Sequence record: NC_061449.1 | Strand: one strand, 5' to 3' | Length of the DNA stretch: 64,000 bases | Part shown: positions 1-64,000 of the stretch, in pieces | Numbering within the stretch: position 1 is the first letter of the stretch | Layout: the number at the start of each line of letters is the position of its first letter | Made by a program: the position numbers and the translations under genes | Notes under the pieces: model-generated | Seen by the model: the letters and a program-made list of their open reading frames with translations, nothing else | Database searches by the model: none | What the model was told of the DNA's origin: nothing

Positions 1-66
1 AGGTATGGGAGTGCTGCGGATGCTGGTAACAGAAACGAAGTCATGTTAACCGGCATCTTATTCTCC

Positions 67-3000
67 TTACGCGATACCTGAACCTGGGTTAGAGGAACCG
101 TAGGTCAGTTTGAACGTATACGCCAAACCATCGAACGGGAAGTCGTTTCGGTAGATAACGTAATCAACACCATTGATGGTCACTTCGGCAGGACCAGCAA
201 AGTTGAAGTCATCGAACTCTAAAGCGCCATCCCATGAACCAGCAAAGCCCTGCACAGATTCAACGAAGTAACCATAGCCAAGAGACTTAGGCCACGCAAC
301 GTAGAAGAACACGTTGTTTGAACTTGTACTGGTGTTTCCTGGACAGTTCAGGAGCTGCTGACCTGTAGTGGTCAGAGCTGTTTGCAGACCCTGTACGAAC
401 TGCGCATCGTAACCGCTGGTGGACTTGATCTTAGAGTGATAGCCGAAGCGAGCACCCAAGTCAGAGGACTGTTGCGGTTTGAGTGTGACGTCTTTCGTCG
501 CAGTAACCGTCTTACCGTTCTTAACGTAAGTCACGGTGATAGTCACTACAGCGTCAGCAGTAACAGCGTTAGACTTCAACGAACCACCAACAACGCTCAG
601 GCCGGTTGCAGTACCAGACTTCACAGCTACTGCCCACGTTGTACCGCTATCGGCAGTCACGTCAGGCGTAGTACCGTCAGACAGCGTAGCAGTCGCAGTG
701 TATGCAGTAGTCACACCTCCGATGATTGACGCAGAGCCGGTGATGGTCACAGAGTCAGGAGTCGGTGGAGCAGGTGTGTTCGTTACCGTCAGGTTAGCAG
801 TCTGAGATTGACTGTTATACGATGCAGTACCAGTGATGATTGCTGTCTGCGTCGTGCTCACAGTGTTACCGGTGATCGTGTTGTTGCCATTAAACGTGAA
901 GCCTGTAGTAGAACCAGAGCTACGCGTAATAACAGGCGTCAGGTCGACCGTGGTGTTGTCAGAGAAGGTCAGGCGCAGAATGTAAGTACCAGTCTCACCT
1001 TTGTTCACAGCAGTAGGACCAATCAGCTCGCGCTTAGTGATCGTTGCTGCCTGATTAATCAGAGTGACAACTTTCTCAGGGGCATACGTCTGGCCGTCAA
1101 CAGTTACGTTAGCAGCACGAAGCGTAGCAGTCTGGTTCTGGCTAATCGAGTTAGCAGGTACGGTCAGCTTCACACGAGTTGAAGTAGAACCCACAGACAG
1201 CGTTGCGTATGCAGCGCCTTGAGGCAGTGACCAAGTAGGCAGAGAAGCATACTCATTCACAGCACCAGACAGTCGAGTAACACGAACGAAGTAGTCACCA
1301 GACACTGTACCTTCTGTCACAGAGTCGTTACCGATGATTTCGACTTTGCTCACGTCGTCAGTAGGACCAACAACAGTGAACTGGACGTTACCGGTTTTCG
1401 ATACTGTACCTACAGTGGCAGCCACGTTCAATTGGAACGTCAGGGTACCATAGAAACCGCTGAGTGCTTTCTTAGTACGAATGCGCCAGCCAGTTGTGCC
1501 ACCAGCAACGATCTCAAAGTATTCTTGAGCCGCAGTTGACAGCGTATAAGACAGTTCCCCGCTAGTACCCTCACGAGTAGTAGAGTCAGAGAACGTCAGG
1601 GTGCTATGCAGGTCACGCGTCACACCAGATGCAGTACCGAAGTCAAACACAGGCGATGGAGCAGCCGGTTGTACGGACAGCAGAGTAATGACGATGATGT
1701 TTTTAACCAGCACAGACTTCTGAGCGTTACGCCCATCGTAGGTCGCACGAATCAGAACAGTTGTGTCCTGAGTCACTTCGCCAGCAGACAGCACACCAGT
1801 TTGAGCGATGCTTGCAACTGCGCTACCCTGAATCACAGACCACGTAGGCGAAGCTACCTGACGATCAGTACCGTCAGAGAGAATTTCCCACGCAGTAAAT
1901 TGCGCAGTAGTGTTCTCGTTCATCGAGTCGTTGCCGCGAATCTCAAGCGAGGTCACAGTCGGAGGGTTACCAACGATAGACACAGGCAGAGTTGCAGTTT
2001 TCGTGATACCGTTTTCAGTATACGAGGCGTACAACGTTACGCTGGTATTAGCGATAGGCACCGCACCAACAACGAGTTCGGAGTTAGCAAACGTCGCGTA
2101 GTTCGAAGTCTGCTGCAAGCGAAACTCGTTCGGGCTGATTGTCGCCGTGTGGCCATCAGAGTAAGTTGCCAGTACGGTGTAAGGCGTAGTGGTCTTCTCC
2201 TGCACAGACGACGGACCGACGATCTTAATGCTCGACAGGTCAACAACCGGCACAACGTTCACGATAGTGATATCGAGAGTTGCGGTCTTCGTGATACCGT
2301 TCTCTGTGTACGACGCAGACAGTTTGACAGGAATGTCAGAAGACACTTTACCTGCGTTCACAGTCTTGTTCACGATAGTAACGATATCCAGACGATCAGC
2401 AGAGAATGTCGTAGGGTCCACCAGCTTGGTATGGCCGTCAGAATACGTAGCGAGGAACGTATAGTTCGCGCTCTCTTCACTGCGAATTGTATTCGCACCC
2501 TGAATAGCCAGAGAAGACAGTGTTACTGGAATGTCTTCTTTCAGGATAGTGACAGTCTTATTGCCGCTGATATTTTGATCGGCAGTGATGTACGTCGCAG
2601 TCAGAACGACAGTTCGGTCCTGAGTTGTTTCTTTCTTCGCAGTCACCACGTTGCCACTAATAGTGGTATACGTTGTTGGTGCAGCAGTGAAAGAATTCGG
2701 CGTAATCATTTCAGTGTCGCCATTAGACCACGTGATTTTAAACGTGTAGGCCTCACTTGCTTGAGAAGCAATGGTAGCAGAACCCAGTACCTCAAGCAGC
2801 GTAATCAACTGCGCCTTAACTGTGACGTTCTTCGTCGCAGTGTATGTGATACCGTTGTACAGATAGGTAGCAGTCAGTTTAGCCACAGTATCTGTAGAGA
2901 CTTTCTTCGCAGTTCCTTGCAGGCCAACGAGCGATACCGCATCGGTCTTATCGACCGTGAAGTTGGTTGGCACGACAGTTGCGACAGCACCAGACTTGTA

Positions 3001-4077
3001 ACGAGCAGTCACGGTGTAGGTCTCTTTCTGCTTATAGAACAGTGTGTCTGCACCAACGATAGAGATTGATACCAGCTCGTCGTCAGGCACGAAGGCGTTC
3101 TTAATCAGCAGGTCGTAGGTAGCAGTTACCCAGTTACCGTAGACAGGGTCGCGCTTACGTGCAGTCACTTTCAGCACAACGTCAGCAGCGAGGTCAGGTG
3201 CAGACACTGTACCATCCTGCGCAATAGTCACACCGATAACGTTTTCTTCGATGGACCACTCAATGCCGGTAGGGTTGTGCTCGATACTGTTCGACCACTC
3301 GGCATCGATGTTCAGTTTGACGCTACTGTTATCCGACATGTAGCTTGCATTACCGGGAAGGCTGATGCGCAAGTTCATCAGGTGAGGAGATTCCCACTCG
3401 ACGTTATCAGAAGTAGGCTTAACCCACTTACCGATATACTTGTTCGGGTTAACAGGGTCCTGATCGACAATCGCCAGAACATACCCAGGCTCAGGCTGGT
3501 TAGAGCTTGCGACTTCAACGAACGCCAGAGAGTTCAAGCGAATCATTGTACGAGCATAATCAGGGTGATCATGGTTCGTAGGATAACGCGCATCACTCAT
3601 GCGTGGGTCAGAGCTTGACACAGCAATAGGCATCGTAGGGTCAGTAGGCTCGGTCTTCGTCACAATGCTGCCGAGACGGCTTGGCGTAGCATGTGGGATT
3701 TCCAGATCGCCAACTTCAATACCCAGGTCAGCAGCGTTCTCTACAACGCGACGGAAGAACTGTTTCTGACCGAACAACTGCGAGTAGTCAGTAACGGTCA
3801 CCCAAGAGCCACGGTGATTACCGTCAGACACAGCAGATGTACGACGCAGCACATACTGATACTGCGGGCTACCTGTGTTGGCATCAATCCAAATCAGGTT
3901 GTACGGCTTTTCAGAAAACGATGGCTCGGTCATTGACACAACAACCTGATGCACTTCCGTTTGATCGTTCGCGTTAGGACGGAACAGGAAAGTGATTGGG
4001 TTACGTGGCGTCAGACCGCGAGTACGAGCCAATGCGATATACTGTTTAGCAAAGCCGTCGATCGTGGTTACGCTCAT
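67..4077 (-). CDS. Large Ig-like (Big-type) repeat virion fibre/adhesin protein, 1336 aa
   Basis: Thr/Val/Ser-rich tandem ~95-aa repeats (e.g. 'L.I.G..SV.E....Y...ATYSDG', 'SYTENGITKTATL' twice). N-terminal region is paralogous to the 4074 and 4717 ORFs; C-terminal domain is paralogous to the 5390 ORF. Lies near the tail sheath gene. Confidence 0.8.
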   Translation of the reverse strand: MSVTTIDGFAKQYIALARTRGLTPRNPITFLFRPNANDQTEVHQVVVSMTEPSFSEKPYNLIWIDANTGSPQYQYVLRRTSAVSDGNHRGSWVTVTDYSQLFGQKQFFRRVVENAADLGIEVGDLEIPHATPSRLGSIVTKTEPTDPTMPIAVSSSDPRMSDARYPTNHDHPDYARTMIRLNSLAFVEVASSNQPEPGYVLAIVDQDPVNPNKYIGKWVKPTSDNVEWESPHLMNLRISLPGNASYMSDNSSVKLNIDAEWSNSIEHNPTGIEWSIEENVIGVTIAQDGTVSAPDLAADVVLKVTARKRDPVYGNWVTATYDLLIKNAFVPDDELVSISIVGADTLFYKQKETYTVTARYKSGAVATVVPTNFTVDKTDAVSLVGLQGTAKKVSTDTVAKLTATYLYNGITYTATKNVTVKAQLITLLEVLGSATIASQASEAYTFKITWSNGDTEMITPNSFTAAPTTYTTISGNVVTAKKETTQDRTVVLTATYITADQNISGNKTVTILKEDIPVTLSSLAIQGANTIRSEESANYTFLATYSDGHTKLVDPTTFSADRLDIVTIVNKTVNAGKVSSDIPVKLSASYTENGITKTATLDITIVNVVPVVDLSSIKIVGPSSVQEKTTTPYTVLATYSDGHTATISPNEFRLQQTSNYATFANSELVVGAVPIANTSVTLYASYTENGITKTATLPVSIVGNPPTVTSLEIRGNDSMNENTTAQFTAWEILSDGTDRQVASPTWSVIQGSAVASIAQTGVLSAGEVTQDTTVLIRATYDGRNAQKSVLVKNIIVITLLSVQPAAPSPVFDFGTASGVTRDLHSTLTFSDSTTREGTSGELSYTLSTAAQEYFEIVAGGTTGWRIRTKKALSGFYGTLTFQLNVAATVGTVSKTGNVQFTVVGPTDDVSKVEIIGNDSVTEGTVSGDYFVRVTRLSGAVNEYASLPTWSLPQGAAYATLSVGSTSTRVKLTVPANSISQNQTATLRAANVTVDGQTYAPEKVVTLINQAATITKRELIGPTAVNKGETGTYILRLTFSDNTTVDLTPVITRSSGSTTGFTFNGNNTITGNTVSTTQTAIITGTASYNSQSQTANLTVTNTPAPPTPDSVTITGSASIIGGVTTAYTATATLSDGTTPDVTADSGTTWAVAVKSGTATGLSVVGGSLKSNAVTADAVVTITVTYVKNGKTVTATKDVTLKPQQSSDLGARFGYHSKIKSTSGYDAQFVQGLQTALTTTGQQLLNCPGNTSTSSNNVFFYVAWPKSLGYGYFVESVQGFAGSWDGALEFDDFNFAGPAEVTINGVDYVIYRNDFPFDGLAYTFKLTYGSSNPGSGIA

Positions 4078-4706
4078 TCATTATCTCCCAGAATGTCGGT
4101 CGCAATCAGATGGCCGTAAGACGCTTTCACGTTTGAATCAGCGATGAAGGTAGAACCGTTATCGCCTACGTCAGCATCCATATTCACTTTGTCCTGCACA
4201 GTCTTCACATCGACCAAAGGCTTCTCGGCGTGCATTTCATCGTGAGGCAGCGGTGTACGCTTGTCGGTGTTACGCGGGTCAGAAACAGACACGAACGTAG
4301 GACGACCAACAGTAGCTGGCTCAGTTGTCAGACGCGCAATACCGTAGGTGTCAACAGACGCGTTAGGGATCTCGTCGCCACCATTGATATCAGACGGGTC
4401 ATAATACTGAGGTGCCCAGAGTGAGTTGAAGTTCTTCACTTCTTCCCAGGTGTTCTGGAAGCCACCAGCAGGGGTTTTGGACTTACGTGCAAGGAACTTG
4501 CGATAGAACGTGCTATTCACATCCATGCACAACCAAACTACGTTCATTGGTAATACGACACCAACAGGTTCCGTCGAGGCAACAATGAACGTACAACTGA
4601 TGTTGAGTGTTGGGTTAATCTGACGCGTGATCTTGTCTTTCGACGTATCGTCCATAAAACCCGTAACAGCCAACAGAGCAGCAGCGATATCATTAAGTGT
4701 AGTCAT
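4074..4706 (-). CDS. Virion fibre-module protein, paralog of the N-terminus of the Ig-repeat protein
   Basis: Probable start MTTLND at 4706 (GGAG upstream). Shares 'NVVWL', 'NTWEEV' and 'SVSDPRNTDKRTP..HDEMHAEKP' motifs with its neighbours. Confidence 0.65.
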   Translation of the reverse strand: MTTLNDIAAALLAVTGFMDDTSKDKITRQINPTLNISCTFIVASTEPVGVVLPMNVVWLCMDVNSTFYRKFLARKSKTPAGGFQNTWEEVKNFNSLWAPQYYDPSDINGGDEIPNASVDTYGIARLTTEPATVGRPTFVSVSDPRNTDKRTPLPHDEMHAEKPLVDVKTVQDKVNMDADVGDNGSTFIADSNVKASYGHLIATDILGDNE

Positions 4707-4716
4707 AACCGCTCCG

Positions 4717-5355
4717 TTAGTCAGTAGGTTGGCCAAGTTCAGATTCACGCATCTTACGCCATTGAAGCGTATTGTCTTCAAGTACCATGACCTGATTCAC
4801 AGCAGGAACCAGCTGGTCTTTGATAGGAACGTGTTCTTCACCAAAGCTACCATTGATACTGATCATGGTTGCAGGCTTCTCAGCATGGGTGTGATCTTTT
4901 GGATCACGGTTGTTGGTGAGCGTTTCATCGCCCTCCAGAATAGCACGAGACTCGGCTTCTGGGTATGACAGATAACCCACGCCGCGCGTAATCGCAGTAG
5001 CCAGAGGAGGCAGGGCACGGTTGATGATTTGCAGATCGTTCTGGTCATATGTCTGGTCTTCCATAGCATCGTCATAGAAGTACAGCGCAGTCCAAACGTC
5101 TTTGTACGGGTCGACCTGATCTTTCGTTGTGCGCTTAAACGCAGTGCGGAAGGTAGGTGACTCAGGGTCGTAGTCGATCCAGATCGCATTGACCGGAAGG
5201 ACCACATAACGCGGAACTGCATACGAGCAGTAGAACAACAAACCTAACTGTGAACCATCTTTTGGTAGACGGAACATAATCGGGTTTTTGTTCTGCTGGT
5301 GGATATTCGTAAGCAACTCAACGTTACTGATGAACTGTTCAAGTTTCAGTTCCAT
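4717..5355 (-). CDS. Virion fibre-module protein, same paralog family
   Basis: 'NPIMFRLP', 'NAIWIDYDPESP' and 'LTNNRDPKDHTHAEKP' match the 67 and 4074 ORFs; GGAG RBS. Confidence 0.65.
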   Translation of the reverse strand: MELKLEQFISNVELLTNIHQQNKNPIMFRLPKDGSQLGLLFYCSYAVPRYVVLPVNAIWIDYDPESPTFRTAFKRTTKDQVDPYKDVWTALYFYDDAMEDQTYDQNDLQIINRALPPLATAITRGVGYLSYPEAESRAILEGDETLTNNRDPKDHTHAEKPATMISINGSFGEEHVPIKDQLVPAVNQVMVLEDNTLQWRKMRESELGQPTD

Positions 5356-5389
5356 TGTGTTCTCCGTTTACCAGAAGCGGTGATTAAAA

Positions 5390-6085
5390 TTATACAGGGT
5401 CGCCTGACTTAGGACTGGTCGAGCCGTATTTAATACGGAACACGTAGTCGAGACTATCGAACGGGAAGTCATTACGATAGACAACATAATCAAAGCCACC
5501 GAGACTAACTTCCGCTGCGCCCTGGAAGTTGAAGTCGTTAAACTCCATAGCACCATCCCACGAGCCTGAGAAGCCTTGAGCAGTCTCTTGGAAATATCCA
5601 TAGAGTAAACGCTTAGGCCACGCGACGTAGAAGAAGCGGTTGTTGTCAGAAGTAGATTCGTTCGGAGGGCAAGTGATAAGCTGAGGACTCGACTCACCGA
5701 GAGCAGTAGTCAGAGAACGGAAGAAGGTGTCGTTATAGTCCTGAATAGACAACACTTTATCGTGTACGCCAAAACGAGGACCATACTCACCGCTGAATGG
5801 CACAGACACACGTACCTTATTCGACGTTGCGTTGAGCGTTGTGCTGACGTTATACGCCTTAGCAACAATGTCATGCTCACCTGTATCGAAAGGCAGGGTG
5901 AAGTCGAAGTACGCGCTGGTACCAGTAGTCGGCATATCAAGTTTCTTGAGCACCGCACCCGCTGCATTCTCAATCTGGAGTGTGCCACGCAGAGGCGGGT
6001 TATCCATTGCGACTAAGAAGCGCAGTTGTTTATTACGCAGCGAGAAGCAGTATTCCAAGTTACCTTGAATGGTCAAAGTAAGCAT
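5390..6085 (-). CDS. Virion protein: one Ig-like domain plus the C-terminal domain shared with the 1336-aa protein
   Basis: 'GPRFG...FFYVAWPK.L.YGYF.E..QGF.GSWDGA.EF.DFNF.G.AEV...G.DY..YRNDFPFD.L.Y.F' is nearly collinear with the last ~130 aa of the 67..4077 ORF. Confidence 0.75.
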   Translation of the reverse strand: MLTLTIQGNLEYCFSLRNKQLRFLVAMDNPPLRGTLQIENAAGAVLKKLDMPTTGTSAYFDFTLPFDTGEHDIVAKAYNVSTTLNATSNKVRVSVPFSGEYGPRFGVHDKVLSIQDYNDTFFRSLTTALGESSPQLITCPPNESTSDNNRFFYVAWPKRLLYGYFQETAQGFSGSWDGAMEFNDFNFQGAAEVSLGGFDYVVYRNDFPFDSLDYVFRIKYGSTSPKSGDPV

Positions 6086-6100
6086 AGAACCTCACAATAC

Positions 6101-6130
6101 AAAAAGAGGAGGACCGAAGCCCTCCTCATT
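6101..6130 (-). terminator. Rho-independent terminator after the sheath gene
   Basis: Minus strand GAGGAGGGC-TTCG-GTCCTCCTC followed by T5. Confidence 0.8.
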
Positions 6131-6132
6131 GA

Positions 6133-7809
6133 TTACTGACTCAGAGTTGTGGAGGTACTGCCTGTCGGGTTGATGTTGAAACGATAGATCAGACGCTTGG
6201 TAGTACGCGTCGGGTCCAACACGATATCCAGAATCAGGTCGCCATTGGCGATAGTCTGGTTGGTGTTGTTGTTCTCGTCACAAACAACCTGATATCCCTG
6301 AGAGCCTGAACTACCGCTACGCAGACCACGAGCCAGTTTGATCTCTTCGAGGAACTTCTCGACGATACCTTTCAGATAGCCACGAAGAATAGCATCGTTC
6401 GGGTCAAACAGGCCAACGCGACATGTGCGCTGACAGACTTCAAGCACGTAGCCCACCATACGCTGAATCTGAATCTGCTGGAAAGCAGAGTTCTGATTGT
6501 ACTGAGTGCTCGCTTCCCACACCGCATAGCCGCCACCCATAATAGAAGGCAGTTTACGAATGTAGTTCACTTGCTCACGCGTCATCGCATCACGGTCATC
6601 CTGATCGTACTTCTGTGCGATTTCCAGAATGTCGAGAGGCGCAGAGGCGGTGATACCGGCAGGTGCGAACCAGCTACCACGGTTTTTGTCCGTGTAAGCA
6701 AACACAGCACAGATCTGGCCGACACACGCAGTCCACAAATAGCGACCAGTGTCTTCGTCGAAGATCTTGATATCAGGCGTATACAGAGCCATGTTGGTGT
6801 CGTTGACGTTCAACGTCTGACGACGATAACGAATCGCCTTAGACACGGACTGCTCTGCGGACGGAATACCACAGATAACGAAGCAGTTGATGTGCGCAGC
6901 AGCCGCAGCTTTCATACCACGATGGATGATGTAATCCTGCGTAGGACTAATCAGCAGCGTCACACGAACTTCTTCTGGGTCACCGAAGTATTCCTGATAT
7001 GCTTTCGCAAAGTCATCAGAAGTACATGTGTCCCCATCAGCACCGCCTTGGAAGAAAATGAAGTCAGTGCTAAAGAAGTCTATATCGGTAGTGAAGTACG
7101 GGTTGCGGATGAAGCGGAAGTTAGAGCTTTCGTTTTCCATCGCATAGTCGATACGATACTGACGGTCGAACTCATCCGCATAATCGTACAGGCTGCATTG
7201 GTAAGAGTTTACCGGTGCGCTACCGTTCTGATAGTTCTCGTACTCGTCGATATAAAACAGTTTCGTGTTATATGCCTTACGATCATCGAACGGGTCAAGA
7301 CCCTTAGGCGTGGCAGGACGAATCTGCAACGCCATCTGGTTGTTCCAGTCGCCTGGGTTTTCCAGAATAACGTAACCGATGATGTTGTCGTTCAACGGGT
7401 CAGTAGGCAAGAAGCCCAACTGATCTGGAGAATCCACACCGACGATGTTACCGTCTTCATCAGTGTAAGGGGTGATGCGAACTACTGGTTGTACAGCAGA
7501 CGCGTCATCGACAGTAACCACACCGACCGCATATTTTGCGTTCTTAGTGATACGGACGAATTTAAGCTGGTTGGTCTGCTTCGCAACAGGCAGCGCGAGA
7601 TACAGGCCAAGGCCATACTTGGGATCTTTTGCACCGAAGATGTTTTTCAGATCATCTTTATTACGCACATCAACACGCTGGTTTACAGGACCGCGACGAG
7701 CCTGACCAACAATGCCTACTACTGCCGTAGATAAAGACGTTGCACCAACGGAGAGATCCCGTACACCAGTATAAACACCAGCAGAGGAATGCGTTGAGTT
7801 AACGGGCAT
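6133..7809 (-). CDS. Contractile tail sheath protein
   Basis: Start MPVNS at 7809 (GGAG RBS). 'SAGVYTGVRDLS', 'VGIVGQARRGP', 'WFAPAG', 'RRMVGY'-like 'QRMVGY' and 'FDPND...YQVVCDENNNT...I.NG.L..DI...P' are typical sheath motifs. Confidence 0.9.
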   Translation of the reverse strand: MPVNSTHSSAGVYTGVRDLSVGATSLSTAVVGIVGQARRGPVNQRVDVRNKDDLKNIFGAKDPKYGLGLYLALPVAKQTNQLKFVRITKNAKYAVGVVTVDDASAVQPVVRITPYTDEDGNIVGVDSPDQLGFLPTDPLNDNIIGYVILENPGDWNNQMALQIRPATPKGLDPFDDRKAYNTKLFYIDEYENYQNGSAPVNSYQCSLYDYADEFDRQYRIDYAMENESSNFRFIRNPYFTTDIDFFSTDFIFFQGGADGDTCTSDDFAKAYQEYFGDPEEVRVTLLISPTQDYIIHRGMKAAAAAHINCFVICGIPSAEQSVSKAIRYRRQTLNVNDTNMALYTPDIKIFDEDTGRYLWTACVGQICAVFAYTDKNRGSWFAPAGITASAPLDILEIAQKYDQDDRDAMTREQVNYIRKLPSIMGGGYAVWEASTQYNQNSAFQQIQIQRMVGYVLEVCQRTCRVGLFDPNDAILRGYLKGIVEKFLEEIKLARGLRSGSSGSQGYQVVCDENNNTNQTIANGDLILDIVLDPTRTTKRLIYRFNINPTGSTSTTLSQ

Positions 7810-7863
7810 GATTTGTCTCCTTATATGACTGTCTGAAATTATCGTATAAGCGACAAGAAATAC

Positions 7864-7890
7864 AAAAGGGGCAGCCGAAGCCACCCCTTT
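7864..7890 (-). terminator. Intrinsic terminator, GGGTGGC-TTCG-GCTGCCC family
   Basis: Hairpin with UUCG loop and U tract on the minus strand. Confidence 0.8.
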
Positions 7891-7893
7891 GTT

Positions 7894-8949
7894 TTAACAA
7901 TCACAACCTGCTGAATCGAAGTCGAGTTTCAGGCCAGGATAGAGTTGGTTGAACTCATCCAGAGACATATTGAAACCAGCAGCACTAACATGTCCATCAC
8001 CGCCACGGGTACGCGCAATATAACGAGCACTGCCTTTGTGACCTTCAGGGTATCCCTGAGAACGACAGCTAACATACACACGGTCTGGGTCACGATGCCC
8101 TTTACGCACCAGCAGCACTGTCTGGAAGTGTGCATAGTTCTCGTAAACGTAGGTACCTGTTTCTGACGCGATGTTTTTATCGCAAGGCACCACAGCGTGT
8201 TTAACATCGATCAGCGCGTTTGGTTCAGAGAAGAAGCTGTTATCCTGAATCATCTGACGAATCTTTTCGTCACGGATTTCAATGTTCTTGATACCCTGTT
8301 CGATGATCTCTTCGATATTGCCAGCAAGGATAATCTTATAGGCTTTGCGAACAGTCGGAGGAAGTTCAGTGTAGATATGACCACACTTCTCAACTTCCGA
8401 GAACACGTCTTTCGAGTAACCTTCGTAGAACGCGAACGCACGTTTGTTGGTGCGAATCCACAGGTCGCGGTCAGACACCAGCTGTGCAATGCGAATGATG
8501 TTGTCAGTGCAAGCATACTGGTGCTGTTGGAACTCAGACACATGAGCCATATATGCAAGCAACGTACCGCTACCACCAGCAGCGAACGTTAACGAACCAG
8601 GACTTACTTCAAGCGCAGCGCACTCTTTCGCATACAGGTCAAGGTCACGGCAGTCGTGATGATCGAGCACCTTGAAGTTACCGCTGTAGCGTTTAGTGAA
8701 CAGCGCCATTTGTCGTTCGGTAAAAGAGAAGTCAACTACAACAACGCGTTTATACAGCGCATCTTTACCGCCTTCGAGCCCTGGAATATCTTCCATGAGA
8801 ACTCCGTCAGCAGTAACTATATCCCCTTGATCTTGTGCGTAGACAGCAGGGAAGAAGTGGAGCGTATCATTGGGATACGCAAGTGCTGTAATGGCAGCGG
8901 CGAAACTACCATCAGCACATCCTTGATGATAAACAACAAGTGTAGTCAT
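7894..8949 (-). CDS. DHH/DHHA1-family phosphoesterase (NrnB/oligoribonuclease-like)
   Basis: 'YHQGCADG', 'VVVDFS', 'LDHH' and C-terminal 'GGDGHVSAAGF'. Confidence 0.85.
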   Translation of the reverse strand: MTTLVVYHQGCADGSFAAAITALAYPNDTLHFFPAVYAQDQGDIVTADGVLMEDIPGLEGGKDALYKRVVVVDFSFTERQMALFTKRYSGNFKVLDHHDCRDLDLYAKECAALEVSPGSLTFAAGGSGTLLAYMAHVSEFQQHQYACTDNIIRIAQLVSDRDLWIRTNKRAFAFYEGYSKDVFSEVEKCGHIYTELPPTVRKAYKIILAGNIEEIIEQGIKNIEIRDEKIRQMIQDNSFFSEPNALIDVKHAVVPCDKNIASETGTYVYENYAHFQTVLLVRKGHRDPDRVYVSCRSQGYPEGHKGSARYIARTRGGDGHVSAAGFNMSLDEFNQLYPGLKLDFDSAGCDC

Positions 8950-8951
8950 GA

Positions 8952-9824
8952 CTAAACCCAGTGGTTATTAGAATTTGAGTCGGTCTCTGATTGGCCTTTC
9001 GCGTGGGCAATCATATGACGCAGGCCCTCCAGTGTCTGTTGCAGGTTGTGGCGATACTGAGCGTCAGCAACCGCATCCCCGTGATGGAACGCTATGGAGA
9101 ACAGTCGCCATTCGTCGGACTGCCTGAGCGCTTCAATCTTACGGTAAAGGTTCTGACGACGCTCACGCGCACGTAACAGACGTTGCACTAAATTAAGTGG
9201 TTCGTGGGATTTTGAACACAATTCAATGTGAATCGCATCTAAACCTTCATAATCGAGTCGGCTCAGTGCCTCTTTAGCCTTGAGGAATAGTGCAGCACGA
9301 AGCAGCTTAACTTCATCAGGCAGATGACGGCACTTATCAGGGTGCGTCATGCGAGCGATTGCTTTGTAGATCGCTTTGCATTTCTTAATCAAAACCGAAC
9401 GTGACCAGCGCTCATGCTCTGCGCCCATATCTGCATCAGCCTCGTTGTCACGCGTTTCGTGGTCAGTGTCGTCCTGCTCGAAGTTATCTTCCAGAATCTT
9501 CTTCAAATCTTCTGCGTTCGCCTGATCTTCAAGGTCAGCAGACTCAGCCAGGTTAATCAGAATTGCTTGCAACTCTGCGTTCAGACGCTCGACTTCCATG
9601 ATAAGAGGTTTGTTGTTGGCGTTCAGCTTATCAATGATTTTAGTCACACGCTCGCAGTCTGCGGTGTAGCGCAGCTCTAGGGCTGCTACTTCTTCGAGGA
9701 TTTCCTCAAGAGTCTCACCACCCTCCATCTCCAGAGTTTGAAACTCCAGTTCATCAGCAAGACTAACAGACGTACCTAACAGTGCAGGATGTTGAGGGAT
9801 AACCATCAACTGAGTATTTGTCAT
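8952..9824 (-). CDS. Coiled-coil protein containing a J-domain (DnaJ-type co-chaperone)
   Basis: 'CKAIYKAIARMTHPDK....' helix II-HPD followed by 'F..AKEA'. Confidence 0.75.
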   Translation of the reverse strand: MTNTQLMVIPQHPALLGTSVSLADELEFQTLEMEGGETLEEILEEVAALELRYTADCERVTKIIDKLNANNKPLIMEVERLNAELQAILINLAESADLEDQANAEDLKKILEDNFEQDDTDHETRDNEADADMGAEHERWSRSVLIKKCKAIYKAIARMTHPDKCRHLPDEVKLLRAALFLKAKEALSRLDYEGLDAIHIELCSKSHEPLNLVQRLLRARERRQNLYRKIEALRQSDEWRLFSIAFHHGDAVADAQYRHNLQQTLEGLRHMIAHAKGQSETDSNSNNHWV

Positions 9825-10015
9825 GGGCGCGTCAGCTCCGATATTGGTTTAGCCACCAGCTCTGCAATGCGTTGCGGGCACTGAGGGTTGCGTTTCAGGT
9901 TCTTGTGCAACCACTGCAAATTGTTACCAGACGAAGACACCTCAGCGCGAAAGCTGGGCAGTTTAAGTTCGTCACGGTGTTTGGCCAGCAGCGCATTCAG
10001 TTCATTCAGAAACAT
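9821..10015 (-). CDS. Hypothetical protein, 64 aa
   Basis: AGGA RBS; 4-nt overlap with the next ORF. Confidence 0.6.
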   Translation of the reverse strand: MFLNELNALLAKHRDELKLPSFRAEVSSSGNNLQWLHKNLKRNPQCPQRIAELVAKPISELTRP

Positions 10016-10024
10016 TGTTTTTCC

Positions 10025-10645
10025 TTAAAGAGATGAAGTCATTAGTTCAAGAACGTTTGAAACTACATGCGCAGGTCCGATTGAAATACCGGTGTGCGCC
10101 TGCAGGTGAATACGTTTCGTAAACAGCTCAAGTGGGTCAGGCCCACCGCCTGTTACTACGATGCGTGGTATCTTTGGAAACATCTCAAGAATATCACGCA
10201 ATCTTTCAATCTTATAGCTGGTGCTGTCCATAGTTACGTTGGTCAGCACTAATAATGACGGTCGCTTGCTTTTGAGTTGTTCGTAGTCGAAGCGATCACC
10301 ATACAACGTTACCCAGCGTGGCTTGAGCGCTGTCTCAGCGCTGTCTTCTACCGCAGCGTTAAAGATATTCAGCGCAGCCATCTTCGCTCGATAGTCATTC
10401 GGGAAACTGCTAATCACCGTGATGCGTGGATCAGCCTCAAATGGATTCTGAATCATCTTCGCAAGGTGAGTAAGCTGTTTGGTCTTTGATACAACACGAC
10501 CCTTGAAGTAAGGCGACAGAGGTTTGTAATCCTGCGCTGCCTCTACCACATCAAAGTTCTCGCGCTTGCCGAACAGGAGCTGGGGATCTACACCCAGCGT
10601 CTGCATTTGCTTTGCCACAGCAGGTTCAAAATCGAATGTTAACAC
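10025..10645 (-). CDS. Hypothetical protein, possibly a degenerate DnaC/DnaA-like P-loop fold
   Basis: GGAGG RBS, GTG start. 'LLVLTNV...S....ERLRDIL' recalls the Walker B region of DnaC-like AAA+ proteins, but there is no Walker A. Confidence 0.5.
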   Translation of the reverse strand: MLTFDFEPAVAKQMQTLGVDPQLLFGKRENFDVVEAAQDYKPLSPYFKGRVVSKTKQLTHLAKMIQNPFEADPRITVISSFPNDYRAKMAALNIFNAAVEDSAETALKPRWVTLYGDRFDYEQLKSKRPSLLVLTNVTMDSTSYKIERLRDILEMFPKIPRIVVTGGGPDPLELFTKRIHLQAHTGISIGPAHVVSNVLELMTSSL

Positions 10646-10665
10646 AATACCCTCCGTTGTTCATG

Positions 10666-11028
10666 TCAGGTATTTACAGATTCTGGAGCGCGTTGCCACA
10701 CAACGAATCTGACGTTTAAGGCGTGTTCCTCAATCTCAGCAGTAAGCCTAGGCTCGTACTTAGCAGCGTACTGGCGTACATGCTCAGGCCTGATTGCAAG
10801 TTGTGTGTTAATCCTGTGAATTGGGTTCGGCACAGATTCGTATGAGTAGTCTTCAATAACGACCAGATTATCAATACGGAGAACACCAGGAACCTCGAAC
10901 ACTTTCGGCAACACGCCGGGCTTGATTGCTGACCCCAACACTGTCTCGTGATATCCAACAAGCGCTTTAACTAGCAAGCGGCCAGCAGCAGTAGACAGCG
11001 TAAGATTATATTCAGTTCTAAATTCCAC
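10666..11028 (-). CDS. Hypothetical protein
   Basis: AGGAG RBS; fills the operon. Confidence 0.6.
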   Translation of the reverse strand: MEFRTEYNLTLSTAAGRLLVKALVGYHETVLGSAIKPGVLPKVFEVPGVLRIDNLVVIEDYSYESVPNPIHRINTQLAIRPEHVRQYAAKYEPRLTAEIEEHALNVRFVVWQRAPESVNT

Positions 11029-11043
11029 AGTGTTCTCCTATTA

Positions 11044-11415
11044 TTACATCAGTGCCATTTCTGGATCGACGTAGGCGTATTGAAACACGATACGCCAGCC
11101 AGATGCTACGGTTTTGTCTTCGTGGAAACGGAAGCCGTAGAACAGGATAATGCCCTTAGCGTCTGTCTCCAGTGTTGGCGCGTAGATCGTAAATGCTTCT
11201 TCGAGCTTGAGCGCGTCAGCAATGCTGATTGCCCAAGCATCAAGGTCAAATGCACCTTCTGGAACTTCCCAGGAGATAGTATGCTTCTGCCAGTGTTCGG
11301 CTTGCATATCAGTATCTTTGGAAATCCAATCAAGGTGCTTGAGACCCATGCGCAGAGCAACAGCGTGTGGAATGCCGTGCTCTTTCATGTAGCGTTGCAG
11401 TTGATCAAGACGCAT
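11044..11415 (-). CDS. Hypothetical protein
   Basis: AGGA RBS; operon-like packing. Confidence 0.6.
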   Translation of the reverse strand: MRLDQLQRYMKEHGIPHAVALRMGLKHLDWISKDTDMQAEHWQKHTISWEVPEGAFDLDAWAISIADALKLEEAFTIYAPTLETDAKGIILFYGFRFHEDKTVASGWRIVFQYAYVDPEMALM

Positions 11416-11728
11416 TGCATGATTCCTTAATGGTACGTGGGAAGACTGTCACGTTAATGCGCGTGTGGTCTTTGTGTTCAGGATGCGGTAGGCATTCATG
11501 AGACACAAGCCAGATGTTCGTACACTCCAGTTTATCACGCATAACCATTAACAGGTTGGACATGACAGACACGGAATGAACGAAGTTGGAGAAGTCGAGA
11601 GTAATGGTAATGACCTCACTCGTCGGCTCCTCGTCACCGTTACGCCACGGACTAACGTTCATTGACAGGCGGGATGCTTCACTCTTAATCATATCCATAT
11701 CGAGAGTGTGCGGTAAACGCTCTTTCAT
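11405..11728 (-). CDS. Hypothetical protein
   Basis: AGGAG RBS. Confidence 0.6.
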   Translation of the reverse strand: MKERLPHTLDMDMIKSEASRLSMNVSPWRNGDEEPTSEVITITLDFSNFVHSVSVMSNLLMVMRDKLECTNIWLVSHECLPHPEHKDHTRINVTVFPRTIKESCNAS

Positions 11729-11766
11729 TTAAACTCCTTATAGCTTCAAAAGAGACAGTCTATAAA

Positions 11767-12258
11767 TTAAAGAGCGAGACCTTTCAGGAGCAGACGGGCA
11801 GCAGCCGTGAACTGTTTCTTTTTGAGTTCAGGCAGCTTGCTGTAGCGGTCAAGGATATCCGACAGGCCAAGATCGTTTTCATCATCAACAACGTTTTCGT
11901 CATCGACATAATGACCTTCTTGACCTGCAACACCGTCGTCGCCTTTCTGCCAGTTAGCTTTAGTGACAGTCAGGCGGAAGGTACCACGAAATTCTTCTTT
12001 GATACGGCCAGGCACGGCCGTAGGGATACGCACAACAGTGTGGTTGAGGTCTGCAATACGCTGCACAGCAAAGCCATCAGGGAACGCATCAAAAACAGAG
12101 GTCAGATCAATATCAGCCTGATTGTTAGGTGCAGGTGATTTTGCGACGAACGAGACAATAAACGTTTCACCGCCGTCTACATCATACTGCCCCTCCATAA
12201 GAATCTTTGGATTGGCGCGAAGTGTATTAACGATAAGAGTATTCAGGGGATCGAACAT
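11767..12258 (-). CDS. Hypothetical protein
   Basis: GAGG RBS; operon packing. Confidence 0.6.
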   Translation of the reverse strand: MFDPLNTLIVNTLRANPKILMEGQYDVDGGETFIVSFVAKSPAPNNQADIDLTSVFDAFPDGFAVQRIADLNHTVVRIPTAVPGRIKEEFRGTFRLTVTKANWQKGDDGVAGQEGHYVDDENVVDDENDLGLSDILDRYSKLPELKKKQFTAAARLLLKGLAL

Positions 12259-12260
12259 GA

Positions 12261-12719
12261 TTACTTCCTCAGGTAGTCGGCCAGCATCTCGATATGATCT
12301 TTAATCATATCTTTCTGGGCGATAGTGAGTCGATTGAATGGAGGCAGATCAGGATAGATACCCTGCATAGCCAGATACGTTGTCTGAATGTTTGGTGCAG
12401 GACGTTCACCGCGAGCAAACACACAGTTCTGATAAATGTACGCTGGTGGCTGGCCGTAGAGATTATCGTCAACCAGAACACAATCGCAACCCACTAACAC
12501 AAGGTTCTTGCCTAACTTTTCTTCAACTTCTTTCATGTTGACGAGTTTGAGCACTTCATACGTTGCGTCTACAGTGCTGGTGGCAGACCCTGCGATAGAT
12601 ACGTCAAGTCGCAGGTCCAGCGTATAGGTTAAGCTAGGAGAAGCTGGTGACGTAACCATGTTGAAGCCCTCCTCCTTGAGGGCTTTGTGTAGTAGATCTT
12701 CCAGACTATTAGTTGACAT
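12261..12719 (-). CDS. Hypothetical protein
   Basis: Start overlaps the helicase stop (TAATG). Confidence 0.6.
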   Translation of the reverse strand: MSTNSLEDLLHKALKEEGFNMVTSPASPSLTYTLDLRLDVSIAGSATSTVDATYEVLKLVNMKEVEEKLGKNLVLVGCDCVLVDDNLYGQPPAYIYQNCVFARGERPAPNIQTTYLAMQGIYPDLPPFNRLTIAQKDMIKDHIEMLADYLRK

Positions 12720-14320
12720 TAGAATCGCCTCATGCCTAAGTTAGACGGCTGGCCTTTTACTTTCGCTTCCGGTTCGAAGTAGTCAGGCAGTTCGCTATCA
12801 AGCGCTTCGCCTCTCGACACAACTCCCATCCAGTCACGCAGTTTCTTCGGTGTACGCTTCGCTTTCGCGTAACCAAACTTCCAGCACATCTTGAGAACAG
12901 AACGAGCACACTGCATCGAACGATCCATCTTCGGATCAATGAACATACGAATCACAGGTGTGCGCTTGTTTTCCATCGGCGTCAGAATACGACACGATTC
13001 CTGTTTCCAGTTCGGCTCGTTGTTCATCGGCATGATGTAGTACAGCGTGTCCCACTTCGGAACGTTCAGGCCGCGCTGCATCAGCTTACGCATACCGACA
13101 ACACAACGTATCTTACCTTCACGCGCTGCATCAATAATCGGCTTACGCTTCTTCGCTTCTTTCGCACCGCCAAGGAACACAGCAGCAACTTCTTCCATGT
13201 AATGCTCATTGATTCGCTGCACCAGACGACGCGCTTGATCAGTGAACATGATTGGGATTGCGATACTTCGACCTGCATCAAGATCTTTGATAATCCATTC
13301 AAAAATCTTATCGTTGCGGTCCGGATGATTCGCAAGGAACTTACAGAATCGCACCCAACCACTTTTGTTGTTGTAGTTCGCTTTCGACTGCACTTTAGTC
13401 GAGGTCTTATGCAGCGTTACTTTCGGCACAAGCTCCTCAACAAACGCCTCGGCAATCACAGGCCCGAAGATAGATTCAATCAGGTAGTGACGTCCGTCTT
13501 TACGTTTAGGCGTTGCAGTCAGGCCGAAGCGATACTTCATTTTCAGAGAGGCAAGTACGCGGCTGTAGCAGGAGGCATTCCCGGCATGACACTCGTCCAC
13601 GAACAGCGTACCATAGTTCTCGTTCAGCAACTTGAGTCGCTTCTTCGAGTTCTTGCTGTCAGAGATCAGAGACTGATAGGTCACGAGGATAATCTGGAAG
13701 TTCTTATAGTCGTCCAAAGTCTTCGGGAATCCATACAGCTTCTTACCGTGCTTCTCTTCCAGCTCAGGGAGATTCGTCATCGCTTCGATAGTCTCTAAGA
13801 AACCGTCGAGGAAGTCTTTCTGGTCAGCCATAATGACTGTACGGAATCCAGAGTGACATGCACCAGCAGTACCGATAACTGTCTTACCAGAACGAGGCGG
13901 CGCTTTAAACACACCACACAGTTCACCGAACATCTTCTCGAACGGCTCTTCCTGATACTCACGCAGTTTGCCAGTGAACTTCACTTTGTAGTCGTAAGGT
14001 ACGCGACTCGTTCCATTCACGAACTTAACTTCTTTCAGGCTCAACCCTGCTGTCTTCTCGAAACGGTGCATCTCACCGTACGGAATAGACACGTAACGCT
14101 TACCCTTAATCTCAGAGTATTTCGCCAGCACGGTAATGTCGAGCAGACCGCCTTTGGAACACGAACGGCATTCTTCGGACGGTCGTATAGAACGAAACTC
14201 ACAGTTCTTGCACACGGCATTTTCGAACTCATAGTGAGTCATCTTCTTGATGATGTTGTCTGCGTCCACAACCTTAACTGGAATGTGCAGACGGCTATCG
14301 ACCAATACTTTGGCAGTCAC
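12719..14320 (-). CDS. uvsW: Superfamily 2 DNA helicase, UvsW-like
   Basis: Walker A 'APPRSGKT', Walker B 'LFVDECH', motif III 'LTATP', 'RGLNVPKWD', and 'L..YQ'-like Q motif 'LREYQ'. Confidence 0.8.
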   Translation of the reverse strand: MTAKVLVDSRLHIPVKVVDADNIIKKMTHYEFENAVCKNCEFRSIRPSEECRSCSKGGLLDITVLAKYSEIKGKRYVSIPYGEMHRFEKTAGLSLKEVKFVNGTSRVPYDYKVKFTGKLREYQEEPFEKMFGELCGVFKAPPRSGKTVIGTAGACHSGFRTVIMADQKDFLDGFLETIEAMTNLPELEEKHGKKLYGFPKTLDDYKNFQIILVTYQSLISDSKNSKKRLKLLNENYGTLFVDECHAGNASCYSRVLASLKMKYRFGLTATPKRKDGRHYLIESIFGPVIAEAFVEELVPKVTLHKTSTKVQSKANYNNKSGWVRFCKFLANHPDRNDKIFEWIIKDLDAGRSIAIPIMFTDQARRLVQRINEHYMEEVAAVFLGGAKEAKKRKPIIDAAREGKIRCVVGMRKLMQRGLNVPKWDTLYYIMPMNNEPNWKQESCRILTPMENKRTPVIRMFIDPKMDRSMQCARSVLKMCWKFGYAKAKRTPKKLRDWMGVVSRGEALDSELPDYFEPEAKVKGQPSNLGMRRF

Positions 14321-14322
14321 AT

Positions 14323-14868
14323 CTATTTCCTTGAGTTCGGTAGACCGTACTCACGCTGATTGATGATGTTCATCGTATCGACAAGCGCTTTAAATGCAAA
14401 GCCACACTTATCAATGTCCTTGATATAGAGATCAATCTCGTCCTTGAGTTGTTCAAGCGAATCAGCGTAGCGGTAATATTCGGCCATAATGTTTCTGACA
14501 CAGCGCTCGCGTTCTTTCGCAGCACCGACGGCTTTCAGATCTTTTGCATACGTGACCGAGGCGTAATCCTGAAACCGCTCTAACATGTCATTTAACAGTT
14601 TTGAGGCTGTGTGGATGTTAGTAAGAATCTCAGTCATACGGCTTCGGTACGATTGATCTTGAATTATCGACTCAGCCAACTTGTTCAGTGCGCTTGGGTC
14701 AGAGATGTTGAGCGTTCTGACCTTACGCATCTTGAATAGCTTACGTGCTTCGTCTTGCAGTTCGGCGAGCGGTTGCTGAAAGATAGCATTCGTTTTATAA
14801 ATGTCTCTCAGCTTCTTATAGCGCTTGTCGTTCTTGACCTTTATTCGAATGCGCTTTAGGTCGTCCAT
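14323..14868 (-). CDS. Putative UvsY-like recombination mediator
   Basis: All-helical protein. C-terminal 'IKDIDKCGFAFKALVD' resembles T4 UvsY 'LDAIKSRGFAIKHIQD'; adjacent to the UvsW-like gene, as in T4. Confidence 0.5.
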   Translation of the reverse strand: MDDLKRIRIKVKNDKRYKKLRDIYKTNAIFQQPLAELQDEARKLFKMRKVRTLNISDPSALNKLAESIIQDQSYRSRMTEILTNIHTASKLLNDMLERFQDYASVTYAKDLKAVGAAKERERCVRNIMAEYYRYADSLEQLKDEIDLYIKDIDKCGFAFKALVDTMNIINQREYGLPNSRK

Positions 14869-15302
14869 TAATCACCTTTATCAGTTACGAGAATCGGGCT
14901 GTCCGGGGTTTTGTTCGGCATAGCGAAGAAGCTGCCATGCTCGTCCCGATAAATTAGCAGACCACCGGACGGACCTTCGATAGGGCAGGTGAAGTTGAAT
15001 GTCTTTTCGAGTGGCGGCATGTAACCGACAGACACATCATTAAACGTACACCACTTCGCAGACACTTCCAGCAGCGAACCCACAACAGTATCAGCAAGAC
15101 GCAGGTACGATTGCTTGAAGTGATAGCTGTGTTCGATAGGGGCTACGCTATCAATCGTAAGTTCGTTACCGTACACAGCTTTATAAATCAGACAGAAACG
15201 ACGACGCCCGCGCGGGGCATTAGGTATTTCATACAGCACATCATGTATGAGTGAAGAAACGTCCCCGATGAGGACGTTTTTCTTGACCGCCAGCTTGATC
15301 AT
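14868..15302 (-). CDS. Hypothetical protein
   Basis: Translationally coupled on both sides. Confidence 0.55.
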   Translation of the reverse strand: MIKLAVKKNVLIGDVSSLIHDVLYEIPNAPRGRRRFCLIYKAVYGNELTIDSVAPIEHSYHFKQSYLRLADTVVGSLLEVSAKWCTFNDVSVGYMPPLEKTFNFTCPIEGPSGGLLIYRDEHGSFFAMPNKTPDSPILVTDKGD

Positions 15303-16477
15303 GCAGGCAGATACCCAAAGTACAACAACGTGTGCGTGTCGAACTTATAGTTCAGGCTGAACGCATTCAGGCTATTGATGTTCGCACCATGGAAGCCCAT
15401 GTTGTGTCGTTCTTCACGGCCGATGTTACGCAGCAACTCACGGATGATACGCATGTCCAGCGAGGTGCTAAACTCTTTCTCAACAGGCTTCGCCAGCTTC
15501 AAGCTGTCCTGTACGCTACCGCTATCGTTACCAAACTTGAGCTTGAACTCTTGCTTCTTAACGAGGAGCTTCGCGTTCGTGTTACCTTTCTTCTCGATCA
15601 ACGTCGAGATGTTAGCGAACGGAGCAGACAGGTCACCCTTAATCACACACCCAATTAGCGGCTTGCCGAGCTGTGCAATCATGTTGTCCATGTAACGATA
15701 GTCTTCATCGCTTGCCTGAATCGGAGGCAGTGTCAGAACAAACGACTCAGCTTCGGCTGCGAATGAACTGCTGTCTACGTGGAACGTTACCTTCTCTTCA
15801 CCACAGAAGCGATACACCAGATCGAACATCTCGCCGGTCATACTGAAACGGAACGGCTTCACTTTCTTTTTCAGTGCCGCACGATAACGAGAAGACGTCC
15901 AGTGACCAGGACTGACGAGGCTCAGGCTTTCACCGTCACAGATAACACGACACATCACTGTCTGGCCTGTGATTGTATCTTTCAGACGAGTCAGCTTAAC
16001 GCCCTGAGTCATCGCGTCGATAACTTCACGCGTCATCTCATGGCCGCCTTCAATGTGGTGATGCAGACCCTGTTCGACCATAGGAATCTGCTCGGCCGAT
16101 ACAGGACGCAGTTTCACTTCTGCTTTGTACTTGCCTTTCTGTTCGCTGATGTGCAACGTCTTACCGTCGAACTCAACGTTCAGTTCTTTACGCTTGCTGA
16201 TCAGGCCGGTCAACTGAATCGGGTCGATGTTCATGACCGTATCAGCATCGGCAGTTGCGCCCGGAACCAAATACGCTACGAACGTATCTGGAGTACGACC
16301 GAGAACGAACACGTCAGACTTATAGGTGACCAGCAGATGAATGTGCGTCAGCTTGTCGTCCGACTCAGAGAAACGCGTTACGCTATCAACACGTTTAAGA
16401 ATATCTGACAGGAACGTACCGTTCAGCGTTAGGCTGCATTTCTTAGCGGGGTTCTTCGGTAATCGACAAGTCTTCAT
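15299..16477 (-). CDS. dnaN: Sliding clamp, bacterial DNA Pol III beta-like
   Basis: ~390 aa, three-domain beta/alpha pattern. N-terminus 'L..ILKRV........L.HI.L.......V.V.....D' resembles DnaN; next to the DNA polymerase gene. Confidence 0.6.
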   Translation of the reverse strand: MKTCRLPKNPAKKCSLTLNGTFLSDILKRVDSVTRFSESDDKLTHIHLLVTYKSDVFVLGRTPDTFVAYLVPGATADADTVMNIDPIQLTGLISKRKELNVEFDGKTLHISEQKGKYKAEVKLRPVSAEQIPMVEQGLHHHIEGGHEMTREVIDAMTQGVKLTRLKDTITGQTVMCRVICDGESLSLVSPGHWTSSRYRAALKKKVKPFRFSMTGEMFDLVYRFCGEEKVTFHVDSSSFAAEAESFVLTLPPIQASDEDYRYMDNMIAQLGKPLIGCVIKGDLSAPFANISTLIEKKGNTNAKLLVKKQEFKLKFGNDSGSVQDSLKLAKPVEKEFSTSLDMRIIRELLRNIGREERHNMGFHGANINSLNAFSLNYKFDTHTLLYFGYLPA

Positions 16478-16736
16478 CTCTATCCTCTAAAACAAATTGT
16501 AGTGTGCCCTGTATATTTACAGCATTCAGGCGCTTGCCGGACGCTGCAATCAGGCCATTCAGAACGCCAACTAAGTCAGCGCTATAACAGTCAGGTGCAA
16601 TCTGGTGAACGTAAATATCATCAGGTACATCGCCTGGGTTAAGCTGCCAAGCAGTACGCAAGGCAGCACCCATGAATGCCGGACGTTCTACCAGATGCTT
16701 GTTCAGGAACGAACATACATCTTCGGCCGTCATCAT
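16443..16736 (-). CDS. Hypothetical protein, 97 aa
   Basis: Start overlaps the polymerase stop (ATGA). Confidence 0.55.
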   Translation of the reverse strand: MMTAEDVCSFLNKHLVERPAFMGAALRTAWQLNPGDVPDDIYVHQIAPDCYSADLVGVLNGLIAASGKRLNAVNIQGTLQFVLEDRDEDLSITEEPR

Positions 16737-19700
16737 TTCTTCGCAATCCCCTTAAGTGCCATCTTGAGCATGGACTTACTGATCTTAACTTTCTTGCCTG
16801 TGGCTCCACCAGCAGCGGCAGCGGCTTTCTTCTTCGCCTCCTCTGCTTCGTATGCCTCAAACTTCTTAATGTTCTTCGGAAGTTCTTTGAGCCATTCTTC
16901 GACGTTCTTCTTGTCTTTGTTGGTGAGAGGATTGACCTTATCCATGCTGCGAATCTTAATGCCATTCGCCCACAGTTGTTTCTTCATCCAATCAGACATG
17001 AGGTGATACTGATCTTCCATGATGGAGTCAGTTGTCTTCTCAACGTCGAGGTCAGGTTCGTTAAGCTCGTCGCGTTTGATCTCCAGACCCTTCTGGATAA
17101 GTTTACGCAGACCAACATAAGAGAAGTCCCAGCCACCAACGTCTTTCTCAGACGCACCGATTTCGAAGTCAATCTCAGGCACAGACGTGAACTCAAACCC
17201 TGGATGACGCTTCTGTACTTTCTCAACCACAGCGCTTGTCATAGCGCGTTCGATCATATCAAGCGCAAGGAAGATCCACTTGTAATCACAGTCAACGGTT
17301 AAGGAGTCGTGTACAGATACGTTCATATCAAAGTCAGGGTACTCGCCGTTCGCTTTCCAGTATTCATACTTCATACGATCAAGAATACGAATCGCGGACA
17401 TCATCAAATCAGAACCAAAGCCCTGCACTGGACTGTTTACCGCACGACGGTCACAGGCGGCATGAACCATGTTCGCTTCACGATGCGACTCAGGCAACAT
17501 CAAGCCCCACAAGTGGCGACGACGACCTACTGGAGACTCAACAAAGAAGTTCTCATGTGCAAACTTCTTGATTTTATCGAACCATTTTAAGCCAACAGGG
17601 AATCGTTTAAGGAACTTGCCTTTGATTTCAGCAATCTCCTCAACCTCACGTCCGGTTGACTTCGCAAGACCTTTATCACCCTGCTGATAGATCAGACCGA
17701 AGATTACTGTCTTAACCGCGTTACGTACGGACTTAGTTACATCCATTACGTTTGGAATACCGAAGAAGTATGCGGCGTTGATTTTGTGAACGTCACCTTC
17801 TGCTTCGACGCGGTGTCCTACCCAAGGGTCTGGTACAGTACGATAACGATGACGCAGCTTACGGCCTTGCTCGAATACGTCTGCTACGCCTTGGTCACCA
17901 GAGATGATTGACCAACCACGAACTTCGTGCGCTGAGTAGTCGACCTTGATTAATAGGCGATTCTTACGCGCAATCAGAATACGTTTGATCAGTTTACCCA
18001 TCTCACTGCGTGACGGTACCTGCTGCAAGTTTGGATCTGACGCAGAAGTACGCCCCGTTACAACTCCGAGATAACCATAAGTCGGTCGGATTGAACGGTC
18101 GTGTTTGAAGTCTTCTGATTCTCCCCAGAGCTTGAGCAAGCTGTTAACGTAGGCGTTCTTGAGCTTGTACGCTTTTCCGAGTTTGGTGTATAGCGCAACG
18201 AGAGGCACATCCTTATACGCCTCCTGGAAGTCCTTGTCCAGTTTGCCCGACTTCTTACCGTTCTCACGTAATTGCTCGCTCTCTTTGAGTGGCTTGAGCT
18301 TCATAACATCGAAGAACAGAATCTGTTTGTGTTCCGCTTTCGACATATCGAACTTGGTCACTTCGACTTTGCCCATAAGACCCATCTTAGGAACATTGTC
18401 GTCTTTGCAAATCACTTTGTTCGCAGCCTTAACTTCAGGGCTGTTCATGAACTCACGCTCTACGTTTCGAATCTCCTCGTTAATCGGAGAGTTCGGCAAG
18501 TTGAGCTTAAACAGGTAGTCGATATCAGCGCCTGCGCCTGTTGTCTCAAGTATCGAGAACGCATGAATCTGGTCAGAGATTTGCTCACTAACCATAGACT
18601 CATACTTACCGTACTTGATATCGTTCGCTCGAAGCATCTGCTTCGCTGCAATGCGGAACGGCACGATAACGTCGAGGCCAGCATATTCCTGAACTGACTC
18701 GTCGAGGTCAACGTCTGCAATCGTTGCTCGCATCTCTTTACCGAACGACACTTCATGGTACACCTGACAACCAAACTGCATCGTCAGGTTAGCCAAGTTA
18801 TAGTAACCGTTACCAGTTACGTTCAACAACGACTTGGCGTTTTCATCGAATGCGAACTCGCCAGCCTGAATATCCCAGACGTTCGCTGCGTAACTACGAA
18901 TGCCGAAGTTAGAGCGCATTACGTTCAGGTCGAACTTCGCGTTTGTATAGATCTGATACTTGTTCTCGTTGTCCTCGAAATAATCTTTGAACAACTCGCG
19001 TACCTTACGCAACTCTTTCGGGCTGAACGGACTATCGCGGTGATAGATTGGAATGACATACGCTTTCTTACCGTCGTCCGATAGCTGCACCGTCAAGATT
19101 TTATTCTTAATACGATTCAGGTTCTCGGTTTCGGTATCGACTGCAACCTTCTTGGCGCGCTTCATACGCTTCAAGATTTTCTCAAGTTGCTTGACCTTCG
19201 TTACATACACGAGGTCCCAGTTACGCTTCTTACCGCACGTAACTTCGTCGATCTTATAGCGCATACCCTTGTTCAACCACGGCAACATCCAACGTGCCAT
19301 GTAACCGAGAGTGTACGAGGAACCGCTAATGTGCATCGGGTTGAGTACGACATGATAGCTCACGTTCGGCAGATGGATGAAGCTGTGCTTCTTACCTTCA
19401 TGCTTGAGCTTCGTCGGGATCTCAACACCGTACCAGTGCTCGTAGTGATCTTTCGAGAACTGAATCTTGTCTGCGTTAAGCGCTTTGAACGGCGCTTTAC
19501 CGAACGTCAGAACATAGTCAGGCTTGTACTCAACAATCAAATCACGAATGCGATTGGCAAACGCTTGGTCTGCGTCCTCTTTGAACTGTTCACCCTTGTC
19601 ATACGTCTTGAACATATTGTATGAGACAACAAGGAAGTTCCAATCGTCGAGCGTCGTCTTGGTCGGAAACGTATCTTCAAGATACTGAATCTGATTCAGG

Positions 19701-19900
19701 AACAACTCACCTTCTGTACTGCTGAATATCTTGCCGTTACGCAAGTCATCAGTCGGCATGTGATCGAGGACGAGTAGTGCTTTACCACCCTTGGCACTTT
19801 TACTTATGCCTTTTAGTATTCGAACACCGTCGTATGTTTGCTGATCAGCAAACTGCTCTGGTGGATCGAAGTCAAGAGCTACGTGCTTGATTTTCACCAT
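16733..19900 (-). CDS. polA: Family A DNA polymerase with N-terminal UDG-like domain and 3'-5' exonuclease
   Basis: ExoI 'VAVDTET', ExoII 'NAKFDL', ExoIII 'YAGLD'; 'TGRTSASDPNLQQVP'; motif A 'DYSAHEVR', motif B 'RNAVKTVIFGLIY', 'NSPVQG' and motif C 'VHDS'. Confidence 0.95.
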   Translation of the reverse strand: MVKIKHVALDFDPPEQFADQQTYDGVRILKGISKSAKGGKALLVLDHMPTDDLRNGKIFSSTEGELFLNQIQYLEDTFPTKTTLDDWNFLVVSYNMFKTYDKGEQFKEDADQAFANRIRDLIVEYKPDYVLTFGKAPFKALNADKIQFSKDHYEHWYGVEIPTKLKHEGKKHSFIHLPNVSYHVVLNPMHISGSSYTLGYMARWMLPWLNKGMRYKIDEVTCGKKRNWDLVYVTKVKQLEKILKRMKRAKKVAVDTETENLNRIKNKILTVQLSDDGKKAYVIPIYHRDSPFSPKELRKVRELFKDYFEDNENKYQIYTNAKFDLNVMRSNFGIRSYAANVWDIQAGEFAFDENAKSLLNVTGNGYYNLANLTMQFGCQVYHEVSFGKEMRATIADVDLDESVQEYAGLDVIVPFRIAAKQMLRANDIKYGKYESMVSEQISDQIHAFSILETTGAGADIDYLFKLNLPNSPINEEIRNVEREFMNSPEVKAANKVICKDDNVPKMGLMGKVEVTKFDMSKAEHKQILFFDVMKLKPLKESEQLRENGKKSGKLDKDFQEAYKDVPLVALYTKLGKAYKLKNAYVNSLLKLWGESEDFKHDRSIRPTYGYLGVVTGRTSASDPNLQQVPSRSEMGKLIKRILIARKNRLLIKVDYSAHEVRGWSIISGDQGVADVFEQGRKLRHRYRTVPDPWVGHRVEAEGDVHKINAAYFFGIPNVMDVTKSVRNAVKTVIFGLIYQQGDKGLAKSTGREVEEIAEIKGKFLKRFPVGLKWFDKIKKFAHENFFVESPVGRRRHLWGLMLPESHREANMVHAACDRRAVNSPVQGFGSDLMMSAIRILDRMKYEYWKANGEYPDFDMNVSVHDSLTVDCDYKWIFLALDMIERAMTSAVVEKVQKRHPGFEFTSVPEIDFEIGASEKDVGGWDFSYVGLRKLIQKGLEIKRDELNEPDLDVEKTTDSIMEDQYHLMSDWMKKQLWANGIKIRSMDKVNPLTNKDKKNVEEWLKELPKNIKKFEAYEAEEAKKKAAAAAGGATGKKVKISKSMLKMALKGIAKK

Positions 19901-19939
19901 CTAGTCCTATCAGAGTGTATAACACAAATTGATGGCTGT

Positions 19940-19948
19940 TATTTACAG
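19940..19948 (-). promoter_or_regulatory. CTGTAAATA motif upstream of the DNA polymerase (class 1 promoter candidate)
   Basis: The same 9-mer occurs 7-40 nt upstream of several other gene starts (see findings). Confidence 0.6.
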
Positions 19949-19959
19949 ATTTAGAAATG

Positions 19960-19987
19960 AAAAAGGGCAGCCGAAGCCACCCTTTTT
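19960..19987 (-). terminator. Intrinsic terminator, GGGTGGC-TTCG-GCTGCCC family
   Basis: Identical stem-loop plus U tract. Confidence 0.8.
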
Positions 19988-19990
19988 GGA

Positions 19991-20977
19991 TTAAAGTTTA
20001 CGCAGACCTTTCTTAATCGCAGCGTTAACTTGCGCGGCTGACGGGTCTTTCGTTGCAAACAGATCGATGACGTTCGTGATTGAGTCCAGTTCGCCGAGAT
20101 GAATCTGGACGTTCTGCACTTTCTTCAAATGATCAGCGATGAAGGTCATCAGCCAGCCTCTCTGTTTCATGACGACAGCGACTTCAAGGTCTTTATAGGT
20201 GAAAGAGAACTTGTTGCCGGCTGCGTGAAGCAGTTTAGCTGCACCAGGAATAGGCTCAACGGCGCGAATAAACTCAGGCGCATACTGGCGAGCCGTCTTC
20301 GTGCTGAGGACAGAGTATGCAGGGTCGAATGTCCGCACCTTGTCTTTGACCTTAGACTTAGATCCTGGTGTTCCGCCAGTTTGTTTCATGTCCGGGTTCT
20401 GCGTCCACGTGAGACCTTGATCCAGACAGTCTTGGCCAGTCAGAGCTTCCTGAATGATGACACGCTTGCTCTTCCCTGTCTCAACATTCTTCTCGGCTTC
20501 TGCCTCAGTCTTGAACGGACCTTTGATGATGATATCGTTCGCGTGTCGCGTGTGGTCGATAACGTACCACTTGTTGCGTTCGATCTTACCGTTGGCATCT
20601 ACGGTGTTAGCACGAACAGGACGCGTGGTTTTCGCAGGAGCATTCTGCTGGATAGCGACAGGTTTGATCTTGATTGCGCGAAGACCGTTGATGACTGCCA
20701 CCAGCGTCTTGGCTTTGTACAGGTTCTTCACAGCAGTAACGAGATTCTTACCGGCAGCTTTCTTCGCAAACGCAGTAGTAGCATCGGCATCGTTCAGCAG
20801 GTCAAGCACAGCAGACAGCTTCGCAGTGTCCAGCTCTTTGATTTTCACCAGCTCGTCAATCTTCTTGATCAGAACTTTAGCGTTCTTACCGAAAAGGATT
20901 TCGGCGTTGGCTACTTGCTTCTTGTTGGCAGCGGAGACTGATACCACCGTGCCTGATGGGAGAGTCATTTCGTACAT
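19991..20977 (-). CDS. Lys/Ala-rich putative head-internal protein
   Basis: Basic composition; N-terminal 'VVSVS|AA' motif shared with other putative internal proteins. Confidence 0.55.
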   Translation of the reverse strand: MYEMTLPSGTVVSVSAANKKQVANAEILFGKNAKVLIKKIDELVKIKELDTAKLSAVLDLLNDADATTAFAKKAAGKNLVTAVKNLYKAKTLVAVINGLRAIKIKPVAIQQNAPAKTTRPVRANTVDANGKIERNKWYVIDHTRHANDIIIKGPFKTEAEAEKNVETGKSKRVIIQEALTGQDCLDQGLTWTQNPDMKQTGGTPGSKSKVKDKVRTFDPAYSVLSTKTARQYAPEFIRAVEPIPGAAKLLHAAGNKFSFTYKDLEVAVVMKQRGWLMTFIADHLKKVQNVQIHLGELDSITNVIDLFATKDPSAAQVNAAIKKGLRKL

Positions 20978-20986
20978 TGCTGTTCC

Positions 20987-21532
20987 TTATCGTTTCTTGG
21001 TCCAGTTGTTTTGTTTCACTGGAGTAGGTGCAGTGTTCTCTTCCGTGATTTCTTCTGCGTCGTCTTCTTCCTCGACGTCATCTACTTCTGGCTCAGGCTG
21101 TGTTTCCTGAACTGGAGTAGTGTTGAGTACAGACGCAGCCAGTGGCGCTTGAGACACAGTATTTACAGTAGCGACAGGCTCTGCTTCTGCGACTTTACGC
21201 GCTTCTGCGACTTCACCTACAGCGTGTGAGTGAATCACGTCAACAGTCAGCAGCGCACCCTTCTCTTTCAGGATTGCATCTGCTTTCTCTTGATCCCACT
21301 GGTCCCAGATAATGTCCAGAGTCTTGTAGCCCCAGTTCATGCCCTTAGGCAGTTTACCACGACCGTTGAAAGGCAGACCATTCGAAGGGGTAGCTGGCTC
21401 GAACTCGTCCATCATCTCCCACTTACGTTTTGCCTCGATACACTTCGGTCCCCACACACCATCACACTGACCGTCATACAGACCGAGCATAGTCATGATG
21501 ACCTGGAGTTTCTGGTAGAATTTATTCAGCAT
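20987..21532 (-). CDS. Peptidoglycan-binding (PG_binding_1-like) domain protein with acidic tail
   Basis: 'LQVIMTMLGLYDGQCDGVWGPKCIEA...WE' matches the LQ..L..LG.....DG.FG..T..A...FQ pattern. Confidence 0.7.
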   Translation of the reverse strand: MLNKFYQKLQVIMTMLGLYDGQCDGVWGPKCIEAKRKWEMMDEFEPATPSNGLPFNGRGKLPKGMNWGYKTLDIIWDQWDQEKADAILKEKGALLTVDVIHSHAVGEVAEARKVAEAEPVATVNTVSQAPLAASVLNTTPVQETQPEPEVDDVEEEDDAEEITEENTAPTPVKQNNWTKKR

Positions 21533-21547
21533 AGTGAATCCTCTAAC

Positions 21548-21569
21548 AAAGGAGGGGCCGAAGCCCCTT
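21548..21569 (-). terminator. Intrinsic terminator
   Basis: AGGGGC-TTCG-GCCCCT followed by a T-rich tract. Confidence 0.65.
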
Positions 21570-21574
21570 ACCTT

Positions 21575-24500
21575 TTAGACTGATTTGTTTTTCGACGCGG
21601 TCAGTTTCAACTTGTCGATACCCTGAATCGCTTTCTTGATGTTCGTGATGGTGTAGCCAGCTTTCACAATCTTGTTGATTCGAGCTTTCGCACCAGCAGC
21701 GTTTTTCACGAAGCCGATCCACATACCCGGTGACAGGTCGAACGTACCGAACTTACGAGTGTTAGGCACTTTCGTTCCGACGAAGCGTTTCATCTGCGGG
21801 TTAGTTTTCAGGTCAAACATAATACGCAGACGATCTTCCATCACCATTGGATATGCCTTGACGTGTTTCTTGTCAGTGGCAGACTTGTGACGCACAAGGA
21901 AGAACTGCTGCAACTGCGACTGCAACTTGATGGCCAGCTTGTAGTTGAAGCCCATTCGAGAATGCGTTTCGTCAAAGCTATCCTGGATGAACTCCAGACG
22001 CTTCTCAGACATGCGGTCGAATGACAGTTTCTTACCTTCGATGAAGTCCAGCATTGCAACGAAGTCATCGTAGTACGCACAGTCGTAATAGACGTAATCA
22101 CCAAACTCGGTGAAGTCGAAACCTTTCAGAGCTTTCGCATCAGGGTCAGTCGCGTCAGCATACAGAGCAACGAATCCGTTGTACACTGTAGGCGTCAGCT
22201 CCAGAGCCATGTCTGCGCCGCCTTTGTCGTCAACAGGCGCGATGGTTCCAGGCTTAGCACGACGAGTAGTGTTGTCCAACACTTTCAGTTCAGACGGCTT
22301 ACGGCGACGAACTTTCTTGGCAGCTTCTTCAACACCTTCGTTGATTGGCTTACCAGTCTTTTTGTTCTCCACACGCTTGGCAACGCGAGCAGCTTTACGC
22401 GCCTGCGCTTCCACCTTCTTCTCTGTCTCTTTCGTGTCAGCAGTCTGCGTTTCGTCGAGAACGGTGTCCTCAACTTCAACACGGTTCGCTTCGGCGGTAG
22501 CGCGTTTGCGATCTTTCTCGTTCGCCCACGGCTTACGCTGTTCGAAGAAACGTTTCAGATCGTTCTTATCTACCTTGGTGGCAATGTGAACTTTCGTTGC
22601 AGGAACAGCAACGGTCTCACCAGAGCCCGCCAGACGAACACGAACGGTACTGATAGGACTGTCACCGCGCAGCTTACCATCGACCATACGAACAGTCACA
22701 GATACGACAACGCCGTTACCGAACTCAGTCACGACAGGTGCACGATTCAGAGAATCTTTCAACCCTTCACCGCTAGTGAAGTTACGGTTACGCGCCCAGT
22801 CCAGAATACGCTCAGTGCCCCAGCCGTTACGATCAGGGATCTTCTGGTTAGCAACGAGCGGAGTCTGCTCCATAACACGGAAGTCATTCAGAGCTGGAGT
22901 TGACGGCAGCGCTTGCATTGCTGCAATCGTTGTCTTACGCATCTCTTGGAACTCTTGTGACTCGATTTCGTTCAGGTCACGCTTCGCGAGGAAGTATGGA
23001 GCAAAGTCTTCCATCGTGTTATTGTCGATCAACAGCTTCGCGCTCATTTTGATCGGGTCGAGCTTGTACTGGTCGAGTGCTTCGTAACGCTGGTTGCCTT
23101 TCTCGTCAAAGCGAGTCTTCTCCAGAGTCTTCCACATCAGACGTGCAACCTTACCAACTTCCAAGGTCTTGTTCGTCATAACCCAGTCGATGAACACAAC
23201 TTCACGAGCCATGTCGCCCGGCTTACCATTCTCGTCCAACTTCGCAGCAGCAACGTCAGGACGGAAGATACGCGCAGTAGACTGATCGTAAGTACCAGGT
23301 GACCACGGAGTATCGCAGCGGATGATACGGCTACCCATCTGCATGTTGTGGCCTTCGGAGATTGCCTGTTCGTTCGCAATCAGAATCTGAACGTTGTTGT
23401 CAGTTTTGAATGCGTCGAGGTTAGCATCTTTGTTCTGGCCGAGCTTACCAACTTCACCGTGATACACCACAGCAACTTTCTTATAGTTGGCTGGCAGTGC
23501 GTTGTAGATGGCGTTTGCGGCACGAACGTAACGAGTGAAGACAATCAGCTTGCCCTGCACTTCTGGCTTCCAGTAATCCGGATCGTCCGGAGGCGGAACC
23601 ATTGAAGGCGGCAGCGCTTGACGCTTGAACTCTTCGGACTGCTTACGTGCCAGATACTTCTGACCGTTGTAGACAGCAATGTCCAGTTCACGCGGCTCTA
23701 CGCCAGGCTTCCATTCGAAGATCTGCTGCTCACCGAGCATAGGATCACGTTCAGGCTGCACTTCGAAGTGCTTCTTGATACGGTCGATGATGGTCAGTAC
23801 CTTCGCAGAAACGAAGTTCGTAACACCTGCGGCTTCAAACGTCATACGAGCAACGTCATCACCCATAGGGTCAGTCAACATCATCTCCATACGCTGGAAG
23901 TACATGTTCAGGTCAGCGTTACCCGCCAGCAGTGCGCCGAGGTCATCGCCTTCTTCGATTTCATCTTCGTCAATGTCAGACGCAGAATCACCACCATCAC
24001 CGCCACCAGCTTCGTCGTCATCGTCGTCGCCACCGCCACTTTTCTTCTTGGCGTTCTTAGCAGCTTCATCCAACTTCTCCAGCACTTCTGCGTACATTGC
24101 GTTGTACACTTCTTGGTGCAGAGCAGAGTTAGGAACTGACGGGTCATCGATCTCAACCTGAATGAAGGTATCAATCGGGTTCGGCAGCATGAACGCCCAA
24201 TGCTTACGCTTAAACGAAATGAACGCTGTATGGTTTGCCATACGTGAATGCGCACGACGAATCATTTCGATATCGTCTTTCGCGCCGTCATACGCAACGT
24301 CCAGTGAGTCACCGAACATAGCAGGCGTCATCAGTGCAGCCTGACCAACGATATCACGCACACGGTCAGTTACCAGCGTACCGGTAGCGATACGAGCATA
24401 GCGAACAGACGGAGCAGTGAAGACTGCTTTGGTGTTGAAGTGAACCTGAGAACCAGATTGACCACCAGAGAAGTTTTTCACTTTATGCGATTCATCGAGC

Positions 24501-27427
24501 AGCACGTAGCTGAACTTGAAGCGGTTAACGAACTCTACAGCACCACGCACACGAACACGCACACCGCCAATATCAACGTTGAACGTACCAGTTTGCAGAT
24601 AGCTCAGGCCGACGATGAAGATTGTGTTACGAGGCGACTGAGAGATCACATCGTACATACGTTCTTCGCCCCACGTGTTAACAGTGTCAGCAGTAATAGG
24701 CACTGCGTTCCAGCCGTTAACAATTTTGTGGAGGTCGTCACACCAGTTCGCTACGAGGTTAGACGGACAGATGATCAGAGGACGAATTGTTTCTTCACCC
24801 AGATCATCCAGCTCTTTGATAAGAGCAGCAATGTCGGTCAGACCGATAATCGTTTTACCGCCACCAGGTGCGATAAAGATTGTTGCGTAGCGCGGGCGGC
24901 GACGCAGAGTTTTATGCGCTTCGACCTGATGCGGCAGTAACGCTGCACCGTCTTTCAGACCCGGAATACGGATATCGTCAATCGTGATACCGCTATCAGG
25001 TTTCAGGCGTTCGATCTCAGTCTCAGCCGCTTCGAAAATCTCAAGAGACTTAGGAATCACATCGCTGTACATCGTAGCGAACGGCAGGATGATCTGTTGC
25101 AGACGGCCTGAGCCAGGAGCTTCTTCGGACTCGATCAGAGAACTGAACAGCTTCTTACGGTCAGCACGTACAAGCGCCTGTGACATTTCACGATACACAG
25201 CACCACCGAAGTAGTTGTTGAGTCGTGCCATATCAGACAGCTTAGACTTCTCACCCATCACGAAGTAGTGAGTGTGTGACGGCAGAGATTCGGTTGCAGC
25301 CGTAATGCTCCCCATCTCAGACAGAGAGGTTGCAATCAGGTTGGAGCCACGCAGACCGGCAGCATCGTTCAGCACACGAATCATGATACGAATCATGGTC
25401 AGTGCAGGACGCTCGTTCGACATATCAGGCACAGAGAAGTCATTAGCAATGAGATTCTCGTACAGACCGCGATCCATCGGGCTTTCTTCAAGGGACGCGT
25501 TCTCTGCATCCATGCCGATTGCTTTACGTGCGTTCTCCACCAGCGTTTTCAGGTCAGGAACCTGTTTGCTCTTGAGCATGAACTCGTAGGTCTGACACGT
25601 CTGCGCGATGATGTTCAGCAGCTCAGGCAGGTTAGAACCTTCGGTGGAGTTGTACTTGATCGTGGATTCACTCACACTCTCAATCAACTTACCATTACCG
25701 GATTCAACCTTGGCAGCTTCTACCATCGTGTCGAATGACGGGCGATACAGTGCCATGCCACCAGACGCTTGGTTGTGATAGATGTTGCCAATCACATTCG
25801 ACACAGAACGGAAGTTCGGTGCTTCACCAGGCTCTGCGAAGTCGTAGCCTAAAGCATCAGCAACGTCAAGCGAGTTCGGTGCTTTCATGCCGACAGTACG
25901 CGTTTCGTTAACTGCCAGACCGCCACCATTAGAGGTGTTTACGATCAGCGAGAAGTCAGGGTCGATGCCGATACACACGTCGCTGAAACGAGACAGAGAC
26001 TTAGCTTTCGCCTGAATGTCACGGTCGAAGTCCAGATTGTTGTTCTGGATAGCGAACATGTTGGTACGCAGCGTGTCGTGTTCAGTAGACAGCGGAACGC
26101 CTTTCTCGAACAGGTCTTCAAGCACACCGTTCAATGAGGTTTCGTAGGTCTTCACCATCTCAACGTCAATGTCTTCACGACGCGGCAGAACAGCCATCGT
26201 ACCGTTCGGCATGATAGTCATACCATTCTCGTCGGCGACCACATCGTTCACGGCGTAACCGAACTTTTCACGCAGCTTCTTCAATTCAGGCAGAGAAGTC
26301 GCAGACGTTACATAGCGCGGGATACGTGCAGCACGAGTGATACCTGTACGAGTGGAACCAGCAACGCGGAAGTAATAGCTCGCCCACCCCTGGAACCAAC
26401 GATACAGACACATGGTCTGTGTGTCAGCACCCTGAGAGATGTACTCAACCATCTCTTTCTCGAAGTTAACGATCAGACCGCCTTCAACGCGAACGTCGGT
26501 GGCCAGTGCTACTTCGTTGAAATCGACAGGAGTATCGTGACTGATCTTCATCGCCTGAATCTTACGATCAATCATCTGTTTCCCAGGGACTGAGCGAATG
26601 CCGATAGTCATGAAGTCACCAAGACCATCAACCACAGACTTATCCAGATTGCGGAACAGGTCGATATCAATGTTGTGCATTGACGGGTGAATAGAACGCA
26701 GAGCAGCGTTATACACGGACCAGTCTTTATCCAGAGGGATGCGCACCATCTTGGTATCGAATGCGTTACTGTTAGTACGCTCAACGCCGAAGATATCCTT
26801 GTACAGAGTCTTCGCTACACGGATTGCTTGCTGTGCAATGTCGGCACTGTAGGTACGCAGGTTGGCACTTTCGAAGTTGGCATCGTTATCAACGCGAGGA
26901 CGGTCGCTACCCTGATTGTTCAGAACGTTGAAGTTACCGTTCGAGGCAAGTGGGCTAGTCGGGCACGGGGTACCAGACATGATGATATCTTTACCGCCAG
27001 GGAAGCGCGTACTGTTTTCGATGATAGCACCAGAAGAGGAAGACAGGTGCTCGGCAAGAGCAGTCTTAATCTCACGGCTGAGCTTATCACCGTTCAGCAT
27101 CATGTTAATCTTGAGCGTAGCCGCATCAATGTTGTTCTTAACACGCTTAACGAAATCGTCAGGTGCAACATCCAGCATGTCCTCGAACTCTGCACCGTTA
27201 ATAACGATGTAGTTGATCAAGTCGAACGCGGCATAGATGCGAGCTACTGTTGACGCGGTGAACACTGCGAGGGCTTCGTAGTTACGACGAGACTTCCCTG
27301 TAGCGTACATCTTCGACATTTTAGCGTCGAACTCGGGCGGCAACGGACGAATAGCAAGCGCCTGATTAAACGTATCGGCGATTTGCTGAGTCGCTGTTGC
27401 TGACACACTAATCATCTGATTCATCAT
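21575..27427 (-). CDS. Giant SNF2/SF2-family helicase/translocase, 1950 aa
   Basis: Q motif 'LLPHQ', Walker A 'APGGGKT', 'LIICPSNLV.NW', 'LLDESHKVKN', 'ATGTLV', 'EGHNMQ' and 'W.P...DQ..AR'; ~800-aa uncharacterised N-terminal region. Confidence 0.85.
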   Translation of the reverse strand: MMNQMISVSATATQQIADTFNQALAIRPLPPEFDAKMSKMYATGKSRRNYEALAVFTASTVARIYAAFDLINYIVINGAEFEDMLDVAPDDFVKRVKNNIDAATLKINMMLNGDKLSREIKTALAEHLSSSSGAIIENSTRFPGGKDIIMSGTPCPTSPLASNGNFNVLNNQGSDRPRVDNDANFESANLRTYSADIAQQAIRVAKTLYKDIFGVERTNSNAFDTKMVRIPLDKDWSVYNAALRSIHPSMHNIDIDLFRNLDKSVVDGLGDFMTIGIRSVPGKQMIDRKIQAMKISHDTPVDFNEVALATDVRVEGGLIVNFEKEMVEYISQGADTQTMCLYRWFQGWASYYFRVAGSTRTGITRAARIPRYVTSATSLPELKKLREKFGYAVNDVVADENGMTIMPNGTMAVLPRREDIDVEMVKTYETSLNGVLEDLFEKGVPLSTEHDTLRTNMFAIQNNNLDFDRDIQAKAKSLSRFSDVCIGIDPDFSLIVNTSNGGGLAVNETRTVGMKAPNSLDVADALGYDFAEPGEAPNFRSVSNVIGNIYHNQASGGMALYRPSFDTMVEAAKVESGNGKLIESVSESTIKYNSTEGSNLPELLNIIAQTCQTYEFMLKSKQVPDLKTLVENARKAIGMDAENASLEESPMDRGLYENLIANDFSVPDMSNERPALTMIRIMIRVLNDAAGLRGSNLIATSLSEMGSITAATESLPSHTHYFVMGEKSKLSDMARLNNYFGGAVYREMSQALVRADRKKLFSSLIESEEAPGSGRLQQIILPFATMYSDVIPKSLEIFEAAETEIERLKPDSGITIDDIRIPGLKDGAALLPHQVEAHKTLRRRPRYATIFIAPGGGKTIIGLTDIAALIKELDDLGEETIRPLIICPSNLVANWCDDLHKIVNGWNAVPITADTVNTWGEERMYDVISQSPRNTIFIVGLSYLQTGTFNVDIGGVRVRVRGAVEFVNRFKFSYVLLDESHKVKNFSGGQSGSQVHFNTKAVFTAPSVRYARIATGTLVTDRVRDIVGQAALMTPAMFGDSLDVAYDGAKDDIEMIRRAHSRMANHTAFISFKRKHWAFMLPNPIDTFIQVEIDDPSVPNSALHQEVYNAMYAEVLEKLDEAAKNAKKKSGGGDDDDDEAGGGDGGDSASDIDEDEIEEGDDLGALLAGNADLNMYFQRMEMMLTDPMGDDVARMTFEAAGVTNFVSAKVLTIIDRIKKHFEVQPERDPMLGEQQIFEWKPGVEPRELDIAVYNGQKYLARKQSEEFKRQALPPSMVPPPDDPDYWKPEVQGKLIVFTRYVRAANAIYNALPANYKKVAVVYHGEVGKLGQNKDANLDAFKTDNNVQILIANEQAISEGHNMQMGSRIIRCDTPWSPGTYDQSTARIFRPDVAAAKLDENGKPGDMAREVVFIDWVMTNKTLEVGKVARLMWKTLEKTRFDEKGNQRYEALDQYKLDPIKMSAKLLIDNNTMEDFAPYFLAKRDLNEIESQEFQEMRKTTIAAMQALPSTPALNDFRVMEQTPLVANQKIPDRNGWGTERILDWARNRNFTSGEGLKDSLNRAPVVTEFGNGVVVSVTVRMVDGKLRGDSPISTVRVRLAGSGETVAVPATKVHIATKVDKNDLKRFFEQRKPWANEKDRKRATAEANRVEVEDTVLDETQTADTKETEKKVEAQARKAARVAKRVENKKTGKPINEGVEEAAKKVRRRKPSELKVLDNTTRRAKPGTIAPVDDKGGADMALELTPTVYNGFVALYADATDPDAKALKGFDFTEFGDYVYYDCAYYDDFVAMLDFIEGKKLSFDRMSEKRLEFIQDSFDETHSRMGFNYKLAIKLQSQLQQFFLVRHKSATDKKHVKAYPMVMEDRLRIMFDLKTNPQMKRFVGTKVPNTRKFGTFDLSPGMWIGFVKNAAGAKARINKIVKAGYTITNIKKAIQGIDKLKLTASKNKSV

Positions 27428-27918
27428 TCACCCAGTTTGGTATAGTTGTCGATTACTGATTGCCACACGCTCGGTACAGGCAGGCGACGATCAGCAGCGA
27501 TATCGGACAGCACTACTGCCAGAGCGTAGGCACGAAGAGGGTTAAGCCCCTCGAACTTATCACGCGTAAACACAGACATGAGTTGATCATTAGTCAGTGT
27601 CTGATATTGAGCGCGATACTCTGCCAAGTAAGCACGGTACTTGCCGTCATCCACCGGAGTTGTATCAGGTACGCTTCGAATGGATAGCAGCGCTTTCGCA
27701 AGAGCATCCATAATCAAGAGCAGATCAGCCTGATCATACGGAGTGATATCCGGCACGTTGGAACGGCCCAGCAGTTCAAGAACTGACTGAGGCAGTTGAA
27801 TAGGCGTTTGCGCCTCGGACAAAGACTTCATGATTCCGTCTGCCGCATTTGCGTAGCGCTTATCGCTTGTCGCAATATTTGACAGCAGAGCATGAAGCCG
27901 CGAGTTTACGTCAATCAC
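27424..27918 (-). CDS. Hypothetical protein
   Basis: GTG start at 27918 with AGGAG RBS; stop overlaps the SNF2 start. Confidence 0.6.
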   Translation of the reverse strand: MIDVNSRLHALLSNIATSDKRYANAADGIMKSLSEAQTPIQLPQSVLELLGRSNVPDITPYDQADLLLIMDALAKALLSIRSVPDTTPVDDGKYRAYLAEYRAQYQTLTNDQLMSVFTRDKFEGLNPLRAYALAVVLSDIAADRRLPVPSVWQSVIDNYTKLGE

Positions 27919-27928
27919 GGTTCTTCTC

Positions 27929-28711
27929 CTAAATAAATATGCTCTTGACCAAAGTGTTGAGCCTCTTCTCCACAGCATGACGTTTGTACGAGGACAGGAA
28001 GCAACACAGTCTGCGTGATTGTAGGTGCAGGGCAATCGCATTACCCTTTACCCGCATACAGTCTATGCCAAGGTCAAGACTCCACGGGTGCCAAGCACGA
28101 GGTGCAAGCATTGCCTGTTGAATTGAAGGGTAAGTGTCCGGTACGACAGGCAATGGAGACTTTGCCAGTTTCTTAGTCAAATTATCAGTTTTGAACAAAG
28201 CCTTTGGTTCTTTGTTCGAAAACCAGTAAGGAACCTGCTTGTGAAGTATCTCACCAACTTTAGGAATACCACCACGAGTTGTCTGGGGCACATACACCAG
28301 ATAAATATCAATCGTGGTGTTGATGCAGTTGGCAACTCGGTTATAGTCGCTATCGGTTCTACTGTGTACTTCCGCCAGACGAAACTTGTTGCTGAACTCA
28401 ATACGTTGCAGCCACTGTTTCAGATCACGCTGTTGAAGTTGCAGCAGCGTCTTCGCCTGTTCGATAGAGTGTTTCGTGATTGGAGGTACAGGGCGAATCA
28501 GGAACTGAGTGCTGGTCTTTGCGAGAGAAGACAAGAAGCCTTCTACTACGCGCTGCATACCGAGAGGCTGAGGCAGTGAGTGAAACAGATCAACCGCAGT
28601 CTGCGTAGAGATGTATGCTCCCCACGCTTCGATATACTCAGGGCTAACGCAATCAGGGAAGTTGCGTAGGTCGAGCCCTACGTCTGAGCCATAGCGTTTC
28701 AAACGACTCAC
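27929..28711 (-). CDS. Hypothetical protein, 260 aa
   Basis: GGAGG RBS; start coupled to the HNH stop. Confidence 0.6.
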   Translation of the reverse strand: MSRLKRYGSDVGLDLRNFPDCVSPEYIEAWGAYISTQTAVDLFHSLPQPLGMQRVVEGFLSSLAKTSTQFLIRPVPPITKHSIEQAKTLLQLQQRDLKQWLQRIEFSNKFRLAEVHSRTDSDYNRVANCINTTIDIYLVYVPQTTRGGIPKVGEILHKQVPYWFSNKEPKALFKTDNLTKKLAKSPLPVVPDTYPSIQQAMLAPRAWHPWSLDLGIDCMRVKGNAIALHLQSRRLCCFLSSYKRHAVEKRLNTLVKSIFI

Positions 28712-29073
28712 CGTTTACCTCCATGAAGCAATCTTGAACCACGGCGGTTGTCAGAGCCAATTTGGTTGTTGTCACAGTTATGGCACAATAGTTCAAGATT
28801 GTGCTTCATGTTCGAACCGCCTTTGGCGTGCCCAACTTTGTGGTTAAGAATAAGCTGTGCTGTTGGTACGCCACAGCGCTCACAGAATTGACCACGCTCG
28901 TCAATGATACTCATTTTAAGACGCGTCCAGTCAGCTCTGTCCATGCGAACGTGTGTACCTGCGCGAGCACGTTCAAATCCAGTAACACCTGCAAGACGTT
29001 GTGACGTAGACAAGCTCCTGCCACGGCCACCCATAGTTCTTGCAGCAATACCACCCTTAGGTCTGTAAGCCAT
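28708..29073 (-). CDS. Small HNH endonuclease (Zn-finger type)
   Basis: 'CERCG...LILNHKVGHAKGGSN..HNLELLCHNC'. Confidence 0.8.
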   Translation of the reverse strand: MAYRPKGGIAARTMGGRGRSLSTSQRLAGVTGFERARAGTHVRMDRADWTRLKMSIIDERGQFCERCGVPTAQLILNHKVGHAKGGSNMKHNLELLCHNCDNNQIGSDNRRGSRLLHGGKR

Positions 29074-29109
29074 GTTGTTCTCCTAGATAACAGTTCTATT
29101 TACAGACTA

Positions 29110-29940
29110 TTAGGCGCTCGCACTAAAGATCTGTACGGTCTTCGTCAGACCCGCTTGATAGGACTGTTCAATGTCTTTCGCCGCACGACGAACGATGTTC
29201 TCTACTGCGTTCTGTGCCGCATTCACAAGCTCAATAGGCAGGTTCTTTTTGTTCCACGCATTGACTTGGTGGAACACGCTAACCAGAATAGTGCCTGACG
29301 ATTCAGCGAATGGACCGAGAACTTCTTCGTTCAGAATCTCACCCAGCTGACCAACATCGCGCAATGCACGTAGGTCTGCGATGATCTCTCGCATCTGGTT
29401 ATACAGTTGCATCAGCGCATAGATATCACGGCTCTGCAATTTTTCTTTGTAGTTCTTCTCACAGAGTCGCGCCATGTCCTGACACTGTTTGAACATCGTC
29501 ATGTACTCGGCGATCTGTTCGTTCTCTTGCTTGATAACGTCAGGCACGTCAGCCATAGCTTCAATGAACTGACCTTCAAGCGCAACAATATCGTTGCTTA
29601 AACTCTTTTTGTCTTTCTTCTTTTTCTTCTTGATTGTATCGACTGCGTTCTCTTTCTTTTTCTTTTTCTTCGGCTTCTTCACAGACTCAGCATCAGGAGC
29701 AGGAAGAGCCTTGATTGCTCTTTGAGTAGCTGCAATGTCAGAATAGAAATCACCAGCATCGGTGTTCTGAGGCAGCAAATCCTTCGAAGGATCAGACTTC
29801 TTTTTCTTCTTGACCTTAACGCCTTTGCTAACTGTCTTAGCTTTCTTGACGGTGGTCTTAGCTTTAACTTTCGCTTTGCTCTTTTTCTTTTCGACAGGCT
29901 GTGCGAAAGAGCCAATGTCATCCAAGCTTATGGCCGCCAT
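29110..29940 (-). CDS. Protein with Lys-rich N-terminus and helical C-terminus, function unknown
   Basis: Poly-Lys tracts followed by an amphipathic helical domain; GAGG RBS. Confidence 0.6.
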   Translation of the reverse strand: MAAISLDDIGSFAQPVEKKKSKAKVKAKTTVKKAKTVSKGVKVKKKKKSDPSKDLLPQNTDAGDFYSDIAATQRAIKALPAPDAESVKKPKKKKKKENAVDTIKKKKKKDKKSLSNDIVALEGQFIEAMADVPDVIKQENEQIAEYMTMFKQCQDMARLCEKNYKEKLQSRDIYALMQLYNQMREIIADLRALRDVGQLGEILNEEVLGPFAESSGTILVSVFHQVNAWNKKNLPIELVNAAQNAVENIVRRAAKDIEQSYQAGLTKTVQIFSASA

Positions 29941-29962
29941 GTGAAAATCCTCGATAGAAATG

Positions 29963-29990
29963 AAAAAGGGAACCCCGCGAGGCTCCCTTT
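29963..29990 (-). terminator. Intrinsic terminator
   Basis: Minus strand AAAGGGAGCC-TCGC-GGGGTTCCCTTTTT. Confidence 0.7.
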
Positions 29991-29999
29991 AGGGTTTGA

Positions 30000-30806
30000 T
30001 TAGAAGCTGTGACCTTTGATGATCGCTGCAATCTTACCGTAGTATTCCGGGCTATAGCGGAACACTTTAGCGTAGTAGTCCAGCAGCTTCGGTACATCAA
30101 CACCGGCAGCAGCAGACACGCTATCGATCTCTGGGAACTGACGCTCATCCAGCTCAGTACCGGACAACACAGCTACCATGCTCATGGAGCTGATCTGTTC
30201 TTCGTTACCCTGCTCGTCAACAACGAGGAAGGTATTGTCATCGGTAACGTTAGCAGCAACGAAACCAACTTTCAGATCGCCAGAGTTAGACACGAAGCTA
30301 ACCATGTCACCGCCGACAGCACCCGCCAGTACCAGTTCGTTCTGAGCGATAGCATGTGCCAGAGTAGGCATAGAGCTTGACAGCGCGACAGCAGAAGCAC
30401 CAGACACAGAACGAATCATGTCGATCAGTTCAGAGTTGTCGTTAGCGCTGGACTCGCGAACCAGAACGTCTTCACCGCTTTCGCTGCGACGTACTGCCCA
30501 CATGCGCTCTGACTTGTCCATGTACATGTTCTTGGACAGCGCCTGGAACTCGTCACCCATCTGAGACACAGGGATAACGTCCTGCATACGGTTCAGAATG
30601 GTACGAACGAAGCTGGTGGTTTTACCCTGCTCGATCATAGAAGACGCGCCAGCAACAGGCATGTATTCGCGGTTGCAGGAAGCGCTTACGATAGCACCGA
30701 AGTTGTCTGCGATGTTCTCGCCGACGTTGTGAGTCACTTGCACGATGGCCACGCTTTGGTTGTCGTTAAGCGGGTCGATCTGTTTGATGAAAGCCTTCAT
30801 TGTCAT
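30000..30806 (-). CDS. Putative virion structural protein
   Basis: Strong codon bias; AGGAG RBS; CTAATTT motif upstream; 'IDSVS|AAAG' near the C-terminus. Confidence 0.55.
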   Translation of the reverse strand: MTMKAFIKQIDPLNDNQSVAIVQVTHNVGENIADNFGAIVSASCNREYMPVAGASSMIEQGKTTSFVRTILNRMQDVIPVSQMGDEFQALSKNMYMDKSERMWAVRRSESGEDVLVRESSANDNSELIDMIRSVSGASAVALSSSMPTLAHAIAQNELVLAGAVGGDMVSFVSNSGDLKVGFVAANVTDDNTFLVVDEQGNEEQISSMSMVAVLSGTELDERQFPEIDSVSAAAGVDVPKLLDYYAKVFRYSPEYYGKIAAIIKGHSF

Positions 30807-30846
30807 CTCCTGAATGTTTCGACAATCGAAATTAGTAAACTTAGGG

Positions 30847-32010
30847 TTAGCCTGTCACGCGATATCGCGCATTGACCCAGATACTGCGGTTACCAACAGT
30901 AGCCCATTTGGTTGTTGGGCTGTTTGTGATGCCGAGCTTGCCAAGTGCGCGAGCACCGTCAATCGCACCAGAACCCTGAGAACCATCACCGTCGTTGATT
31001 CCGGCCTTAGACAGTTTGTTCTTCAAGTTCGTAACAGGACCTTGAATCTCCGTTTCGAGTCTGCCTAAAGCAGCTTCGATAGAAGGGGTTCGGTCCATGT
31101 TTAAGTTAACGACTTGACCAGTGAAGTCAAATGCTAACTGTCCTTCTGCCTGTAGCTGGGCCGCAAGTGCATAGTAGCAACTACAGATTACCCAACCGTT
31201 CAGGATAGTGCCCTGCATGTTCGTGCCGTTAAAGCCTGTAACACGAGGACCGATAGTGTTGAACAGCGCAAGACCACGATACAGGTAGTTCATGATGTCG
31301 GCTTGAGTATACTCCAGTTCAGGAATAACGTTCATAGCGCGAGCTTTGTTGATGTGGTCTTCAACCATCGATGCCGCGATAAGAATCTGAGGCGTTACTG
31401 CCCACAGCTTATACGTCAGCATCTTGGTTGTCTTGCGTGAAGCAGAGGTGTAGTGTGCGATTAAGCTAATAGGCTCAAGGCGACGAGTCGCAACCCACAC
31501 AGGCACTTGAAACACACAGGTCTTGGCGCGGTTAACAATCATCTTCACACCAGCATCGCCGGAGTCGATATCAGATGCAACGATTTGGTTGTTGAGTGCG
31601 AGTTGGAATCTCAGCTTATCACCACGCGTGTCGAAGTGAAACGGCAACGTCATCTCAAACGTTTCGTTGTCACCAAACAGCGTCACAATATCTGTCACGC
31701 GGTTTTCAGTCAGGGGCTCTACGGTGAGTTCCTGACTCGACTGCATGATTCCTTCTTCGGACTCATAGCGCCATTTGACTGTCAGACGTTTATCGTCCAC
31801 CAGCCCCATGTTCGGTATAGCAACATCAGCAGTCCAGTAGCCCGGCACTTCACCGGGCGTTGCGACTACTTGAGCCAGCACTGATTTGTCTTCGGGGTCA
31901 ATGAGACTTACTACAGGCCCCATGTCATCCGATAGAGGATAAACAGGCTGGTCTAGATCATCGAAGAAGCTCTCTTCAAGGACCAGTACGTTACCTTCTG
32001 TTGTGCGCAT
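30847..32010 (-). CDS. Putative neck/head-tail adaptor protein
   Basis: Probable start MRTTEG at 32010. N-terminal Ig-like beta region and helical C-terminal half ('F.F.GQ..NL..DRT..IE') resembling myovirus head-completion proteins. Confidence 0.4.
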   Translation of the reverse strand: MRTTEGNVLVLEESFFDDLDQPVYPLSDDMGPVVSLIDPEDKSVLAQVVATPGEVPGYWTADVAIPNMGLVDDKRLTVKWRYESEEGIMQSSQELTVEPLTENRVTDIVTLFGDNETFEMTLPFHFDTRGDKLRFQLALNNQIVASDIDSGDAGVKMIVNRAKTCVFQVPVWVATRRLEPISLIAHYTSASRKTTKMLTYKLWAVTPQILIAASMVEDHINKARAMNVIPELEYTQADIMNYLYRGLALFNTIGPRVTGFNGTNMQGTILNGWVICSCYYALAAQLQAEGQLAFDFTGQVVNLNMDRTPSIEAALGRLETEIQGPVTNLKNKLSKAGINDGDGSQGSGAIDGARALGKLGITNSPTTKWATVGNRSIWVNARYRVTG

Positions 32011-32011
32011 A

Positions 32012-33118
32012 TCAGTCTGCCTTAGTGAGTCCCAGATACTCAATCAGATTGCGTAGCTGGTCGTTATACCCACCTTCAATAAGCGCTCGTGCCATTGCAA
32101 CGTGGTTAGAGTTCGCTGTACGCACTACCTTAGCCTGATACTCAGGAACGTTTTGCATGTTCTGGCTCAGGTTGTAGAAGTAGCTGCGCACGAAGTTGGT
32201 TCGCTCAACGTTGCTTGCTTCCATGTCGCTTGTGTCTTGCGTAGGAGTCAGCAGCAGATAAAGCGCTGCAAGCAGTTCAGGACTTTGATCAATGACAGGC
32301 GATGCCAGAGAAGCAGCAATCTTCATCAGGCCCTTCGCAACAAAATCAACCACAGTCTTTTCGACGAACTCCGTACCGGCTTTACCTACGTTAGGCAGAT
32401 AGAGGCCAGGCAAGATGAAGATACAGAAGTAAAGAGGAAAGTCTTTACGCATCACGTCGGGGATAAGCATCTCCGAGTAGTCTTTCCAGATGTTGATATT
32501 GAAGTGCCATTCATCGTAAGGCACAGTACGCATCAAGTTCGACACAGACAGGTCTTTCACAAGGTTAGCCTGCGATGCAAGATCGCGAGCACTCTGCGAA
32601 GGCGCAAGGTTAGAACTCGACACAAGCTGAACGTAGTTGCGTGTCACAGCACCTACAGTGTTGTACACAACGTTCAACATCTCAACACCGTTACCGTTCA
32701 GGCCAAAGATGACAGAACGAGGAAGACCGATAGTGATGTACTCGTTATTGTTCTCGACACCCCACAGTCTCCAGTAGCGACCACGACCCAGCTGAGTCAT
32801 AGGTGGCGGGAGAATACGATTAGCGCGAGGTTTCAGGCAGAACGTGAACGCAATGCCACTGTCAATCATGATCACTGAATCATCAGGACGATTCGAATAA
32901 CCCATCGACATGTTGTTGTCAGTGCTGAACACGTTTACCAGAGTGAAGTTCAGAGACTTTGTGAAAGGCATCTGCGCTTCAATCAAATAGCCGAGAACTT
33001 GACGGACGATAGTATCAAGCACATAAGGAGAAGCGTTACGCATTTGATTCGGACGATACTGCCCGCTATACGTATTCTCCTTGAATGTGCGATCTACCTT
33101 GAAGTGCGTCAACGCCAT
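32012..33118 (-). CDS. Hypothetical protein (probably virion)
   Basis: Coupled to 33118..34407 (TAATG). Confidence 0.6.
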   Translation of the reverse strand: MALTHFKVDRTFKENTYSGQYRPNQMRNASPYVLDTIVRQVLGYLIEAQMPFTKSLNFTLVNVFSTDNNMSMGYSNRPDDSVIMIDSGIAFTFCLKPRANRILPPPMTQLGRGRYWRLWGVENNNEYITIGLPRSVIFGLNGNGVEMLNVVYNTVGAVTRNYVQLVSSSNLAPSQSARDLASQANLVKDLSVSNLMRTVPYDEWHFNINIWKDYSEMLIPDVMRKDFPLYFCIFILPGLYLPNVGKAGTEFVEKTVVDFVAKGLMKIAASLASPVIDQSPELLAALYLLLTPTQDTSDMEASNVERTNFVRSYFYNLSQNMQNVPEYQAKVVRTANSNHVAMARALIEGGYNDQLRNLIEYLGLTKAD

Positions 33119-34407
33119 TACTTAACAGACTGTTTCAGCAGGCGTTTCTGTTGCGGGTTCAGGCCCATGACGTCTGCGATCTCGTCGATCTTACGCAGAG
33201 TCAGAACGCCTTTCGCAGTGCCACCGCTACCTGTCAGTGAGACTTTAACGAACTCACGACCGTTACGGCCAGTTACCATCTGATGCACGATGCTGTTCTT
33301 ACCGCCGCGACCTGCGCGAAGTGCGGTAGAGGCCATACCCAAGATTTCGGTAACAGCTTCTTTCTTCTCGGTAGGACTGAGGCCCGGAACCAGACGCACA
33401 TACAGGCTATCGTTCTGCACACGCACGTTGTCGAAGATTTCTTTCTTACGACCGCGAATGGTGTGTTGCTGATTGCCCAGCATCGTCGTGTCACGCAGGT
33501 TCTGCGTAGAACGGTTGATAGGCTTACGCTCGCTGTAGTTCAAGAATCCGTCGAGAGCCATCAGGTGGTTGATGGTACGCTTCATCTCTGGAGCAGTAGC
33601 AATCTGACGACCCATAGGGAATGAACCAGGGACTTTCTCGTCAACGAGTGACGTCAGGAAGTTTTCGCTGATACCGCTTGCGACCGCGATCGTGGTAGAC
33701 AGCACCAGAGCATAGTTCGGGTAGTGCATACCGTCTGAGTTCACGAAGTTATCAATGAACACATAGGTCTGGAAGCAGATAGGGTCGGTGCCAGACGCGA
33801 TGAAAGTACGAGTACGAATCTTCGAATAGTCTTCTTTATTCAGAATCTTCGACAGGTAGTTAGCGATAGTTGCAGCCAGCTTGGTGTGTTCTTTAGGAGC
33901 GCCGTTCTTAACGTCGATGCTCATAAGTTTAACCAGTTTGGTCTGCTGATCTTTCGCCTGTGCAATGACGTTAAGCAGGGACTTCGCTGCGGTGTTCTGA
34001 TCTTTGAACGCGCTGAAAGTTTTGCTGCTGAGAATCTGGTACGCAACAGACAGTTCGCCAATTGCCTGACTGAGTTGACTCACCTGATTGTTGTACTGCG
34101 CTTTGTTGCGTACATCGGTAATGTCAATCTTAGACAGGTCGATAACCTGATTCAAGTCAATCGCTTTTGTCTGCTTGCCTTTGATGGAGCCTTCGATATC
34201 GGACAGCTCAATAGCTTTAGCGCTGACAGACAGAAGGCGCTTAGGGATAGCGACGCTTTGTGCAGTCGCTACTACGCGGTCGAGCACGTTACGGAACTCT
34301 TTCGCTGTACGAGCACCGCGCAGGGCAGCCATGTTCCCAGAGCTATAGTCAACAGATGCGCTGATACTGCTAACTTCATTGTTTTTGGCAGTCTTAGCCA
34401 TGATCAT
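33118..34407 (-). CDS. Putative virion/head protein
   Basis: Strong codon bias; 'EVSSIS|AS' near the N-terminus; CTAATTTTT upstream. Confidence 0.55.
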   Translation of the reverse strand: MIMAKTAKNNEVSSISASVDYSSGNMAALRGARTAKEFRNVLDRVVATAQSVAIPKRLLSVSAKAIELSDIEGSIKGKQTKAIDLNQVIDLSKIDITDVRNKAQYNNQVSQLSQAIGELSVAYQILSSKTFSAFKDQNTAAKSLLNVIAQAKDQQTKLVKLMSIDVKNGAPKEHTKLAATIANYLSKILNKEDYSKIRTRTFIASGTDPICFQTYVFIDNFVNSDGMHYPNYALVLSTTIAVASGISENFLTSLVDEKVPGSFPMGRQIATAPEMKRTINHLMALDGFLNYSERKPINRSTQNLRDTTMLGNQQHTIRGRKKEIFDNVRVQNDSLYVRLVPGLSPTEKKEAVTEILGMASTALRAGRGGKNSIVHQMVTGRNGREFVKVSLTGSGGTAKGVLTLRKIDEIADVMGLNPQQKRLLKQSVK

Positions 34408-34514
34408 CCTCTACTGGGTCTAGTAATCATATCGAGTAAAAATTAGCGACTAAGGGCTGATTTACTCGACATAGTGTTCGTACTGACTTTACAAAATTTA
34501 GGGCATGTGAACGC

Positions 34515-34544
34515 AAAAAGGGGCAGCCGAAGCCACCCCTTTTT
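34515..34544 (-). terminator. Intrinsic terminator, GGGTGGC-TTCG-GCTGCCC family
   Basis: Hairpin flanked by A and T tracts. Confidence 0.8.
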
Positions 34545-34574
34545 GTTTGTAGTAATGTCTATCGACCAGGCCGA

Positions 34575-35243
34575 TTAAACAGTTACTTTACCTTTTGCTT
34601 TAGTCTTCGCCGCTTTCTTAGCGCCAGTTTTCTGCGCTGCGGTACCAGTGTGCTTCACGGCTTTCTGAGTGGTTTCTTTACCACCTTTCAGACGCGGCAT
34701 TGGTTTCAGCTTAGGCTTCTTCAGGGTAACAGCTTTCGGCTGAACCTTCGGAGTTACCAGCTTACCGTTTTTGATCTGCGGCTTACGCGCTTTGCGAGCG
34801 GCCAGGCGAGCTTTCTGTTTAGCGATCAGGTTGCTGTAACCAGCTTTCTGTTTCGCTTTCAGGTTGCTCAGTGCGATGCTCTGACGTTTCAGCAGCAGCT
34901 TACGGATTTTACCCTGAGAAACAGCGGTAGCTTTCAGGCCAGCCTGATATTTAGCCAGACGCTCTTTCAGGCGCTGCTCGATAGACTTCGCTTTGCCTTT
35001 GGCTTTCTGCTTACGCAGGTGGGTAGCGCGTTCGTTGTCGAACTTTTTGTCGGAAGCGGTTTTCTTGGTACCAGCTTTCTTCGGCTTAGCAGCCTTAGGA
35101 GCTTTGGCAGCTTTAGGCGCTTTGGCAGCCTTAGGAGCTTTCGCTTTTTTGGTACCGGTAGCTTTGGTAGCTTTCGCTTTCTTAGCTTTAGAACCGCCTT
35201 TAACTGGGTCGGTCGGAGAAGTCAGTTTGCGTTTTACGGCCAT
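34575..35243 (-). CDS. Histone H1-like Lys/Ala-rich DNA-binding protein
   Basis: Extremely basic; 'KAPKAA' x3; highly biased codons (AAA/GCT/AAG). Confidence 0.7.
   Translation of the reverse strand: MAVKRKLTSPTDPVKGGSKAKKAKATKATGTKKAKAPKAAKAPKAAKAPKAAKPKKAGTKKTASDKKFDNERATHLRKQKAKGKAKSIEQRLKERLAKYQAGLKATAVSQGKIRKLLLKRQSIALSNLKAKQKAGYSNLIAKQKARLAARKARKPQIKNGKLVTPKVQPKAVTLKKPKLKPMPRLKGGKETTQKAVKHTGTAAQKTGAKKAAKTKAKGKVTV
35089..35145. repeat. Imperfect 18-bp tandem repeat encoding KAPKAA
   Basis: agccttaggagctttggc / agctttaggcgctttggc / agccttaggagctttcgc. Confidence 0.85.
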
Positions 35244-35360
35244 GGTTGTATCCTCAAGTTACAATTGAACTTTCGTCCTGTGGACATTAAGTTTTGAAAT
35301 CAGCATGTAAAAATTAGTATAATCCCTGAAACTTTTATCAGGAAATTTCCTAAATCTTTT

Positions 35361-36437
35361 TTACATAGCAGTATACCCTATTTCAGATAACACCGCGTTA
35401 AGTTCCTTCCGAGCACTAACCCGCAAGGACTTTTTAATTCCCGAAGCCTTGAGGTATTCCTTAAGGCCGTCGCGTGGGTCAATATCCGCGAGCGTTAACT
35501 CGCTAACATCGACTGTATCTATATTATCGAGATCGACGCGTTTATTCGTGGAATTTATTTGGGAAATGTTCGGTACGCGAGTACGGATATCTGCCGGTAT
35601 CGACACGGTGTCCTTAACAATCACACGGTATCTAATCGCAGGGTTTACTTCCAGACGTGACCAGTCTTTCTGATTCTCTATTGCAACTGTTTCTAACCTG
35701 AATCCGGGTTTACTGTCGATAAACTTCTGCTGAACGATCAGTTCGCCCTTCTTGTAGAACGCACGAATGTGAAGGAACCCTTTCGGTAGTGCTTCCCCAA
35801 ACGTTTTCTGGTACGGTGAACCACAGTAAGTGAAGCGCTTCGCCTCAAGTACCTGATACAGGTGAATGTGACCACTGATTGTATAATCGCGTGGGTCAAC
35901 TTTAATATCTTTCTTCGCTTTAAGCGGGCGTCCATTATCGCCAAGCGCACCGATAGCTTCTACGTGACAGAAGTTCAGGCACGGCTTCTTATGCTTAATG
36001 CTTTCTTTCGCTGGGTGCGGCAGGAAGTTAACGACAACACCATCAATCTCTACCTGCTCAGGTCTGAGGTAGATGTGCAGCGACTTGAGGAAGTCCCATT
36101 CACAGAACGTCTTAATCAAGTCCATGCTGGTGGAGGTCATGTCTGCCCAGTCGTGGTTGCCACCACAGTACCACGTTTCAACAACACCCTCATACTTGAG
36201 GAAGAACTGGAGCAGCTTGCGCTTAGTCTCGTCTTCCATCTTAAACTTATCGGTGATATCGCCTGGAACGATAACGTGACGAATCCCGTGCTCAACTGCA
36301 TACTGATAAATGCGGTCAATTGTTTCAAGCTGGCGATCAACGTGATCAGTAGGGAAGTGATTCGACAGACCTTCAAAGTGCCAGTCAGAGGTCGTAATCG
36401 CTTCTAAGATCTCAGATACTTTTTTCTTTTTCATCAC
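35361..36437 (-). CDS. sbcD: SbcD/Mre11 (T4 gp47-like) metallophosphoesterase nuclease
   Basis: 'SDWH', 'GDITD', 'GGNHD', 'CHVE' and 'SGHIH' motifs. Confidence 0.9.
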   Translation of the reverse strand: MMKKKKVSEILEAITTSDWHFEGLSNHFPTDHVDRQLETIDRIYQYAVEHGIRHVIVPGDITDKFKMEDETKRKLLQFFLKYEGVVETWYCGGNHDWADMTSTSMDLIKTFCEWDFLKSLHIYLRPEQVEIDGVVVNFLPHPAKESIKHKKPCLNFCHVEAIGALGDNGRPLKAKKDIKVDPRDYTISGHIHLYQVLEAKRFTYCGSPYQKTFGEALPKGFLHIRAFYKKGELIVQQKFIDSKPGFRLETVAIENQKDWSRLEVNPAIRYRVIVKDTVSIPADIRTRVPNISQINSTNKRVDLDNIDTVDVSELTLADIDPRDGLKEYLKASGIKKSLRVSARKELNAVLSEIGYTAM

Positions 36438-36495
36438 TACAGTCCACAGGTTTCTTTGACTGCTATTTACAGATACATGGAGTGTTTCACCGAAG

Positions 36496-36523
36496 AAAAA
36501 AGGGCAGCCGAAGCCACCCTTTT
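36496..36523 (-). terminator. Intrinsic terminator, GGGTGGC-TTCG-GCTGCCC family
   Basis: Identical stem-loop plus U6. Confidence 0.8.
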
Positions 36524-36526
36524 ATT

Positions 36527-38410
36527 TTACTTCTTAGCAGCAAGTCGTGCCCTACGCGCTTTAGCTTCGTCGCGCAGCTCGGCAACCTCTTCAAGAGCCT
36601 GAGCCATTGCGATCTCCAGTGCGCGATCACAAATAGCGTCAATGATTTGTTGAGGGTTCTCTTGTGTGTCGAGAAGCAGATACATAGGGTTCCCTAACTC
36701 AACTGCTTCAGGGTATAGTTCCTCACGCGCTTCCGCAATACACAACTCACCATCAATGTGGTACATGAGTCTAGGTATCTCGGTCTTCTTGAGCTTGTAC
36801 TTCTTATCCTCAAACATGGGGCGAAGTTTCGTGCGGAAGTCTTCGTGTGCGTCGATTGCAATGTATTTGTAACCGGCAAACACTTTCTTCGCAGCATTGA
36901 AATAGCGCTTGTCGATTATGGCCTTGTATCGTTCCATGCTCGCTTGATTAGCAGCAGGGCAAGCAGGAGCCATATTTGCCAACGAGCCGATAGCAGGTGC
37001 CAGAACGTATTCAGCATACAGACTAGAACTGTCCATATACTCCTCATCAACGTAACGGACCTGTACGCCACCAGTGTTAACGCGTGACGCATGGAACCAG
37101 AACATGCTTTCAGGATTCACTGAGTATTTAGCGAATGACCAAATCTGAGACAGCGCAGCAGGATAGGACCAACGCGTCAGATCATCCTTCCTCACACCGA
37201 ACAGATCAACTTCATCAAGGTTAGCGTCGAGGAAGCTCTTACGCTGTGCCTGTGGCAATCGGTCAATGAACATGTGCATTGCTCGCGTTTTACCTGATAG
37301 GTGTTGCCAAATTCTAGGCACGACAACATCATCAATACCGAACTTGTCAAACACAGTATCGAGGAACTGCCCGAACTCGTCATAACGCTTATCCCCAATA
37401 AGGGCAGCACTACAACGCACATAGAACTTAGGCTGTCCCCATTTCTCTCGCGCGAACATTGTAGCAATCTGAGGGTGACGGTCCAGAGCGTCAACAACAA
37501 TTTCCTCGTTGTTTGCAGCACGAGGCGCAGCAATAATGCCGCGAACAAACCCAGCAAGATCGCCTCGCATCAGCGGACTTTCAAGATCGTAGTTGAACTC
37601 AGTGCTACGCTGATCCGCATACAGCTTGCTACCCAGCTCATACATTCCCTTGCGCTCTGTGGCAGCGATGAAAGGATTAATGTGTTCGTCCAGCCAATCT
37701 TGCAGTACGTGAACGAAGGGCATCTTAGAATCTGGGTAGGCATACTCTACCAAATATAGCGCATTCACTTTCTCAGAGCCTACGAAACGTTCAGACGCTT
37801 TTGCTTTTGTTTGTTGGAAGTAAGGCTTAGCGAGGCAACGACCGATAGGCTTATTGATGTTTCTGTCCGAGGGATCAATCAGGTACGCGATCAACGTGCC
37901 ACCAGCAATGTCTTGTTTGACAAATCTCTTGTTCGAGCCTGTCTTCAAGTTCATGCAGCTCACCCACCCACGGTCTGTGGACATGCCTGCAATATCGTAC
38001 GGGTGCATTGAGATGCAGATAAGCTGACGGTTACGCGTCGCATTGACCATAGACTTACGGTTTGGGTCGGAGTCAAACATCTTCTTGAGTTCAGGATTCT
38101 TTGACAACACACGACCAATCTTAACGATACGCCCGTGCGTGTCTTTGCCTGTACCCGCAAGATAGTCAACGAGGACAATATCCTTTTCCATCAGAGCGTC
38201 AACGATTTGAATCGGAGGCTTGATATTCTGAGCGATATTCTTGATCACGTCGTCTGTCTTCGCGTCAATGTAGATGCGCATGGCCTTGTAGCCTTTCTTG
38301 CCGCTAATCTTTTCAAACAGATTCAGCAGTGTAATATTAGGCTTCCATCCTTTTCTGTACTTGCGGTACAGAGATGGAGGGAGAGCAGATAAACTGACTT
38401 GAATTTCCAT
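36527..38410 (-). CDS. Putative head-internal protein with MEIQVSLSA leader, 627 aa
   Basis: True start is probably the ATG at 38410 (MEIQVSLS; GAG RBS; CTAATTTTT ~28 nt upstream). Confidence 0.65.
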   Translation of the reverse strand: MEIQVSLSALPPSLYRKYRKGWKPNITLLNLFEKISGKKGYKAMRIYIDAKTDDVIKNIAQNIKPPIQIVDALMEKDIVLVDYLAGTGKDTHGRIVKIGRVLSKNPELKKMFDSDPNRKSMVNATRNRQLICISMHPYDIAGMSTDRGWVSCMNLKTGSNKRFVKQDIAGGTLIAYLIDPSDRNINKPIGRCLAKPYFQQTKAKASERFVGSEKVNALYLVEYAYPDSKMPFVHVLQDWLDEHINPFIAATERKGMYELGSKLYADQRSTEFNYDLESPLMRGDLAGFVRGIIAAPRAANNEEIVVDALDRHPQIATMFAREKWGQPKFYVRCSAALIGDKRYDEFGQFLDTVFDKFGIDDVVVPRIWQHLSGKTRAMHMFIDRLPQAQRKSFLDANLDEVDLFGVRKDDLTRWSYPAALSQIWSFAKYSVNPESMFWFHASRVNTGGVQVRYVDEEYMDSSSLYAEYVLAPAIGSLANMAPACPAANQASMERYKAIIDKRYFNAAKKVFAGYKYIAIDAHEDFRTKLRPMFEDKKYKLKKTEIPRLMYHIDGELCIAEAREELYPEAVELGNPMYLLLDTQENPQQIIDAICDRALEIAMAQALEEVAELRDEAKARRARLAAKK

Positions 38411-38437
38411 GATCGTTCTCTGTGTTCTGGTGATGAT

Positions 38438-38446
38438 AAAAATTAG
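38438..38446 (-). promoter_or_regulatory. CTAATTTTT motif (class 2, late promoter candidate)
   Basis: Recurs ~23-31 nt upstream of several virion/lysis gene starts. Confidence 0.55.
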
Positions 38447-38484
38447 CGTAGAAATGACAAACGCCCCGTTAGGAGCGTTATATG

Positions 38485-39375
38485 TCAAAGCATCAGCGTG
38501 TGCTTCCACAGCTTAGGCGTAAGTCGCATGTTGCGGCCCGGCTCAATTTCAGTCTTACTCGCATCAAAGTCATTGTCGTCCAACATGAACGTCTTGCCGT
38601 CTTTGATTTGTATCAGACGATCAATCGTTACACGTTCCGGTGCGTCAGTTGATTGCATACGAGGTGTTGTCTGCTGCAATGTTGCAGGGCCAGACCTGTG
38701 ATACAACGAAACTTGGTAGCCACTACCTCCACCAATAACAGGGAAGCCAATGCTATACAGATGATTGAAGAACTGCAAATCAGCGGCCTTAGTTCCTATT
38801 GGAGTCACTACGCCGCTACCATACCCAGTAGAAGCAGGCATAGTTGCTGAACCATAAAGAGTAGCCATGTTGTTGCTCAAGTTCAAACCGTAGCACGTCA
38901 CACCTACATTGAAAGCAGCAGTAATACCCGACTGATATACAGGCGGTAGATACGTGTTGAAAGTTCTACCGTCATACTTCTTAGGCACCACGACAACCGT
39001 ATGATATCCTGAATTGAATTGACTGTAGTTCAAGGTACTCAGAACATAGTTGTCGGTGTCCTGTTGGATCTGAGGATTGCCAGCTATTGTATATGCGTCA
39101 AACACTTGGCTAAGGGTATATGTGGGAGAAACAGACACAGGACCACGAAAAGGCAATGTGGTAAGATAGATGAACCTATCATCAGCCACACCGCTAATTG
39201 GATGACAAACGCCTTGTGTGTTGTAGCCAAGAAAAGATCTAGCGGTACGAATAGCGTCTGTAGTCGTACTCAAATCCATCTCATTTTTAGAGGAGTCAAA
39301 CAGAAAGCCCCACCTCAATGTGTCAGAACGAGCATAGAACTTTCTAAAGTCAGGTTGAGCGCAACAGTATTGCAT
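38485..39375 (-). CDS. 'MQY' paralog family member 1 (putative virion/fibre-associated)
   Basis: 'FLFD', 'ARSFLG...HPISG' at the N-terminus and 'LDDNDF...PG' at the C-terminus, shared with four other ORFs. Confidence 0.65.
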   Translation of the reverse strand: MQYCCAQPDFRKFYARSDTLRWGFLFDSSKNEMDLSTTTDAIRTARSFLGYNTQGVCHPISGVADDRFIYLTTLPFRGPVSVSPTYTLSQVFDAYTIAGNPQIQQDTDNYVLSTLNYSQFNSGYHTVVVVPKKYDGRTFNTYLPPVYQSGITAAFNVGVTCYGLNLSNNMATLYGSATMPASTGYGSGVVTPIGTKAADLQFFNHLYSIGFPVIGGGSGYQVSLYHRSGPATLQQTTPRMQSTDAPERVTIDRLIQIKDGKTFMLDDNDFDASKTEIEPGRNMRLTPKLWKHTLML

Positions 39376-39376
39376 A

Positions 39377-39895
39377 TCATGTCCTTATCAAGCGCTCGTT
39401 ATATCTCAGCCAGTCTTTCCACCAGTACTCAACCAACCTACCATTACGAAGCGCATAGTCGATGCAGTTCTGCGTTCCAGAAGGTGCACCACAACAAAGA
39501 GAAACAAGACGGTCAGTGTTGTCTACCATGAAGTGATTACGCTTATTCAAGGCAAACACTTCTTGACCATCCATATGCGCCCAGTCTTCTTTGGGAGTTA
39601 CAATATGGACTTCATGGCTTTTGTTCAACAGACCGTCAAGCTCAAACACACTGGACATCTTCCAGCGATTATTGAATCCGAGATAAGGGATACAAGACAC
39701 AACACGGTGTCCTTGCTCTATAGCCGCAGTGGCGATTGCCATGTCGAAGCCGAGAGCGCAACCGACCCAAATTTCAGTGTCGTTCTCGATACGCAGCAAC
39801 CTTCTATGAGCAAAAGTATAGAGGCGTCGTTTTGCCTCAGGGCCGAAGCCACCAAGATACTGAGGGCGATGACCAGTAAAGGATATCTTTTCCAT
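39377..39895 (-). CDS. SLOG-superfamily protein (YspA/DUF1273-like)
   Basis: 'ISFTGHRP', 'GCALGFDM', 'CIPY', 'RNHFMVD' and 'SGT.NCIDYA'. Confidence 0.85.
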   Translation of the reverse strand: MEKISFTGHRPQYLGGFGPEAKRRLYTFAHRRLLRIENDTEIWVGCALGFDMAIATAAIEQGHRVVSCIPYLGFNNRWKMSSVFELDGLLNKSHEVHIVTPKEDWAHMDGQEVFALNKRNHFMVDNTDRLVSLCCGAPSGTQNCIDYALRNGRLVEYWWKDWLRYNERLIRT

Positions 39896-39904
39896 TCACG
39901 TTAT

Positions 39905-40834
39905 TTACAGATCAATCGTCCTGTTAAGTTGCAGATTCAACTGTGGTCGTGAGCCAGGCACAACAGGAGCAAGTGCAGACCAATCACTCTTGTTCAGCTT
40001 CATTAGATTGTTATCATCTATGTATATCAGGCCCAAATCTATATCCACAGTCTCTGTAGGTAAATCAGCAATGTAGGTGCCGCTAGCATCTTTTAGATAA
40101 TGCAGGCCATCATTGCGTGACTCACGCGCAGACACATAACCTGTCTGTGCCGAACGGAAATCTGTTTCACCTAAGGCATTGATGTACTCTGCATCAGGAG
40201 TTATTGACACAGTGGCTGTAGGCGTCAGATAGTCTGAGGTGCGGCCCTCTTTGATTATCATAGGCGTCTGCGAGTTGTACGCATAGGCTAGCGTCATGCT
40301 ATTATAGGTTGGTGGTCGAATCAGATAAGAGTACAGTTGCAGGTAAGTCAGACTCACACCAACAGACAGCGAGTTATAGAAGTTCGCTTGCGGCCAAGAC
40401 ATAGTAACCGTTAGACCCCGCTGAGAGAAATCAGTAGGGAACGGGACCATCGCGTTGTAACCGTTATTGTATCTATAGGCGGACGTCACCACAGTACCAT
40501 CAGTCGCAGCATAGGACGTCCATGGGCCACGAGTCTTGTTTGCTGTAGTCTGGGTTGCTGCAATGAAGTGCTGGTAAAAGTATCTCGTGTCTTGGGCATT
40601 ACTGTAACCATAGAACAAGTAGCGCAGACACGTCAGGTAATAGTTACCATTGGCGTGCTTGCCTCGTATCGGATTAAGAAATGAATCTTGGCCCATGAAC
40701 GCTCTGGCGTTTCTTAGATTGAGTCTAAGCATTCCGGTAAGCGTACTGTTAGATACGAAGGCTTCTTTCGATGTATCAAAGAAAGCAATCTCATGATCTT
40801 TAAGTACCAGTGTTGGCTTCAAAATAAGTTGCAT
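39905..40834 (-). CDS. 'MQY' paralog family member 2
   Basis: 'AFFD', 'ARAFMG...LNPIRG...YYLTCLRY' and C-terminal 'DW....VVPGSRP'. Confidence 0.65.
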   Translation of the reverse strand: MQLILKPTLVLKDHEIAFFDTSKEAFVSNSTLTGMLRLNLRNARAFMGQDSFLNPIRGKHANGNYYLTCLRYLFYGYSNAQDTRYFYQHFIAATQTTANKTRGPWTSYAATDGTVVTSAYRYNNGYNAMVPFPTDFSQRGLTVTMSWPQANFYNSLSVGVSLTYLQLYSYLIRPPTYNSMTLAYAYNSQTPMIIKEGRTSDYLTPTATVSITPDAEYINALGETDFRSAQTGYVSARESRNDGLHYLKDASGTYIADLPTETVDIDLGLIYIDDNNLMKLNKSDWSALAPVVPGSRPQLNLQLNRTIDL

Positions 40835-40874
40835 AGCAATCTCCTAGTGGCACATCTTTGCGCACCGCCTACTG

Positions 40875-41240
40875 TTAGACCACTACTTCAAGTTCATGGT
40901 CACCAGAGTTCCAAACTAGTTCACGAATGTTGCGAGGCATGATGATGCAACCGCTTGATGCAGTACCCGGTGCTTTGATGCTATCGCCGTGCATCTGGAA
41001 TGCAGAGCGACCGAACATCACGTTCTCTTTTGCAGGAGTCAGGTCCATAGCATAAGGCCCAGTCTTCTGACTTGTGCGAGGTGCGTTGATTGTGTAACGG
41101 CCTTGAGGTAGAGGACCAGTGCCTACGATATTTTGAGAAGCAGGCTTGTTCTTATGCTCGCCTTTCCCTGCATAACCAGTAGCAACTACTTTATCGTTCT
41201 TGTCAGACAGGCGACCTGTTGACTGTTCATATTTCCACAT
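40875..41240 (-). CDS. Tlde1/DUF2778-family L,D-transpeptidase-like peptidoglycan enzyme
   Basis: 'GPLPQGRYTI' and 'GRSAFQMHGD......ASSGCII' (His...S-x-G-C catalytic motif). Confidence 0.85.
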   Translation of the reverse strand: MWKYEQSTGRLSDKNDKVVATGYAGKGEHKNKPASQNIVGTGPLPQGRYTINAPRTSQKTGPYAMDLTPAKENVMFGRSAFQMHGDSIKAPGTASSGCIIMPRNIRELVWNSGDHELEVVV

Positions 41241-41300
41241 AACACGTTTCCTTATAGAGTTGAATGGACCTTAAAGTCCCCAGGGTGAATCCACATTGGT

Positions 41301-42119
41301 TTATAGATCTAGCTGAGTCACATATTCTTCAGGAGTATTAAATGTGACTCTAGGACGATTGCCTGGAACTAAGTTTGAGGCAATCGTATAATCTCTATCT
41401 TTCGTATATCTGATACACGTATTACCGGCGGTCATTAGTCCAATAGCCCAGTCCAGATTAACAACATCGTTTGTACCAGGAGTCACGTCCGTATACACAA
41501 GACCAGTTCCGTAGAAATAGTCTATGTAGAAGTGAACGGACTGAACATATGTACGCAGAGGAAACTGAATGAATTTAGTTTCCTTTGTCAGACCCTGATA
41601 TATGTAGATGTTGTTTGTACCTGCAGAGGTAGACGTAGGTTGAACTATCTCGGAAGTCGAGTCAGACGCATAGTAGTAAACACCGAAGCGATTATCAGCA
41701 CCTGCTTTAAACGTCAGGTTAGGCATACGGAATCCCGTTACGCCTTTCGGATTCAAGATTATGTTGTTCAACGTATAAGGAGTATCTGCGTTCCCATCTC
41801 CATCAATACCTACAGAAGGGAACGTTGTTGCAGTACCGTCAGACGTATACAAACTCTTTGACGCAATAGTTCTGGCTGCTGCCAACAAAGATGTAACTCT
41901 CGCAGTACCTCCTAGTGTGTATCTCAGGAACGTATGATAGTACCTAGCGCCATTTTGACCACGTATGGGATTCAGTTGTAGGCCGCTACCCAAACACGAA
42001 CGAGCGTTAACAATAACATCCTCAATGGGTTGTGCCAGAGAGATGTTATCCTTGTTGTCGTAGAACAAAACTGATGGGAGTTTATTGGGATCGACAACAA
42101 CCTTAGACAGATACTGCAC
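41301..42119 (-). CDS. 'MQY' paralog family member 3
   Basis: 'MQYL', 'VLFYD', 'ARSCLG..LQLNPIRG....YY.TFLRY' and 'DY..ASNLVPGNRP'. Confidence 0.65.
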   Translation of the reverse strand: MQYLSKVVVDPNKLPSVLFYDNKDNISLAQPIEDVIVNARSCLGSGLQLNPIRGQNGARYYHTFLRYTLGGTARVTSLLAAARTIASKSLYTSDGTATTFPSVGIDGDGNADTPYTLNNIILNPKGVTGFRMPNLTFKAGADNRFGVYYYASDSTSEIVQPTSTSAGTNNIYIYQGLTKETKFIQFPLRTYVQSVHFYIDYFYGTGLVYTDVTPGTNDVVNLDWAIGLMTAGNTCIRYTKDRDYTIASNLVPGNRPRVTFNTPEEYVTQLDL

Positions 42120-42184
42120 AGTAGGCTCCTTTATCAGGTAAGTACAAAAGGGCCTACACCTCTCGATGCAAGCCCTTGATAGTG

Positions 42185-42322
42185 TCAGACTATAATTGTC
42201 TTGATCACGTTACGGTTCTTCTTTGGGTCGAACCATACTTCTTCAATAATCTTGCCCATGCCGAAGTTGATCATCTGCACAGTGCGTCGTGAGACTACGA
42301 GCAGACGTTTAGACTGGAACAT
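42185..42322 (-). CDS. Small hypothetical protein, 45 aa (MFQSKRLLVV...), not in the ORF track
   Basis: AGGAG RBS just after the stop of 42325..42834; open to TGA at 42185; followed by a hairpin and U tract (42146-42177). Confidence 0.55.
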   Translation of the reverse strand: MFQSKRLLVVSRRTVQMINFGMGKIIEEVWFDPKKNRNVIKTIIV

Positions 42323-42324
42323 GA

Positions 42325-42834
42325 TTACTCCTTAATCATTTTAACGCGTGTGTGGTCGAAGATACCGAAGGTAGGAACATCGTGGTGTTCGCCTTCATTA
42401 CCTTTGATTGAGTCGTACCCAGCAAGTTTGAGTATCTTGCTGATCTCGGTATACTCGTCCCACCACATATAGACTCGCTTGTACTGCGAGGCAGGTATGA
42501 GGTTATTCAGCGCGTCTAACCTTTTAACGAGAGTCATCGCCTCATCTTTGCCAACCAGATGCAACTGGAAGGCTTCCATGATAAGTTGCTTCACTCGTCT
42601 ATAAATCTCAGCGAACTTTACTTCCGTCCACAGAGAACGGAACTTCAAGGTAGCATAGCGACCTGGGTCCGCATGAAACTTGTAGAGGCGCCCACCTTCC
42701 GCATACAGTTCAGCATACGCACGATCTGGAGTTACCCAAGTCATGTGTTGCTTCTTCGCATGTTCATCAGACCAGTCTTCTGCAAGACCACGATAGTAGA
42801 TGGTAGGCGCACTCAGACTGACGAAGATTTCCAC
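42325..42834 (-). CDS. Putative ADP-ribosyltransferase-fold protein with MEIFVSLSA leader
   Basis: 'YYRG', 'WVTPD..YA..YA..G.LY.F' and C-terminal 'LKLAGYDSI......V..F.IFD...VK' match the pattern of phage ART-like domains. Confidence 0.6.
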   Translation of the reverse strand: MEIFVSLSAPTIYYRGLAEDWSDEHAKKQHMTWVTPDRAYAELYAEGGRLYKFHADPGRYATLKFRSLWTEVKFAEIYRRVKQLIMEAFQLHLVGKDEAMTLVKRLDALNNLIPASQYKRVYMWWDEYTEISKILKLAGYDSIKGNEGEHHDVPTFGIFDHTRVKMIKE

Positions 42835-42837
42835 AGA

Positions 42838-43794
42838 TTAATCTTTGTCGGTATCGTGGATGTCGGCTTCACCCAGAGAACGTTTGAAAGAGTCAGGAGT
42901 CAGACCATACTTGGTCATATCTGATTTCTTAACAACGATCTTCTTACCGTTTTTATTGGTGAATACGCCTTTGCCATTTTTAACGGAACCAGACCAGCCA
43001 GCTTTGGCGGTAATAGCTTTACCGTCGTTGAGTTCTTTCAGCATTCGCTTAGCCATGCGAGTGTCTTTATCCCACTGCTTGGATTGGGCTTGCAGAGACT
43101 GGCGCGCTGCATCATTTTTCTGACCGATGGTTTTGTGTTGCGTGGTTTTTGGTGTAGCTTTCTTGCCGAAGAGTTTAGCTTTCTCGCGCCCAATCTCAGA
43201 GGCAGTCACTTCTTTCTTCTTCGCACCCGGTTTGACTTTACGATCACTCGGAGAACTGGCGCGGCCTATTTCATCGAACTTCGCCTCCTTCATGAACATA
43301 GGCTTGAAGGTGCCACGTTTGCCAGTAACACCAAACTCAGTCAGCTTGGTAGCACGGATTGCTTTCAGCGCTTTATCTGCGCCAACGCCGGTTTTGATAT
43401 CAGCAGCAGACAGAGGCAGATTCAGACCACCTAGACCATGGGCTTTAGCAACCTTGTTTGCTTCACGCAGGGCAGCCTTAGCAGTTTTGATCTCAGAGGT
43501 AGCTTTAGCTTTCTCGGTCTTACGGGTGGCCATCAGCTTGGTGCGCTTGTCGCCGCGAGGCAGTTGACGAGCTTTGGTTGCAGCGGTGTTCGATTTGATG
43601 CTTGCATTGATACCAGCGACAGCCGCAGCCTTAGCTTTCTTCAAGTGACCAACAACAGCCTGCAATTCACTTTTCTTTGCAGAGTTGATTACAAGCACAG
43701 GCGTCTTGCCTGACTTAGCCATTTTGTACGCTGGTTTCTTCGCAGCAGACTCAGAGACAAGTGAATCTGCAATGTTAATGCGGATGAGAGCCAT
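42838..43794 (-). CDS. Lys/Ala-rich putative head-internal DNA-binding protein
   Basis: Very basic; 'VSES|AAKK' leader; N-terminal half paralogous to 43820..44395. Confidence 0.6.
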   Translation of the reverse strand: MALIRINIADSLVSESAAKKPAYKMAKSGKTPVLVINSAKKSELQAVVGHLKKAKAAAVAGINASIKSNTAATKARQLPRGDKRTKLMATRKTEKAKATSEIKTAKAALREANKVAKAHGLGGLNLPLSAADIKTGVGADKALKAIRATKLTEFGVTGKRGTFKPMFMKEAKFDEIGRASSPSDRKVKPGAKKKEVTASEIGREKAKLFGKKATPKTTQHKTIGQKNDAARQSLQAQSKQWDKDTRMAKRMLKELNDGKAITAKAGWSGSVKNGKGVFTNKNGKKIVVKKSDMTKYGLTPDSFKRSLGEADIHDTDKD

Positions 43795-43819
43795 GTGATT
43801 TCCTTAATTGAATATTGGA

Positions 43820-44395
43820 TCAAAGTTTAGGCTTGGCGCCTTTCTTGCGATCAGCTTCTGCGTCACGCTTCTTATCTATTACAGATGTAGCGCCAAACTT
43901 AGGCTTCAACGCAGCAGTCTGGGTGCCGTGAGTCTTAACGCGAAAGCGGTCGGTCTTGACGTTTTTGATCTTGCCTTCGGTATACTTCCAATCACCGACA
44001 GTGATATGGCTTACCAGAATAGGCATTTCAAGGCCAGACAGGCCTGCTTTCTTCAAACTGGCAGACGCATCACGCAATAACTGTTTTGCCTCAGCACCAG
44101 TAGATTTGGCAGTAACCGTCAGCGTTTTAATCTGACCTTTAAGCGTTGTCTTAGCTGCTTCGGTTTTTGCGCTACGCAGTTTCAATTTCGCAGCGTCAAG
44201 CATCTTACTCGCTTTCGCACACTCAAGACCTAGCTTTTTAGCCTTAGTCGTGTCCGAAAGAACTTTGGTTACAGTAGCTTTATGCTTCGAGTCGATAGCC
44301 AGGTTATAACTACCACCACCGACGTAGACAGCGTAGCCAGTTGTCTTCTTCGCGGCCGATGCAGATAACACCAGACCTATTGTAATCTTAGCCAT
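43820..44395 (-). CDS. Lys/Ala-rich putative head-internal protein, paralog of 42838..43794
   Basis: 'LSAS|AAKK' leader; 'A...L..A....K..GL.GL..P......I..G' shared. Confidence 0.6.
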   Translation of the reverse strand: MAKITIGLVLSASAAKKTTGYAVYVGGGSYNLAIDSKHKATVTKVLSDTTKAKKLGLECAKASKMLDAAKLKLRSAKTEAAKTTLKGQIKTLTVTAKSTGAEAKQLLRDASASLKKAGLSGLEMPILVSHITVGDWKYTEGKIKNVKTDRFRVKTHGTQTAALKPKFGATSVIDKKRDAEADRKKGAKPKL

Positions 44396-44404
44396 GATGT
44401 TTCC

Positions 44405-45010
44405 TCATACCAGCGCACGGCCGGGAAGATCGAAGTTTTTACCAGCCGAGTAATCACCCAGCGCTTGGTACAGGGAGTTGCGTAGCATCTGCTCAATGAT
44501 ATCTGAGTTGTGTGCCGAAGCGTCTTTGAAAGAGACCTCGATCGACTCAGTTCTCGGATTCACGACAGCGTAACGCAGCGGGCAGATCTGCTGCGCTTCA
44601 CACCATGCGTCTACTTTGATTTGCAGATCAGGTGTAATTGGTATGCGGAAGTCTGCGAGTTGGAACACAACGCTCTGGATAGGAGGAGGCGACGAATGCG
44701 ACATGAACTTACCATTCACATTCAAATGCTCCATAGCGTTTGCCGCTTCATAGATCGTTTGATAACCGTCACCTACTGTGGTGAGGCCACTGAGCTTGAA
44801 GCTATGCGTTGTCAAGCCTTTGCGGATCAGCTTGGCGATATTGACTTCATAATCACCAGAGTCATCACGCATGAAAGTGACGAACGCGTAGAAGGCGAAA
44901 CCATCTTCTTCGCGTAAAAGTTTGTGATCTAATACACGAAAGCCCACGACACTTTGCAGTGCCTGGGCTGTGATTTGCGTCGCCTTAGATAGGGAGACGT
45001 AGATTTCCAT
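44405..45010 (-). CDS. Hypothetical protein with MEIYVSLSK leader
   Basis: Shared leader; coupled to the upstream ORF (TAATG). Confidence 0.6.
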   Translation of the reverse strand: MEIYVSLSKATQITAQALQSVVGFRVLDHKLLREEDGFAFYAFVTFMRDDSGDYEVNIAKLIRKGLTTHSFKLSGLTTVGDGYQTIYEAANAMEHLNVNGKFMSHSSPPPIQSVVFQLADFRIPITPDLQIKVDAWCEAQQICPLRYAVVNPRTESIEVSFKDASAHNSDIIEQMLRNSLYQALGDYSAGKNFDLPGRALV

Positions 45011-45345
45011 TAACGCAGACGGGCGAGAGCTTTCTTAGCAGCAGCCAGAGTAGGTTGGATATCGCCTTCGTCGTCGAACTCACCTTCGAAACGAATGTCG
45101 AGACCAGTCACGTTGAAACCTTCGTCTTCATCTTTGGTGATGATGCCGAAACGAGCGGTGTCGCCGGTAGCGCTGATGAAACGCAGATCCAGAATGTCGT
45201 TCGGACCTTCTAAGTCAGACGGCATACCGTCGTCAATGATCTCGAACAGCGCTTTCTTGTCCATGCCCTTGAAGAAGGCGGACAGAGCAGCGGCAGCAGA
45301 TACAGACTTAACAGCGTCATTCAGATTCAGTTTGATAAGAGACAT
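45010..45345 (-). CDS. Acidic small protein with 'KSVS|AAAA' leader
   Basis: GGAG RBS; strong codon bias. Confidence 0.6.
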   Translation of the reverse strand: MSLIKLNLNDAVKSVSAAAALSAFFKGMDKKALFEIIDDGMPSDLEGPNDILDLRFISATGDTARFGIITKDEDEGFNVTGLDIRFEGEFDDEGDIQPTLAAAKKALARLR

Positions 45346-45347
45346 GA

Positions 45348-45920
45348 TCAGTTTACTCCAACTTGTTTAGTGATTGTGATAACACGCTGGTACCAACCAT
45401 AAATGTTATCTTCCTGAGTTTCGTCTGCCTTAGCGATGTTTTTCAACTTCGCAATACGACAACCGTTGTAGGCATAAGCCAATACTTTGATATCGCGTAC
45501 TTTGCAGTACGCATCCAGCGCAGCGATAGTCTTCGGACCAATGTTCGCAGCAGGTGCAAAGTCTGGATAGAGTCTGCCTCTGCTGTTTAAGATGTTCAAC
45601 TGGTCTTGCAGCTCCGCGATTGCTGCTGGTGGCCCTGAGTTAACTGCGTAGTCAAATACCCACAGCGCCAGTTCCTGGCTGTACTTCGCAAGCTGATCGC
45701 ATTTGCAGAAGTCCCAGAAGTTAGCACTGTAGATCGCATACGCAATCTCATACGGCAGGTCTTGCATAGCGCCTTTGTAGCCATAAGCGCGAGCATTCTT
45801 TTCCGTGACACCCCAACGTGTAGGACCGCCACGGTCAGCAGAGCGGTTAGTGTATTTCTCGCCACCTTCACGATCAATAACTTCCGCTATTGCTTTCTTT
45901 CGAAACGTCAAAGCGTCCAT
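45348..45920 (-). CDS. Glycoside hydrolase family 108 lysozyme with C-terminal PG-binding domain (endolysin-like)
   Basis: 'EGG.KY.N...DRGGPT.WGVT', 'FD.AVNSG' and 'IGPKT.AA', 'GW..R'. Confidence 0.9.
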   Translation of the reverse strand: MDALTFRKKAIAEVIDREGGEKYTNRSADRGGPTRWGVTEKNARAYGYKGAMQDLPYEIAYAIYSANFWDFCKCDQLAKYSQELALWVFDYAVNSGPPAAIAELQDQLNILNSRGRLYPDFAPAANIGPKTIAALDAYCKVRDIKVLAYAYNGCRIAKLKNIAKADETQEDNIYGWYQRVITITKQVGVN

Positions 45921-45956
45921 AGATATAGCCCTCTTTTAGACAGACTAAAATTAGCG

Positions 45957-46802
45957 TTAGATGAATAACTTTGACTGTTTGAATCGCATCTTAGGACGAG
46001 TACCTGGGTCAGACGTGACTGAATCAAAGTCATTCACATCGAGCATACAGAATGCACGAAGCACTGAGCTATAGAAGAATGCTTTATTCAGGATAGGCGC
46101 TTCATCTGCACCTGTTTGGTTTTGAGCGAAGACGCCTGTGTACGACGCACCCGCAGAAACTCCAGGCGTACCATTAGCTCCAGTAGCATAGAAAGATGTA
46201 GGCAGTCCCATCATCGTACATGCGTAGGCCGGAGTTTCGTTCGCCGTGACAGTTGTATACGTACACACACCAGTTGCACCACCAGCACTACAAGTACCAG
46301 TTGCAGTCACACCAGTATCTCTAACATATCGACTGACAATGAATCCTGTTGCAAACTGACCATAAGGGCAGTTACCGTCGTGCAGGTTCATTGGCGGCAT
46401 CTGTATAGGCTGACCAGCAATCATCCCTGTGGTCAGAAATACTGTCGTGTTGCCTGATGTGTTCAGAAACGAATAGGACTGCGAAGCCGCGATACTACAG
46501 TTACCACTGAGTCCTTTTGCTGGGTCCTGTTGAACAATGTCGTAAGAGTTATCGAGTGTAATTGAACTTGGCTGCTGATACTTCAAGCAGGTGAAGTGGT
46601 ACTTGTTTGACTTGCGTCCTCGAATAGGATTCAAGTAACCATTAAAGCCCAAAACAGCGCGAGCTTTACGAGCAAGGACGTTTGCCTTGGTCATATCTGT
46701 CAGCGTGGAGAAGTCAGAGTCTTCTCGGCTGTCGTATAGGAATACGTTTGGGTTCGTGGGTGATGGACCGCCCAATCCGAAAAAAGATGATATGTATTGC
46801 AT
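45957..46802 (-). CDS. 'MQY' paralog family member 4
   Basis: Start MQYISS at 46802; 'VFLYD', 'ARAVLG..GYLNPIRG..SNKY..TCLKY' and 'LDVNDF....DPGTRP'. Confidence 0.65.
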   Translation of the reverse strand: MQYISSFFGLGGPSPTNPNVFLYDSREDSDFSTLTDMTKANVLARKARAVLGFNGYLNPIRGRKSNKYHFTCLKYQQPSSITLDNSYDIVQQDPAKGLSGNCSIAASQSYSFLNTSGNTTVFLTTGMIAGQPIQMPPMNLHDGNCPYGQFATGFIVSRYVRDTGVTATGTCSAGGATGVCTYTTVTANETPAYACTMMGLPTSFYATGANGTPGVSAGASYTGVFAQNQTGADEAPILNKAFFYSSVLRAFCMLDVNDFDSVTSDPGTRPKMRFKQSKLFI

Positions 46803-46830
46803 AGGATGTACCCTATAAGGTTCGACGTGT

Positions 46831-47715
46831 TTATATGCGCAGGTTTGCTGCTTTAAATCTAAAAGCAGGACGTGTGCCCGGAATAAGATTTGGAGCAACG
46901 TCATAGTCGTTCTGATCTAACATCACCAGAGTGTTAAAGGCTTTCCAATAGAAAAGACCGAACGTCAAATTGACTGTTTCGTCCGCAGCTTCTCTAGGAC
47001 CCCAGAAGATACCATCACTCCTGTATGGCAGGTACATGTCAGCGTAGTTCCCTCTGTCTGTAGCTACTGACAAGGCTTTCATTGCCATTGCGTATCGAAA
47101 GTTGACAGTCAATGTCGTATACACATCGGCAGGTGCAATGCTTGGATAACCGTAACCTGTAACGAACTGATCAGAGTTTGTCGCAGGTCGATCGACAAAC
47201 GCACCGTTGAATGACCTGTAGTGAATCGTACTTGGAAATCTTCCCCATTGACTACTTAGATTGTCTGTAGCGGCAGCGGCACATTTAGGGAAGTGCAGTT
47301 TCACATCAAACGGACAGTTGACGACTATCGTACCTTTAGTGATCGTATAGTCAGGGAAGTATGGTGCTTTGGTTGCGTCGTAACTTCGATAGTCAGTGGA
47401 CACAGCATCAGATACATGCAGAGAAAACCCAACAGTGTTTTCTTGAGTTATAGGTTCGTATGTTGCTGGTGCCCAATCTTTATCTGCCGCATACTTGGCA
47501 AACGTAGGGAAGTATTTGTTTCCGTACTGGCCAGCAACAGGATTAAGCTGACTACCTATTCCGAGAAACGCTCGCGCTTTGTGTGCGTTGGCTTTCGCAA
47601 ACGTCAGGTCACGCATTTGAGCTTTAGTCAATCCATCCTTGTCATCAAACAGAAGAACGTTAGGCATTGTCGTCACAGGACTGGCAAGGCCAAAAAGGGC
47701 GGCTATGTATTGCAT
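46831..47715 (-). CDS. 'MQY' paralog family member 5
   Basis: 'MQYIAALFGL', 'VLLFD', 'ARAFLG...QLNPVAG..GNKY' and 'LDQNDY...NLIPGTRP'. Confidence 0.65.
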   Translation of the reverse strand: MQYIAALFGLASPVTTMPNVLLFDDKDGLTKAQMRDLTFAKANAHKARAFLGIGSQLNPVAGQYGNKYFPTFAKYAADKDWAPATYEPITQENTVGFSLHVSDAVSTDYRSYDATKAPYFPDYTITKGTIVVNCPFDVKLHFPKCAAAATDNLSSQWGRFPSTIHYRSFNGAFVDRPATNSDQFVTGYGYPSIAPADVYTTLTVNFRYAMAMKALSVATDRGNYADMYLPYRSDGIFWGPREAADETVNLTFGLFYWKAFNTLVMLDQNDYDVAPNLIPGTRPAFRFKAANLRI

Positions 47716-47781
47716 GAGTTCTACCTCAAGTGAAGATCGAAAGGTACTACGCGTTGAGATAAAATTATCTGTAGGAACGAC

Positions 47782-47801
47782 AAAAGGGGCCGAAGCCCCT
47801 T
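47782..47801 (-). terminator. Intrinsic terminator
   Basis: AGGGGC-TTCG-GCCCCT-TTT. Confidence 0.75.
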
Positions 47802-48141
47802 AGAATGTCCAACGTGTTACCCAAGCGATCAGGCCTGAGAGAATACCTATGTGCGACAGGTAACCGAACTGCAATACATGGCCTCGGACATAATGTTTCA
47901 GTCCACCAGCGTATGCACCGTCATACATGGCAGCGATTACCATGAAGGACATGACGTAGGTGAACACATGCCACCGAGTCATCTCCATAGCTTCGTTGCA
48001 GAACACTATCAGAAATAATGCAACGGCCATGATGTACACAGTGCGCTTCATCTCAGTCAGGTTGATACCAAGCACGACAGGTCGCATAGCGAACGCCGCG
48101 AGTATCGACACCAACATCAACGCCTGATAGTCGGCTGACAT
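47800..48141 (-). CDS. Small multi-pass membrane protein (holin candidate)
   Basis: 113 aa with 3-4 hydrophobic segments. Confidence 0.55.
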   Translation of the reverse strand: MSADYQALMLVSILAAFAMRPVVLGINLTEMKRTVYIMAVALFLIVFCNEAMEMTRWHVFTYVMSFMVIAAMYDGAYAGGLKHYVRGHVLQFGYLSHIGILSGLIAWVTRWTF

Positions 48142-48434
48142 GCTTCTTCCACCTCTTCCGTGCTTATCGGTTTCTTGCGACGCATATCAAGTGCGAGTTG
48201 TGCCTTGCGTCCGATGCGAGCCATAGACTCCAGGTCTTCATCAGAGTAGGCGCTCATGCTATCTTCAACAACACGGAGTTCTCGGATGTGGCTTGGTGTT
48301 AGTTCGTAATCACCAGCCGAACCAAACATCGCAGCAGACAGGCCTGGGATATTTACGTTAGCAATGCTTGGCACGTCATCTCTGACTTTCACAAGCAGCT
48401 TACCGCTTTTACTTACATCGTGTGGAATTGCCAT
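48117..48434 (-). CDS. Hypothetical protein
   Basis: Probable start MAIPHD at 48434, immediately after the previous stop. Confidence 0.5.
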   Translation of the reverse strand: MAIPHDVSKSGKLLVKVRDDVPSIANVNIPGLSAAMFGSAGDYELTPSHIRELRVVEDSMSAYSDEDLESMARIGRKAQLALDMRRKKPISTEEVEEACQPTIRR

Positions 48435-48435
48435 A

Positions 48436-49149
48436 CTACACACCTTGATTAGCGAGGTAGGTATCGGTGATGTTTGAGGTCTTCTCCACGTTACCGCGAA
48501 TGTAACCAATCTCAAACACCTGCACGTTATGTTTGACAACTGCTTCACCAACTGTCTCACATGCGCCGCTATTCAAATCAAGGAAAGCCTGACACAGACG
48601 TTCAGCAACAGGCTTGGCCAGAATCTTCATCAGCGTGTGCTTTTGAATTGCAGTCAGCTTAATAGGCAGCGCGTCGATCTCACGCTCGATGTTCTTACGA
48701 CCACCATTGTAGATCCAACGACAGATGGTTGCAGTCAAAGGCTTCTGGTGAGTCTTCGAAGGCAATGTGTAGATGTAGGTCATCAGTCGATAGAACAGGC
48801 TGCCGTCGATTGCACGTTTCTTTAGGTCATCGAGATACTGACCAACAGGAACGAGCTTGGCTTTCTGTGGCACCATCTGATCGAGTTTGAGATCAACATC
48901 AAGCCCATAACGACGCAACGTTTCAGAATGTCCGAATACATATACAATATGATCGGGCATATCACGAATCGCTACTGCATTGCGTGAATACTCTTTCGTA
49001 CCTACAACAAACAGGTACTTGCGATATTTCTTTGAAGGGTCTATAGTACCACCAGGAGGAACGAATGTCACTCGGTCGGCTAGCCCCTTCTTTCTGAGCC
49101 AGCCCAGAACTTGCTCTGGGCTTTGCTGCGTTACTGCGATTACAGGCAT
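48436..49149 (-). CDS. Hypothetical protein, 237 aa
   Basis: GGAG RBS; operon packing. Confidence 0.6.
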   Translation of the reverse strand: MPVIAVTQQSPEQVLGWLRKKGLADRVTFVPPGGTIDPSKKYRKYLFVVGTKEYSRNAVAIRDMPDHIVYVFGHSETLRRYGLDVDLKLDQMVPQKAKLVPVGQYLDDLKKRAIDGSLFYRLMTYIYTLPSKTHQKPLTATICRWIYNGGRKNIEREIDALPIKLTAIQKHTLMKILAKPVAERLCQAFLDLNSGACETVGEAVVKHNVQVFEIGYIRGNVEKTSNITDTYLANQGV

Positions 49150-49151
49150 CG

Positions 49152-49472
49152 TTACTCCACCGTGTTCAGAGCTTGGGCAGTGTACTCACGCAAAGTACGT
49201 TCGATGTTTGTTGCCAACGTAGGATGACAGATCAGCTGGTGGTCTTTCATGTACACACGCAGAGACGGTCGCAGCACCTTACGCACTTGTGGGTAGAGGC
49301 CGAAGATTTTATGCAGAGGAGTCTTATAATAAAACTCCTCATGTTCCTCCATGCAGTTGACGTTGGCGACAACTTCATATTTGGCAAAGATGCCTGGGTT
49401 ACGATTGATATACGCAGGGTCAATAGGAACACTACCCTTCTCATGCTTAGTATCAAGCTGACCGAAGATCAT
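49152..49472 (-). CDS. Hypothetical protein
   Basis: Coupled to the SbcC stop (TAATG). Confidence 0.6.
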   Translation of the reverse strand: MIFGQLDTKHEKGSVPIDPAYINRNPGIFAKYEVVANVNCMEEHEEFYYKTPLHKIFGLYPQVRKVLRPSLRVYMKDHQLICHPTLATNIERTLREYTAQALNTVE

Positions 49473-51808
49473 TACATCACCTTACGTGTGAGTGCGGACC
49501 TGCCTTGCTTCTTAGTCACAGTCCACTGATTGTTAGAGAAATGCTCAACATCATTCGGAGTTATCCAGTAGATGTTCGGGATAATCTGTTTGAGTATCGG
49601 CAAGAAGTTATTGATGATATGCTCGCTCACGGCAGGACTGCAACTGTTATCAGGCTCGTCGAGAATGATAAAGTTCGTGCGTCGGTTAGCAGGGATGAAC
49701 GGCATGATCGCTACAGCAAACAACAGGCGGAAGCAGTTTGTCTCTGCACCACTCATGATTGCAATGTCGGTTGTCTTCTTAGAAGACACACGCGTAACGG
49801 TTGCACCAACACCTTGCTTGGTCGTGAACAAATCGAAACGCATAGGCTCAGGGAATACGAGAGCGCTGTATTCATTCAGCTTCGCTTCAATCTGTTTGAT
49901 ACGGCCTTCAACAGCTTTCAGTTTCAGAGCGTTGTTGCTATATGCCTTGTACAAGACTTCGAACACCTTGCGCTTATCAATCAGCGGTTGCAGGTCTGCG
50001 AGTTTACCACGAAGCTCTTTGAGAGTTTCCTCGTAGTGCTCATGCTCCTGAATACGCATCTGGATGTTCTGCGCTTTGCGTTCTTTCTTCTCGATATCGG
50101 TAATCAGCTTTTCAACTTCGGCGCTTACCTTTTTATATCGGCCATCGAGAATGTAGAATGGATCTTCCGGCTCACCAACAGCTTTGAGTGCAGCACGAAT
50201 GTCTTTCAGAATCTCAAGGTCCTTGATGCGGTTCTTGATTGTCTTACGAGCTTTCTTAGGCTGCTTCACTGCTTTTGGTTTCTTGAGCGCATCACGTCTG
50301 GCCACCAGCTTCTCATACTTCTTCGCTGTCTCGAATTGTTCTTCGATATCGTCCAGAGCAGCACCGACAGCTTTGAGTTTACGCTCAAGGTCTTTGCGCT
50401 TATGCTTAGGCTTCTTCACTTTGTTGTCTTGCAACTCGGTGAGTTCTGCATTCAGCTTGTGATATTCGATTGCTTCAATACACTCGTCAATGATTGCCTG
50501 AGCTTTCGTTGCAGCGCGAGCCATAGCTTTCAGGTTAACACCCTGACCGCACGTAGGACAAGAGTTGCCGTCGTGATCGTGTTCTTCAAACGCGCGATAC
50601 GCCTGAACTATTGCTTTGGCTTCTGCTCGGGAATCCTGTGCCTCTTCCTGAGTTCGTTTAGGAGCTTTGAGCTTAGACAGCTTTTTACTGAGCTTGTCCA
50701 CTGCTTCTCGCCAGTCGTCGTACTCTTCCTGCTGTTCATCGACTTTCTCCAATAACGCTTCGAGGCTTTCTTCCTCTTTAACTAAGCGTCCATGTTCTTT
50801 GCGTAGCTTTTTGTTGTCGAGATCAGCAACATCACCAAGCGCTTTGATTTTCTTTTTGACTTCGGACAGTTCAGACTGATACTCGTCCAGAGCTTCGACA
50901 AAGGCATCGTAGCGATCATGTTCTTGCAACAGACCGCGCAGATTGTTCAGTTCACCTTTAAGGTCGTCTGTCTCAATTCCCAACGTGTCGAGTTGGTGCT
51001 TGAGCTTTTCGTACTTCTTCGCAGTAGAACGTTGAGTACCGAGTTCAATCAATTGCTCGGACAACTCATTACGCCGCGCTTTCATCTTGTCAGAATGCTT
51101 GATGATTGCTTTCAGCGTATTCTTTTCTTCTGCGTGAATAGACAGGGCGTTCTGCTTACGTTGTGTAACGTCAAGCATATCAGCAAGACCCTTCGATTCT
51201 GTCTCGGCGTCTTTGGCCAAGTCCAGTTTCTTCTTCAACGCCTGACGAATGTTGTCGAAGATATCTAGGTTGAATAACGAAGTAAGGTACGTCAAGCGTT
51301 CAGCAGGTGTAGCACGTTGGAACGGATGCTGAATCTGCGACTGGATATACGCGTAACTGTAGAACTCGTCACGCGTTAAAGGCCAGTGCTTTGTCACCCA
51401 AGAACGAGCAACATCCTGACGGTCTACTTTCTGGTTCTCACCGTTATAGAATACCTGATACTTTGATTTGGTTTGAACGATACGAACTTCACCACCAAGA
51501 GGTGACTGCCACGCTAACTCGATTGAGCTGTCTTTACCGAGCATGTTCCCCTTGTCTTTCTTTTTCATTGCAAGAGGATCAGCTTCATACAGCAGCGTAG
51601 GAATTGCACCGAACAACAGGCTTTTGCCTACACCGTTCGTGTTGTCTTTAACGTTCGGACTGTCGAGGTTCTTACCGCAAATGGTTGCGAAGCCTTCACT
51701 GTCCAGTGTAGCAATATCAAGTTCTTCGTAAACACCAACGTCACGCAGATGGATTTCTTTCAATCCTATACCGTGATGCTGTTTTTGCTTTTGCTTCGCT
51801 TTGCCCAT
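49472..51808 (-). CDS. sbcC: SbcC/Rad50 (T4 gp46-like) SMC-type ATPase
   Basis: Walker A 'G.N......NGVGKS', Q-loop, coiled coils, Zn-hook 'CPTCGQ', signature 'MSGAE' and Walker B 'IILDEP'. Confidence 0.92.
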   Translation of the reverse strand: MGKAKQKQKQHHGIGLKEIHLRDVGVYEELDIATLDSEGFATICGKNLDSPNVKDNTNGVGKSLLFGAIPTLLYEADPLAMKKKDKGNMLGKDSSIELAWQSPLGGEVRIVQTKSKYQVFYNGENQKVDRQDVARSWVTKHWPLTRDEFYSYAYIQSQIQHPFQRATPAERLTYLTSLFNLDIFDNIRQALKKKLDLAKDAETESKGLADMLDVTQRKQNALSIHAEEKNTLKAIIKHSDKMKARRNELSEQLIELGTQRSTAKKYEKLKHQLDTLGIETDDLKGELNNLRGLLQEHDRYDAFVEALDEYQSELSEVKKKIKALGDVADLDNKKLRKEHGRLVKEEESLEALLEKVDEQQEEYDDWREAVDKLSKKLSKLKAPKRTQEEAQDSRAEAKAIVQAYRAFEEHDHDGNSCPTCGQGVNLKAMARAATKAQAIIDECIEAIEYHKLNAELTELQDNKVKKPKHKRKDLERKLKAVGAALDDIEEQFETAKKYEKLVARRDALKKPKAVKQPKKARKTIKNRIKDLEILKDIRAALKAVGEPEDPFYILDGRYKKVSAEVEKLITDIEKKERKAQNIQMRIQEHEHYEETLKELRGKLADLQPLIDKRKVFEVLYKAYSNNALKLKAVEGRIKQIEAKLNEYSALVFPEPMRFDLFTTKQGVGATVTRVSSKKTTDIAIMSGAETNCFRLLFAVAIMPFIPANRRTNFIILDEPDNSCSPAVSEHIINNFLPILKQIIPNIYWITPNDVEHFSNNQWTVTKKQGRSALTRKVM

Positions 51809-52008
51809 TAGACGTACTCGATTGTTTCTTCCTGGATAAGACCTTTACCGTGAATCTGTTCGAATACTTCGATTTCATCGGAGGTGTACGGCTCGGCAGA
51901 TTCTGCGATCACATCATACGCATATGATTCGTCGCGGGTATCGCTTGCGATTGGTTTTAAAACACGCCACATAGGCAGAGCGATCGGTTCACGTTGGATA
52001 GCAGGCAT
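51808..52008 (-). CDS. Hypothetical protein, 66 aa
   Basis: Coupled on both sides (TAATG). Confidence 0.55.
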   Translation of the reverse strand: MPAIQREPIALPMWRVLKPIASDTRDESYAYDVIAESAEPYTSDEIEVFEQIHGKGLIQEETIEYV

Positions 52009-52220
52009 TAGTGGAATACTCCCTGACGCTCAACCCACAGGTCAGCAGCACGATACACCTTGCGCAGCTCATTCAGTTTTTCTTCTGGCACAGGAGTAGC
52101 AGACGAGAAGATGCACTGTGGTGTCTTCTCCTCTTTGCCTGTTACTGGATTGATATCGGTGTCGTGACGCATTACGTTCCAGCGGCCATTCGAGCCACGG
52201 ATATTGATAGTCTGGTTCAT
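52008..52220 (-). CDS. Hypothetical protein, 70 aa
   Basis: Downstream of a CTGTAAATA motif; coupled to the next ORF. Confidence 0.55.
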   Translation of the reverse strand: MNQTINIRGSNGRWNVMRHDTDINPVTGKEEKTPQCIFSSATPVPEEKLNELRKVYRAADLWVERQGVFH

Positions 52221-52317
52221 GGTTAAAGCCCAAGTATTGGTATTAATGATACTCGTTATTTACAGTTTTGATCGGTATAGACAAAAAGAAGGGCCACCAG
52301 CAATGGCAGCCCAATCT

Positions 52318-52767
52318 TTAATAGCGTCTTGGTTTCTTAGGCTTTTTAGGCCTTGTGGATTTAGGACGTTTGATACGCTGTAGCGCTTTACGTGCCTCGG
52401 CAATTTGAGTAGATAGTGTTGCGCGTTGCTTCTTCGTCGCGTCAGTATCTTGGTCAGTGCCTTTCAATTTCTCAAGGCGATTCCACTCTTTCACCAAGCG
52501 ATCCACGACAGCAGCACGAGAGACACGTTGCTGGTTAGTGCGCACAATATCCTGTTGTGTCTTGACAGATCGCTGACTATCAAGCACTTTGGTTCGTGCA
52601 GACTCAATACCTTTCGTGTCACCCTCAGACTGTTTCTCGTTGAGCGCTTTACGGGCAGCGTTATTCCTGCGCTGTGCTCCTTTCAGATCATCACGCGAGT
52701 TTTCCAGACTCACTTTGGTATCTTCGAGTGGGCTTGAGCGCACACTCAAACTAACTTTGATTTCCAT
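52318..52767 (-). CDS. Basic coiled-coil protein with MEIKVSLSV leader
   Basis: GAGG RBS; shared leader; Lys/Arg/Pro tail. Confidence 0.6.
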   Translation of the reverse strand: MEIKVSLSVRSSPLEDTKVSLENSRDDLKGAQRRNNAARKALNEKQSEGDTKGIESARTKVLDSQRSVKTQQDIVRTNQQRVSRAAVVDRLVKEWNRLEKLKGTDQDTDATKKQRATLSTQIAEARKALQRIKRPKSTRPKKPKKPRRY

Positions 52768-52783
52768 GAATACCTCAGAAATG

Positions 52784-52811
52784 AAAAAAGGGCAGCCGAA
52801 GCCACCCTTTT
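52784..52811 (-). terminator. Intrinsic terminator, GGGTGGC-TTCG-GCTGCCC family
   Basis: Identical stem-loop plus U6. Confidence 0.8.
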
Positions 52812-52898
52812 GTAGATGGCGCGCTATGCACCCGACTGTTAAGTCTACTACAGTTATTTTACCTCGCAGTAGTCAGCGAGGAGATTGGGATCACCTCC

Positions 52899-53435
52899 TC
52901 ATGCTGATTGAAGATCGACAACTTCATCGTCTTCGATATCAGCGGCAGACCACGAACGAAGCACGGACGCATTGCCGCGATTGCCCGTCAACATCATTTT
53001 GATTGACGGTCGAGCATCGCGCTCTGCATAATGGTCGATAAGAGCTTTGTCATTAGCGAACCACAAAATGGAGTGACCACCTTTAGGGCAGATCAAGAAT
53101 TGAGGTGGACGCTGAGGAACGTTCAACGTCATGTAGAAATCACCAGCGCCAGTAGGACCAACCATAGGCATTGGCTTCATGACCTGCATAAAATCAGTGG
53201 CGTCTGTAAGACGTTTATCGCCCAGCAACCAGATAGCACCCTCTTCACCTTCACGCACAGCAGACAACGTGCCTTTGCGTGTAGTGATTGAACCGAATAC
53301 GTCTTGGTCAAATCGTGCAAGACCAAAGATAAGCGATGCGAGTTTCTTTAAGTCAGGCGTGGTACATGGACTTTCGATCTTCGCCATGCCCTCAGACCCA
53401 ACTGTAATCTTCGAGAGTGATACAAAGATTTCCAT
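52899..53435 (-). CDS. Hypothetical protein with MEIFVSLSK leader
   Basis: Shared leader. Confidence 0.6.
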   Translation of the reverse strand: MEIFVSLSKITVGSEGMAKIESPCTTPDLKKLASLIFGLARFDQDVFGSITTRKGTLSAVREGEEGAIWLLGDKRLTDATDFMQVMKPMPMVGPTGAGDFYMTLNVPQRPPQFLICPKGGHSILWFANDKALIDHYAERDARPSIKMMLTGNRGNASVLRSWSAADIEDDEVVDLQSA

Positions 53436-53502
53436 TATTGTCTTCCAGAGCTGTATGATTGATTGTAGTTAAAATTACTAACGAGTCAGACATTTCTGAA
53501 AT

Positions 53503-53534
53503 AAAAATGGGCAGCTATTTAGCCACCCATTTTT
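53503..53534 (-). terminator. Intrinsic terminator (loop variant of the family)
   Basis: ATGGGTGGCT-AAAT-AGCTGCCCAT-TTTT. Confidence 0.75.
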
Positions 53535-53545
53535 CACTTATTTAA

Positions 53546-54835
53546 TTACTTCTTCTTTTTCTTTTTCTTTTTCTTCTCTTTGGGTTCGTCGTCTTCGTCG
53601 TCGTTGCCCAAATCAACCACCAGCTTGCCGCTATAGATATCAGACATTGTTCTGGTAATGCCTGTTTCCAGCATGATATCCGCAGGTACCGATGTAGAGT
53701 TGAATGCTACTTCGGCTTCTGCTAATGCTGATTGCAGATATACCAGACTGACCAGATTGACTTTGATTTTGTCTTTCTTGGTCATGTTCATAAACATCTT
53801 GAGGCCCGCTGACTGCCACTTATTCGTTTCGGCGTAATGCCCCAGCACACCGTGAATGATCCAACGCGCTTTCGCTACTACTGCACGAGGGTTGTTCGCT
53901 TCACGCAGGAACTGAATAACACCAATCAGGTCCATACTGAGATAAGCACCAATCATCTGAACTGCTTTCGCTTCCATGTCGATTTCTGGATCAGCAGCAG
54001 CGAGTTCTGCAACTAGGTTCTTATCAAAGTCTTCGCCGCCTTTAACAGATGAGTAAATGTTTTGCAGCATGGTGATTGCACCACGCATCTGACCACCAGC
54101 GTATTCTGCAACCTGATACAATGCCGCCTCTGCTTTCTCACGCGCTTTGTCTTTCTTCGGCATGATATCCAGCTTCTCGCCAATCTCAACCAGACGCTTA
54201 TGAATCACGTCAGTTGGAATAGGTCTGATAGGCAGTTGCGTCATACGACTGATCATCGTGCCTTTCATCTTCTCTGGGTTCGTTGTTACGAAGATGAAGA
54301 CAACGTGCGCTGGTGGCTGTTCGGTAATCTTGAGCAGCTTGGATTCAGCAGCACTGGACATGAGGTGCGATTCATCGAAGATAAACACGCGACGTTTGAA
54401 CATAGGGCTTAACGGTGCAGAGTCAACGATCTTCTGTGAACCGTCTACTTTACCTGCATCGCCACCCATATCAAATTCTTGTACGTCCATGTGACCGCCA
54501 GTTTCCATAAGCTGACATGAACGACACTTGCCACACGCAGAGAACGAATCGCAGTTGATGTACTTCGCTACCAGACGTGCGAACGTTGTCTTACCAGAAC
54601 CGAGGTGGCCGGTAATGATCATCGTTGACGGAATCGTTTTCGACTTCTGCCAACCTTTCATGATCTTAACGATGTGGTCTTGACCAACGTAGTCTTCGAT
54701 ACGTTTAGGTCGGAACTGATCAGCAAAGTTAACCGTAGTCAACTCAACTGACTCAGAAGAACCGCTTTTCTTTTTCGATGGCTTATCGTCACCGAAGGAA
54801 CGCGCTTTCTTCTTTTTCTTTTCTTCTTTCGCCAT
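53546..54835 (-). CDS. dnaX: Clamp loader ATPase, DNA Pol III gamma/tau-like
   Basis: 'FRP.......GQ.H', Walker A 'GHLGSGKTT.AR', Zn module 'C....ACGKCRSC', 'FIFDESH.M' and 'LLK..EQPP...VFI..TT......TM.SR'. Confidence 0.92.
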   Translation of the reverse strand: MAKEEKKKKKARSFGDDKPSKKKSGSSESVELTTVNFADQFRPKRIEDYVGQDHIVKIMKGWQKSKTIPSTMIITGHLGSGKTTFARLVAKYINCDSFSACGKCRSCQLMETGGHMDVQEFDMGGDAGKVDGSQKIVDSAPLSPMFKRRVFIFDESHLMSSAAESKLLKITEQPPAHVVFIFVTTNPEKMKGTMISRMTQLPIRPIPTDVIHKRLVEIGEKLDIMPKKDKAREKAEAALYQVAEYAGGQMRGAITMLQNIYSSVKGGEDFDKNLVAELAAADPEIDMEAKAVQMIGAYLSMDLIGVIQFLREANNPRAVVAKARWIIHGVLGHYAETNKWQSAGLKMFMNMTKKDKIKVNLVSLVYLQSALAEAEVAFNSTSVPADIMLETGITRTMSDIYSGKLVVDLGNDDEDDEPKEKKKKKKKKK

Positions 54836-54980
54836 TTTACTTTCGCCCTATAGTTTGATGCGTTACATCAGGTATTTACAGTATTTGGACAAAAAGAAAG
54901 GACCACATCCAAAAATGGAGGGTCCTTATGGTGTTACAATAAGTTTTGGATGGTAACGCATCGGCAGTGGGCGCTGTCGA

Positions 54981-55178
54981 TTAGGCAAAGCACATCTCCC
55001 AGCGAGGTACAACGCGGAAGAAGTGCTTAAAGTTGGACGGTGGATTGTTCTTGATTGATTCAAGTTTCTGTTCCACAACGTCGTAATCTTTTATGCCACT
55101 CTCAACAGTGTGAGTGGTGAATGTACCGTCAGCCTGAATCAAGTCGGCGACAACACGGTAGCTTGGTTTACGAAGCAT
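54981..55178 (-). CDS. Hypothetical protein, 65 aa
   Basis: AGGAG RBS. Confidence 0.6.
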   Translation of the reverse strand: MLRKPSYRVVADLIQADGTFTTHTVESGIKDYDVVEQKLESIKNNPPSNFKHFFRVVPRWEMCFA

Positions 55179-55271
55179 CTATTCTCCTGTGCTAAAATTT
55201 CTCGTTCTTCTGAATTATGTTTACAGTTTACTGCGAGTAGTCACACAAGAATAAAGTCAGAAAAGTCTTAA

Positions 55272-55508
55272 ACTCCAATAGGCTCTCAGAGAAAACATAT
55301 TGGAGTCCACCCTCGCCAGATGACGGTCTAGCCAGGGCTTTCTCCCCGTGTCTTTCGAGTGCACCGACACGGTAGCGCTTGCGGTCTTACGCTCTCTGCG
55401 GCAGCGAACGTTTCGGCAGGTAGCGGAGTTCGCAGCCTAGAGCAGCCGCTTTTCGGCCATAGCGATAACGCGGTGTTACGCTACTTGGCCTAGGGTGACT
55501 CAGGGCCG
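55272..55508. ncRNA. Candidate structured non-coding RNA or cis element
   Basis: ORF-free and GC-richer than its flanks. Nested inverted repeats: 55303-13/55492-501, 55346-52/55366-72, 55391-400/55431-43, 55455-69/55475-90. Confidence 0.45.
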
Positions 55509-55516
55509 AGTCTGTA

Positions 55517-55568
55517 CAAAAAAGAGTTCGGCCTATCCCCAAATTCGGCAAAAGAAACAGGCCGAACT
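55517..55568 (-). terminator. Probable terminator of the HAD-gene operon
   Basis: 10-bp perfect inverted repeat (agttcggcct/aggccgaact) followed by T6 on the minus strand. Confidence 0.55.
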
Positions 55569-55647
55569 AAACAGTCAGCGCAAACTCCATATGCACTGTT
55601 TTGTACTGTTATAAATTATGAAACATTCCGAAATAATCAGACAATTC

Positions 55648-56235
55648 TTAGTTCAACATCGGACGCAGTTGTTTTAAGAAATGTTGCTTATCGAACGACG
55701 TGATTCGATGCGGATGATCAATGTGTTCGTTCCATCCTTTGGTGAACAGCAGCACGTTACGAGGCAACACCAGTTGGTCGCCGACTCGTGTGAACTTGTC
55801 ACGCACCGCAGTAACAGGATTGTCGTCAACCAGAATCCAAGTACCTTCACCGTACTTCTCATTCAGGTAAGCAATCTTGTCAGGGTGTTGGCGACTGTCC
55901 AGAACGTCGATGTGATCGAACAGCGACAGGTGCTTCTCCATAACCTTACGCGTGTTGCGTTCGCCTTTCGGGTGATAGCCTCGATGCGTACAAATGCCAA
56001 CACTGAATCCTTCATGCACCAACAGCGCAACGGTCTGGATGAAGTAGTCACGCATGTTGGCTTCTAGCATGAAGCGTCCATCTTCCAGCATGTCAATGAA
56101 AGGCTGCTTGCCGTTCTCTGGCGTGATGTATGTATCGGTGCCTGGGTAGATGCCCCAGTTCATCAGATAACACAACATGAAGTTATGCGTATCAAACGCC
56201 GTGTCGTCCATGTCAAAGAAAATATGTTTGATCAT
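55648..56235 (-). CDS. HAD-superfamily 5'(3')-deoxyribonucleotidase-like phosphatase
   Basis: Motif I 'FFDMDDT', motif II 'ICTHR', Lys in 'DK' and motif IV 'LVDDNP'. Confidence 0.85.
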   Translation of the reverse strand: MIKHIFFDMDDTAFDTHNFMLCYLMNWGIYPGTDTYITPENGKQPFIDMLEDGRFMLEANMRDYFIQTVALLVHEGFSVGICTHRGYHPKGERNTRKVMEKHLSLFDHIDVLDSRQHPDKIAYLNEKYGEGTWILVDDNPVTAVRDKFTRVGDQLVLPRNVLLFTKGWNEHIDHPHRITSFDKQHFLKQLRPMLN

Positions 56236-56579
56236 TAATGCCTCGTGCTTTTAACTACCAGAGGAATATCGTTGATGAAGGCTAAGGTCAACAACTCGCT
56301 GTTATAGCGCAGTCGCATTTCATCGGCGTTCATCACAACAATAATGTCGGCGAGAGGATCTACCTTGAAGATTGGAACCTCGATAAGCGTGACGGCATCT
56401 GAGTCTTCTTCGTCGTTTACGACAAAGTAGCCGCCATACATTAACACCGTGTCACCGGAATCGACAAGATGACCAACGATTGCATCGTCACCGTCCATGA
56501 TCATGTGCAGTGGCTGGTCGATGTAATAACCGCTGTCATCGTCTGCTCCGAATTCGAAATCGAAGTCCTCGTCGCCCAT
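56235..56579 (-). CDS. Acidic hypothetical protein
   Basis: Coupled to the HAD gene. Confidence 0.55.
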   Translation of the reverse strand: MGDEDFDFEFGADDDSGYYIDQPLHMIMDGDDAIVGHLVDSGDTVLMYGGYFVVNDEEDSDAVTLIEVPIFKVDPLADIIVVMNADEMRLRYNSELLTLAFINDIPLVVKSTRH

Positions 56580-56583
56580 ATAG

Positions 56584-57159
56584 CTATGCCCTCAAATCAA
56601 CCAAGATTGATGCAGACAAATCTCGGAGCATATCACGGCCGAGAGGTGTGTACATCGTTTGAGCTACCACAATGCGTTCAAGGAAGAGGCGCGAGCTGAT
56701 AACATCTCTGCCTGTTTTCTGTTGAACGAAGTCGATGATGGAAGATGGAGGTTGAATGAGGAACGTTAAGATCTCAGCATCGTGAAGCACGTTGCCCATC
56801 TCTGTCACAGGACGCATCTCTGTCTCCTGATCGAGTATGTAAGAGATCACACGGTCCTCATTACCAATATTGCGATGTGTCTTGAAGAACCTACGTGCAG
56901 CATTAACAGTCTGCATGAAATCGTATTCCGAAGAAGTCGGCATACGGAGAAATAGGGAAGCGAGCAGCAGATTTATTTCTAACTTCGGACCTTGCTCAAT
57001 GTTCAGCATGGCGTGTGAGGTTAACACGACATTCAGCGAGAAGTCACGAGTGTAGAGTGGGTGAGAGATCGCTGTCTGATCGAAGTAGTCAAGGGCTTGA
57101 CGTAACCCTTGACGATTCAACAGGTGCTCTGCCTTGATACGAGTTAGGCGCTGCATCAT
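56584..57159 (-). CDS. Degenerate HD-domain protein
   Basis: HD-fold pattern present ('LLLASLF', 'VISYIL', 'P.T....LHDAE'), but the metal-binding His and His-Asp are missing. Confidence 0.5.
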   Translation of the reverse strand: MMQRLTRIKAEHLLNRQGLRQALDYFDQTAISHPLYTRDFSLNVVLTSHAMLNIEQGPKLEINLLLASLFLRMPTSSEYDFMQTVNAARRFFKTHRNIGNEDRVISYILDQETEMRPVTEMGNVLHDAEILTFLIQPPSSIIDFVQQKTGRDVISSRLFLERIVVAQTMYTPLGRDMLRDLSASILVDLRA

Positions 57160-58130
57160 TCGCCGCTACTAATCTCTTTCAGGCTGTTCTTGATTGCCTT
57201 ACGCAACGTCTTGCCTGTGTCGATGCCGTCGATGTGACGAGCGAATACGTTAGCGAACAGCGTGGTTGGATTTTTCATAATCGCTTTATCAAGGTCAGGA
57301 CGACCCTCAGCGATTTGCATTTCACCAGGCCAGAGTTCTGCTACTGCCGCGCTGTCAGTCGCTGCGATCATTTCCAGTTCGCGGACAGAGATAGAGTTCT
57401 GTCGCGCGATAGTGCGGAAAATCATGTCAACAAAAGGCAGCAGGTCTTCGGACACAACGTTCTTAACGTCTTTCGCGTCACCAGCTCGTTGGAAGTCTTC
57501 AAGCAGACCAGTAAGAGTGCTCAGGTTTAGGCGCTGCACATTGCGCAGTTTCTTGAACAGCAGCATCCACTTGACCTTGCGCTTAGAACTCAGCAGGTGC
57601 GTCCACACTGATTCACCGAGAGCGATCATCAGTTTGTTGTATACGTCAACCGACACACAGTCACGATCAACGAACACATTGATCTCGTCGTGCCATTCGT
57701 CCTTGCGGAACTTAGAGCGGAACGAGTGTGTCTTCGAACCAGACTGCTGGATGAAGTTGATTTGCTTGCAGCGACGAACCGCTTCTTGCAGATTGTACTT
57801 CTCGATAATCTTCGGAAGTTTCTTGACTGCGATGCGACACGCTTTAGCGACTTCGGCCTCACGCCCATAAAGAGCAAGACGAGGCAGACCGCCATAGACA
57901 GGCATCGAAGCATATGGTCTGACAGTCACACCACATACTGACATACCTGGCTCTGGGTCTGGGCCGAGAACAGCAAGCACGTCACCAGCTTTAGGACTGA
58001 ACTTAATTGTTTCTGGTTCAGGCGAACCAAGCGTATTAGCCAGAAGGCCAACAGTTTTGCCGGTTGCCAGAACAAGATGATTTTTATTACCCTGTCTTAC
58101 GACAACGTAATCTCTTTCACTATGTTTCAT
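57156..58130 (-). CDS. Hypothetical protein, possible inactive zincin-like fold
   Basis: 'ALGESVW' where HExGH would lie; 'TLFANVFA' where E-x-FAE would lie. Confidence 0.45.
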   Translation of the reverse strand: MKHSERDYVVVRQGNKNHLVLATGKTVGLLANTLGSPEPETIKFSPKAGDVLAVLGPDPEPGMSVCGVTVRPYASMPVYGGLPRLALYGREAEVAKACRIAVKKLPKIIEKYNLQEAVRRCKQINFIQQSGSKTHSFRSKFRKDEWHDEINVFVDRDCVSVDVYNKLMIALGESVWTHLLSSKRKVKWMLLFKKLRNVQRLNLSTLTGLLEDFQRAGDAKDVKNVVSEDLLPFVDMIFRTIARQNSISVRELEMIAATDSAAVAELWPGEMQIAEGRPDLDKAIMKNPTTLFANVFARHIDGIDTGKTLRKAIKNSLKEISSGE

Positions 58131-58141
58131 AACGGCCTTTA

Positions 58142-58660
58142 TTAATAGAGTGAGTCAACGATGTGGTTAACGTGAACCTGCGCTGTGTGACCGCGACAGG
58201 CGCGTCCTTCGGTTTGTTCGAACGTTGCAGGGCGCCAGTTCTCTGCGAGTTCAACGGAGACGATAACTTGTTCATCCCACATATCTCCGTCTTCAAGAAC
58301 ACCTGCGATCATGCGAAAAGCCGCCGGGCAGTCTTTGCCTAGATGCGACAGTTGAGCAATGATGACATGAGGCTTGGTTCGATCTTCGAGTTCATCGAGC
58401 GCCCAGCCAAGTTCAGACAGAGAACGAATTTGGAATGATTCTACTTGAGAATTTCCACGATACTCGTCTGGTCCGAAATAAACAATTTCAAAATCGTTGA
58501 CGTCGGTTTGACTAACAAAAAAGTGAGGCGCGTCCACCAAAATAGAAGGTGCGGCGCGCATCTGGAGAAAGCCCATATATGGGTATGGAACATCACGGAC
58601 TTCTACCGAACATGACTTCCCAGCAAAACTTTGGATTATGCTGTGTGCGAGATTATTCAT
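58142..58660 (-). CDS. Hypothetical protein
   Basis: Probable start MNNLAH at 58660 (GAGG RBS). Confidence 0.55.
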   Translation of the reverse strand: MNNLAHSIIQSFAGKSCSVEVRDVPYPYMGFLQMRAAPSILVDAPHFFVSQTDVNDFEIVYFGPDEYRGNSQVESFQIRSLSELGWALDELEDRTKPHVIIAQLSHLGKDCPAAFRMIAGVLEDGDMWDEQVIVSVELAENWRPATFEQTEGRACRGHTAQVHVNHIVDSLY

Positions 58661-58667
58661 AGTAACC

Positions 58668-58859
58668 TCATTTCTCAGGAGGAGTGAAGGGGCTTTGAGC
58701 ATAGCTATACCCATAGCTTACCATTTTGTTTTGCTGACGCTTCGCATTCTGCTTACGCTTGGCCTCGGCTTCACGTTTGTCCAGCTCGTCAAAGATACCT
58801 ACGCGACGGGCGTAACGAAACTTAGGATGCACGGAGATATGTTTGACGATAGCTGTCAT
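58668..58859 (-). CDS. Small basic hypothetical protein
   Basis: GAGGA RBS. Confidence 0.55.
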   Translation of the reverse strand: MTAIVKHISVHPKFRYARRVGIFDELDKREAEAKRKQNAKRQQNKMVSYGYSYAQSPFTPPEK

Positions 58860-58869
58860 TCGTTATTCC

Positions 58870-59340
58870 TCAATCGGGTTTTTCAAGTTGTCTGTCGATG
58901 AAGTACATCATATCATCGTCTTCATCTTCAGGGTCGTACAAGTCCAGCTTTGGAAAATTCCAAGCGACCTCTACTTCATATCGCCTTAGTGCGAACATTA
59001 TCGCTGCGTCAATTTCTCGATAAACGCATTCGAAAGGCTTTAAGTAAGGATAGGACAGGCATAAAGTTTTTACTGGCTCGGGCGGGCAAGTCTTCAACCA
59101 CGGAACTATCTCAGCGAGAGATTTCTCCAGTAGTTCTTTACTTCCGTACTTAGGCCAATCCTCAAGAAGAAGTTTCGTTATGTACTTCTTTCGATTCTTA
59201 GCGAGAGCCGCATATTCCATAGTAAGGAATTTCTCAATGCCTTTCTTCGGAACAGTTTGTTTCTTTGCGGCTAGAACGATTTCAAGTTTGACCGCGATAC
59301 GCAATCGAGCCATCTGACTGCATTTAACTTTCGGCATCAA
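58870..59340 (-). CDS. Hypothetical protein
   Basis: Start overlaps the previous stop (ATGA). Confidence 0.55.
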   Translation of the reverse strand: MMPKVKCSQMARLRIAVKLEIVLAAKKQTVPKKGIEKFLTMEYAALAKNRKKYITKLLLEDWPKYGSKELLEKSLAEIVPWLKTCPPEPVKTLCLSYPYLKPFECVYREIDAAIMFALRRYEVEVAWNFPKLDLYDPEDEDDDMMYFIDRQLEKPD

Positions 59341-60968
59341 TCGTCACCCATAAAATCAAGGGTATCAGAGAATTTCTTAATGATGAATTTCGCCTTCGCC
59401 GATTTGACGTCGCCCTTAGACTTCATTAGAGCACCGTCGTGTTCAAGCGAGTAAACGATTTCAACATTACCACTTAGAATCGCTTCAAATAAATGACTCG
59501 ACTCAATGCCAGATATGCAATGACTCATGGTTCGTCGTCGTACCTTACGGGACGAAATACATTCATCGTGCTCAAGCACATACTTGGCTCCGGTATCGCA
59601 GGTCAGCAACATACCATCAGAGGTGTAGCGGAATCGCTTGGAATAAATATCACATAGCTGCTGGAGCGCAGTAATAAAATGCTTGCAGTCTATGTTCCAC
59701 GATTCCACAAAGTCATATACCTCACTCAGATTTTTAAAGTGAGGCCTCAATGCCATGACAGCACTCGCTTTAGGACTTTTGACTAATCTGTCCGCGCTGA
59801 ACAACGTACCATAAAAACAAATCTTCACCAGCTTCTTCGATAGGCGGGTGTTATTTGGGTTAGCTTTCTGGAGCTTGTCCACAATGTCATTTACAGAATG
59901 CACATCGTCAAGGAACGGACATACAATGCCGTTGTCGGCGAACTCCTTACGGATGATATTGAGCTGGCTGCTCTCCATGTCCCAGTTATCACCGATAACA
60001 CTACACGCCTGTTTAAGAACAGCGGGGAAAGATTGGAATCCACCGCCTTGCTCAAACAGACGACCACCGACCTTAGCTATTGTGTATGCTGGGTAGTAGC
60101 GAATAATCAACGGCTCTTCGGACACAATTTGAATTGGTCCTGAGAGAATAGCCTGAAGACAACTCATTACCTGATGATATTGCTTGAGAGCTTTGCGTGT
60201 ACCTCTAAAACTCTTAACAGTCAGGTAATCAAGAATCGGGTCAATAGCAATTTCGTTTGGCCCTATCTTCTTCAACACCGCTGTATAAAGTTTACGTGCG
60301 GCCCTGTCACGATTAGATTTCAATCCGTACTTAGCTTCGCCTCCCGATAGGTCATGCTTGCGCGGCTTAAACGGTTTGTTAGCGGCAGCGCTTATCATCT
60401 CCAGAATCGTTTGTCCAAACCGCTCTTGAACCGCTTTGAGCGGACTATAGAGTCGAGTGAGTTCGAGAATCTCACGATTAGACTTCGGGCGATTGGGATA
60501 CATCGCATCCAAACACCGACGCTTAATGCGAAACTCACGACAGCGACCAGGTGACGTCGGGGTTTTCTTCTTGTACCGCTTATAATCCATAACGTTAGCG
60601 ATAAGCCATTCGAGGGCGCGACTGAAATGTTTCTCAGTCCGTTCCCACCGAGGCCCTACAGGACCTCTTAGCGTGTTTTCACAACCGAATACCATCGGAA
60701 GCTCTTTGACACCAAGTTTTCTGCTGAACGGTACCCAGACAGCACCAAATTTCTCAAATTTCTTTCTTTTTGTTGGATATATCGACGATTGCAACACATG
60801 CCAGAAGAATAGATTGATCTGACGTCGATATTCTGCCTCATGCTTTTCCGGTCCATCGTACGGGCATTTCTCAACGACGTTATCGCGTACCCACACAAGA
60901 GGTTCTAACTCCTGGTAGGTAGGGTTGCGCGTCAAGACGGCTTTGCCTTTTTTCATAAAAGAAGACAT
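59337..60968 (-). CDS. Second, divergent family A (T7-like) nucleotidyl-polymerase-fold protein lacking exonuclease
   Basis: In order: 'GGRLF....FQSFP', motif A 'NWDMESSQLNII', motif B 'KKLVKICFYGTLFS', 'SHCISGIES' and motif C 'LEHDGAL'. Probable start MSSF at 60968 (AGGAG RBS). Confidence 0.65.
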   Translation of the reverse strand: MSSFMKKGKAVLTRNPTYQELEPLVWVRDNVVEKCPYDGPEKHEAEYRRQINLFFWHVLQSSIYPTKRKKFEKFGAVWVPFSRKLGVKELPMVFGCENTLRGPVGPRWERTEKHFSRALEWLIANVMDYKRYKKKTPTSPGRCREFRIKRRCLDAMYPNRPKSNREILELTRLYSPLKAVQERFGQTILEMISAAANKPFKPRKHDLSGGEAKYGLKSNRDRAARKLYTAVLKKIGPNEIAIDPILDYLTVKSFRGTRKALKQYHQVMSCLQAILSGPIQIVSEEPLIIRYYPAYTIAKVGGRLFEQGGGFQSFPAVLKQACSVIGDNWDMESSQLNIIRKEFADNGIVCPFLDDVHSVNDIVDKLQKANPNNTRLSKKLVKICFYGTLFSADRLVKSPKASAVMALRPHFKNLSEVYDFVESWNIDCKHFITALQQLCDIYSKRFRYTSDGMLLTCDTGAKYVLEHDECISSRKVRRRTMSHCISGIESSHLFEAILSGNVEIVYSLEHDGALMKSKGDVKSAKAKFIIKKFSDTLDFMGDD

Positions 60969-61360
60969 TCGAATCTCCTGAATCACTTCTTTCGTTCATT
61001 TTCTTCTTGTTGTTTACAGAAACCTCTTGCGCTACAAGGCGATACAAGGCAGGTAGAAGAACAAGCAACGCTGGGCGATCGAGCGGCGCGCTCAAGGCAC
61101 GGGATATACACATACAGCTAGGGGCTTTAGGCGCACTCCGTTTTTGAGATAGCAAAAGGATAGAACCATGCTTATATGCGCTATAACCCATGCTCTACAT
61201 GCCCAAACATACGCGTAGGAGCGATCTCAATTTTCAAAAAGATCTCCCCGAAACCATGTAAATTTTTTTGAATTTGGGCGAGATTTCTGTCCATTTTTTA
61301 ACCAGTAGACGAAAAACAGAGGAAAACCCGAATAAAATCAAGGACTTTCCTCCAGTTTCG

Positions 61361-61993
61361 TTACTTTTTCTGCGAAACGCGCTTCCCTAACTTCACTCCA
61401 ATCTGCGTCAGAATGCGCTTAACGGTCTCTCCGTCATGCTCCGCCATAGCGTTTGCGAGCCTTTCGCCCTGTTCGCGCGATAGCTCAGGCATAATCATTT
61501 TAAGCATCTGCGAGCGCATTTTAGCAGACTTTGAGCGCCCTTTCGACGTTGAAACACCAGCCTCGTCGAGTTCCTCTGCTACGCGGCTCATGGTGCGCTG
61601 CACACGACGATCAGCGAAGATATCAGCGAATAAACTGCCGAACAACTGCTTAAAGTTGCCCTGTGCGTTAGGGAAACCTACCGTTTGTGTGCAGTGCGTA
61701 GATTCAACCTGATTCGTTGTGCGTCCACCAGCACGGAAGTTCTCGTCAGGGCGCGACGCTTTACCCTCTGCGCCCGGCTTAGTGTTGCCGTTACGCAGAT
61801 CAGCATCGCCTTCGACAGCTTTATCTGGGTCAAACATGTCGTCAGCTTTCGCGCTTTGATTTGCATCAAACGGAATCTTGCCTGTCAGCTTATTCGGGTC
61901 TGGCCAGCTATCTGGGATATCTGATGCAGGCTGAGGTTTGTTTGTCATATCACCGTTTGATGCGCCGTTCAGACTGATTTTAACGAGTGCCAT
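61361..61993 (-). CDS. Putative head/scaffold-associated protein
   Basis: AGGAG RBS; 'MALVKISLN' leader-like N-terminus; disordered middle, helical C-terminus. Confidence 0.5.
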   Translation of the reverse strand: MALVKISLNGASNGDMTNKPQPASDIPDSWPDPNKLTGKIPFDANQSAKADDMFDPDKAVEGDADLRNGNTKPGAEGKASRPDENFRAGGRTTNQVESTHCTQTVGFPNAQGNFKQLFGSLFADIFADRRVQRTMSRVAEELDEAGVSTSKGRSKSAKMRSQMLKMIMPELSREQGERLANAMAEHDGETVKRILTQIGVKLGKRVSQKK

Positions 61994-62002
61994 TGTTTTC
62001 TC

Positions 62003-63112
62003 CTAGAGAATTTTGAAGCCTTTGAAAATGTTGTACGCAATCTCTTTGCGCTGTACAGGACGAGTGACGCACACCCATTCCCACTGATCGTTCTTCGCTG
62101 TGCGTTTCTTCGGTGCCTCCATAACTTTCAGCACGTAGTTTTTGAAAGGCAGAACGAGAATGTCTTCTGGTTCAATCGCGCCGCTACGCGCTGGCAGCAC
62201 GACCGTGATGTTGCCAACAGTCAGCTCCTGATCGTAGTTCAACACGTTTGCTTCTTCGCTGATGTTGCCCTTAACAGGAGGCACACCCAAGTCGAAGATC
62301 ATTGTGATGTGCGTGAACGCCTCAATCCCTTTGACGCGAATCGTTACGTGCTTGCCTCGCCACGGCTCCAGATTCTTCGCTGTCAGTTCGACTTCAACGC
62401 CGTTCACAAGCAGCATAGGACGTGGGAAAGCAGGTAACATACTTTCGTTTAGACGTACCGAATAAGTCGCCTGCGTAAAGTATTTTGGGATAAGCTGATC
62501 AAAATCAGCGTAACCTTCTTTGCGAACTTGTCTGAACGTCGCAGGGCTGGTGGACTGATCGAGCGTATAGCCTGTCAGTTCCTTGATGTGATAGTGGGTA
62601 GCAACGTTGTAGACGAAGCCTGTGCTAATGAAGCCGGGCACTACACCCTGACGGTAACAGATACCGCAGTTTGCAACGTTACCACCATCCCATTTAACGT
62701 CGAACTCTTCACCGGCATCAACGCCCATAATGTCTGCTGCGTCCATGACCGCGTTCATACCGTCATCAATATCATCGAGGCTAACTGCTTGACGCCCACC
62801 GCCAAACATTCCTTTTGATACTGTGCCGATTTTAACGCCGCCATTCATTGCGTCAGACTCACGGCCGAGAGATTTCACTCCGGCCGGTATGTTGTCCATG
62901 ATATCGTTCTCAACCTTGTTGCAACTACAGGTGAGACCCATCTTTGCTTTCTTGAAGATAACGATATCGGTGGCATCTACCTGCAATGCCTGTTCGACTT
63001 TTGACTGTACTACCTTCTGGACGGAATCGAGGCGTCGTTGGACGCGTTCCGTTTCGTAGGTCTTGTGCCGGTCATAAGTATTTCGTGGTCTTCCACGTTC
63101 AATCCAGCTCAT
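62003..63112 (-). CDS. Putative neck/head-closure protein with CxC...CxxC motif
   Basis: 'GLTCSC' ... 'CGICY..G...GF' as seen in large-myovirus neck proteins; CTAATTT upstream; AGGAG RBS. Confidence 0.45.
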   Translation of the reverse strand: MSWIERGRPRNTYDRHKTYETERVQRRLDSVQKVVQSKVEQALQVDATDIVIFKKAKMGLTCSCNKVENDIMDNIPAGVKSLGRESDAMNGGVKIGTVSKGMFGGGRQAVSLDDIDDGMNAVMDAADIMGVDAGEEFDVKWDGGNVANCGICYRQGVVPGFISTGFVYNVATHYHIKELTGYTLDQSTSPATFRQVRKEGYADFDQLIPKYFTQATYSVRLNESMLPAFPRPMLLVNGVEVELTAKNLEPWRGKHVTIRVKGIEAFTHITMIFDLGVPPVKGNISEEANVLNYDQELTVGNITVVLPARSGAIEPEDILVLPFKNYVLKVMEAPKKRTAKNDQWEWVCVTRPVQRKEIAYNIFKGFKIL

Positions 63113-63212
63113 AGAAGTTCTCCTCTGTGTGCTTGAAATTAGTGACTAAAAATTTAGGACCTTCGACCCGGCAAATACTTATTTAATCGTATGTTAAATC
63201 ACGGAGCCTAAC

Positions 63213-63761
63213 ATGCGTATTCTCTCAGGCGACCCGGGAAAGGTTAACTTCGCGTTGTCTGTTACTGAATTTACGGACAATCGCATTAACATACTCGGTA
63301 CGCGGATGTTTCAGCATCCAATCCAAAACCTTCATTACGATATGCGCGATCCTGTCAAAGAGTTCATGAAAGAACTTGAAGACATATGGAAGCGCTATGG
63401 ACCGTTTGATGCGATGTGCTTCGAGCGTTTTCAATCTCGTGGTTTAGGCGGTAACACCATTGAAGCAATCTCACTTATGCTTGGTGTGCTGTCCATGTTC
63501 GCGCTGAAAAAGAATTGCCCTATCAGTTTGATAACGGCAAGTCAGTGGAAGAACGCGTTTAACCGCACGATGAACCTCAAAGAGTATTACGCGCATTACA
63601 ACCTTACGTCCAAAAAGAGTCGCAAAGCGATTCATGAATTTGATGCAAGCCTTATCGGCATGTATACCTTCTATCGCCACACGAACCGGAAACCTTTCGT
63701 AGGCTTCAACAGAATTGTTGATGTATACGTTCCGAAGTTCTTGGCTGCACCTGTACTGTGA
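63213..63761 (+). CDS. ruvC: RuvC-fold Holliday junction resolvase
   Basis: 'ILSGDPGKVNFA', 'CFERFQ', 'SQWKN' and 'HEFDA' acidic catalytic pattern; GGAG RBS. Confidence 0.8.
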   Translation: MRILSGDPGKVNFALSVTEFTDNRINILGTRMFQHPIQNLHYDMRDPVKEFMKELEDIWKRYGPFDAMCFERFQSRGLGGNTIEAISLMLGVLSMFALKKNCPISLITASQWKNAFNRTMNLKEYYAHYNLTSKKSRKAIHEFDASLIGMYTFYRHTNRKPFVGFNRIVDVYVPKFLAAPVL

Positions 63762-63768
63762 GGCAAAC

Positions 63769-64000
63769 ATGGAACATGAACAACTGCTCGCTCTCGTTAA
63801 AGATGTAGTGTCCGAATTCGGTGAAGCAATCTACCTCGATCGTGGTCAAGTCGGACACAACAGCGAAAGCAACGCTACGCTGGAAACTCTGTTCAGCGTT
63901 AAGTCTGACGCTGCCGGTACTACGCTGGCGCAAGACCTTCGCGCTAAGATCGCAGAGCATCTGGAAAAGCTGAAAGCGGAAGGTATGACCCGCAACTACA
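63769..64000 (+). CDS. Hypothetical protein, truncated by the window end (MEHEQLLALV...)
   Basis: GAGG RBS; open frame to the end of the window. Confidence 0.6.
   Translation, partial: MEHEQLLALVKDVVSEFGEAIYLDRGQVGHNSESNATLETLFSVKSDAAGTTLAQDLRAKIAEHLEKLKAEGMTRNY

Follow-up and report, generated by a model that had tools for sequence, protein, structure and literature searches.

A conserved structured RNA with a predicted pseudoknot and competing pairings in the replication module of 'hairy' jumbo myoviruses

The window analyzed here, the whole stretch of 64,000 nucleotides taken from sequence record NC_061449.1, is identical to the corresponding part of the 263,916 bp genome of Erwinia phage pEa_SNUABM_17 (Alexandravirus; SNU17), and a record position is converted to the window position used throughout by subtracting 124,000. 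Two minus-strand genes in this window flank a gap of 469 nt (55179-55647). The upstream one, gp211 (55648-56235), has a PHROG match annotated 'polynucleotide kinase' and matches HAD-like phage proteins; the downstream one, gp210 (54981-55178), encodes a 65-aa product of no family and is followed by the clamp-loader gene (53546-54835, minus strand). An initial annotation of this DNA had singled out part of the gap as a GC-rich, structured, non-coding element lying just past a minus-strand terminator. Each of the sequence pieces that it quoted is present at the coordinates it gave, the local GC content does peak here (0.605 at 55300-55499, with about 0.40-0.50 around it), and a terminator-like minus-strand hairpin, T1, adjoins the element (55518-55567), consisting of an 8-bp GC-rich stem, a 26-nt loop and a run of six U residues. 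The phage belongs to the 'hairy Myoviridae' group of jumbo phages, with Y3, AD1, JA11/JA29 and Yoloswag (PMC6143709), whose members encode sigma-like factors and not a polymerase of their own (PMC7412058). No Rpb1 domain was found in the pEa_SNUABM_17 genome, and we have rejected a Chimallivirus-type RNA polymerase on that ground. ARAGORN reports no tRNA or tmRNA gene in the window, nor any in the whole genome.

The minus strand of 55253-55517 is a conserved structured RNA of about 265 nt, in which RNA position n corresponds to window position 55518-n, and which lies upstream of the clamp-loader gene. These are the limits of the RNA as modeled by alignment, a consensus fold and a covariance model, R1, built from nine curated helices; R1 matches the pEa_SNUABM_17 genome at 179253-179517(-) with a score of 297 bits, the sole copy there. 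The strand had been left undecided and is assigned to minus, that of all flanking genes, on two grounds: the RNAalifold consensus energy for a MAFFT alignment of 20 sequences is -53.7 kcal/mol for the minus strand versus -32.7 kcal/mol for the plus strand, and the minus-strand helices contain 132 G.U cells versus 5 A.C cells, counts that would be reversed were the plus strand the RNA. Folding relative to shuffled controls, proposed at the outset as a check, gives z = -2.19 for the plus strand and z = -3.54 for the minus strand. Covariation, another of the proposed checks, is abundant among the homologues that BLASTN recovers from related phages. With 22 distinct sequences in the R1-based alignment, which is fitted to the model, 95.6% of cells are paired versus 82.2% in shuffles, and 39 of the 62 pairs have changed on both sides, compared with 18.7 +/- 2.4 in shuffles, none of 500 of which reaches 39; when the partners are displaced by 1-3 columns, no more than 12 such pairs are left. 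The unfitted MAFFT and RNAalifold run still has both-side changes in 19 of the 62 pairs.

A small gene does not account for this conservation. The longest open reading frames differ among relatives in position, frame and length on both strands, none being kept in frame or length, and close relatives are separated by indels of 1-2 nt within the RNA region. Nor does a DNA-level element, such as a site for protein binding, recombination or packaging, or else a chance GC-rich spacer, seem at all likely, and it is the least probable of the readings considered here. Short inverted repeats (TCGGCC/GGCCGA) do recur in the gap, but the tolerance of G.U and not of A.C is an asymmetry foreign to DNA hairpins, and both the 39 pairs changed on two sides and a pseudoknot kept with different sequences speak against it.

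The RNA corresponds to no known family. A search of the whole window with the 4227 models of Rfam 15, which include riboswitches, ribozymes, group I and II introns, RNase P, tmRNA, 6S, CsrB/RsmB, ToxI, EAR, GOLLD, ROOL and HEARO, gave no match at the gathering threshold, and at E<=10 the sole match in 55150-55660 is ctRNA_p42d (14 bits, E 5.5), on the terminator hairpin. The literature that we searched holds no published RNA of this phage group. The initial view that the element fits no known class is thus upheld by the Infernal search; the family is absent from Rfam and previously undescribed, a statement of novelty that applies to the family, nothing similar having been found in Rfam or in the literature searched. 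The same search bears on a self-cleaving or otherwise catalytic RNA, which would set its own 5' end just after the T1 U-run. The modeled RNA starts directly after that run, and it has a predicted pseudoknot and conserved unpaired nucleotides; however, no Rfam ribozyme family matches even at E<=10, and the putative cleavage site would adjoin the 5' domain, which of all parts of the RNA is the least conserved and for which Yoloswag and Rivsvirus have a replacement. We consider a catalytic RNA very improbable.

BLASTN with the gap recovers 46 phage records of Alexandravirus, Sasquatchvirus and Snuvirus, at 100% to about 70% identity. Between SNU17 and AD1 the gap is 94.8% identical and the surrounding 5 kb 87.0%, and one metagenomic relative differs within 55108-55629 by just three substitutions and one deletion, with 126 differing letters over the whole 2.2-kb stretch. 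Invariant columns make up 49% of the RNA core and 25-54% of neighboring genes, and the intergenic gap as a whole is conserved at least as well as the flanking genes. At the same gene position, R1 scores 47.9 bits in Rivsvirus SNUABM_5, 40.2 bits in Yoloswag, 32-33 bits in the Salmondvirus phages JA29 and JA11 (where the match is to the 3' half), and 23 bits in Yersinia phage fHe-Yen9-02, and it also matches the metagenomic contigs L049 and L148 and near-identical uncultured genomes. In no fewer than seven lineages of genus rank among the 'hairy' jumbo myoviruses, from phages of Erwinia, Dickeya and Yersinia, the RNA occupies one gene position, with the HAD/polynucleotide-kinase-like gene ahead of it and the clamp-loader gene after it, and there is one copy per genome.

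Searches with R1 gave no match in a sample of 151 gammaproteobacterial genomes, the complete E. coli genomes or the PLSDB plasmids. It is also absent from the distant jumbo phages Eowyn, Vibrio 2 TSL-2019 and YerA41, which have a HAD-like gene, because no intergenic gap follows that gene. A loose pattern, GTAAG..GGGGAG..ACTCCAA, has chance matches in both viral and genome collections, so many that the scan of genome contigs is a weak negative; with a filter for the P8 partner, the L148 contig is the one new locus among the matches listed. The neighborhood of the RNA also disposes of two guide or intron classes. For a retron, DGR, IscB, TnpB or bridge-RNA guide, the neighbors (the HAD-like gene, the 65-aa reading frame and the clamp loader) include no reverse transcriptase, nuclease or recombinase gene and no RVT_1 domain occurs genome-wide; for a group I intron, there is no Intron_gpI match, and Salmondvirus has the RNA without the small downstream reading frame.

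The architecture of the RNA is described here from its 5' end, all coordinates being on the minus strand. The first element, Pa, is a hairpin of GACUC with GAGUC (55497-55512, helix 1); it is invariant, with almost no variation across the alignment, so covariation gives no test of it, and GGCCGA at 55453-55458 is a possible alternative partner. The P2 hairpin (55455-55490, helix 2) has a conserved loop, GUAACACCGCGU, with four pairs changed on both sides and several G.U changes, and forms part of a variable 5' domain that carries other hairpins instead in Rivsvirus and Yoloswag. P3 (55446-55449 with 55381-55384; span 55381-55449) encloses the P4 arm (55391-55443), whose terminal loop holds the near-invariant GCUACCUG at 55417-55424; in the helices of P3 and P4 (helices 3-6), 17 of 18 pairs have changed on both sides. 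The junction motif GUAAGAC (55384-55390) follows and is kept in all but the most distant lineage, which has GUAAG.

Next comes a predicted H-type pseudoknot (55346-55378), in which GCGCU at 55374-55378 would pair with GGUGC at 55361-55365, the start of the P6 loop. The P6 stem itself (55366-55372 with 55346-55352) has six of its seven pairs changed on both sides, and the third loop of the pseudoknot (55353-55360) is A-rich. The stem followed by GGGGAGAAA resembles what we take to be a type I-E CRISPR repeat; a CRISPR-repeat mimic was nevertheless rejected, the stem sequence varying freely and the loop measuring 13 nt. Directly 3' of the pseudoknot lies the segment X, GGAG (55342-55345), within a conserved GGGGAG. 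The P7 hairpin (55309-55338, helix 8), with 8 of its 11 pairs changed on both sides, is capped in Alexandravirus by an invariant hexaloop, CCGUCA (55321-55326), which in Rivsvirus and Yoloswag is found instead on a 5' hairpin. Segment Y, CUCC (55302-55305), is the common partner of X, with which its pairing lengthens P7, and of Z, GGAG (55273-55276). Z belongs to the 3' strand of the P8 hairpin (55270-55308, ACUCCAAUA ... UAUUGGAGU, helix 9), along with a UUG that opens a short, variable reading frame, and the distal pairs of P8 covary in JA29 and fHe-Yen9-02. The RNA ends in a conserved tail, UUUAAGAyUnnUCUkACUUU (55253-55269), for which the 5' end (GUACAGAC) and the GUAAGAC junction are both possible partners; the alignment pairs positions 6-13 with 302-307, mostly invariant. 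Across lineages the universal part is the 3' half, comprising the junction, P6, GGGGAG, P7 and P8, while the 5' hairpins are replaceable.

Comparison with the stems read by eye in the initial annotation supports its core reading, that of a structured non-coding element, a candidate novel ncRNA or switch of no known class, and corrects it in its details: the strand, the closing helix, a pseudoknot that it missed and different competing pairings. Two of its stems have comparative support, ccgtgtc/gacacgg being P6 and gctct/agagc being P4a; the ctgcg/cgcag that it placed next to the latter is displaced by a covarying GCGAAC/GUUCGC (UCAGGU/ACCUGA and GCGGG/CCCGC, for example, in relatives). Its third stem, ggcca-tagcg/cgcta-tggcc, is P2, without the taac/gtta extension, which is not kept in Y3. 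The proposed closing helix, gagtc-c-accct/agggt-gactc, does not survive, the ACCCT arm being deleted or changed in 12 of 20 aligned relatives (including phB78, SNU30, SNU22, SNU28, Y3, pEp52 and the Snuviruses) and its partner AGGGT pairing locally with GCCCT in P7, a covarying helix. The 9-bp hairpin actccaata/tattggagt is P8. It had been set against the closing helix as one of two exclusive folds; alternative pairing does exist, but it takes a different form, in which CUCC pairs with one of two GGAG segments.

The pseudoknot is well supported by these sequences, although it is not proven. Bases 5' of P6 can form a stem of 5-7 bp with the first bases of the P6 loop in 11 of 11 lineages tested, with the geometry of a classical H-type pseudoknot (a first loop of 1-6 nt and an A-rich third loop of 6-10 nt). 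The predicted pairs are GCGCU with GGUGC or GGCGC in Alexandravirus, ACGUU/GACGU in Y3, AGCGC/GCGCU in Snuvirus, GGGCGCC/GGCGCCU in Rivsvirus, GGGCGCG/CGCGCCU in Yoloswag, GGUGCG/CGCACU in JA29, GGUGUG/CGCACC in L148 and AAGCGC/GCGCUU in fHe-Yen9-02. A cross-lineage control discriminates weakly (cognate 5.2 versus non-cognate 4.3) because every version is a GC-rich near-palindrome, and support for the pseudoknot thus comes from position-specific double changes.

Mutually exclusive, conserved pairings, a hallmark of the expression platform of a riboswitch, are present, Y being complementary to both X and Z in 16 of 16 sequences, and both duplexes covary in distant lineages. The X:Y pairing extends P7 over a purine-rich internal loop of 0-3 nt, two positions of which have become Watson-Crick pairs in Y3 by double changes. 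The X:Y duplex is 8-11 continuous pairs long in JA29, L148 and fHe-Yen9-02, where X and Z form a direct repeat of 7-10 nt (identical 10-mers in fHe-Yen9-02) and the X:Y and Y:Z duplexes are both fully Watson-Crick. Constrained folding favors Y:Z over X:Y by 5-12 kcal/mol in 13 of 13 lineages tested, and GGGGAG is exposed in the Y:Z fold; X and Y are transcribed first, and X:Y could therefore form co-transcriptionally and be displaced later by Z. A further conserved segment, W (AUAUGGAGUUU, 55582-55592, minus strand), is almost identical to the Z strand of P8 and lies upstream of T1 in most lineages. A CsrB/RsmB-type sponge was rejected: the three or four GGAG/GGA sites (W, X, the Y flank and Z) are mostly in stems, and no Rfam match was found. 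In Yoloswag a second CUCCAAU...UUGGAG hairpin covers the ribosome-binding site of gp203, which suggests that this pairing is used for translational control in this phage group.

The signals around the RNA differ among lineages. T1 lies immediately 5' of the RNA, its stem covaries in Y3 and Snuvirus, and it may be either a terminator or attenuator of the upstream gene or a part of the primary transcript. It precedes the RNA in most lineages, its equivalent in Yoloswag being a 13-bp stem flagged as a terminator by the scan. Salmondvirus and L148 have no T1 and have a strong terminator about 40-45 nt after P8, followed by a promoter motif and the clamp loader. No conserved U-tract follows P8. Upstream, a weak sigma-70-like match, TTGTCT-18-CATAAT (55610-55644, minus strand; 1 match, 0.7 expected), is the only one in SNU17 and a candidate promoter of the RNA; it overlaps (C/A)TAATTT, which is conserved there in all lineages at the end of the upstream gene and which may be the promoter of the RNA. 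As a promoter class (C/A)TAATTT was rejected, since it is not enriched genome-wide. Downstream, between the RNA and gp210, lies a phage-type promoter motif, CTGTAAACA (55218-55226, minus strand). Its general form, CTGTAAA[CT]A, occurs 35 times in the genome versus about 4 expected, mostly 20-60 nt before a same-strand ribosome-binding site and ATG, and another copy precedes the clamp loader. Terminator-like hairpins alternate with CTGTAAATA promoters along this gene array, and a second hairpin with a U-run, at about 54893-54930, separates genes as T1 does.

Several further candidates near these signals were rejected or judged unlikely. The reading frame that opens at the UUG in Z has 3-25 codons in most lineages and no consistent ribosome-binding site, and a functional peptide from it (MEFK..LTL..) is unlikely, the frame having 3 codons in SNU3 and 4-6 in Salmondvirus and fHe-Yen9-02. 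A leader peptide before T1 was rejected, its start and frame not being conserved across lineages, and an antiterminator pairing in JA29 between the tip of P7 (GGUUCC) and the downstream terminator is not kept in L148 and is regarded as a coincidence. Logan contigs, even those from 'RNA' libraries, are mostly whole-phage contigs and so are uninformative about transcripts. One contig from a straw metatranscriptome (54578-55484) ends inside the RNA; its depth is 7 and we do not rely on it.

Our best guess at function, held tentatively and at somewhat less than even confidence, is that the RNA regulates in cis, as a switch within the transcript of the replication genes. Transcripts starting at the upstream gene, or at the promoter-like motif there, would pass through the RNA and on to the replication genes. 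Y would stay with X or be freed for Z depending on the state of the pseudoknot, which the binding of a protein or small molecule may set, and this choice would expose or hide the Z region with its GGAG and the UUG of the short reading frame; candidate outputs are translation of that frame, read-through of the operon terminators, or processing. We rank this reading first because a conserved, covarying pairing competition adjoins a pseudoknot within a same-strand operon punctuated by terminators, and because a like pairing covers a ribosome-binding site in Yoloswag. Several observations count against it. The promoter motif between the RNA and gp210 could serve the downstream genes without any transcription through the RNA; the short frame is variable; no U-tract is conserved after P8; and the terminator, which comes ahead of the RNA in most lineages, follows it in Salmondvirus. 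Moreover, neither a ligand nor a protein partner is indicated, and no clear coupling of the pairing competition to a terminator or gene start is seen.

The size of the RNA and the number of its invariant single-stranded motifs are also what a trans-acting RNA in a ribonucleoprotein might show. In this reading it would be a free-standing, stable ncRNA, and probably the RNA component of such a particle. Its transcription would start from the promoter-like motif found where the upstream gene ends, or else it would be excised from read-through transcripts; GGGGAG, GUAAGAC, GCUACCUG and the ACCGUCAU-type loops would make contact with a protein or RNA of the phage or its host, and the X/Y/Z competition would be a folding or maturation pathway. 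We give this possibility about one chance in three, almost that of the cis-acting switch. The main reason is that the RNA is laid out like a gene in Salmondvirus; both JA29 and L148 have it between the conserved promoter-like motif and a strong terminator, as a separate gene would be. At least seven helices together with the pseudoknot and several invariant unpaired motifs, the separate promoter motif of the downstream genes, and the exposure of GGGGAG in the favored fold are also in its favor. Nevertheless, no partner gene travels with the RNA (gp210 is missing in Salmondvirus, and neither a reverse transcriptase nor RegB is present), the putative promoter is separated from the RNA by a terminator hairpin in most lineages, and competing pairings that are conserved and covary are commoner in switches.

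The position beside the clamp loader in the replication module and the three-part alternative pairing raise a further possibility, by analogy, of a transcript that would prime or open a replication origin in the AT-rich DNA at 55179-55269, with a competition like the alpha/beta/gamma switch of ColE1 RNA II. That downstream DNA is conserved (100% identity between SNU17 and AD1), but the promoter motif partly explains its conservation, no iterons or repeats were noted, and the extremes of cumulative GC skew fall at 54 kb and 192 kb rather than 179 kb; we think an origin transcript improbable. A more ambitious form of the switch, in which the pseudoknot is a sensor of a metabolite or protein that would flip CUCC between its GGAG partners and so gate expression of the replication module, or replication itself, and which would found a new class of phage RNA, is speculative and rather unlikely. 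If true, it would be a riboswitch-like or RNA II-like control device that is new and specific to giant phages.

Among known systems, the cis-acting switch favored here would have its nearest functional parallels in translational riboswitches and leaders based on pseudoknots and in switches with three segments, such as that of ColE1 RNA II, although the RNA is a member of none of these. The preQ1-II and SAM-II RNAs are translational riboswitches built on H-type pseudoknots. They share with this RNA an H-type pseudoknot whose first loop is short and whose third is A-rich, a GGAG at or by the 3' strand of that pseudoknot, and an anti-sequence (here CUCC) transferable between two partners. Unlike them, the RNA has no Rfam match, is four to five times larger, has no gene start clearly coupled to GGAG, and has neighboring genes that suggest no ligand. 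The activity of the ColE1 RNA II primer is set by which of three segments pair; it, too, is a structured transcript of a few hundred nucleotides beside replication functions, but here no antisense partner is seen, there is no GC-skew signal of an origin, and there is no sequence or Rfam similarity. HK022 put, which consists of two stem-loops in about 70 nt, and Bacillus EAR are processive antitermination RNAs. Like them, the RNA is intergenic in a long same-strand operon with intrinsic terminators and would act in cis on polymerase; in contrast, EAR is in Rfam and unmatched, and most lineages have a terminator ahead of the present RNA.

The heptamer GCUACCU, which we take to be common to ToxI and this RNA, had suggested a ToxI mimic; that candidate rested on this heptamer, which is absent in Salmondvirus, and was rejected. 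Unlike ToxI, the RNA occurs once in the genome, its alignment shows no tandem repeat, and the Rfam ToxI model does not match it. To our knowledge very few structured RNAs from jumbo phages have been described. Type III antitoxin RNAs and the pseudo-ToxI of phages are tandem repeats of 34-36 nt (PMC3475682), and pseudo-ToxI resembles the present RNA in being pseudoknotted and in coming from phages of Pectobacteriaceae and Erwiniaceae. GOLLD, ROOL and the ncRNAs mentioned for phiKZ and PA5oct (PMC13282480, PMC7318152) are likewise structured RNAs of unknown function carried by large phages; unlike the present RNA, GOLLD and ROOL are in Rfam (unmatched), are larger and often lie near tRNAs, of which pEa_SNUABM_17 has none.

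With about 40 covarying pairs, a predicted pseudoknot, a conserved alternative pairing and a fixed place in the replication module, the new family offers a testable entry point to the timing or tuning of replication-gene expression in the 'hairy' myoviruses, members of which are under development for biocontrol of fire blight and soft rot. Its identification also corrects spurious small-ORF annotations in several deposited genomes.

The 3' strand of P8, the hairpin of the structured RNA that carries GGAG and UUG on that strand, also provides the start of a short ORF, which begins at this UUG (minus strand, window 55270-55278) and extends downstream to about 55228, and is MEFKTFLTLFLCDYSQ in SNU17. 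The nine N-terminal residues are similar in Alexandra-, Sasquatch- and Snuvirus. In SNU3 the ORF is only 3 codons long, and in Salmondvirus and fHe-Yen9-02 it spans 4-6. In Yoloswag the ORF continues in frame into gp203, and a second CUCCAAU...UUGGAG hairpin (about 3621-3650 of the Yoloswag locus) directly covers the gp203 ribosome-binding site; the P8-type pairing in this phage sequesters a real translation start, that of gp203. The deposited genomes also contain small ORFs annotated as 'hypothetical protein' across the structured RNA, namely Yoloswag gp204 (3271-3435 of its locus), fHe-Yen9-02 106c (locus 3265-3471) and, on the opposite strand, SNUABM_5 gp214 (locus 2630-2755). These three are probably spurious gene calls.

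The constant upstream neighbor of the structured RNA is gp211 (195 aa; window 55648-56235, minus strand). A Pfam search with gp211 yielded no match; the protein matches PHROG 415 ('polynucleotide kinase') with an E value of 1e-11, and also HAD-like phosphatases from many jumbo phages.

Two terminator-like hairpins are present on the minus strand, T1 at 55518-55567, immediately 5' of the structured RNA, and another at about 54893-54930. The loops ahead of their U-runs are unusually large (26 nt and 16 nt, respectively), and both hairpins are missed by a consensus terminator scan for this reason. The hexamer TCGGCC/GGCCGA occurs five times within window 55449-55567, on both strands (at 55449, 55504, 55528, 55546 – a partial copy – and 55561), such that several alternative pairings are possible among T1, the hairpin Pa, and the 3' end of the P2 hairpin; because every copy is invariant, covariation cannot choose among them. 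The P2 loop of pEp_SNUABM_52 carries the conserved loop sequence as a 10-nt tandem duplication, GTAACACCGC, as compared with the otherwise near-identical Y3.

The motif (A/T)CTGTAAATA is present in 35 copies in the whole 264-kb genome, where about 4 are expected, and most copies lie 20-60 nt 5' of a same-strand ribosome-binding site and ATG. Examples in the window are at 55218-55226 and about 54873-54881, both on the minus strand. We consider this motif to be probably the promoter class used by the phage's own sigma-like factor.

Long assembled contigs from close phage relatives match window 54300-56500 in very different public samples, including wastewater, manure, straw, a 'money' metagenome, and 'RNA' libraries, the last of which evidently contain phage DNA.

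What the first reader, a model, noticed from the sequence alone, without database searches (positions are those of the whole stretch)
59337..60968. A second, unannotated PolA/T7-superfamily polymerase-like gene
The C-terminal ~250 aa carry the family A motif series in the correct order and spacing. These are 'GGRLF...FQSFP' (cf. TGRLSS..PNLQN), motif A 'DMESSQLNI' (cf. T7 DASGLELR), motif B 'KKLVKICFYGTLF' (cf. T7 RDNAKTFIYGFLY), 'SHCISGIES' (cf. N.L.Q) and motif C 'EHDG'. Both catalytic Asp are retained. The steric position is Tyr, versus Phe in the main PolA, and the distal Tyr is Phe. There is no exonuclease domain; the basic N-terminal half may bind DNA. Since a complete replicative PolA is already present, this may be a primase/initiator, a minimal single-subunit RNA polymerase (perhaps reading one of the non-sigma70 promoter classes) or a template-independent nucleotidyltransferase. 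It sits downstream of a CTGTAAACA motif and a long intergenic region.
Basis: partly seen in the sequence, partly recalled or inferred. Interest (0 to 1): 0.85.

Follow-up and report, generated by a model that had tools for sequence, protein, structure and literature searches.

The report
Second, minimal polymerase in jumbo phage
The gene encodes a stripped-down relative of DNA polymerase I, from the little-studied "TV-Pol" family, with its catalytic residues intact; it sits in a 2.5-kb cassette that closely related giant Erwinia phages have exchanged for very different versions, which suggests a specialised role, most likely in starting DNA synthesis, rather than bulk replication.

Summary
Observation confirmed. 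Window 59337-60968 (minus strand) is gp218 of Erwinia jumbo phage pEa_SNUABM_17, a 543-aa protein annotated "hypothetical".

The polymerase reading holds:
- The AlphaFold model (pLDDT 85.6) matches only family A DNA polymerases among the top 50 PDB hits, and virophage TV-Pol proteins in the viral library.
- R303, D330, K382, G487, E489, D511 and G512 are conserved in 121-122 of 122 diverse relatives.
- Sequence models (Pfam, NCBIfam, PDB profile search) do not detect it.
- The family profile hits the Ma-LMM01 TV-Pol gene at E = 3.6e-39, and distant members lie in integrase/resolvase elements. gp218 is therefore a TV-Pol (Iyer et al. 2008), a new member of a known, biochemically almost untested kind.

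Function is inferred. I favour a replication-linked primer-making or initiating polymerase. The phage also has a complete DnaG-type primase (gp227, unannotated), so gp218 is not "the missing primase". An RNA polymerase role is unlikely.

Unexpected finding: the upstream intergenic region, gp218 and small gp217 form a swapped cassette. Flanks are 88-92% identical in DNA while TV-Pol alleles share only 23-53% protein identity. The CTGTAAACA motif belongs to a genome-wide promoter-like class, CTGTAAA, with 63 of 65 copies co-oriented with genes.

The parts
59337..60968 (-). gp218 CDS (543 aa plus stop): TV-Pol family minimal family-A-like polymerase
   Evidence: ORF and translation. Annotated MPK72_gp218, hypothetical. 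AF2 pLDDT 85.6. Foldseek hits to family A polymerases and to virophage TV-Pol proteins. Family HMM links it to Ma-LMM01 gp030.
60264..60968 (-). N-terminal family-specific domain (residues 1-235), basic, fold unassigned
   Evidence: pI 10.2. Conserved blocks FFWH and GxCREF are shared with MGE-type members. The full-length HMM scores Ma-LMM01 gp030 48 bits higher than the polymerase-domain HMM does. Foldseek on a separate model gives no significant match; the best is an HSF winged helix at E 1.1.
60144..60245 (-). Predicted thumb: two antiparallel helices (residues 242-255 and 258-275)
   Evidence: Secondary structure of the AF2 model. Corresponds to TV-Pol feature 1 in PMC2579912.
59340..60098 (-). 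Palm and fingers core (residues 291-543). Beta-hairpin with R303 (codon 60060-60062). Motif A D330 (59979-59981). Motif B / O-helix K382 (59823-59825), Y386, F390. SGxE at 486-489. Motif C H510-D511-G512 (D511 codon 59436-59438).
   Evidence: Invariance. Strand/helix layout: strand 327-331 then helix 334-345; helix 378-391; helix 474-499; hairpin 502-508/512-517. Register against PolA and Pol gamma.
60969..61360 (-). 392-bp upstream intergenic region. It is part of the swapped cassette and contains no sigma-70-like promoter match and no Rfam family.
   Evidence: Sequence, promoter scan, Rfam. Not alignable between allele classes apart from the CTGTAAA box and a GCCGCCTAAAG-like box.
61011..61019 (-). 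CTGTAAACA promoter-like box, 43-51 nt upstream of the start codon
   Evidence: CTGTAAA is conserved at this position in all 15 related loci examined. Genome-wide, 63 of 65 CTGTAAA copies are co-oriented with genes.
61033..61050 (-). Direct repeat GCCTTGTA x2 with a 10-bp period. It is allele-specific: other alleles carry CTGTAGC, CCAAGC or CCTGCC repeats at the same place.
   Evidence: Short, and not tested statistically.
58870..59337 (-). gp217 (155 aa): small ORF whose start overlaps the gp218 stop by 1 nt. Candidate cognate partner that co-varies with the TV-Pol allele.
   Evidence: Only 7 close homologues exist. A 155-174 aa ORF is coupled downstream in every Alexandravirus allele class, falling into three sequence groups that follow the TV-Pol classes. 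Only marginal remote homology between groups (hhalign P = 0.015). No Pfam or PHROG hit.
58874..61364 (.). Swapped, hypervariable cassette: intergenic region + gp218 + gp217
   Evidence: blastn of the window phage against L058 and L057: 88-92% identity on both flanks, with the breaks mapping to these coordinates.

Best explanation

Predicted layout:
- a basic, family-specific N-terminal domain (residues 1-235);
- a two-helix thumb (242-275);
- a beta-hairpin carrying the conserved template/primer-contacting Arg (R303);
- a palm whose two metal-binding Asp are D330 (motif A) and D511 (motif C);
- a fingers O-helix with K382, Y386 and F390.
There is no proofreading domain.

Inferred role: a template-dependent nucleotidyl transferase acting on phage DNA during replication. 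Most probably it makes or extends primers at particular sites (initiation or restart) rather than doing bulk synthesis, which falls to PolA gp171 with DnaB gp001, DnaG-like gp227, clamp loader gp209 and SSB gp242.

The gene is read from a CTGTAAACA box of the same promoter-like class that precedes the other replication genes. It is exchanged among related phages as a unit with its upstream non-coding region and a translationally coupled small ORF (gp217), which suggests that these three parts work together.

Shown: fold, family membership, conservation of catalytic residues, cassette boundaries, shared promoter motif.
Inferred: catalytic activity, substrate (dNTP or rNTP), priming ability, partnership with gp217, and any action on the upstream region.
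For: Fold. AF2 pLDDT 85.6, pTM 0.82. The 50 best PDB matches are all family A DNA polymerases, probability 1.0, best E = 4.8e-5. BFVD hits include TV-Pol/helicase proteins of the Zamilon and Qinghai Lake virophages as well as phage Pol I.

Catalytic residues. R303, D330, K382, G487, E489, D511 and G512 are invariant or near-invariant in 92-122 sequences. They are retained even in the 23%-identical allele of pEa_SNUABM_16.

Family.
- 397 cluster representatives match the profile.
- Distant members sit beside an integrase and a gamma-delta resolvase in bacterial chromosomes, as described for TV-Pols in PMC2579912.
- Ma-LMM01 gp030, next to transposase genes, hits the family HMM at 3.6e-39 and the Alexandravirus-only HMM at 6e-7.
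- BLASTP of MGE member P0100 against the gp218 orthologue P0001 gives 4e-8.

Replication link.
- Synteny with a RuvC-like resolvase and the clamp loader in 17 loci.
- The homologue in Vibrio phage GR11A is followed by RNase HI, with a ligase and a Rep helicase nearby.
- The homologue on contig L007 is next to a DHH protein and a 5'-3' exonuclease.
- The CTGTAAA[T/C]A box also precedes PolA, clamp loader, DnaG-like primase, SSB and the sigma-like factor.

Precedent. CcPol-MP, an A-family polymerase plus a small protein encoded just downstream, is a primase (PMC7581432, PMC10061031).

Cassette..
Against: - No biochemical data exist for any TV-Pol that has the N-terminal domain.
- The phage encodes a complete DnaG-type primase (gp227: Zn ribbon plus Toprim) and DnaB, so a second primase is not required.
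- The RxxxK motif given as a TV-Pol feature is only K..K in gp218 (K378/K382), and the -4 position is not conserved in the family.
- Sequence-level homology to classical PolA is not significant: hhalign E = 0.045, Pfam none, Pol gamma E = 1.3.
- gp217 is not conserved outside close relatives and is absent from the Salmondvirus-type loci. Its fold was not tested.
- No D5-like or other helicase gene lies next to gp218.
- Extreme allelic divergence is unusual for a core replication enzyme and could point to a conflict-related or selfish role instead.
- That Ma-LMM01 gp030 is the ORF meant in the 2008 paper is my inference, from its position beside transposase genes and from its being the only hit in the 50 kb searched.
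Confidence: 0.5

Rival explanations
1. Conflict-related or selfish cassette. The TV-Pol, its small partner and the upstream region form a semi-autonomous module whose rapid replacement reflects an arms race or competition. Possibilities include a target of a host defence, a counter-defence enzyme that makes a nucleic-acid product, or a specificity module that gives one phage lineage an advantage in co-infection. On this view it is not a housekeeping replication function.
For: - Sharp recombination boundaries, with flanks 88-92% identical in DNA and the cassette not alignable.
- At least six allele classes at a single locus in phages of one genus-level group, ranging from 100% down to 21-24% identity.
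- Incongruence: pEa_SNUABM_22 has more distant flanks (83-88%) but a 90% TV-Pol, whereas L057 and L058 have 95-98% flanks but a 43-45% TV-Pol.
- TV-Pols elsewhere are typical cargo of mobile elements (PMC2579912).
Against: - The gene is present at the same locus in all 53 related phage records, so it behaves as a core gene rather than an accessory one.
- No recombinase, transposase or homing endonuclease is detectable in any cassette variant.
- The catalytic residues are under strict conservation.
- This view is compatible with, rather than opposed to, a replication-initiation role.
Confidence: 0.2
2. Specialised primer-dependent DNA polymerase for repair, gap filling, translesion synthesis or recombination-dependent synthesis, with no priming activity.
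For: - The closest folds are DNA polymerases that include repair enzymes such as Pol theta and Pol nu.
- There is no proofreading domain.
- A RuvC-like resolvase lies 2 kb away, and a UvsX-like recombinase is encoded elsewhere.
- CcPol alone only extends primers.
Against: - PolA gp171 is already available for gap filling.
- This role does not explain the conserved N-terminal domain, or why the upstream region and the small ORF are swapped together with the gene.
- Repair polymerases are not usually hypervariable.
Confidence: 0.15
3. Minimal single-subunit RNA polymerase that transcribes a class of phage promoters (one of the reader's options).
For: - TV-Pols are related to T7-like RNA polymerases as well as to PolA (PMC2579912).
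- No Glu sits at the D+5 position of motif A (Q335). This is a sequence-only inference about the steric gate.
- Non-sigma-70 promoter-like motifs exist in the genome.
- The review PMC7824862 states that group 3 jumbo phages lack RNA polymerase subunits.
Against: - None of the 50 best PDB matches is an RNA polymerase.
- Pfam gives no hit at all, which includes the phage-type RNA polymerase family.
- At 543 aa there is no room for the promoter-recognition and specificity-loop elements of T7 or N4 enzymes (established knowledge).
- The phage has a sigma-like factor, gp241 (phrog_17569, 2.8e-157). The PaBG sigma factor of the same phage group, which I take to be its counterpart (not checked here), scores HHpred 99.9% to sigma-70 in PMC7412058.
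- The recurrent motif CTGTAAATA looks like an extended -10 element of the T4 late type, which fits host core enzyme plus a phage sigma.
- gp218 is itself downstream of that motif.
Confidence: 0.07
4. Inactive relic or chance resemblance: a protein with a polymerase-like fold and no catalysis, or motif matches that arose by chance.
For: No sequence model (Pfam, NCBIfam, PDB hmmsearch) recognises it.
Against: - Both Asp, the Lys, the Arg and the G.E motif are invariant across alleles that have diverged to about 20% identity.
- The fold match is confident.
Confidence: 0.03

Closest known systems
TV-Pol (transposon-virus polymerase) family, Iyer, Abhiman & Aravind 2008 (PMC2579912): the subset with the N-terminal globular domain
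   Same: - Size of 400-600 aa.
- Two-helix thumb, beta-hairpin Arg, palm with two conserved Asp, fingers Lys, and no nuclease domain.
- The N-terminal domain is shared.
- Profile-level sequence match to the Ma-LMM01 member, E = 3.6e-39.
- Distant members lie with an integrase and a resolvase.
   Different: - Here it is a fixed, syntenic gene of about 260-kb jumbo myoviruses that already have PolA, DnaB and a DnaG-type primase. It is not cargo of a small mobile element.
- There is no neighbouring recombinase or D5-like helicase.
- The RxxxK motif is reduced to K..K.
- The locus is hypervariable and is swapped as a cassette.
CcPol-MP primase of SCCmec (Bebel et al. 2020, PMC7581432; Rice 2023, PMC10061031)
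   Same: - A-family-type polymerase domain without a working exonuclease.
- A small protein is encoded immediately downstream. In CcPol-MP that protein confers ssDNA binding and de novo priming.
- Iyer et al. placed CcPol among the TV-Pols.
   Different: - CcPol is a truncated bona fide PolA close to the CHEAP subfamily (PMC10201439) and lacks the TV-Pol N-terminal domain.
- The gp218 family profile does not hit CcPol in the PDB sequence search.
- gp217 has not been shown to be an OB fold and is not conserved in all relatives.
- No helicase gene is in the operon.
Virophage / polinton-like virus TVpol-helicase proteins (Sputnik V13, Zamilon, Qinghai Lake virophage)
   Same: Structural matches at E = 3e-5 to 5e-4 over the polymerase core.
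   Different: Those proteins are fused to a C-terminal D5-like helicase and act as the sole replicase of a small genome. gp218 is a stand-alone protein in a genome with a full replisome.
Classical family A DNA polymerases (Klenow, Taq, T7 DNAP, Pol theta, apicoplast Pol)
   Same: - Fold.
- Order and spacing of the TGR-like, A, B, QG-like and C motifs. R303 to D330 to K382 to D511 is 27/52/129 residues, against roughly 37/53/124 in Klenow (Klenow numbers from memory).
   Different: - No Pfam DNA_pol_A match.
- No 3'-5' exonuclease domain.
- Much smaller thumb and fingers.
- Motif A reads D-x-x-S-S-Q instead of D-Y-S-Q-I-E, with no Glu at D+5.
- Motif C is HDG rather than HDE.
T7-like single-subunit RNA polymerases
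   Same: Same superfamily, and motif C of the H-D-(small residue) type.
   Different: Roughly 350-600 aa shorter (my recollection of T7 and N4 sizes). No promoter-binding N-terminal domain or specificity loop is identifiable. No RNA polymerase appears among the best fold matches.

Membership tests
TV-Pol family (PMC2579912) | Thumb made of two antiparallel helices, N-terminal to the palm | tested here: met
   The AF2 model has helices 242-255 and 258-275 directly before the hairpin. This rests on secondary structure only; the coordinates were not inspected.
TV-Pol family (PMC2579912) | [quoted passage not shown] | tested here: met
   Strands 295-297 and 304-306. R303 is conserved in 121 of 122 sequences and invariant in A2.
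TV-Pol family (PMC2579912) | RRM-like palm with two conserved metal-binding Asp | tested here: met
   D330 lies at the end of strand 327-331 and D511 at the turn of hairpin 502-517. Both are 122/122.
TV-Pol family (PMC2579912) | Fingers module with an RxxxK motif (and a conserved Asp) | tested here: inconclusive
   K382 is invariant in helix 378-391. The -4 position is K378 in gp218 and is not conserved across the family. No conserved fingers Asp was identified.
TV-Pol family (PMC2579912) | Sequence relationship to a member named in the founding paper | tested here: met
   Ma-LMM01 gp030 (NC_008562 22746-24266), beside transposase genes, scores 3.6e-39 against the A2 HMM, 1.9e-24 against the domain HMM and 6e-7 against the Alexandravirus-only HMM. 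That gp030 is the ORF meant in the paper is inferred.
TV-Pol family (PMC2579912) | Never fused or linked to nuclease domains; associated with a D5-like helicase, or with a resolvase, integrase or transposase | tested here: inconclusive
   gp218 has no nuclease domain. Distant members lie beside an integrase and a gamma-delta resolvase. At the phage locus itself there is no helicase or recombinase neighbour.
Family A DNA polymerase (Pfam PF00476) | Match to the curated sequence model | tested here: not met
   Pfam gives 0 families at E <= 10. hhalign against the phage PolA clade gives E = 0.045.
Family A DNA polymerase (Pfam PF00476) | Right-hand palm/fingers/thumb fold with motifs A, B and C in order | tested here: met
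   Foldseek top 50. Motif order and conservation. Motif B and QG register.
T7-like single-subunit RNA polymerase | Match to the phage-type RNA polymerase sequence model or structures; promoter-recognition elements | tested here: not met
   No Pfam hit of any kind. No RNA polymerase among the 50 best PDB matches. Promoter-recognition elements could not be assessed directly.
PolA-SSB (CcPol-MP type) primase | Small OB-fold ssDNA-binding partner encoded next to the polymerase gene, which binds the polymerase | not tested
   gp217 is translationally coupled and co-varies with the TV-Pol allele. It is absent from the Salmondvirus-type loci.
PolA-SSB (CcPol-MP type) primase | De novo (primer-independent) synthesis | not testable with these tools
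   Needs biochemistry.

The most novel reading that the evidence does not exclude
The 2.5-kb cassette is a self-contained, allele-specific initiation module. A TV-Pol uses its basic N-terminal domain, helped by its co-varying small partner, to recognise short allele-specific repeats in its own upstream region, and starts DNA or RNA-primed synthesis there. This would give each phage lineage a private origin/initiator pair, as with plasmid or lambdoid rep-ori specificity types, but with the initiator itself being a family-A-type polymerase. That arrangement would explain why protein, partner and non-coding DNA are always exchanged together, and why the cassette lies 3-7 kb from the gene-strand switch and the cumulative GC-skew minimum.
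Probability: 0.2. Interest if true: 0.75.

Novelty: new member of a known kind. Interest (0 to 1): 0.55.

Why it matters
TV-Pols were predicted in 2008 to be ancestral-like primase-polymerases. The form that carries the N-terminal domain has never been tested biochemically.

This case offers a tractable setting. The gene sits in cultivable phages, inside an otherwise conventional replisome (PolA, DnaB, DnaG-type primase, clamp loader, SSB). Nature has also supplied a series of highly divergent alleles in near-isogenic genome backgrounds.

That makes two questions directly testable:
- What does a minimal family A polymerase add to a complete replisome?
- Can family A polymerases initiate synthesis de novo?

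It also gives a function-level annotation to a conserved "hypothetical protein" in 53 phage records (Alexandravirus, Salmondvirus and allied Erwinia, Dickeya and Yersinia jumbo phages). In addition, it points out an unannotated DnaG-type primase and a candidate promoter class in these phages, some of which are being developed as fire-blight biocontrol agents.

Tried and rejected
- **Sequence libraries.** Pfam (E <= 10) and NCBIfam give nothing for gp218. PHROGs gives only an unknown-function family.
- **PDB sequence searches.** The narrow profile finds nothing relevant. The broad profile finds only Pol gamma motif B at E = 1.3.
- **Direct comparison with the phage's own PolA.** BLASTP finds no similarity. 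hhalign gives probabilities of 0.1-1.2% (E = 0.045 at best, with the PolA clade alignment). The register is sensible for the TGR, motif B and QG motifs, but motif A is offset and motif C is not reached.
- **N-terminal domain.** The separate AF2 model has pLDDT 68.9, and Foldseek gives no significant hit, only faint winged-helix matches. No fold is assigned.
- **"Missing primase" argument.** Rejected after finding that gp227 has a DnaG Zn ribbon plus Toprim. gp027, annotated "DNA primase", is only a 122-aa Toprim piece.
- **gp217 as a universal partner.** Only 7 close homologues, no family hit, and cross-class homology is marginal.
- **Homing endonuclease or recombinase in the cassette variants.** None found.
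- **MGE neighbours versus phage neighbours.** The 165-, 452- and 467-aa MGE proteins show no similarity to the phage neighbours, and none matches the TV-Pol N-terminal domain HMM.
- **Upstream region.** No Rfam family and no sigma-70-like promoter.
- **Searches that failed or missed.** The search for related loci with the broad alignment failed for lack of a conserved stretch. tblastn of MGE member P0100 against phages did not reach Ma-LMM01; only the HMM did.
- **GC-skew minimum near the cassette.** Noted, but it is confounded with the gene-strand switch.
Full report
**What is there**

The window is record 124001-188000 of Erwinia phage pEa_SNUABM_17 (NC_061449.1), a 263,916-bp jumbo myovirus of the genus Alexandravirus that infects Erwinia amylovora. 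The finding's coordinates match CDS MPK72_gp218 on the minus strand: 543 aa, with the ATG at 60968 preceded by AGGAG, annotated "hypothetical protein".

**Is it polymerase-like?**

Sequence libraries say nothing:
- Pfam finds no family even at E <= 10, and NCBIfam finds none.
- PHROGs gives only phrog_30690, "unknown function".
- A profile search of PDB sequences finds nothing relevant.

Structure does. With an alignment of 24 orthologues, AlphaFold2 gives a confident model (pLDDT 85.6, pTM 0.82).
- Foldseek against the PDB returns 51 matches at E <= 1e-3. The 50 listed are all family A DNA polymerases: Pol theta, apicoplast Pol, Taq/Klentaq, Klenow, Bst and Pol nu. Probability is 1.0 and the best E is 4.8e-5. 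Each match covers about 270-400 alignment columns.
- In the viral library, after the orthologues from Dickeya phages JA29/JA11/JA13 and from Yoloswag, the matches are virophage "DNA replication / helicase-primase-polymerase" proteins (Zamilon, Qinghai Lake) and phage Pol I enzymes.

- two long helices (242-275) as a thumb;
- a hairpin with R303;
- strand 327-331 ending in D330, followed by a helix (motif A);
- helix 378-391 carrying K382, Y386 and F390 (motif B / O-helix);
- a long helix 474-499 carrying S486-G487-x-E489;
- a hairpin 502-517 with H510-D511-G512 at its turn (motif C).

**Conservation**

A profile search of 1.84 billion cluster representatives finds 397 relatives at E <= 1e-3 and 153 at E <= 1e-10.
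- In a 122-sequence alignment of the C-terminal domain, D330, K382, G487, E489, D511 and G512 are 122/122. R303 is 121/122, Q312 and K319 are 120/122.
- The tool alignment of 92 full-length members agrees.

Neither is met.

Sequence-level alignment to classical PolA is weak but coherent. hhalign against the phage's own PolA clade gives E = 0.045. It pairs GGR-L...GGGFQ with TGR-T...PNLQQ, K382/Y386/F390 with the K/F/Y of motif B, and the QG motif with QG. The broad profile's only other PDB hit is motif B of Pol gamma at E = 1.3.

**Which family?**

The family is the TV-Pol family of Iyer, Abhiman and Aravind (2008, PMC2579912). [quoted passage not shown] They have a two-helix thumb, a hairpin Arg, a two-Asp palm and no nuclease domain. 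They are often preceded by a family-specific N-terminal domain, and they occur in virophages, in some phages, and in bacterial elements with resolvases, integrases or IS605/IS630 transposases.

Evidence obtained here:
- Distant members found with the gp218 profile lie in bacterial contigs next to a phage-type integrase and a gamma-delta resolvase (P0100), or an integrase and a ParA-like gene (P0166). Relatives are scattered in Nostoc, Calothrix, Rhodothermales and Desulfosarcina chromosomes.
- P0100 matches the gp218 orthologue P0001 directly by BLASTP at 4e-8.
- In Microcystis phage Ma-LMM01, named in the 2008 paper as carrying a TV-Pol element, the ORF beside two transposase genes (gp030, 506 aa) is the only ORF in the 50 kb searched that hits my family HMMs. 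It scores 3.6e-39 (full length), 1.9e-24 (polymerase domain) and 6e-7 (Alexandravirus-only model). The higher full-length score shows that the N-terminal domain is shared as well.

One listed TV-Pol feature is only partly present: the RxxxK motif is K378...K382 here, and the -4 position is not conserved in the family.

I found no paper that mentions TV-Pols in jumbo phages. The genomic papers on this phage group that I could search by keyword describe PolA, clamp, clamp loader and sigma, but turned up no second polymerase.

**Genomic setting**

The phage has a conventional replication set:
- DnaB-like helicase gp001;
- PolA gp171;
- clamp loader gp209;
- SSB gp242, a UvsX-like recombinase and topoisomerase II;
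- a RuvC-like resolvase, gp221, 2 kb upstream of gp218.

The annotated "DNA primase" gp027 is only a 122-aa Toprim piece. However, gp227 (record 191580-192638, just beyond the window, annotated hypothetical) is a complete DnaG-type primase. It has a CHC2 Zn ribbon (35.1 bits) and Toprim_2 (26.8 bits), both above the Pfam cut-offs, and hits phrog_47 at 3e-24. It has the same domain set, length and relative position as the "putative DNA primase" of Dickeya phage JA11. gp218 is therefore not needed as the only primase, and I dropped that argument.

A sigma-like factor (gp241) is encoded, and the PaBG study reports a sigma-70-type factor in this phage group at HHpred 99.9%.

Elsewhere, TV-Pol homologues in phages sit among replication genes:
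- In Vibrio phage GR11A the homologue is followed by RNase HI, with a ligase and a Rep helicase nearby.
- On an 83-kb phage contig it lies next to a DHH protein and a 5'-3' exonuclease.

**The promoter-like motif**

CTGTAAACA at 61011-61019 is real, but on its own it is not significant within the window. Across the 240 kb of the genome I examined:
- CTGTAAA occurs 65 times, and 63 copies are co-oriented with the local gene strand. One of the two exceptions in fact precedes the minus-strand primase gene gp227.
- The commonest form is CTGTAAATA.
- Boxes lie 15-51 nt upstream of the starts of PolA, clamp loader, DnaG-like primase, sigma-like factor and gp160. The CTGTAAACA variant precedes gp218, SSB gp242, gp210 and four others (with the annotation tables).
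- CTGTAAA is the one element conserved 45-60 nt upstream of the TV-Pol gene in all 15 related loci examined.

This looks like a short T4-late-type promoter read by host core RNA polymerase with the phage sigma. It places gp218 in the same apparent regulon as the replication genes. It also removes the need for a phage RNA polymerase.

**The unexpected part: a swapped cassette**

In 17 related viral contigs the order resolvase, gp220, gp219, TV-Pol, then peptidase gp214 through to the clamp loader is conserved. The TV-Pol, however, is far more divergent than its neighbours. In L057, gp220 is 98%, gp214 95% and gp213 97% identical to the window phage, while gp218 is 43%.

At the DNA level, the window phage and L057 or L058 are 88-92% identical on both sides. 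The identity breaks exactly at the end of gp219 and at the end of gp217, which is window 61364 and 58874. The unit that is replaced is therefore the intergenic region, gp218 and gp217 together.

Further observations:
- tblastn across 53 phage records gives allele classes at 100-84, 53-51, 45, 44, 35 and 21-24% identity, at the same genome position in the Erwinia phage records.
- In pEa_SNUABM_16 (same genus) the allele is 23% identical, with flanks of 76-88%. It still matches the family HMM at 6e-72 and keeps R, D, K, QG.E and D.
- Relationships are incongruent. pEa_SNUABM_22 has more distant flanks (83-88%) but a 90% TV-Pol. This is recombinational exchange, not simply fast drift.
- Each Alexandravirus allele class carries its own 155-174-aa ORF coupled to the TV-Pol stop codon (overlap or a 3-nt gap). 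These small ORFs fall into three sequence groups that follow the TV-Pol classes. Only groups 1 and 3 show a hint of homology (hhalign P = 0.015). None has a family hit or an endonuclease domain.
- The upstream regions carry short, allele-specific GC-rich repeats, GCCTTGTA x2 at a 10-bp period in the window phage. I did not test these statistically.
- The cassette lies 3-7 kb from the gene-strand switch (record 187.1-187.2 kb) and from the cumulative GC-skew minimum (about 188-192 kb). Skew here follows gene orientation, so this is weak evidence.

**Interpretation**

The firm conclusion (about 0.9) is that gp218 is a TV-Pol family polymerase with an intact active site.

The role is inferred. 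I favour a replication-linked primer-making or initiating polymerase (about 0.4-0.5), for four reasons:
- This is the prediction for the family.
- Its one biochemically characterised relative in the broad sense, CcPol-MP, is a primase built from an A-family polymerase and a small protein encoded just downstream (PMC7581432, PMC10061031).
- The gene's neighbours and apparent promoter class are replication-related.
- The basic N-terminal domain, the coupled small ORF and the adjacent non-coding DNA travel together.

Rivals, in order: a conflict-driven or selfish module, a primer-dependent repair polymerase, an RNA polymerase, and an inactive relic. The hypervariability is the feature least expected of a housekeeping enzyme, and it keeps the first rival alive.

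The N-terminal domain's fold remains unassigned.

**Verdict**

The precise family is TV-Pol, so this is a new member of a known but barely characterised kind, in a new setting (a core yet hypervariable locus of a jumbo-phage lineage). Interest is moderate to good, 0.55.

Noticed in passing
whole genome of NC_061449.1; in the window e.g. 61011-61019(-), 55218-55226(-), 19940-19948(-) upstream of PolA gp171, 54873-54881(-) upstream of clamp loader gp209: CTGTAAA (mostly CTGTAAATA) is a strongly strand-biased motif: 63 of 65 copies are co-oriented with genes. It lies typically 30-50 nt upstream of start codons, including those of PolA, clamp loader, DnaG-like primase, the sigma-like factor and SSB. 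It is a candidate phage promoter class resembling the T4 late TATAAATA element..
   Followed up: partly
outside the window: NC_061449.1 191580-192638 (minus strand), gp227; locus L005:3580-4638: Annotated 'hypothetical protein', but it is a complete DnaG-type primase, with a CHC2 Zn ribbon and Toprim both above the Pfam cut-offs and phrog_47 at 3e-24. It has the same domains, length and relative position as the JA11 'putative DNA primase'..
   Followed up: yes
outside the window: NC_061449.1 19522-19890, gp027: The protein annotated 'DNA primase' is only 122 aa and matches just the Toprim portion of primase profiles, so it is a stand-alone Toprim piece.
   Followed up: partly
window 58874-61364 versus loci L057, L058, L051, L064: Sharp recombination boundaries. 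Flanks are 88-92% identical in DNA, while the intergenic region, TV-Pol and small ORF are not alignable. At least six TV-Pol allele classes occupy the same locus in related phages.
   Followed up: yes
window 61033-61050(-), and the equivalent upstream regions of L049-L063: Short, allele-specific GC-rich direct repeats lie 60-170 nt upstream of each TV-Pol allele: GCCTTGTA, CTGTAGC, CCAAGC or CCTGCC. A conserved GCCGCCTAAAG-like box lies further upstream. Significance was not tested.
   Followed up: partly
window 12719-14320(-) gp166 and 21575-27427(-) gp174: gp166, annotated hypothetical, has ResIII and Helicase_C domains (SF2 helicase). gp174 is a 1950-aa protein with an SNF2-type helicase core in its middle and large unassigned N- and C-terminal regions.
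   Followed up: no
window 10025-10645(-) gp160: Annotated 'DNA polymerase' but only 206 aa, with no Pfam match at E <= 0.01. It is preceded by a CTGTAAATA box. Its identity was not checked.
   Followed up: no
record ~188-192 kb (window end) and ~50 kb: The cumulative GC-skew minimum and maximum coincide with the two gene-strand switch points. The minimum is 3-7 kb from the TV-Pol cassette, the resolvase and the DnaG-like primase. It could mark an origin, but it is confounded with transcription direction.
   Followed up: partly
locus L065 (Dickeya phage JA11, NC_048077.1) 14001-15635: The JA11 TV-Pol orthologue is annotated from an internal start (405 aa), although the tblastn match and the intact 548-aa ORF in the IMG/VR copy begin about 420 nt upstream. 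The BFVD entries for JA11 (405 aa) and JA13 (284 aa) are likewise truncated.
   Followed up: partly
locus L046 (Vibrio phage vB_VcorM_GR11A) 8200-10969: A 617-aa TV-Pol homologue in an unrelated 195-kb Vibrio phage is followed by RNase HI and also sits after a roughly 1.1-kb gene-free stretch.
   Followed up: no
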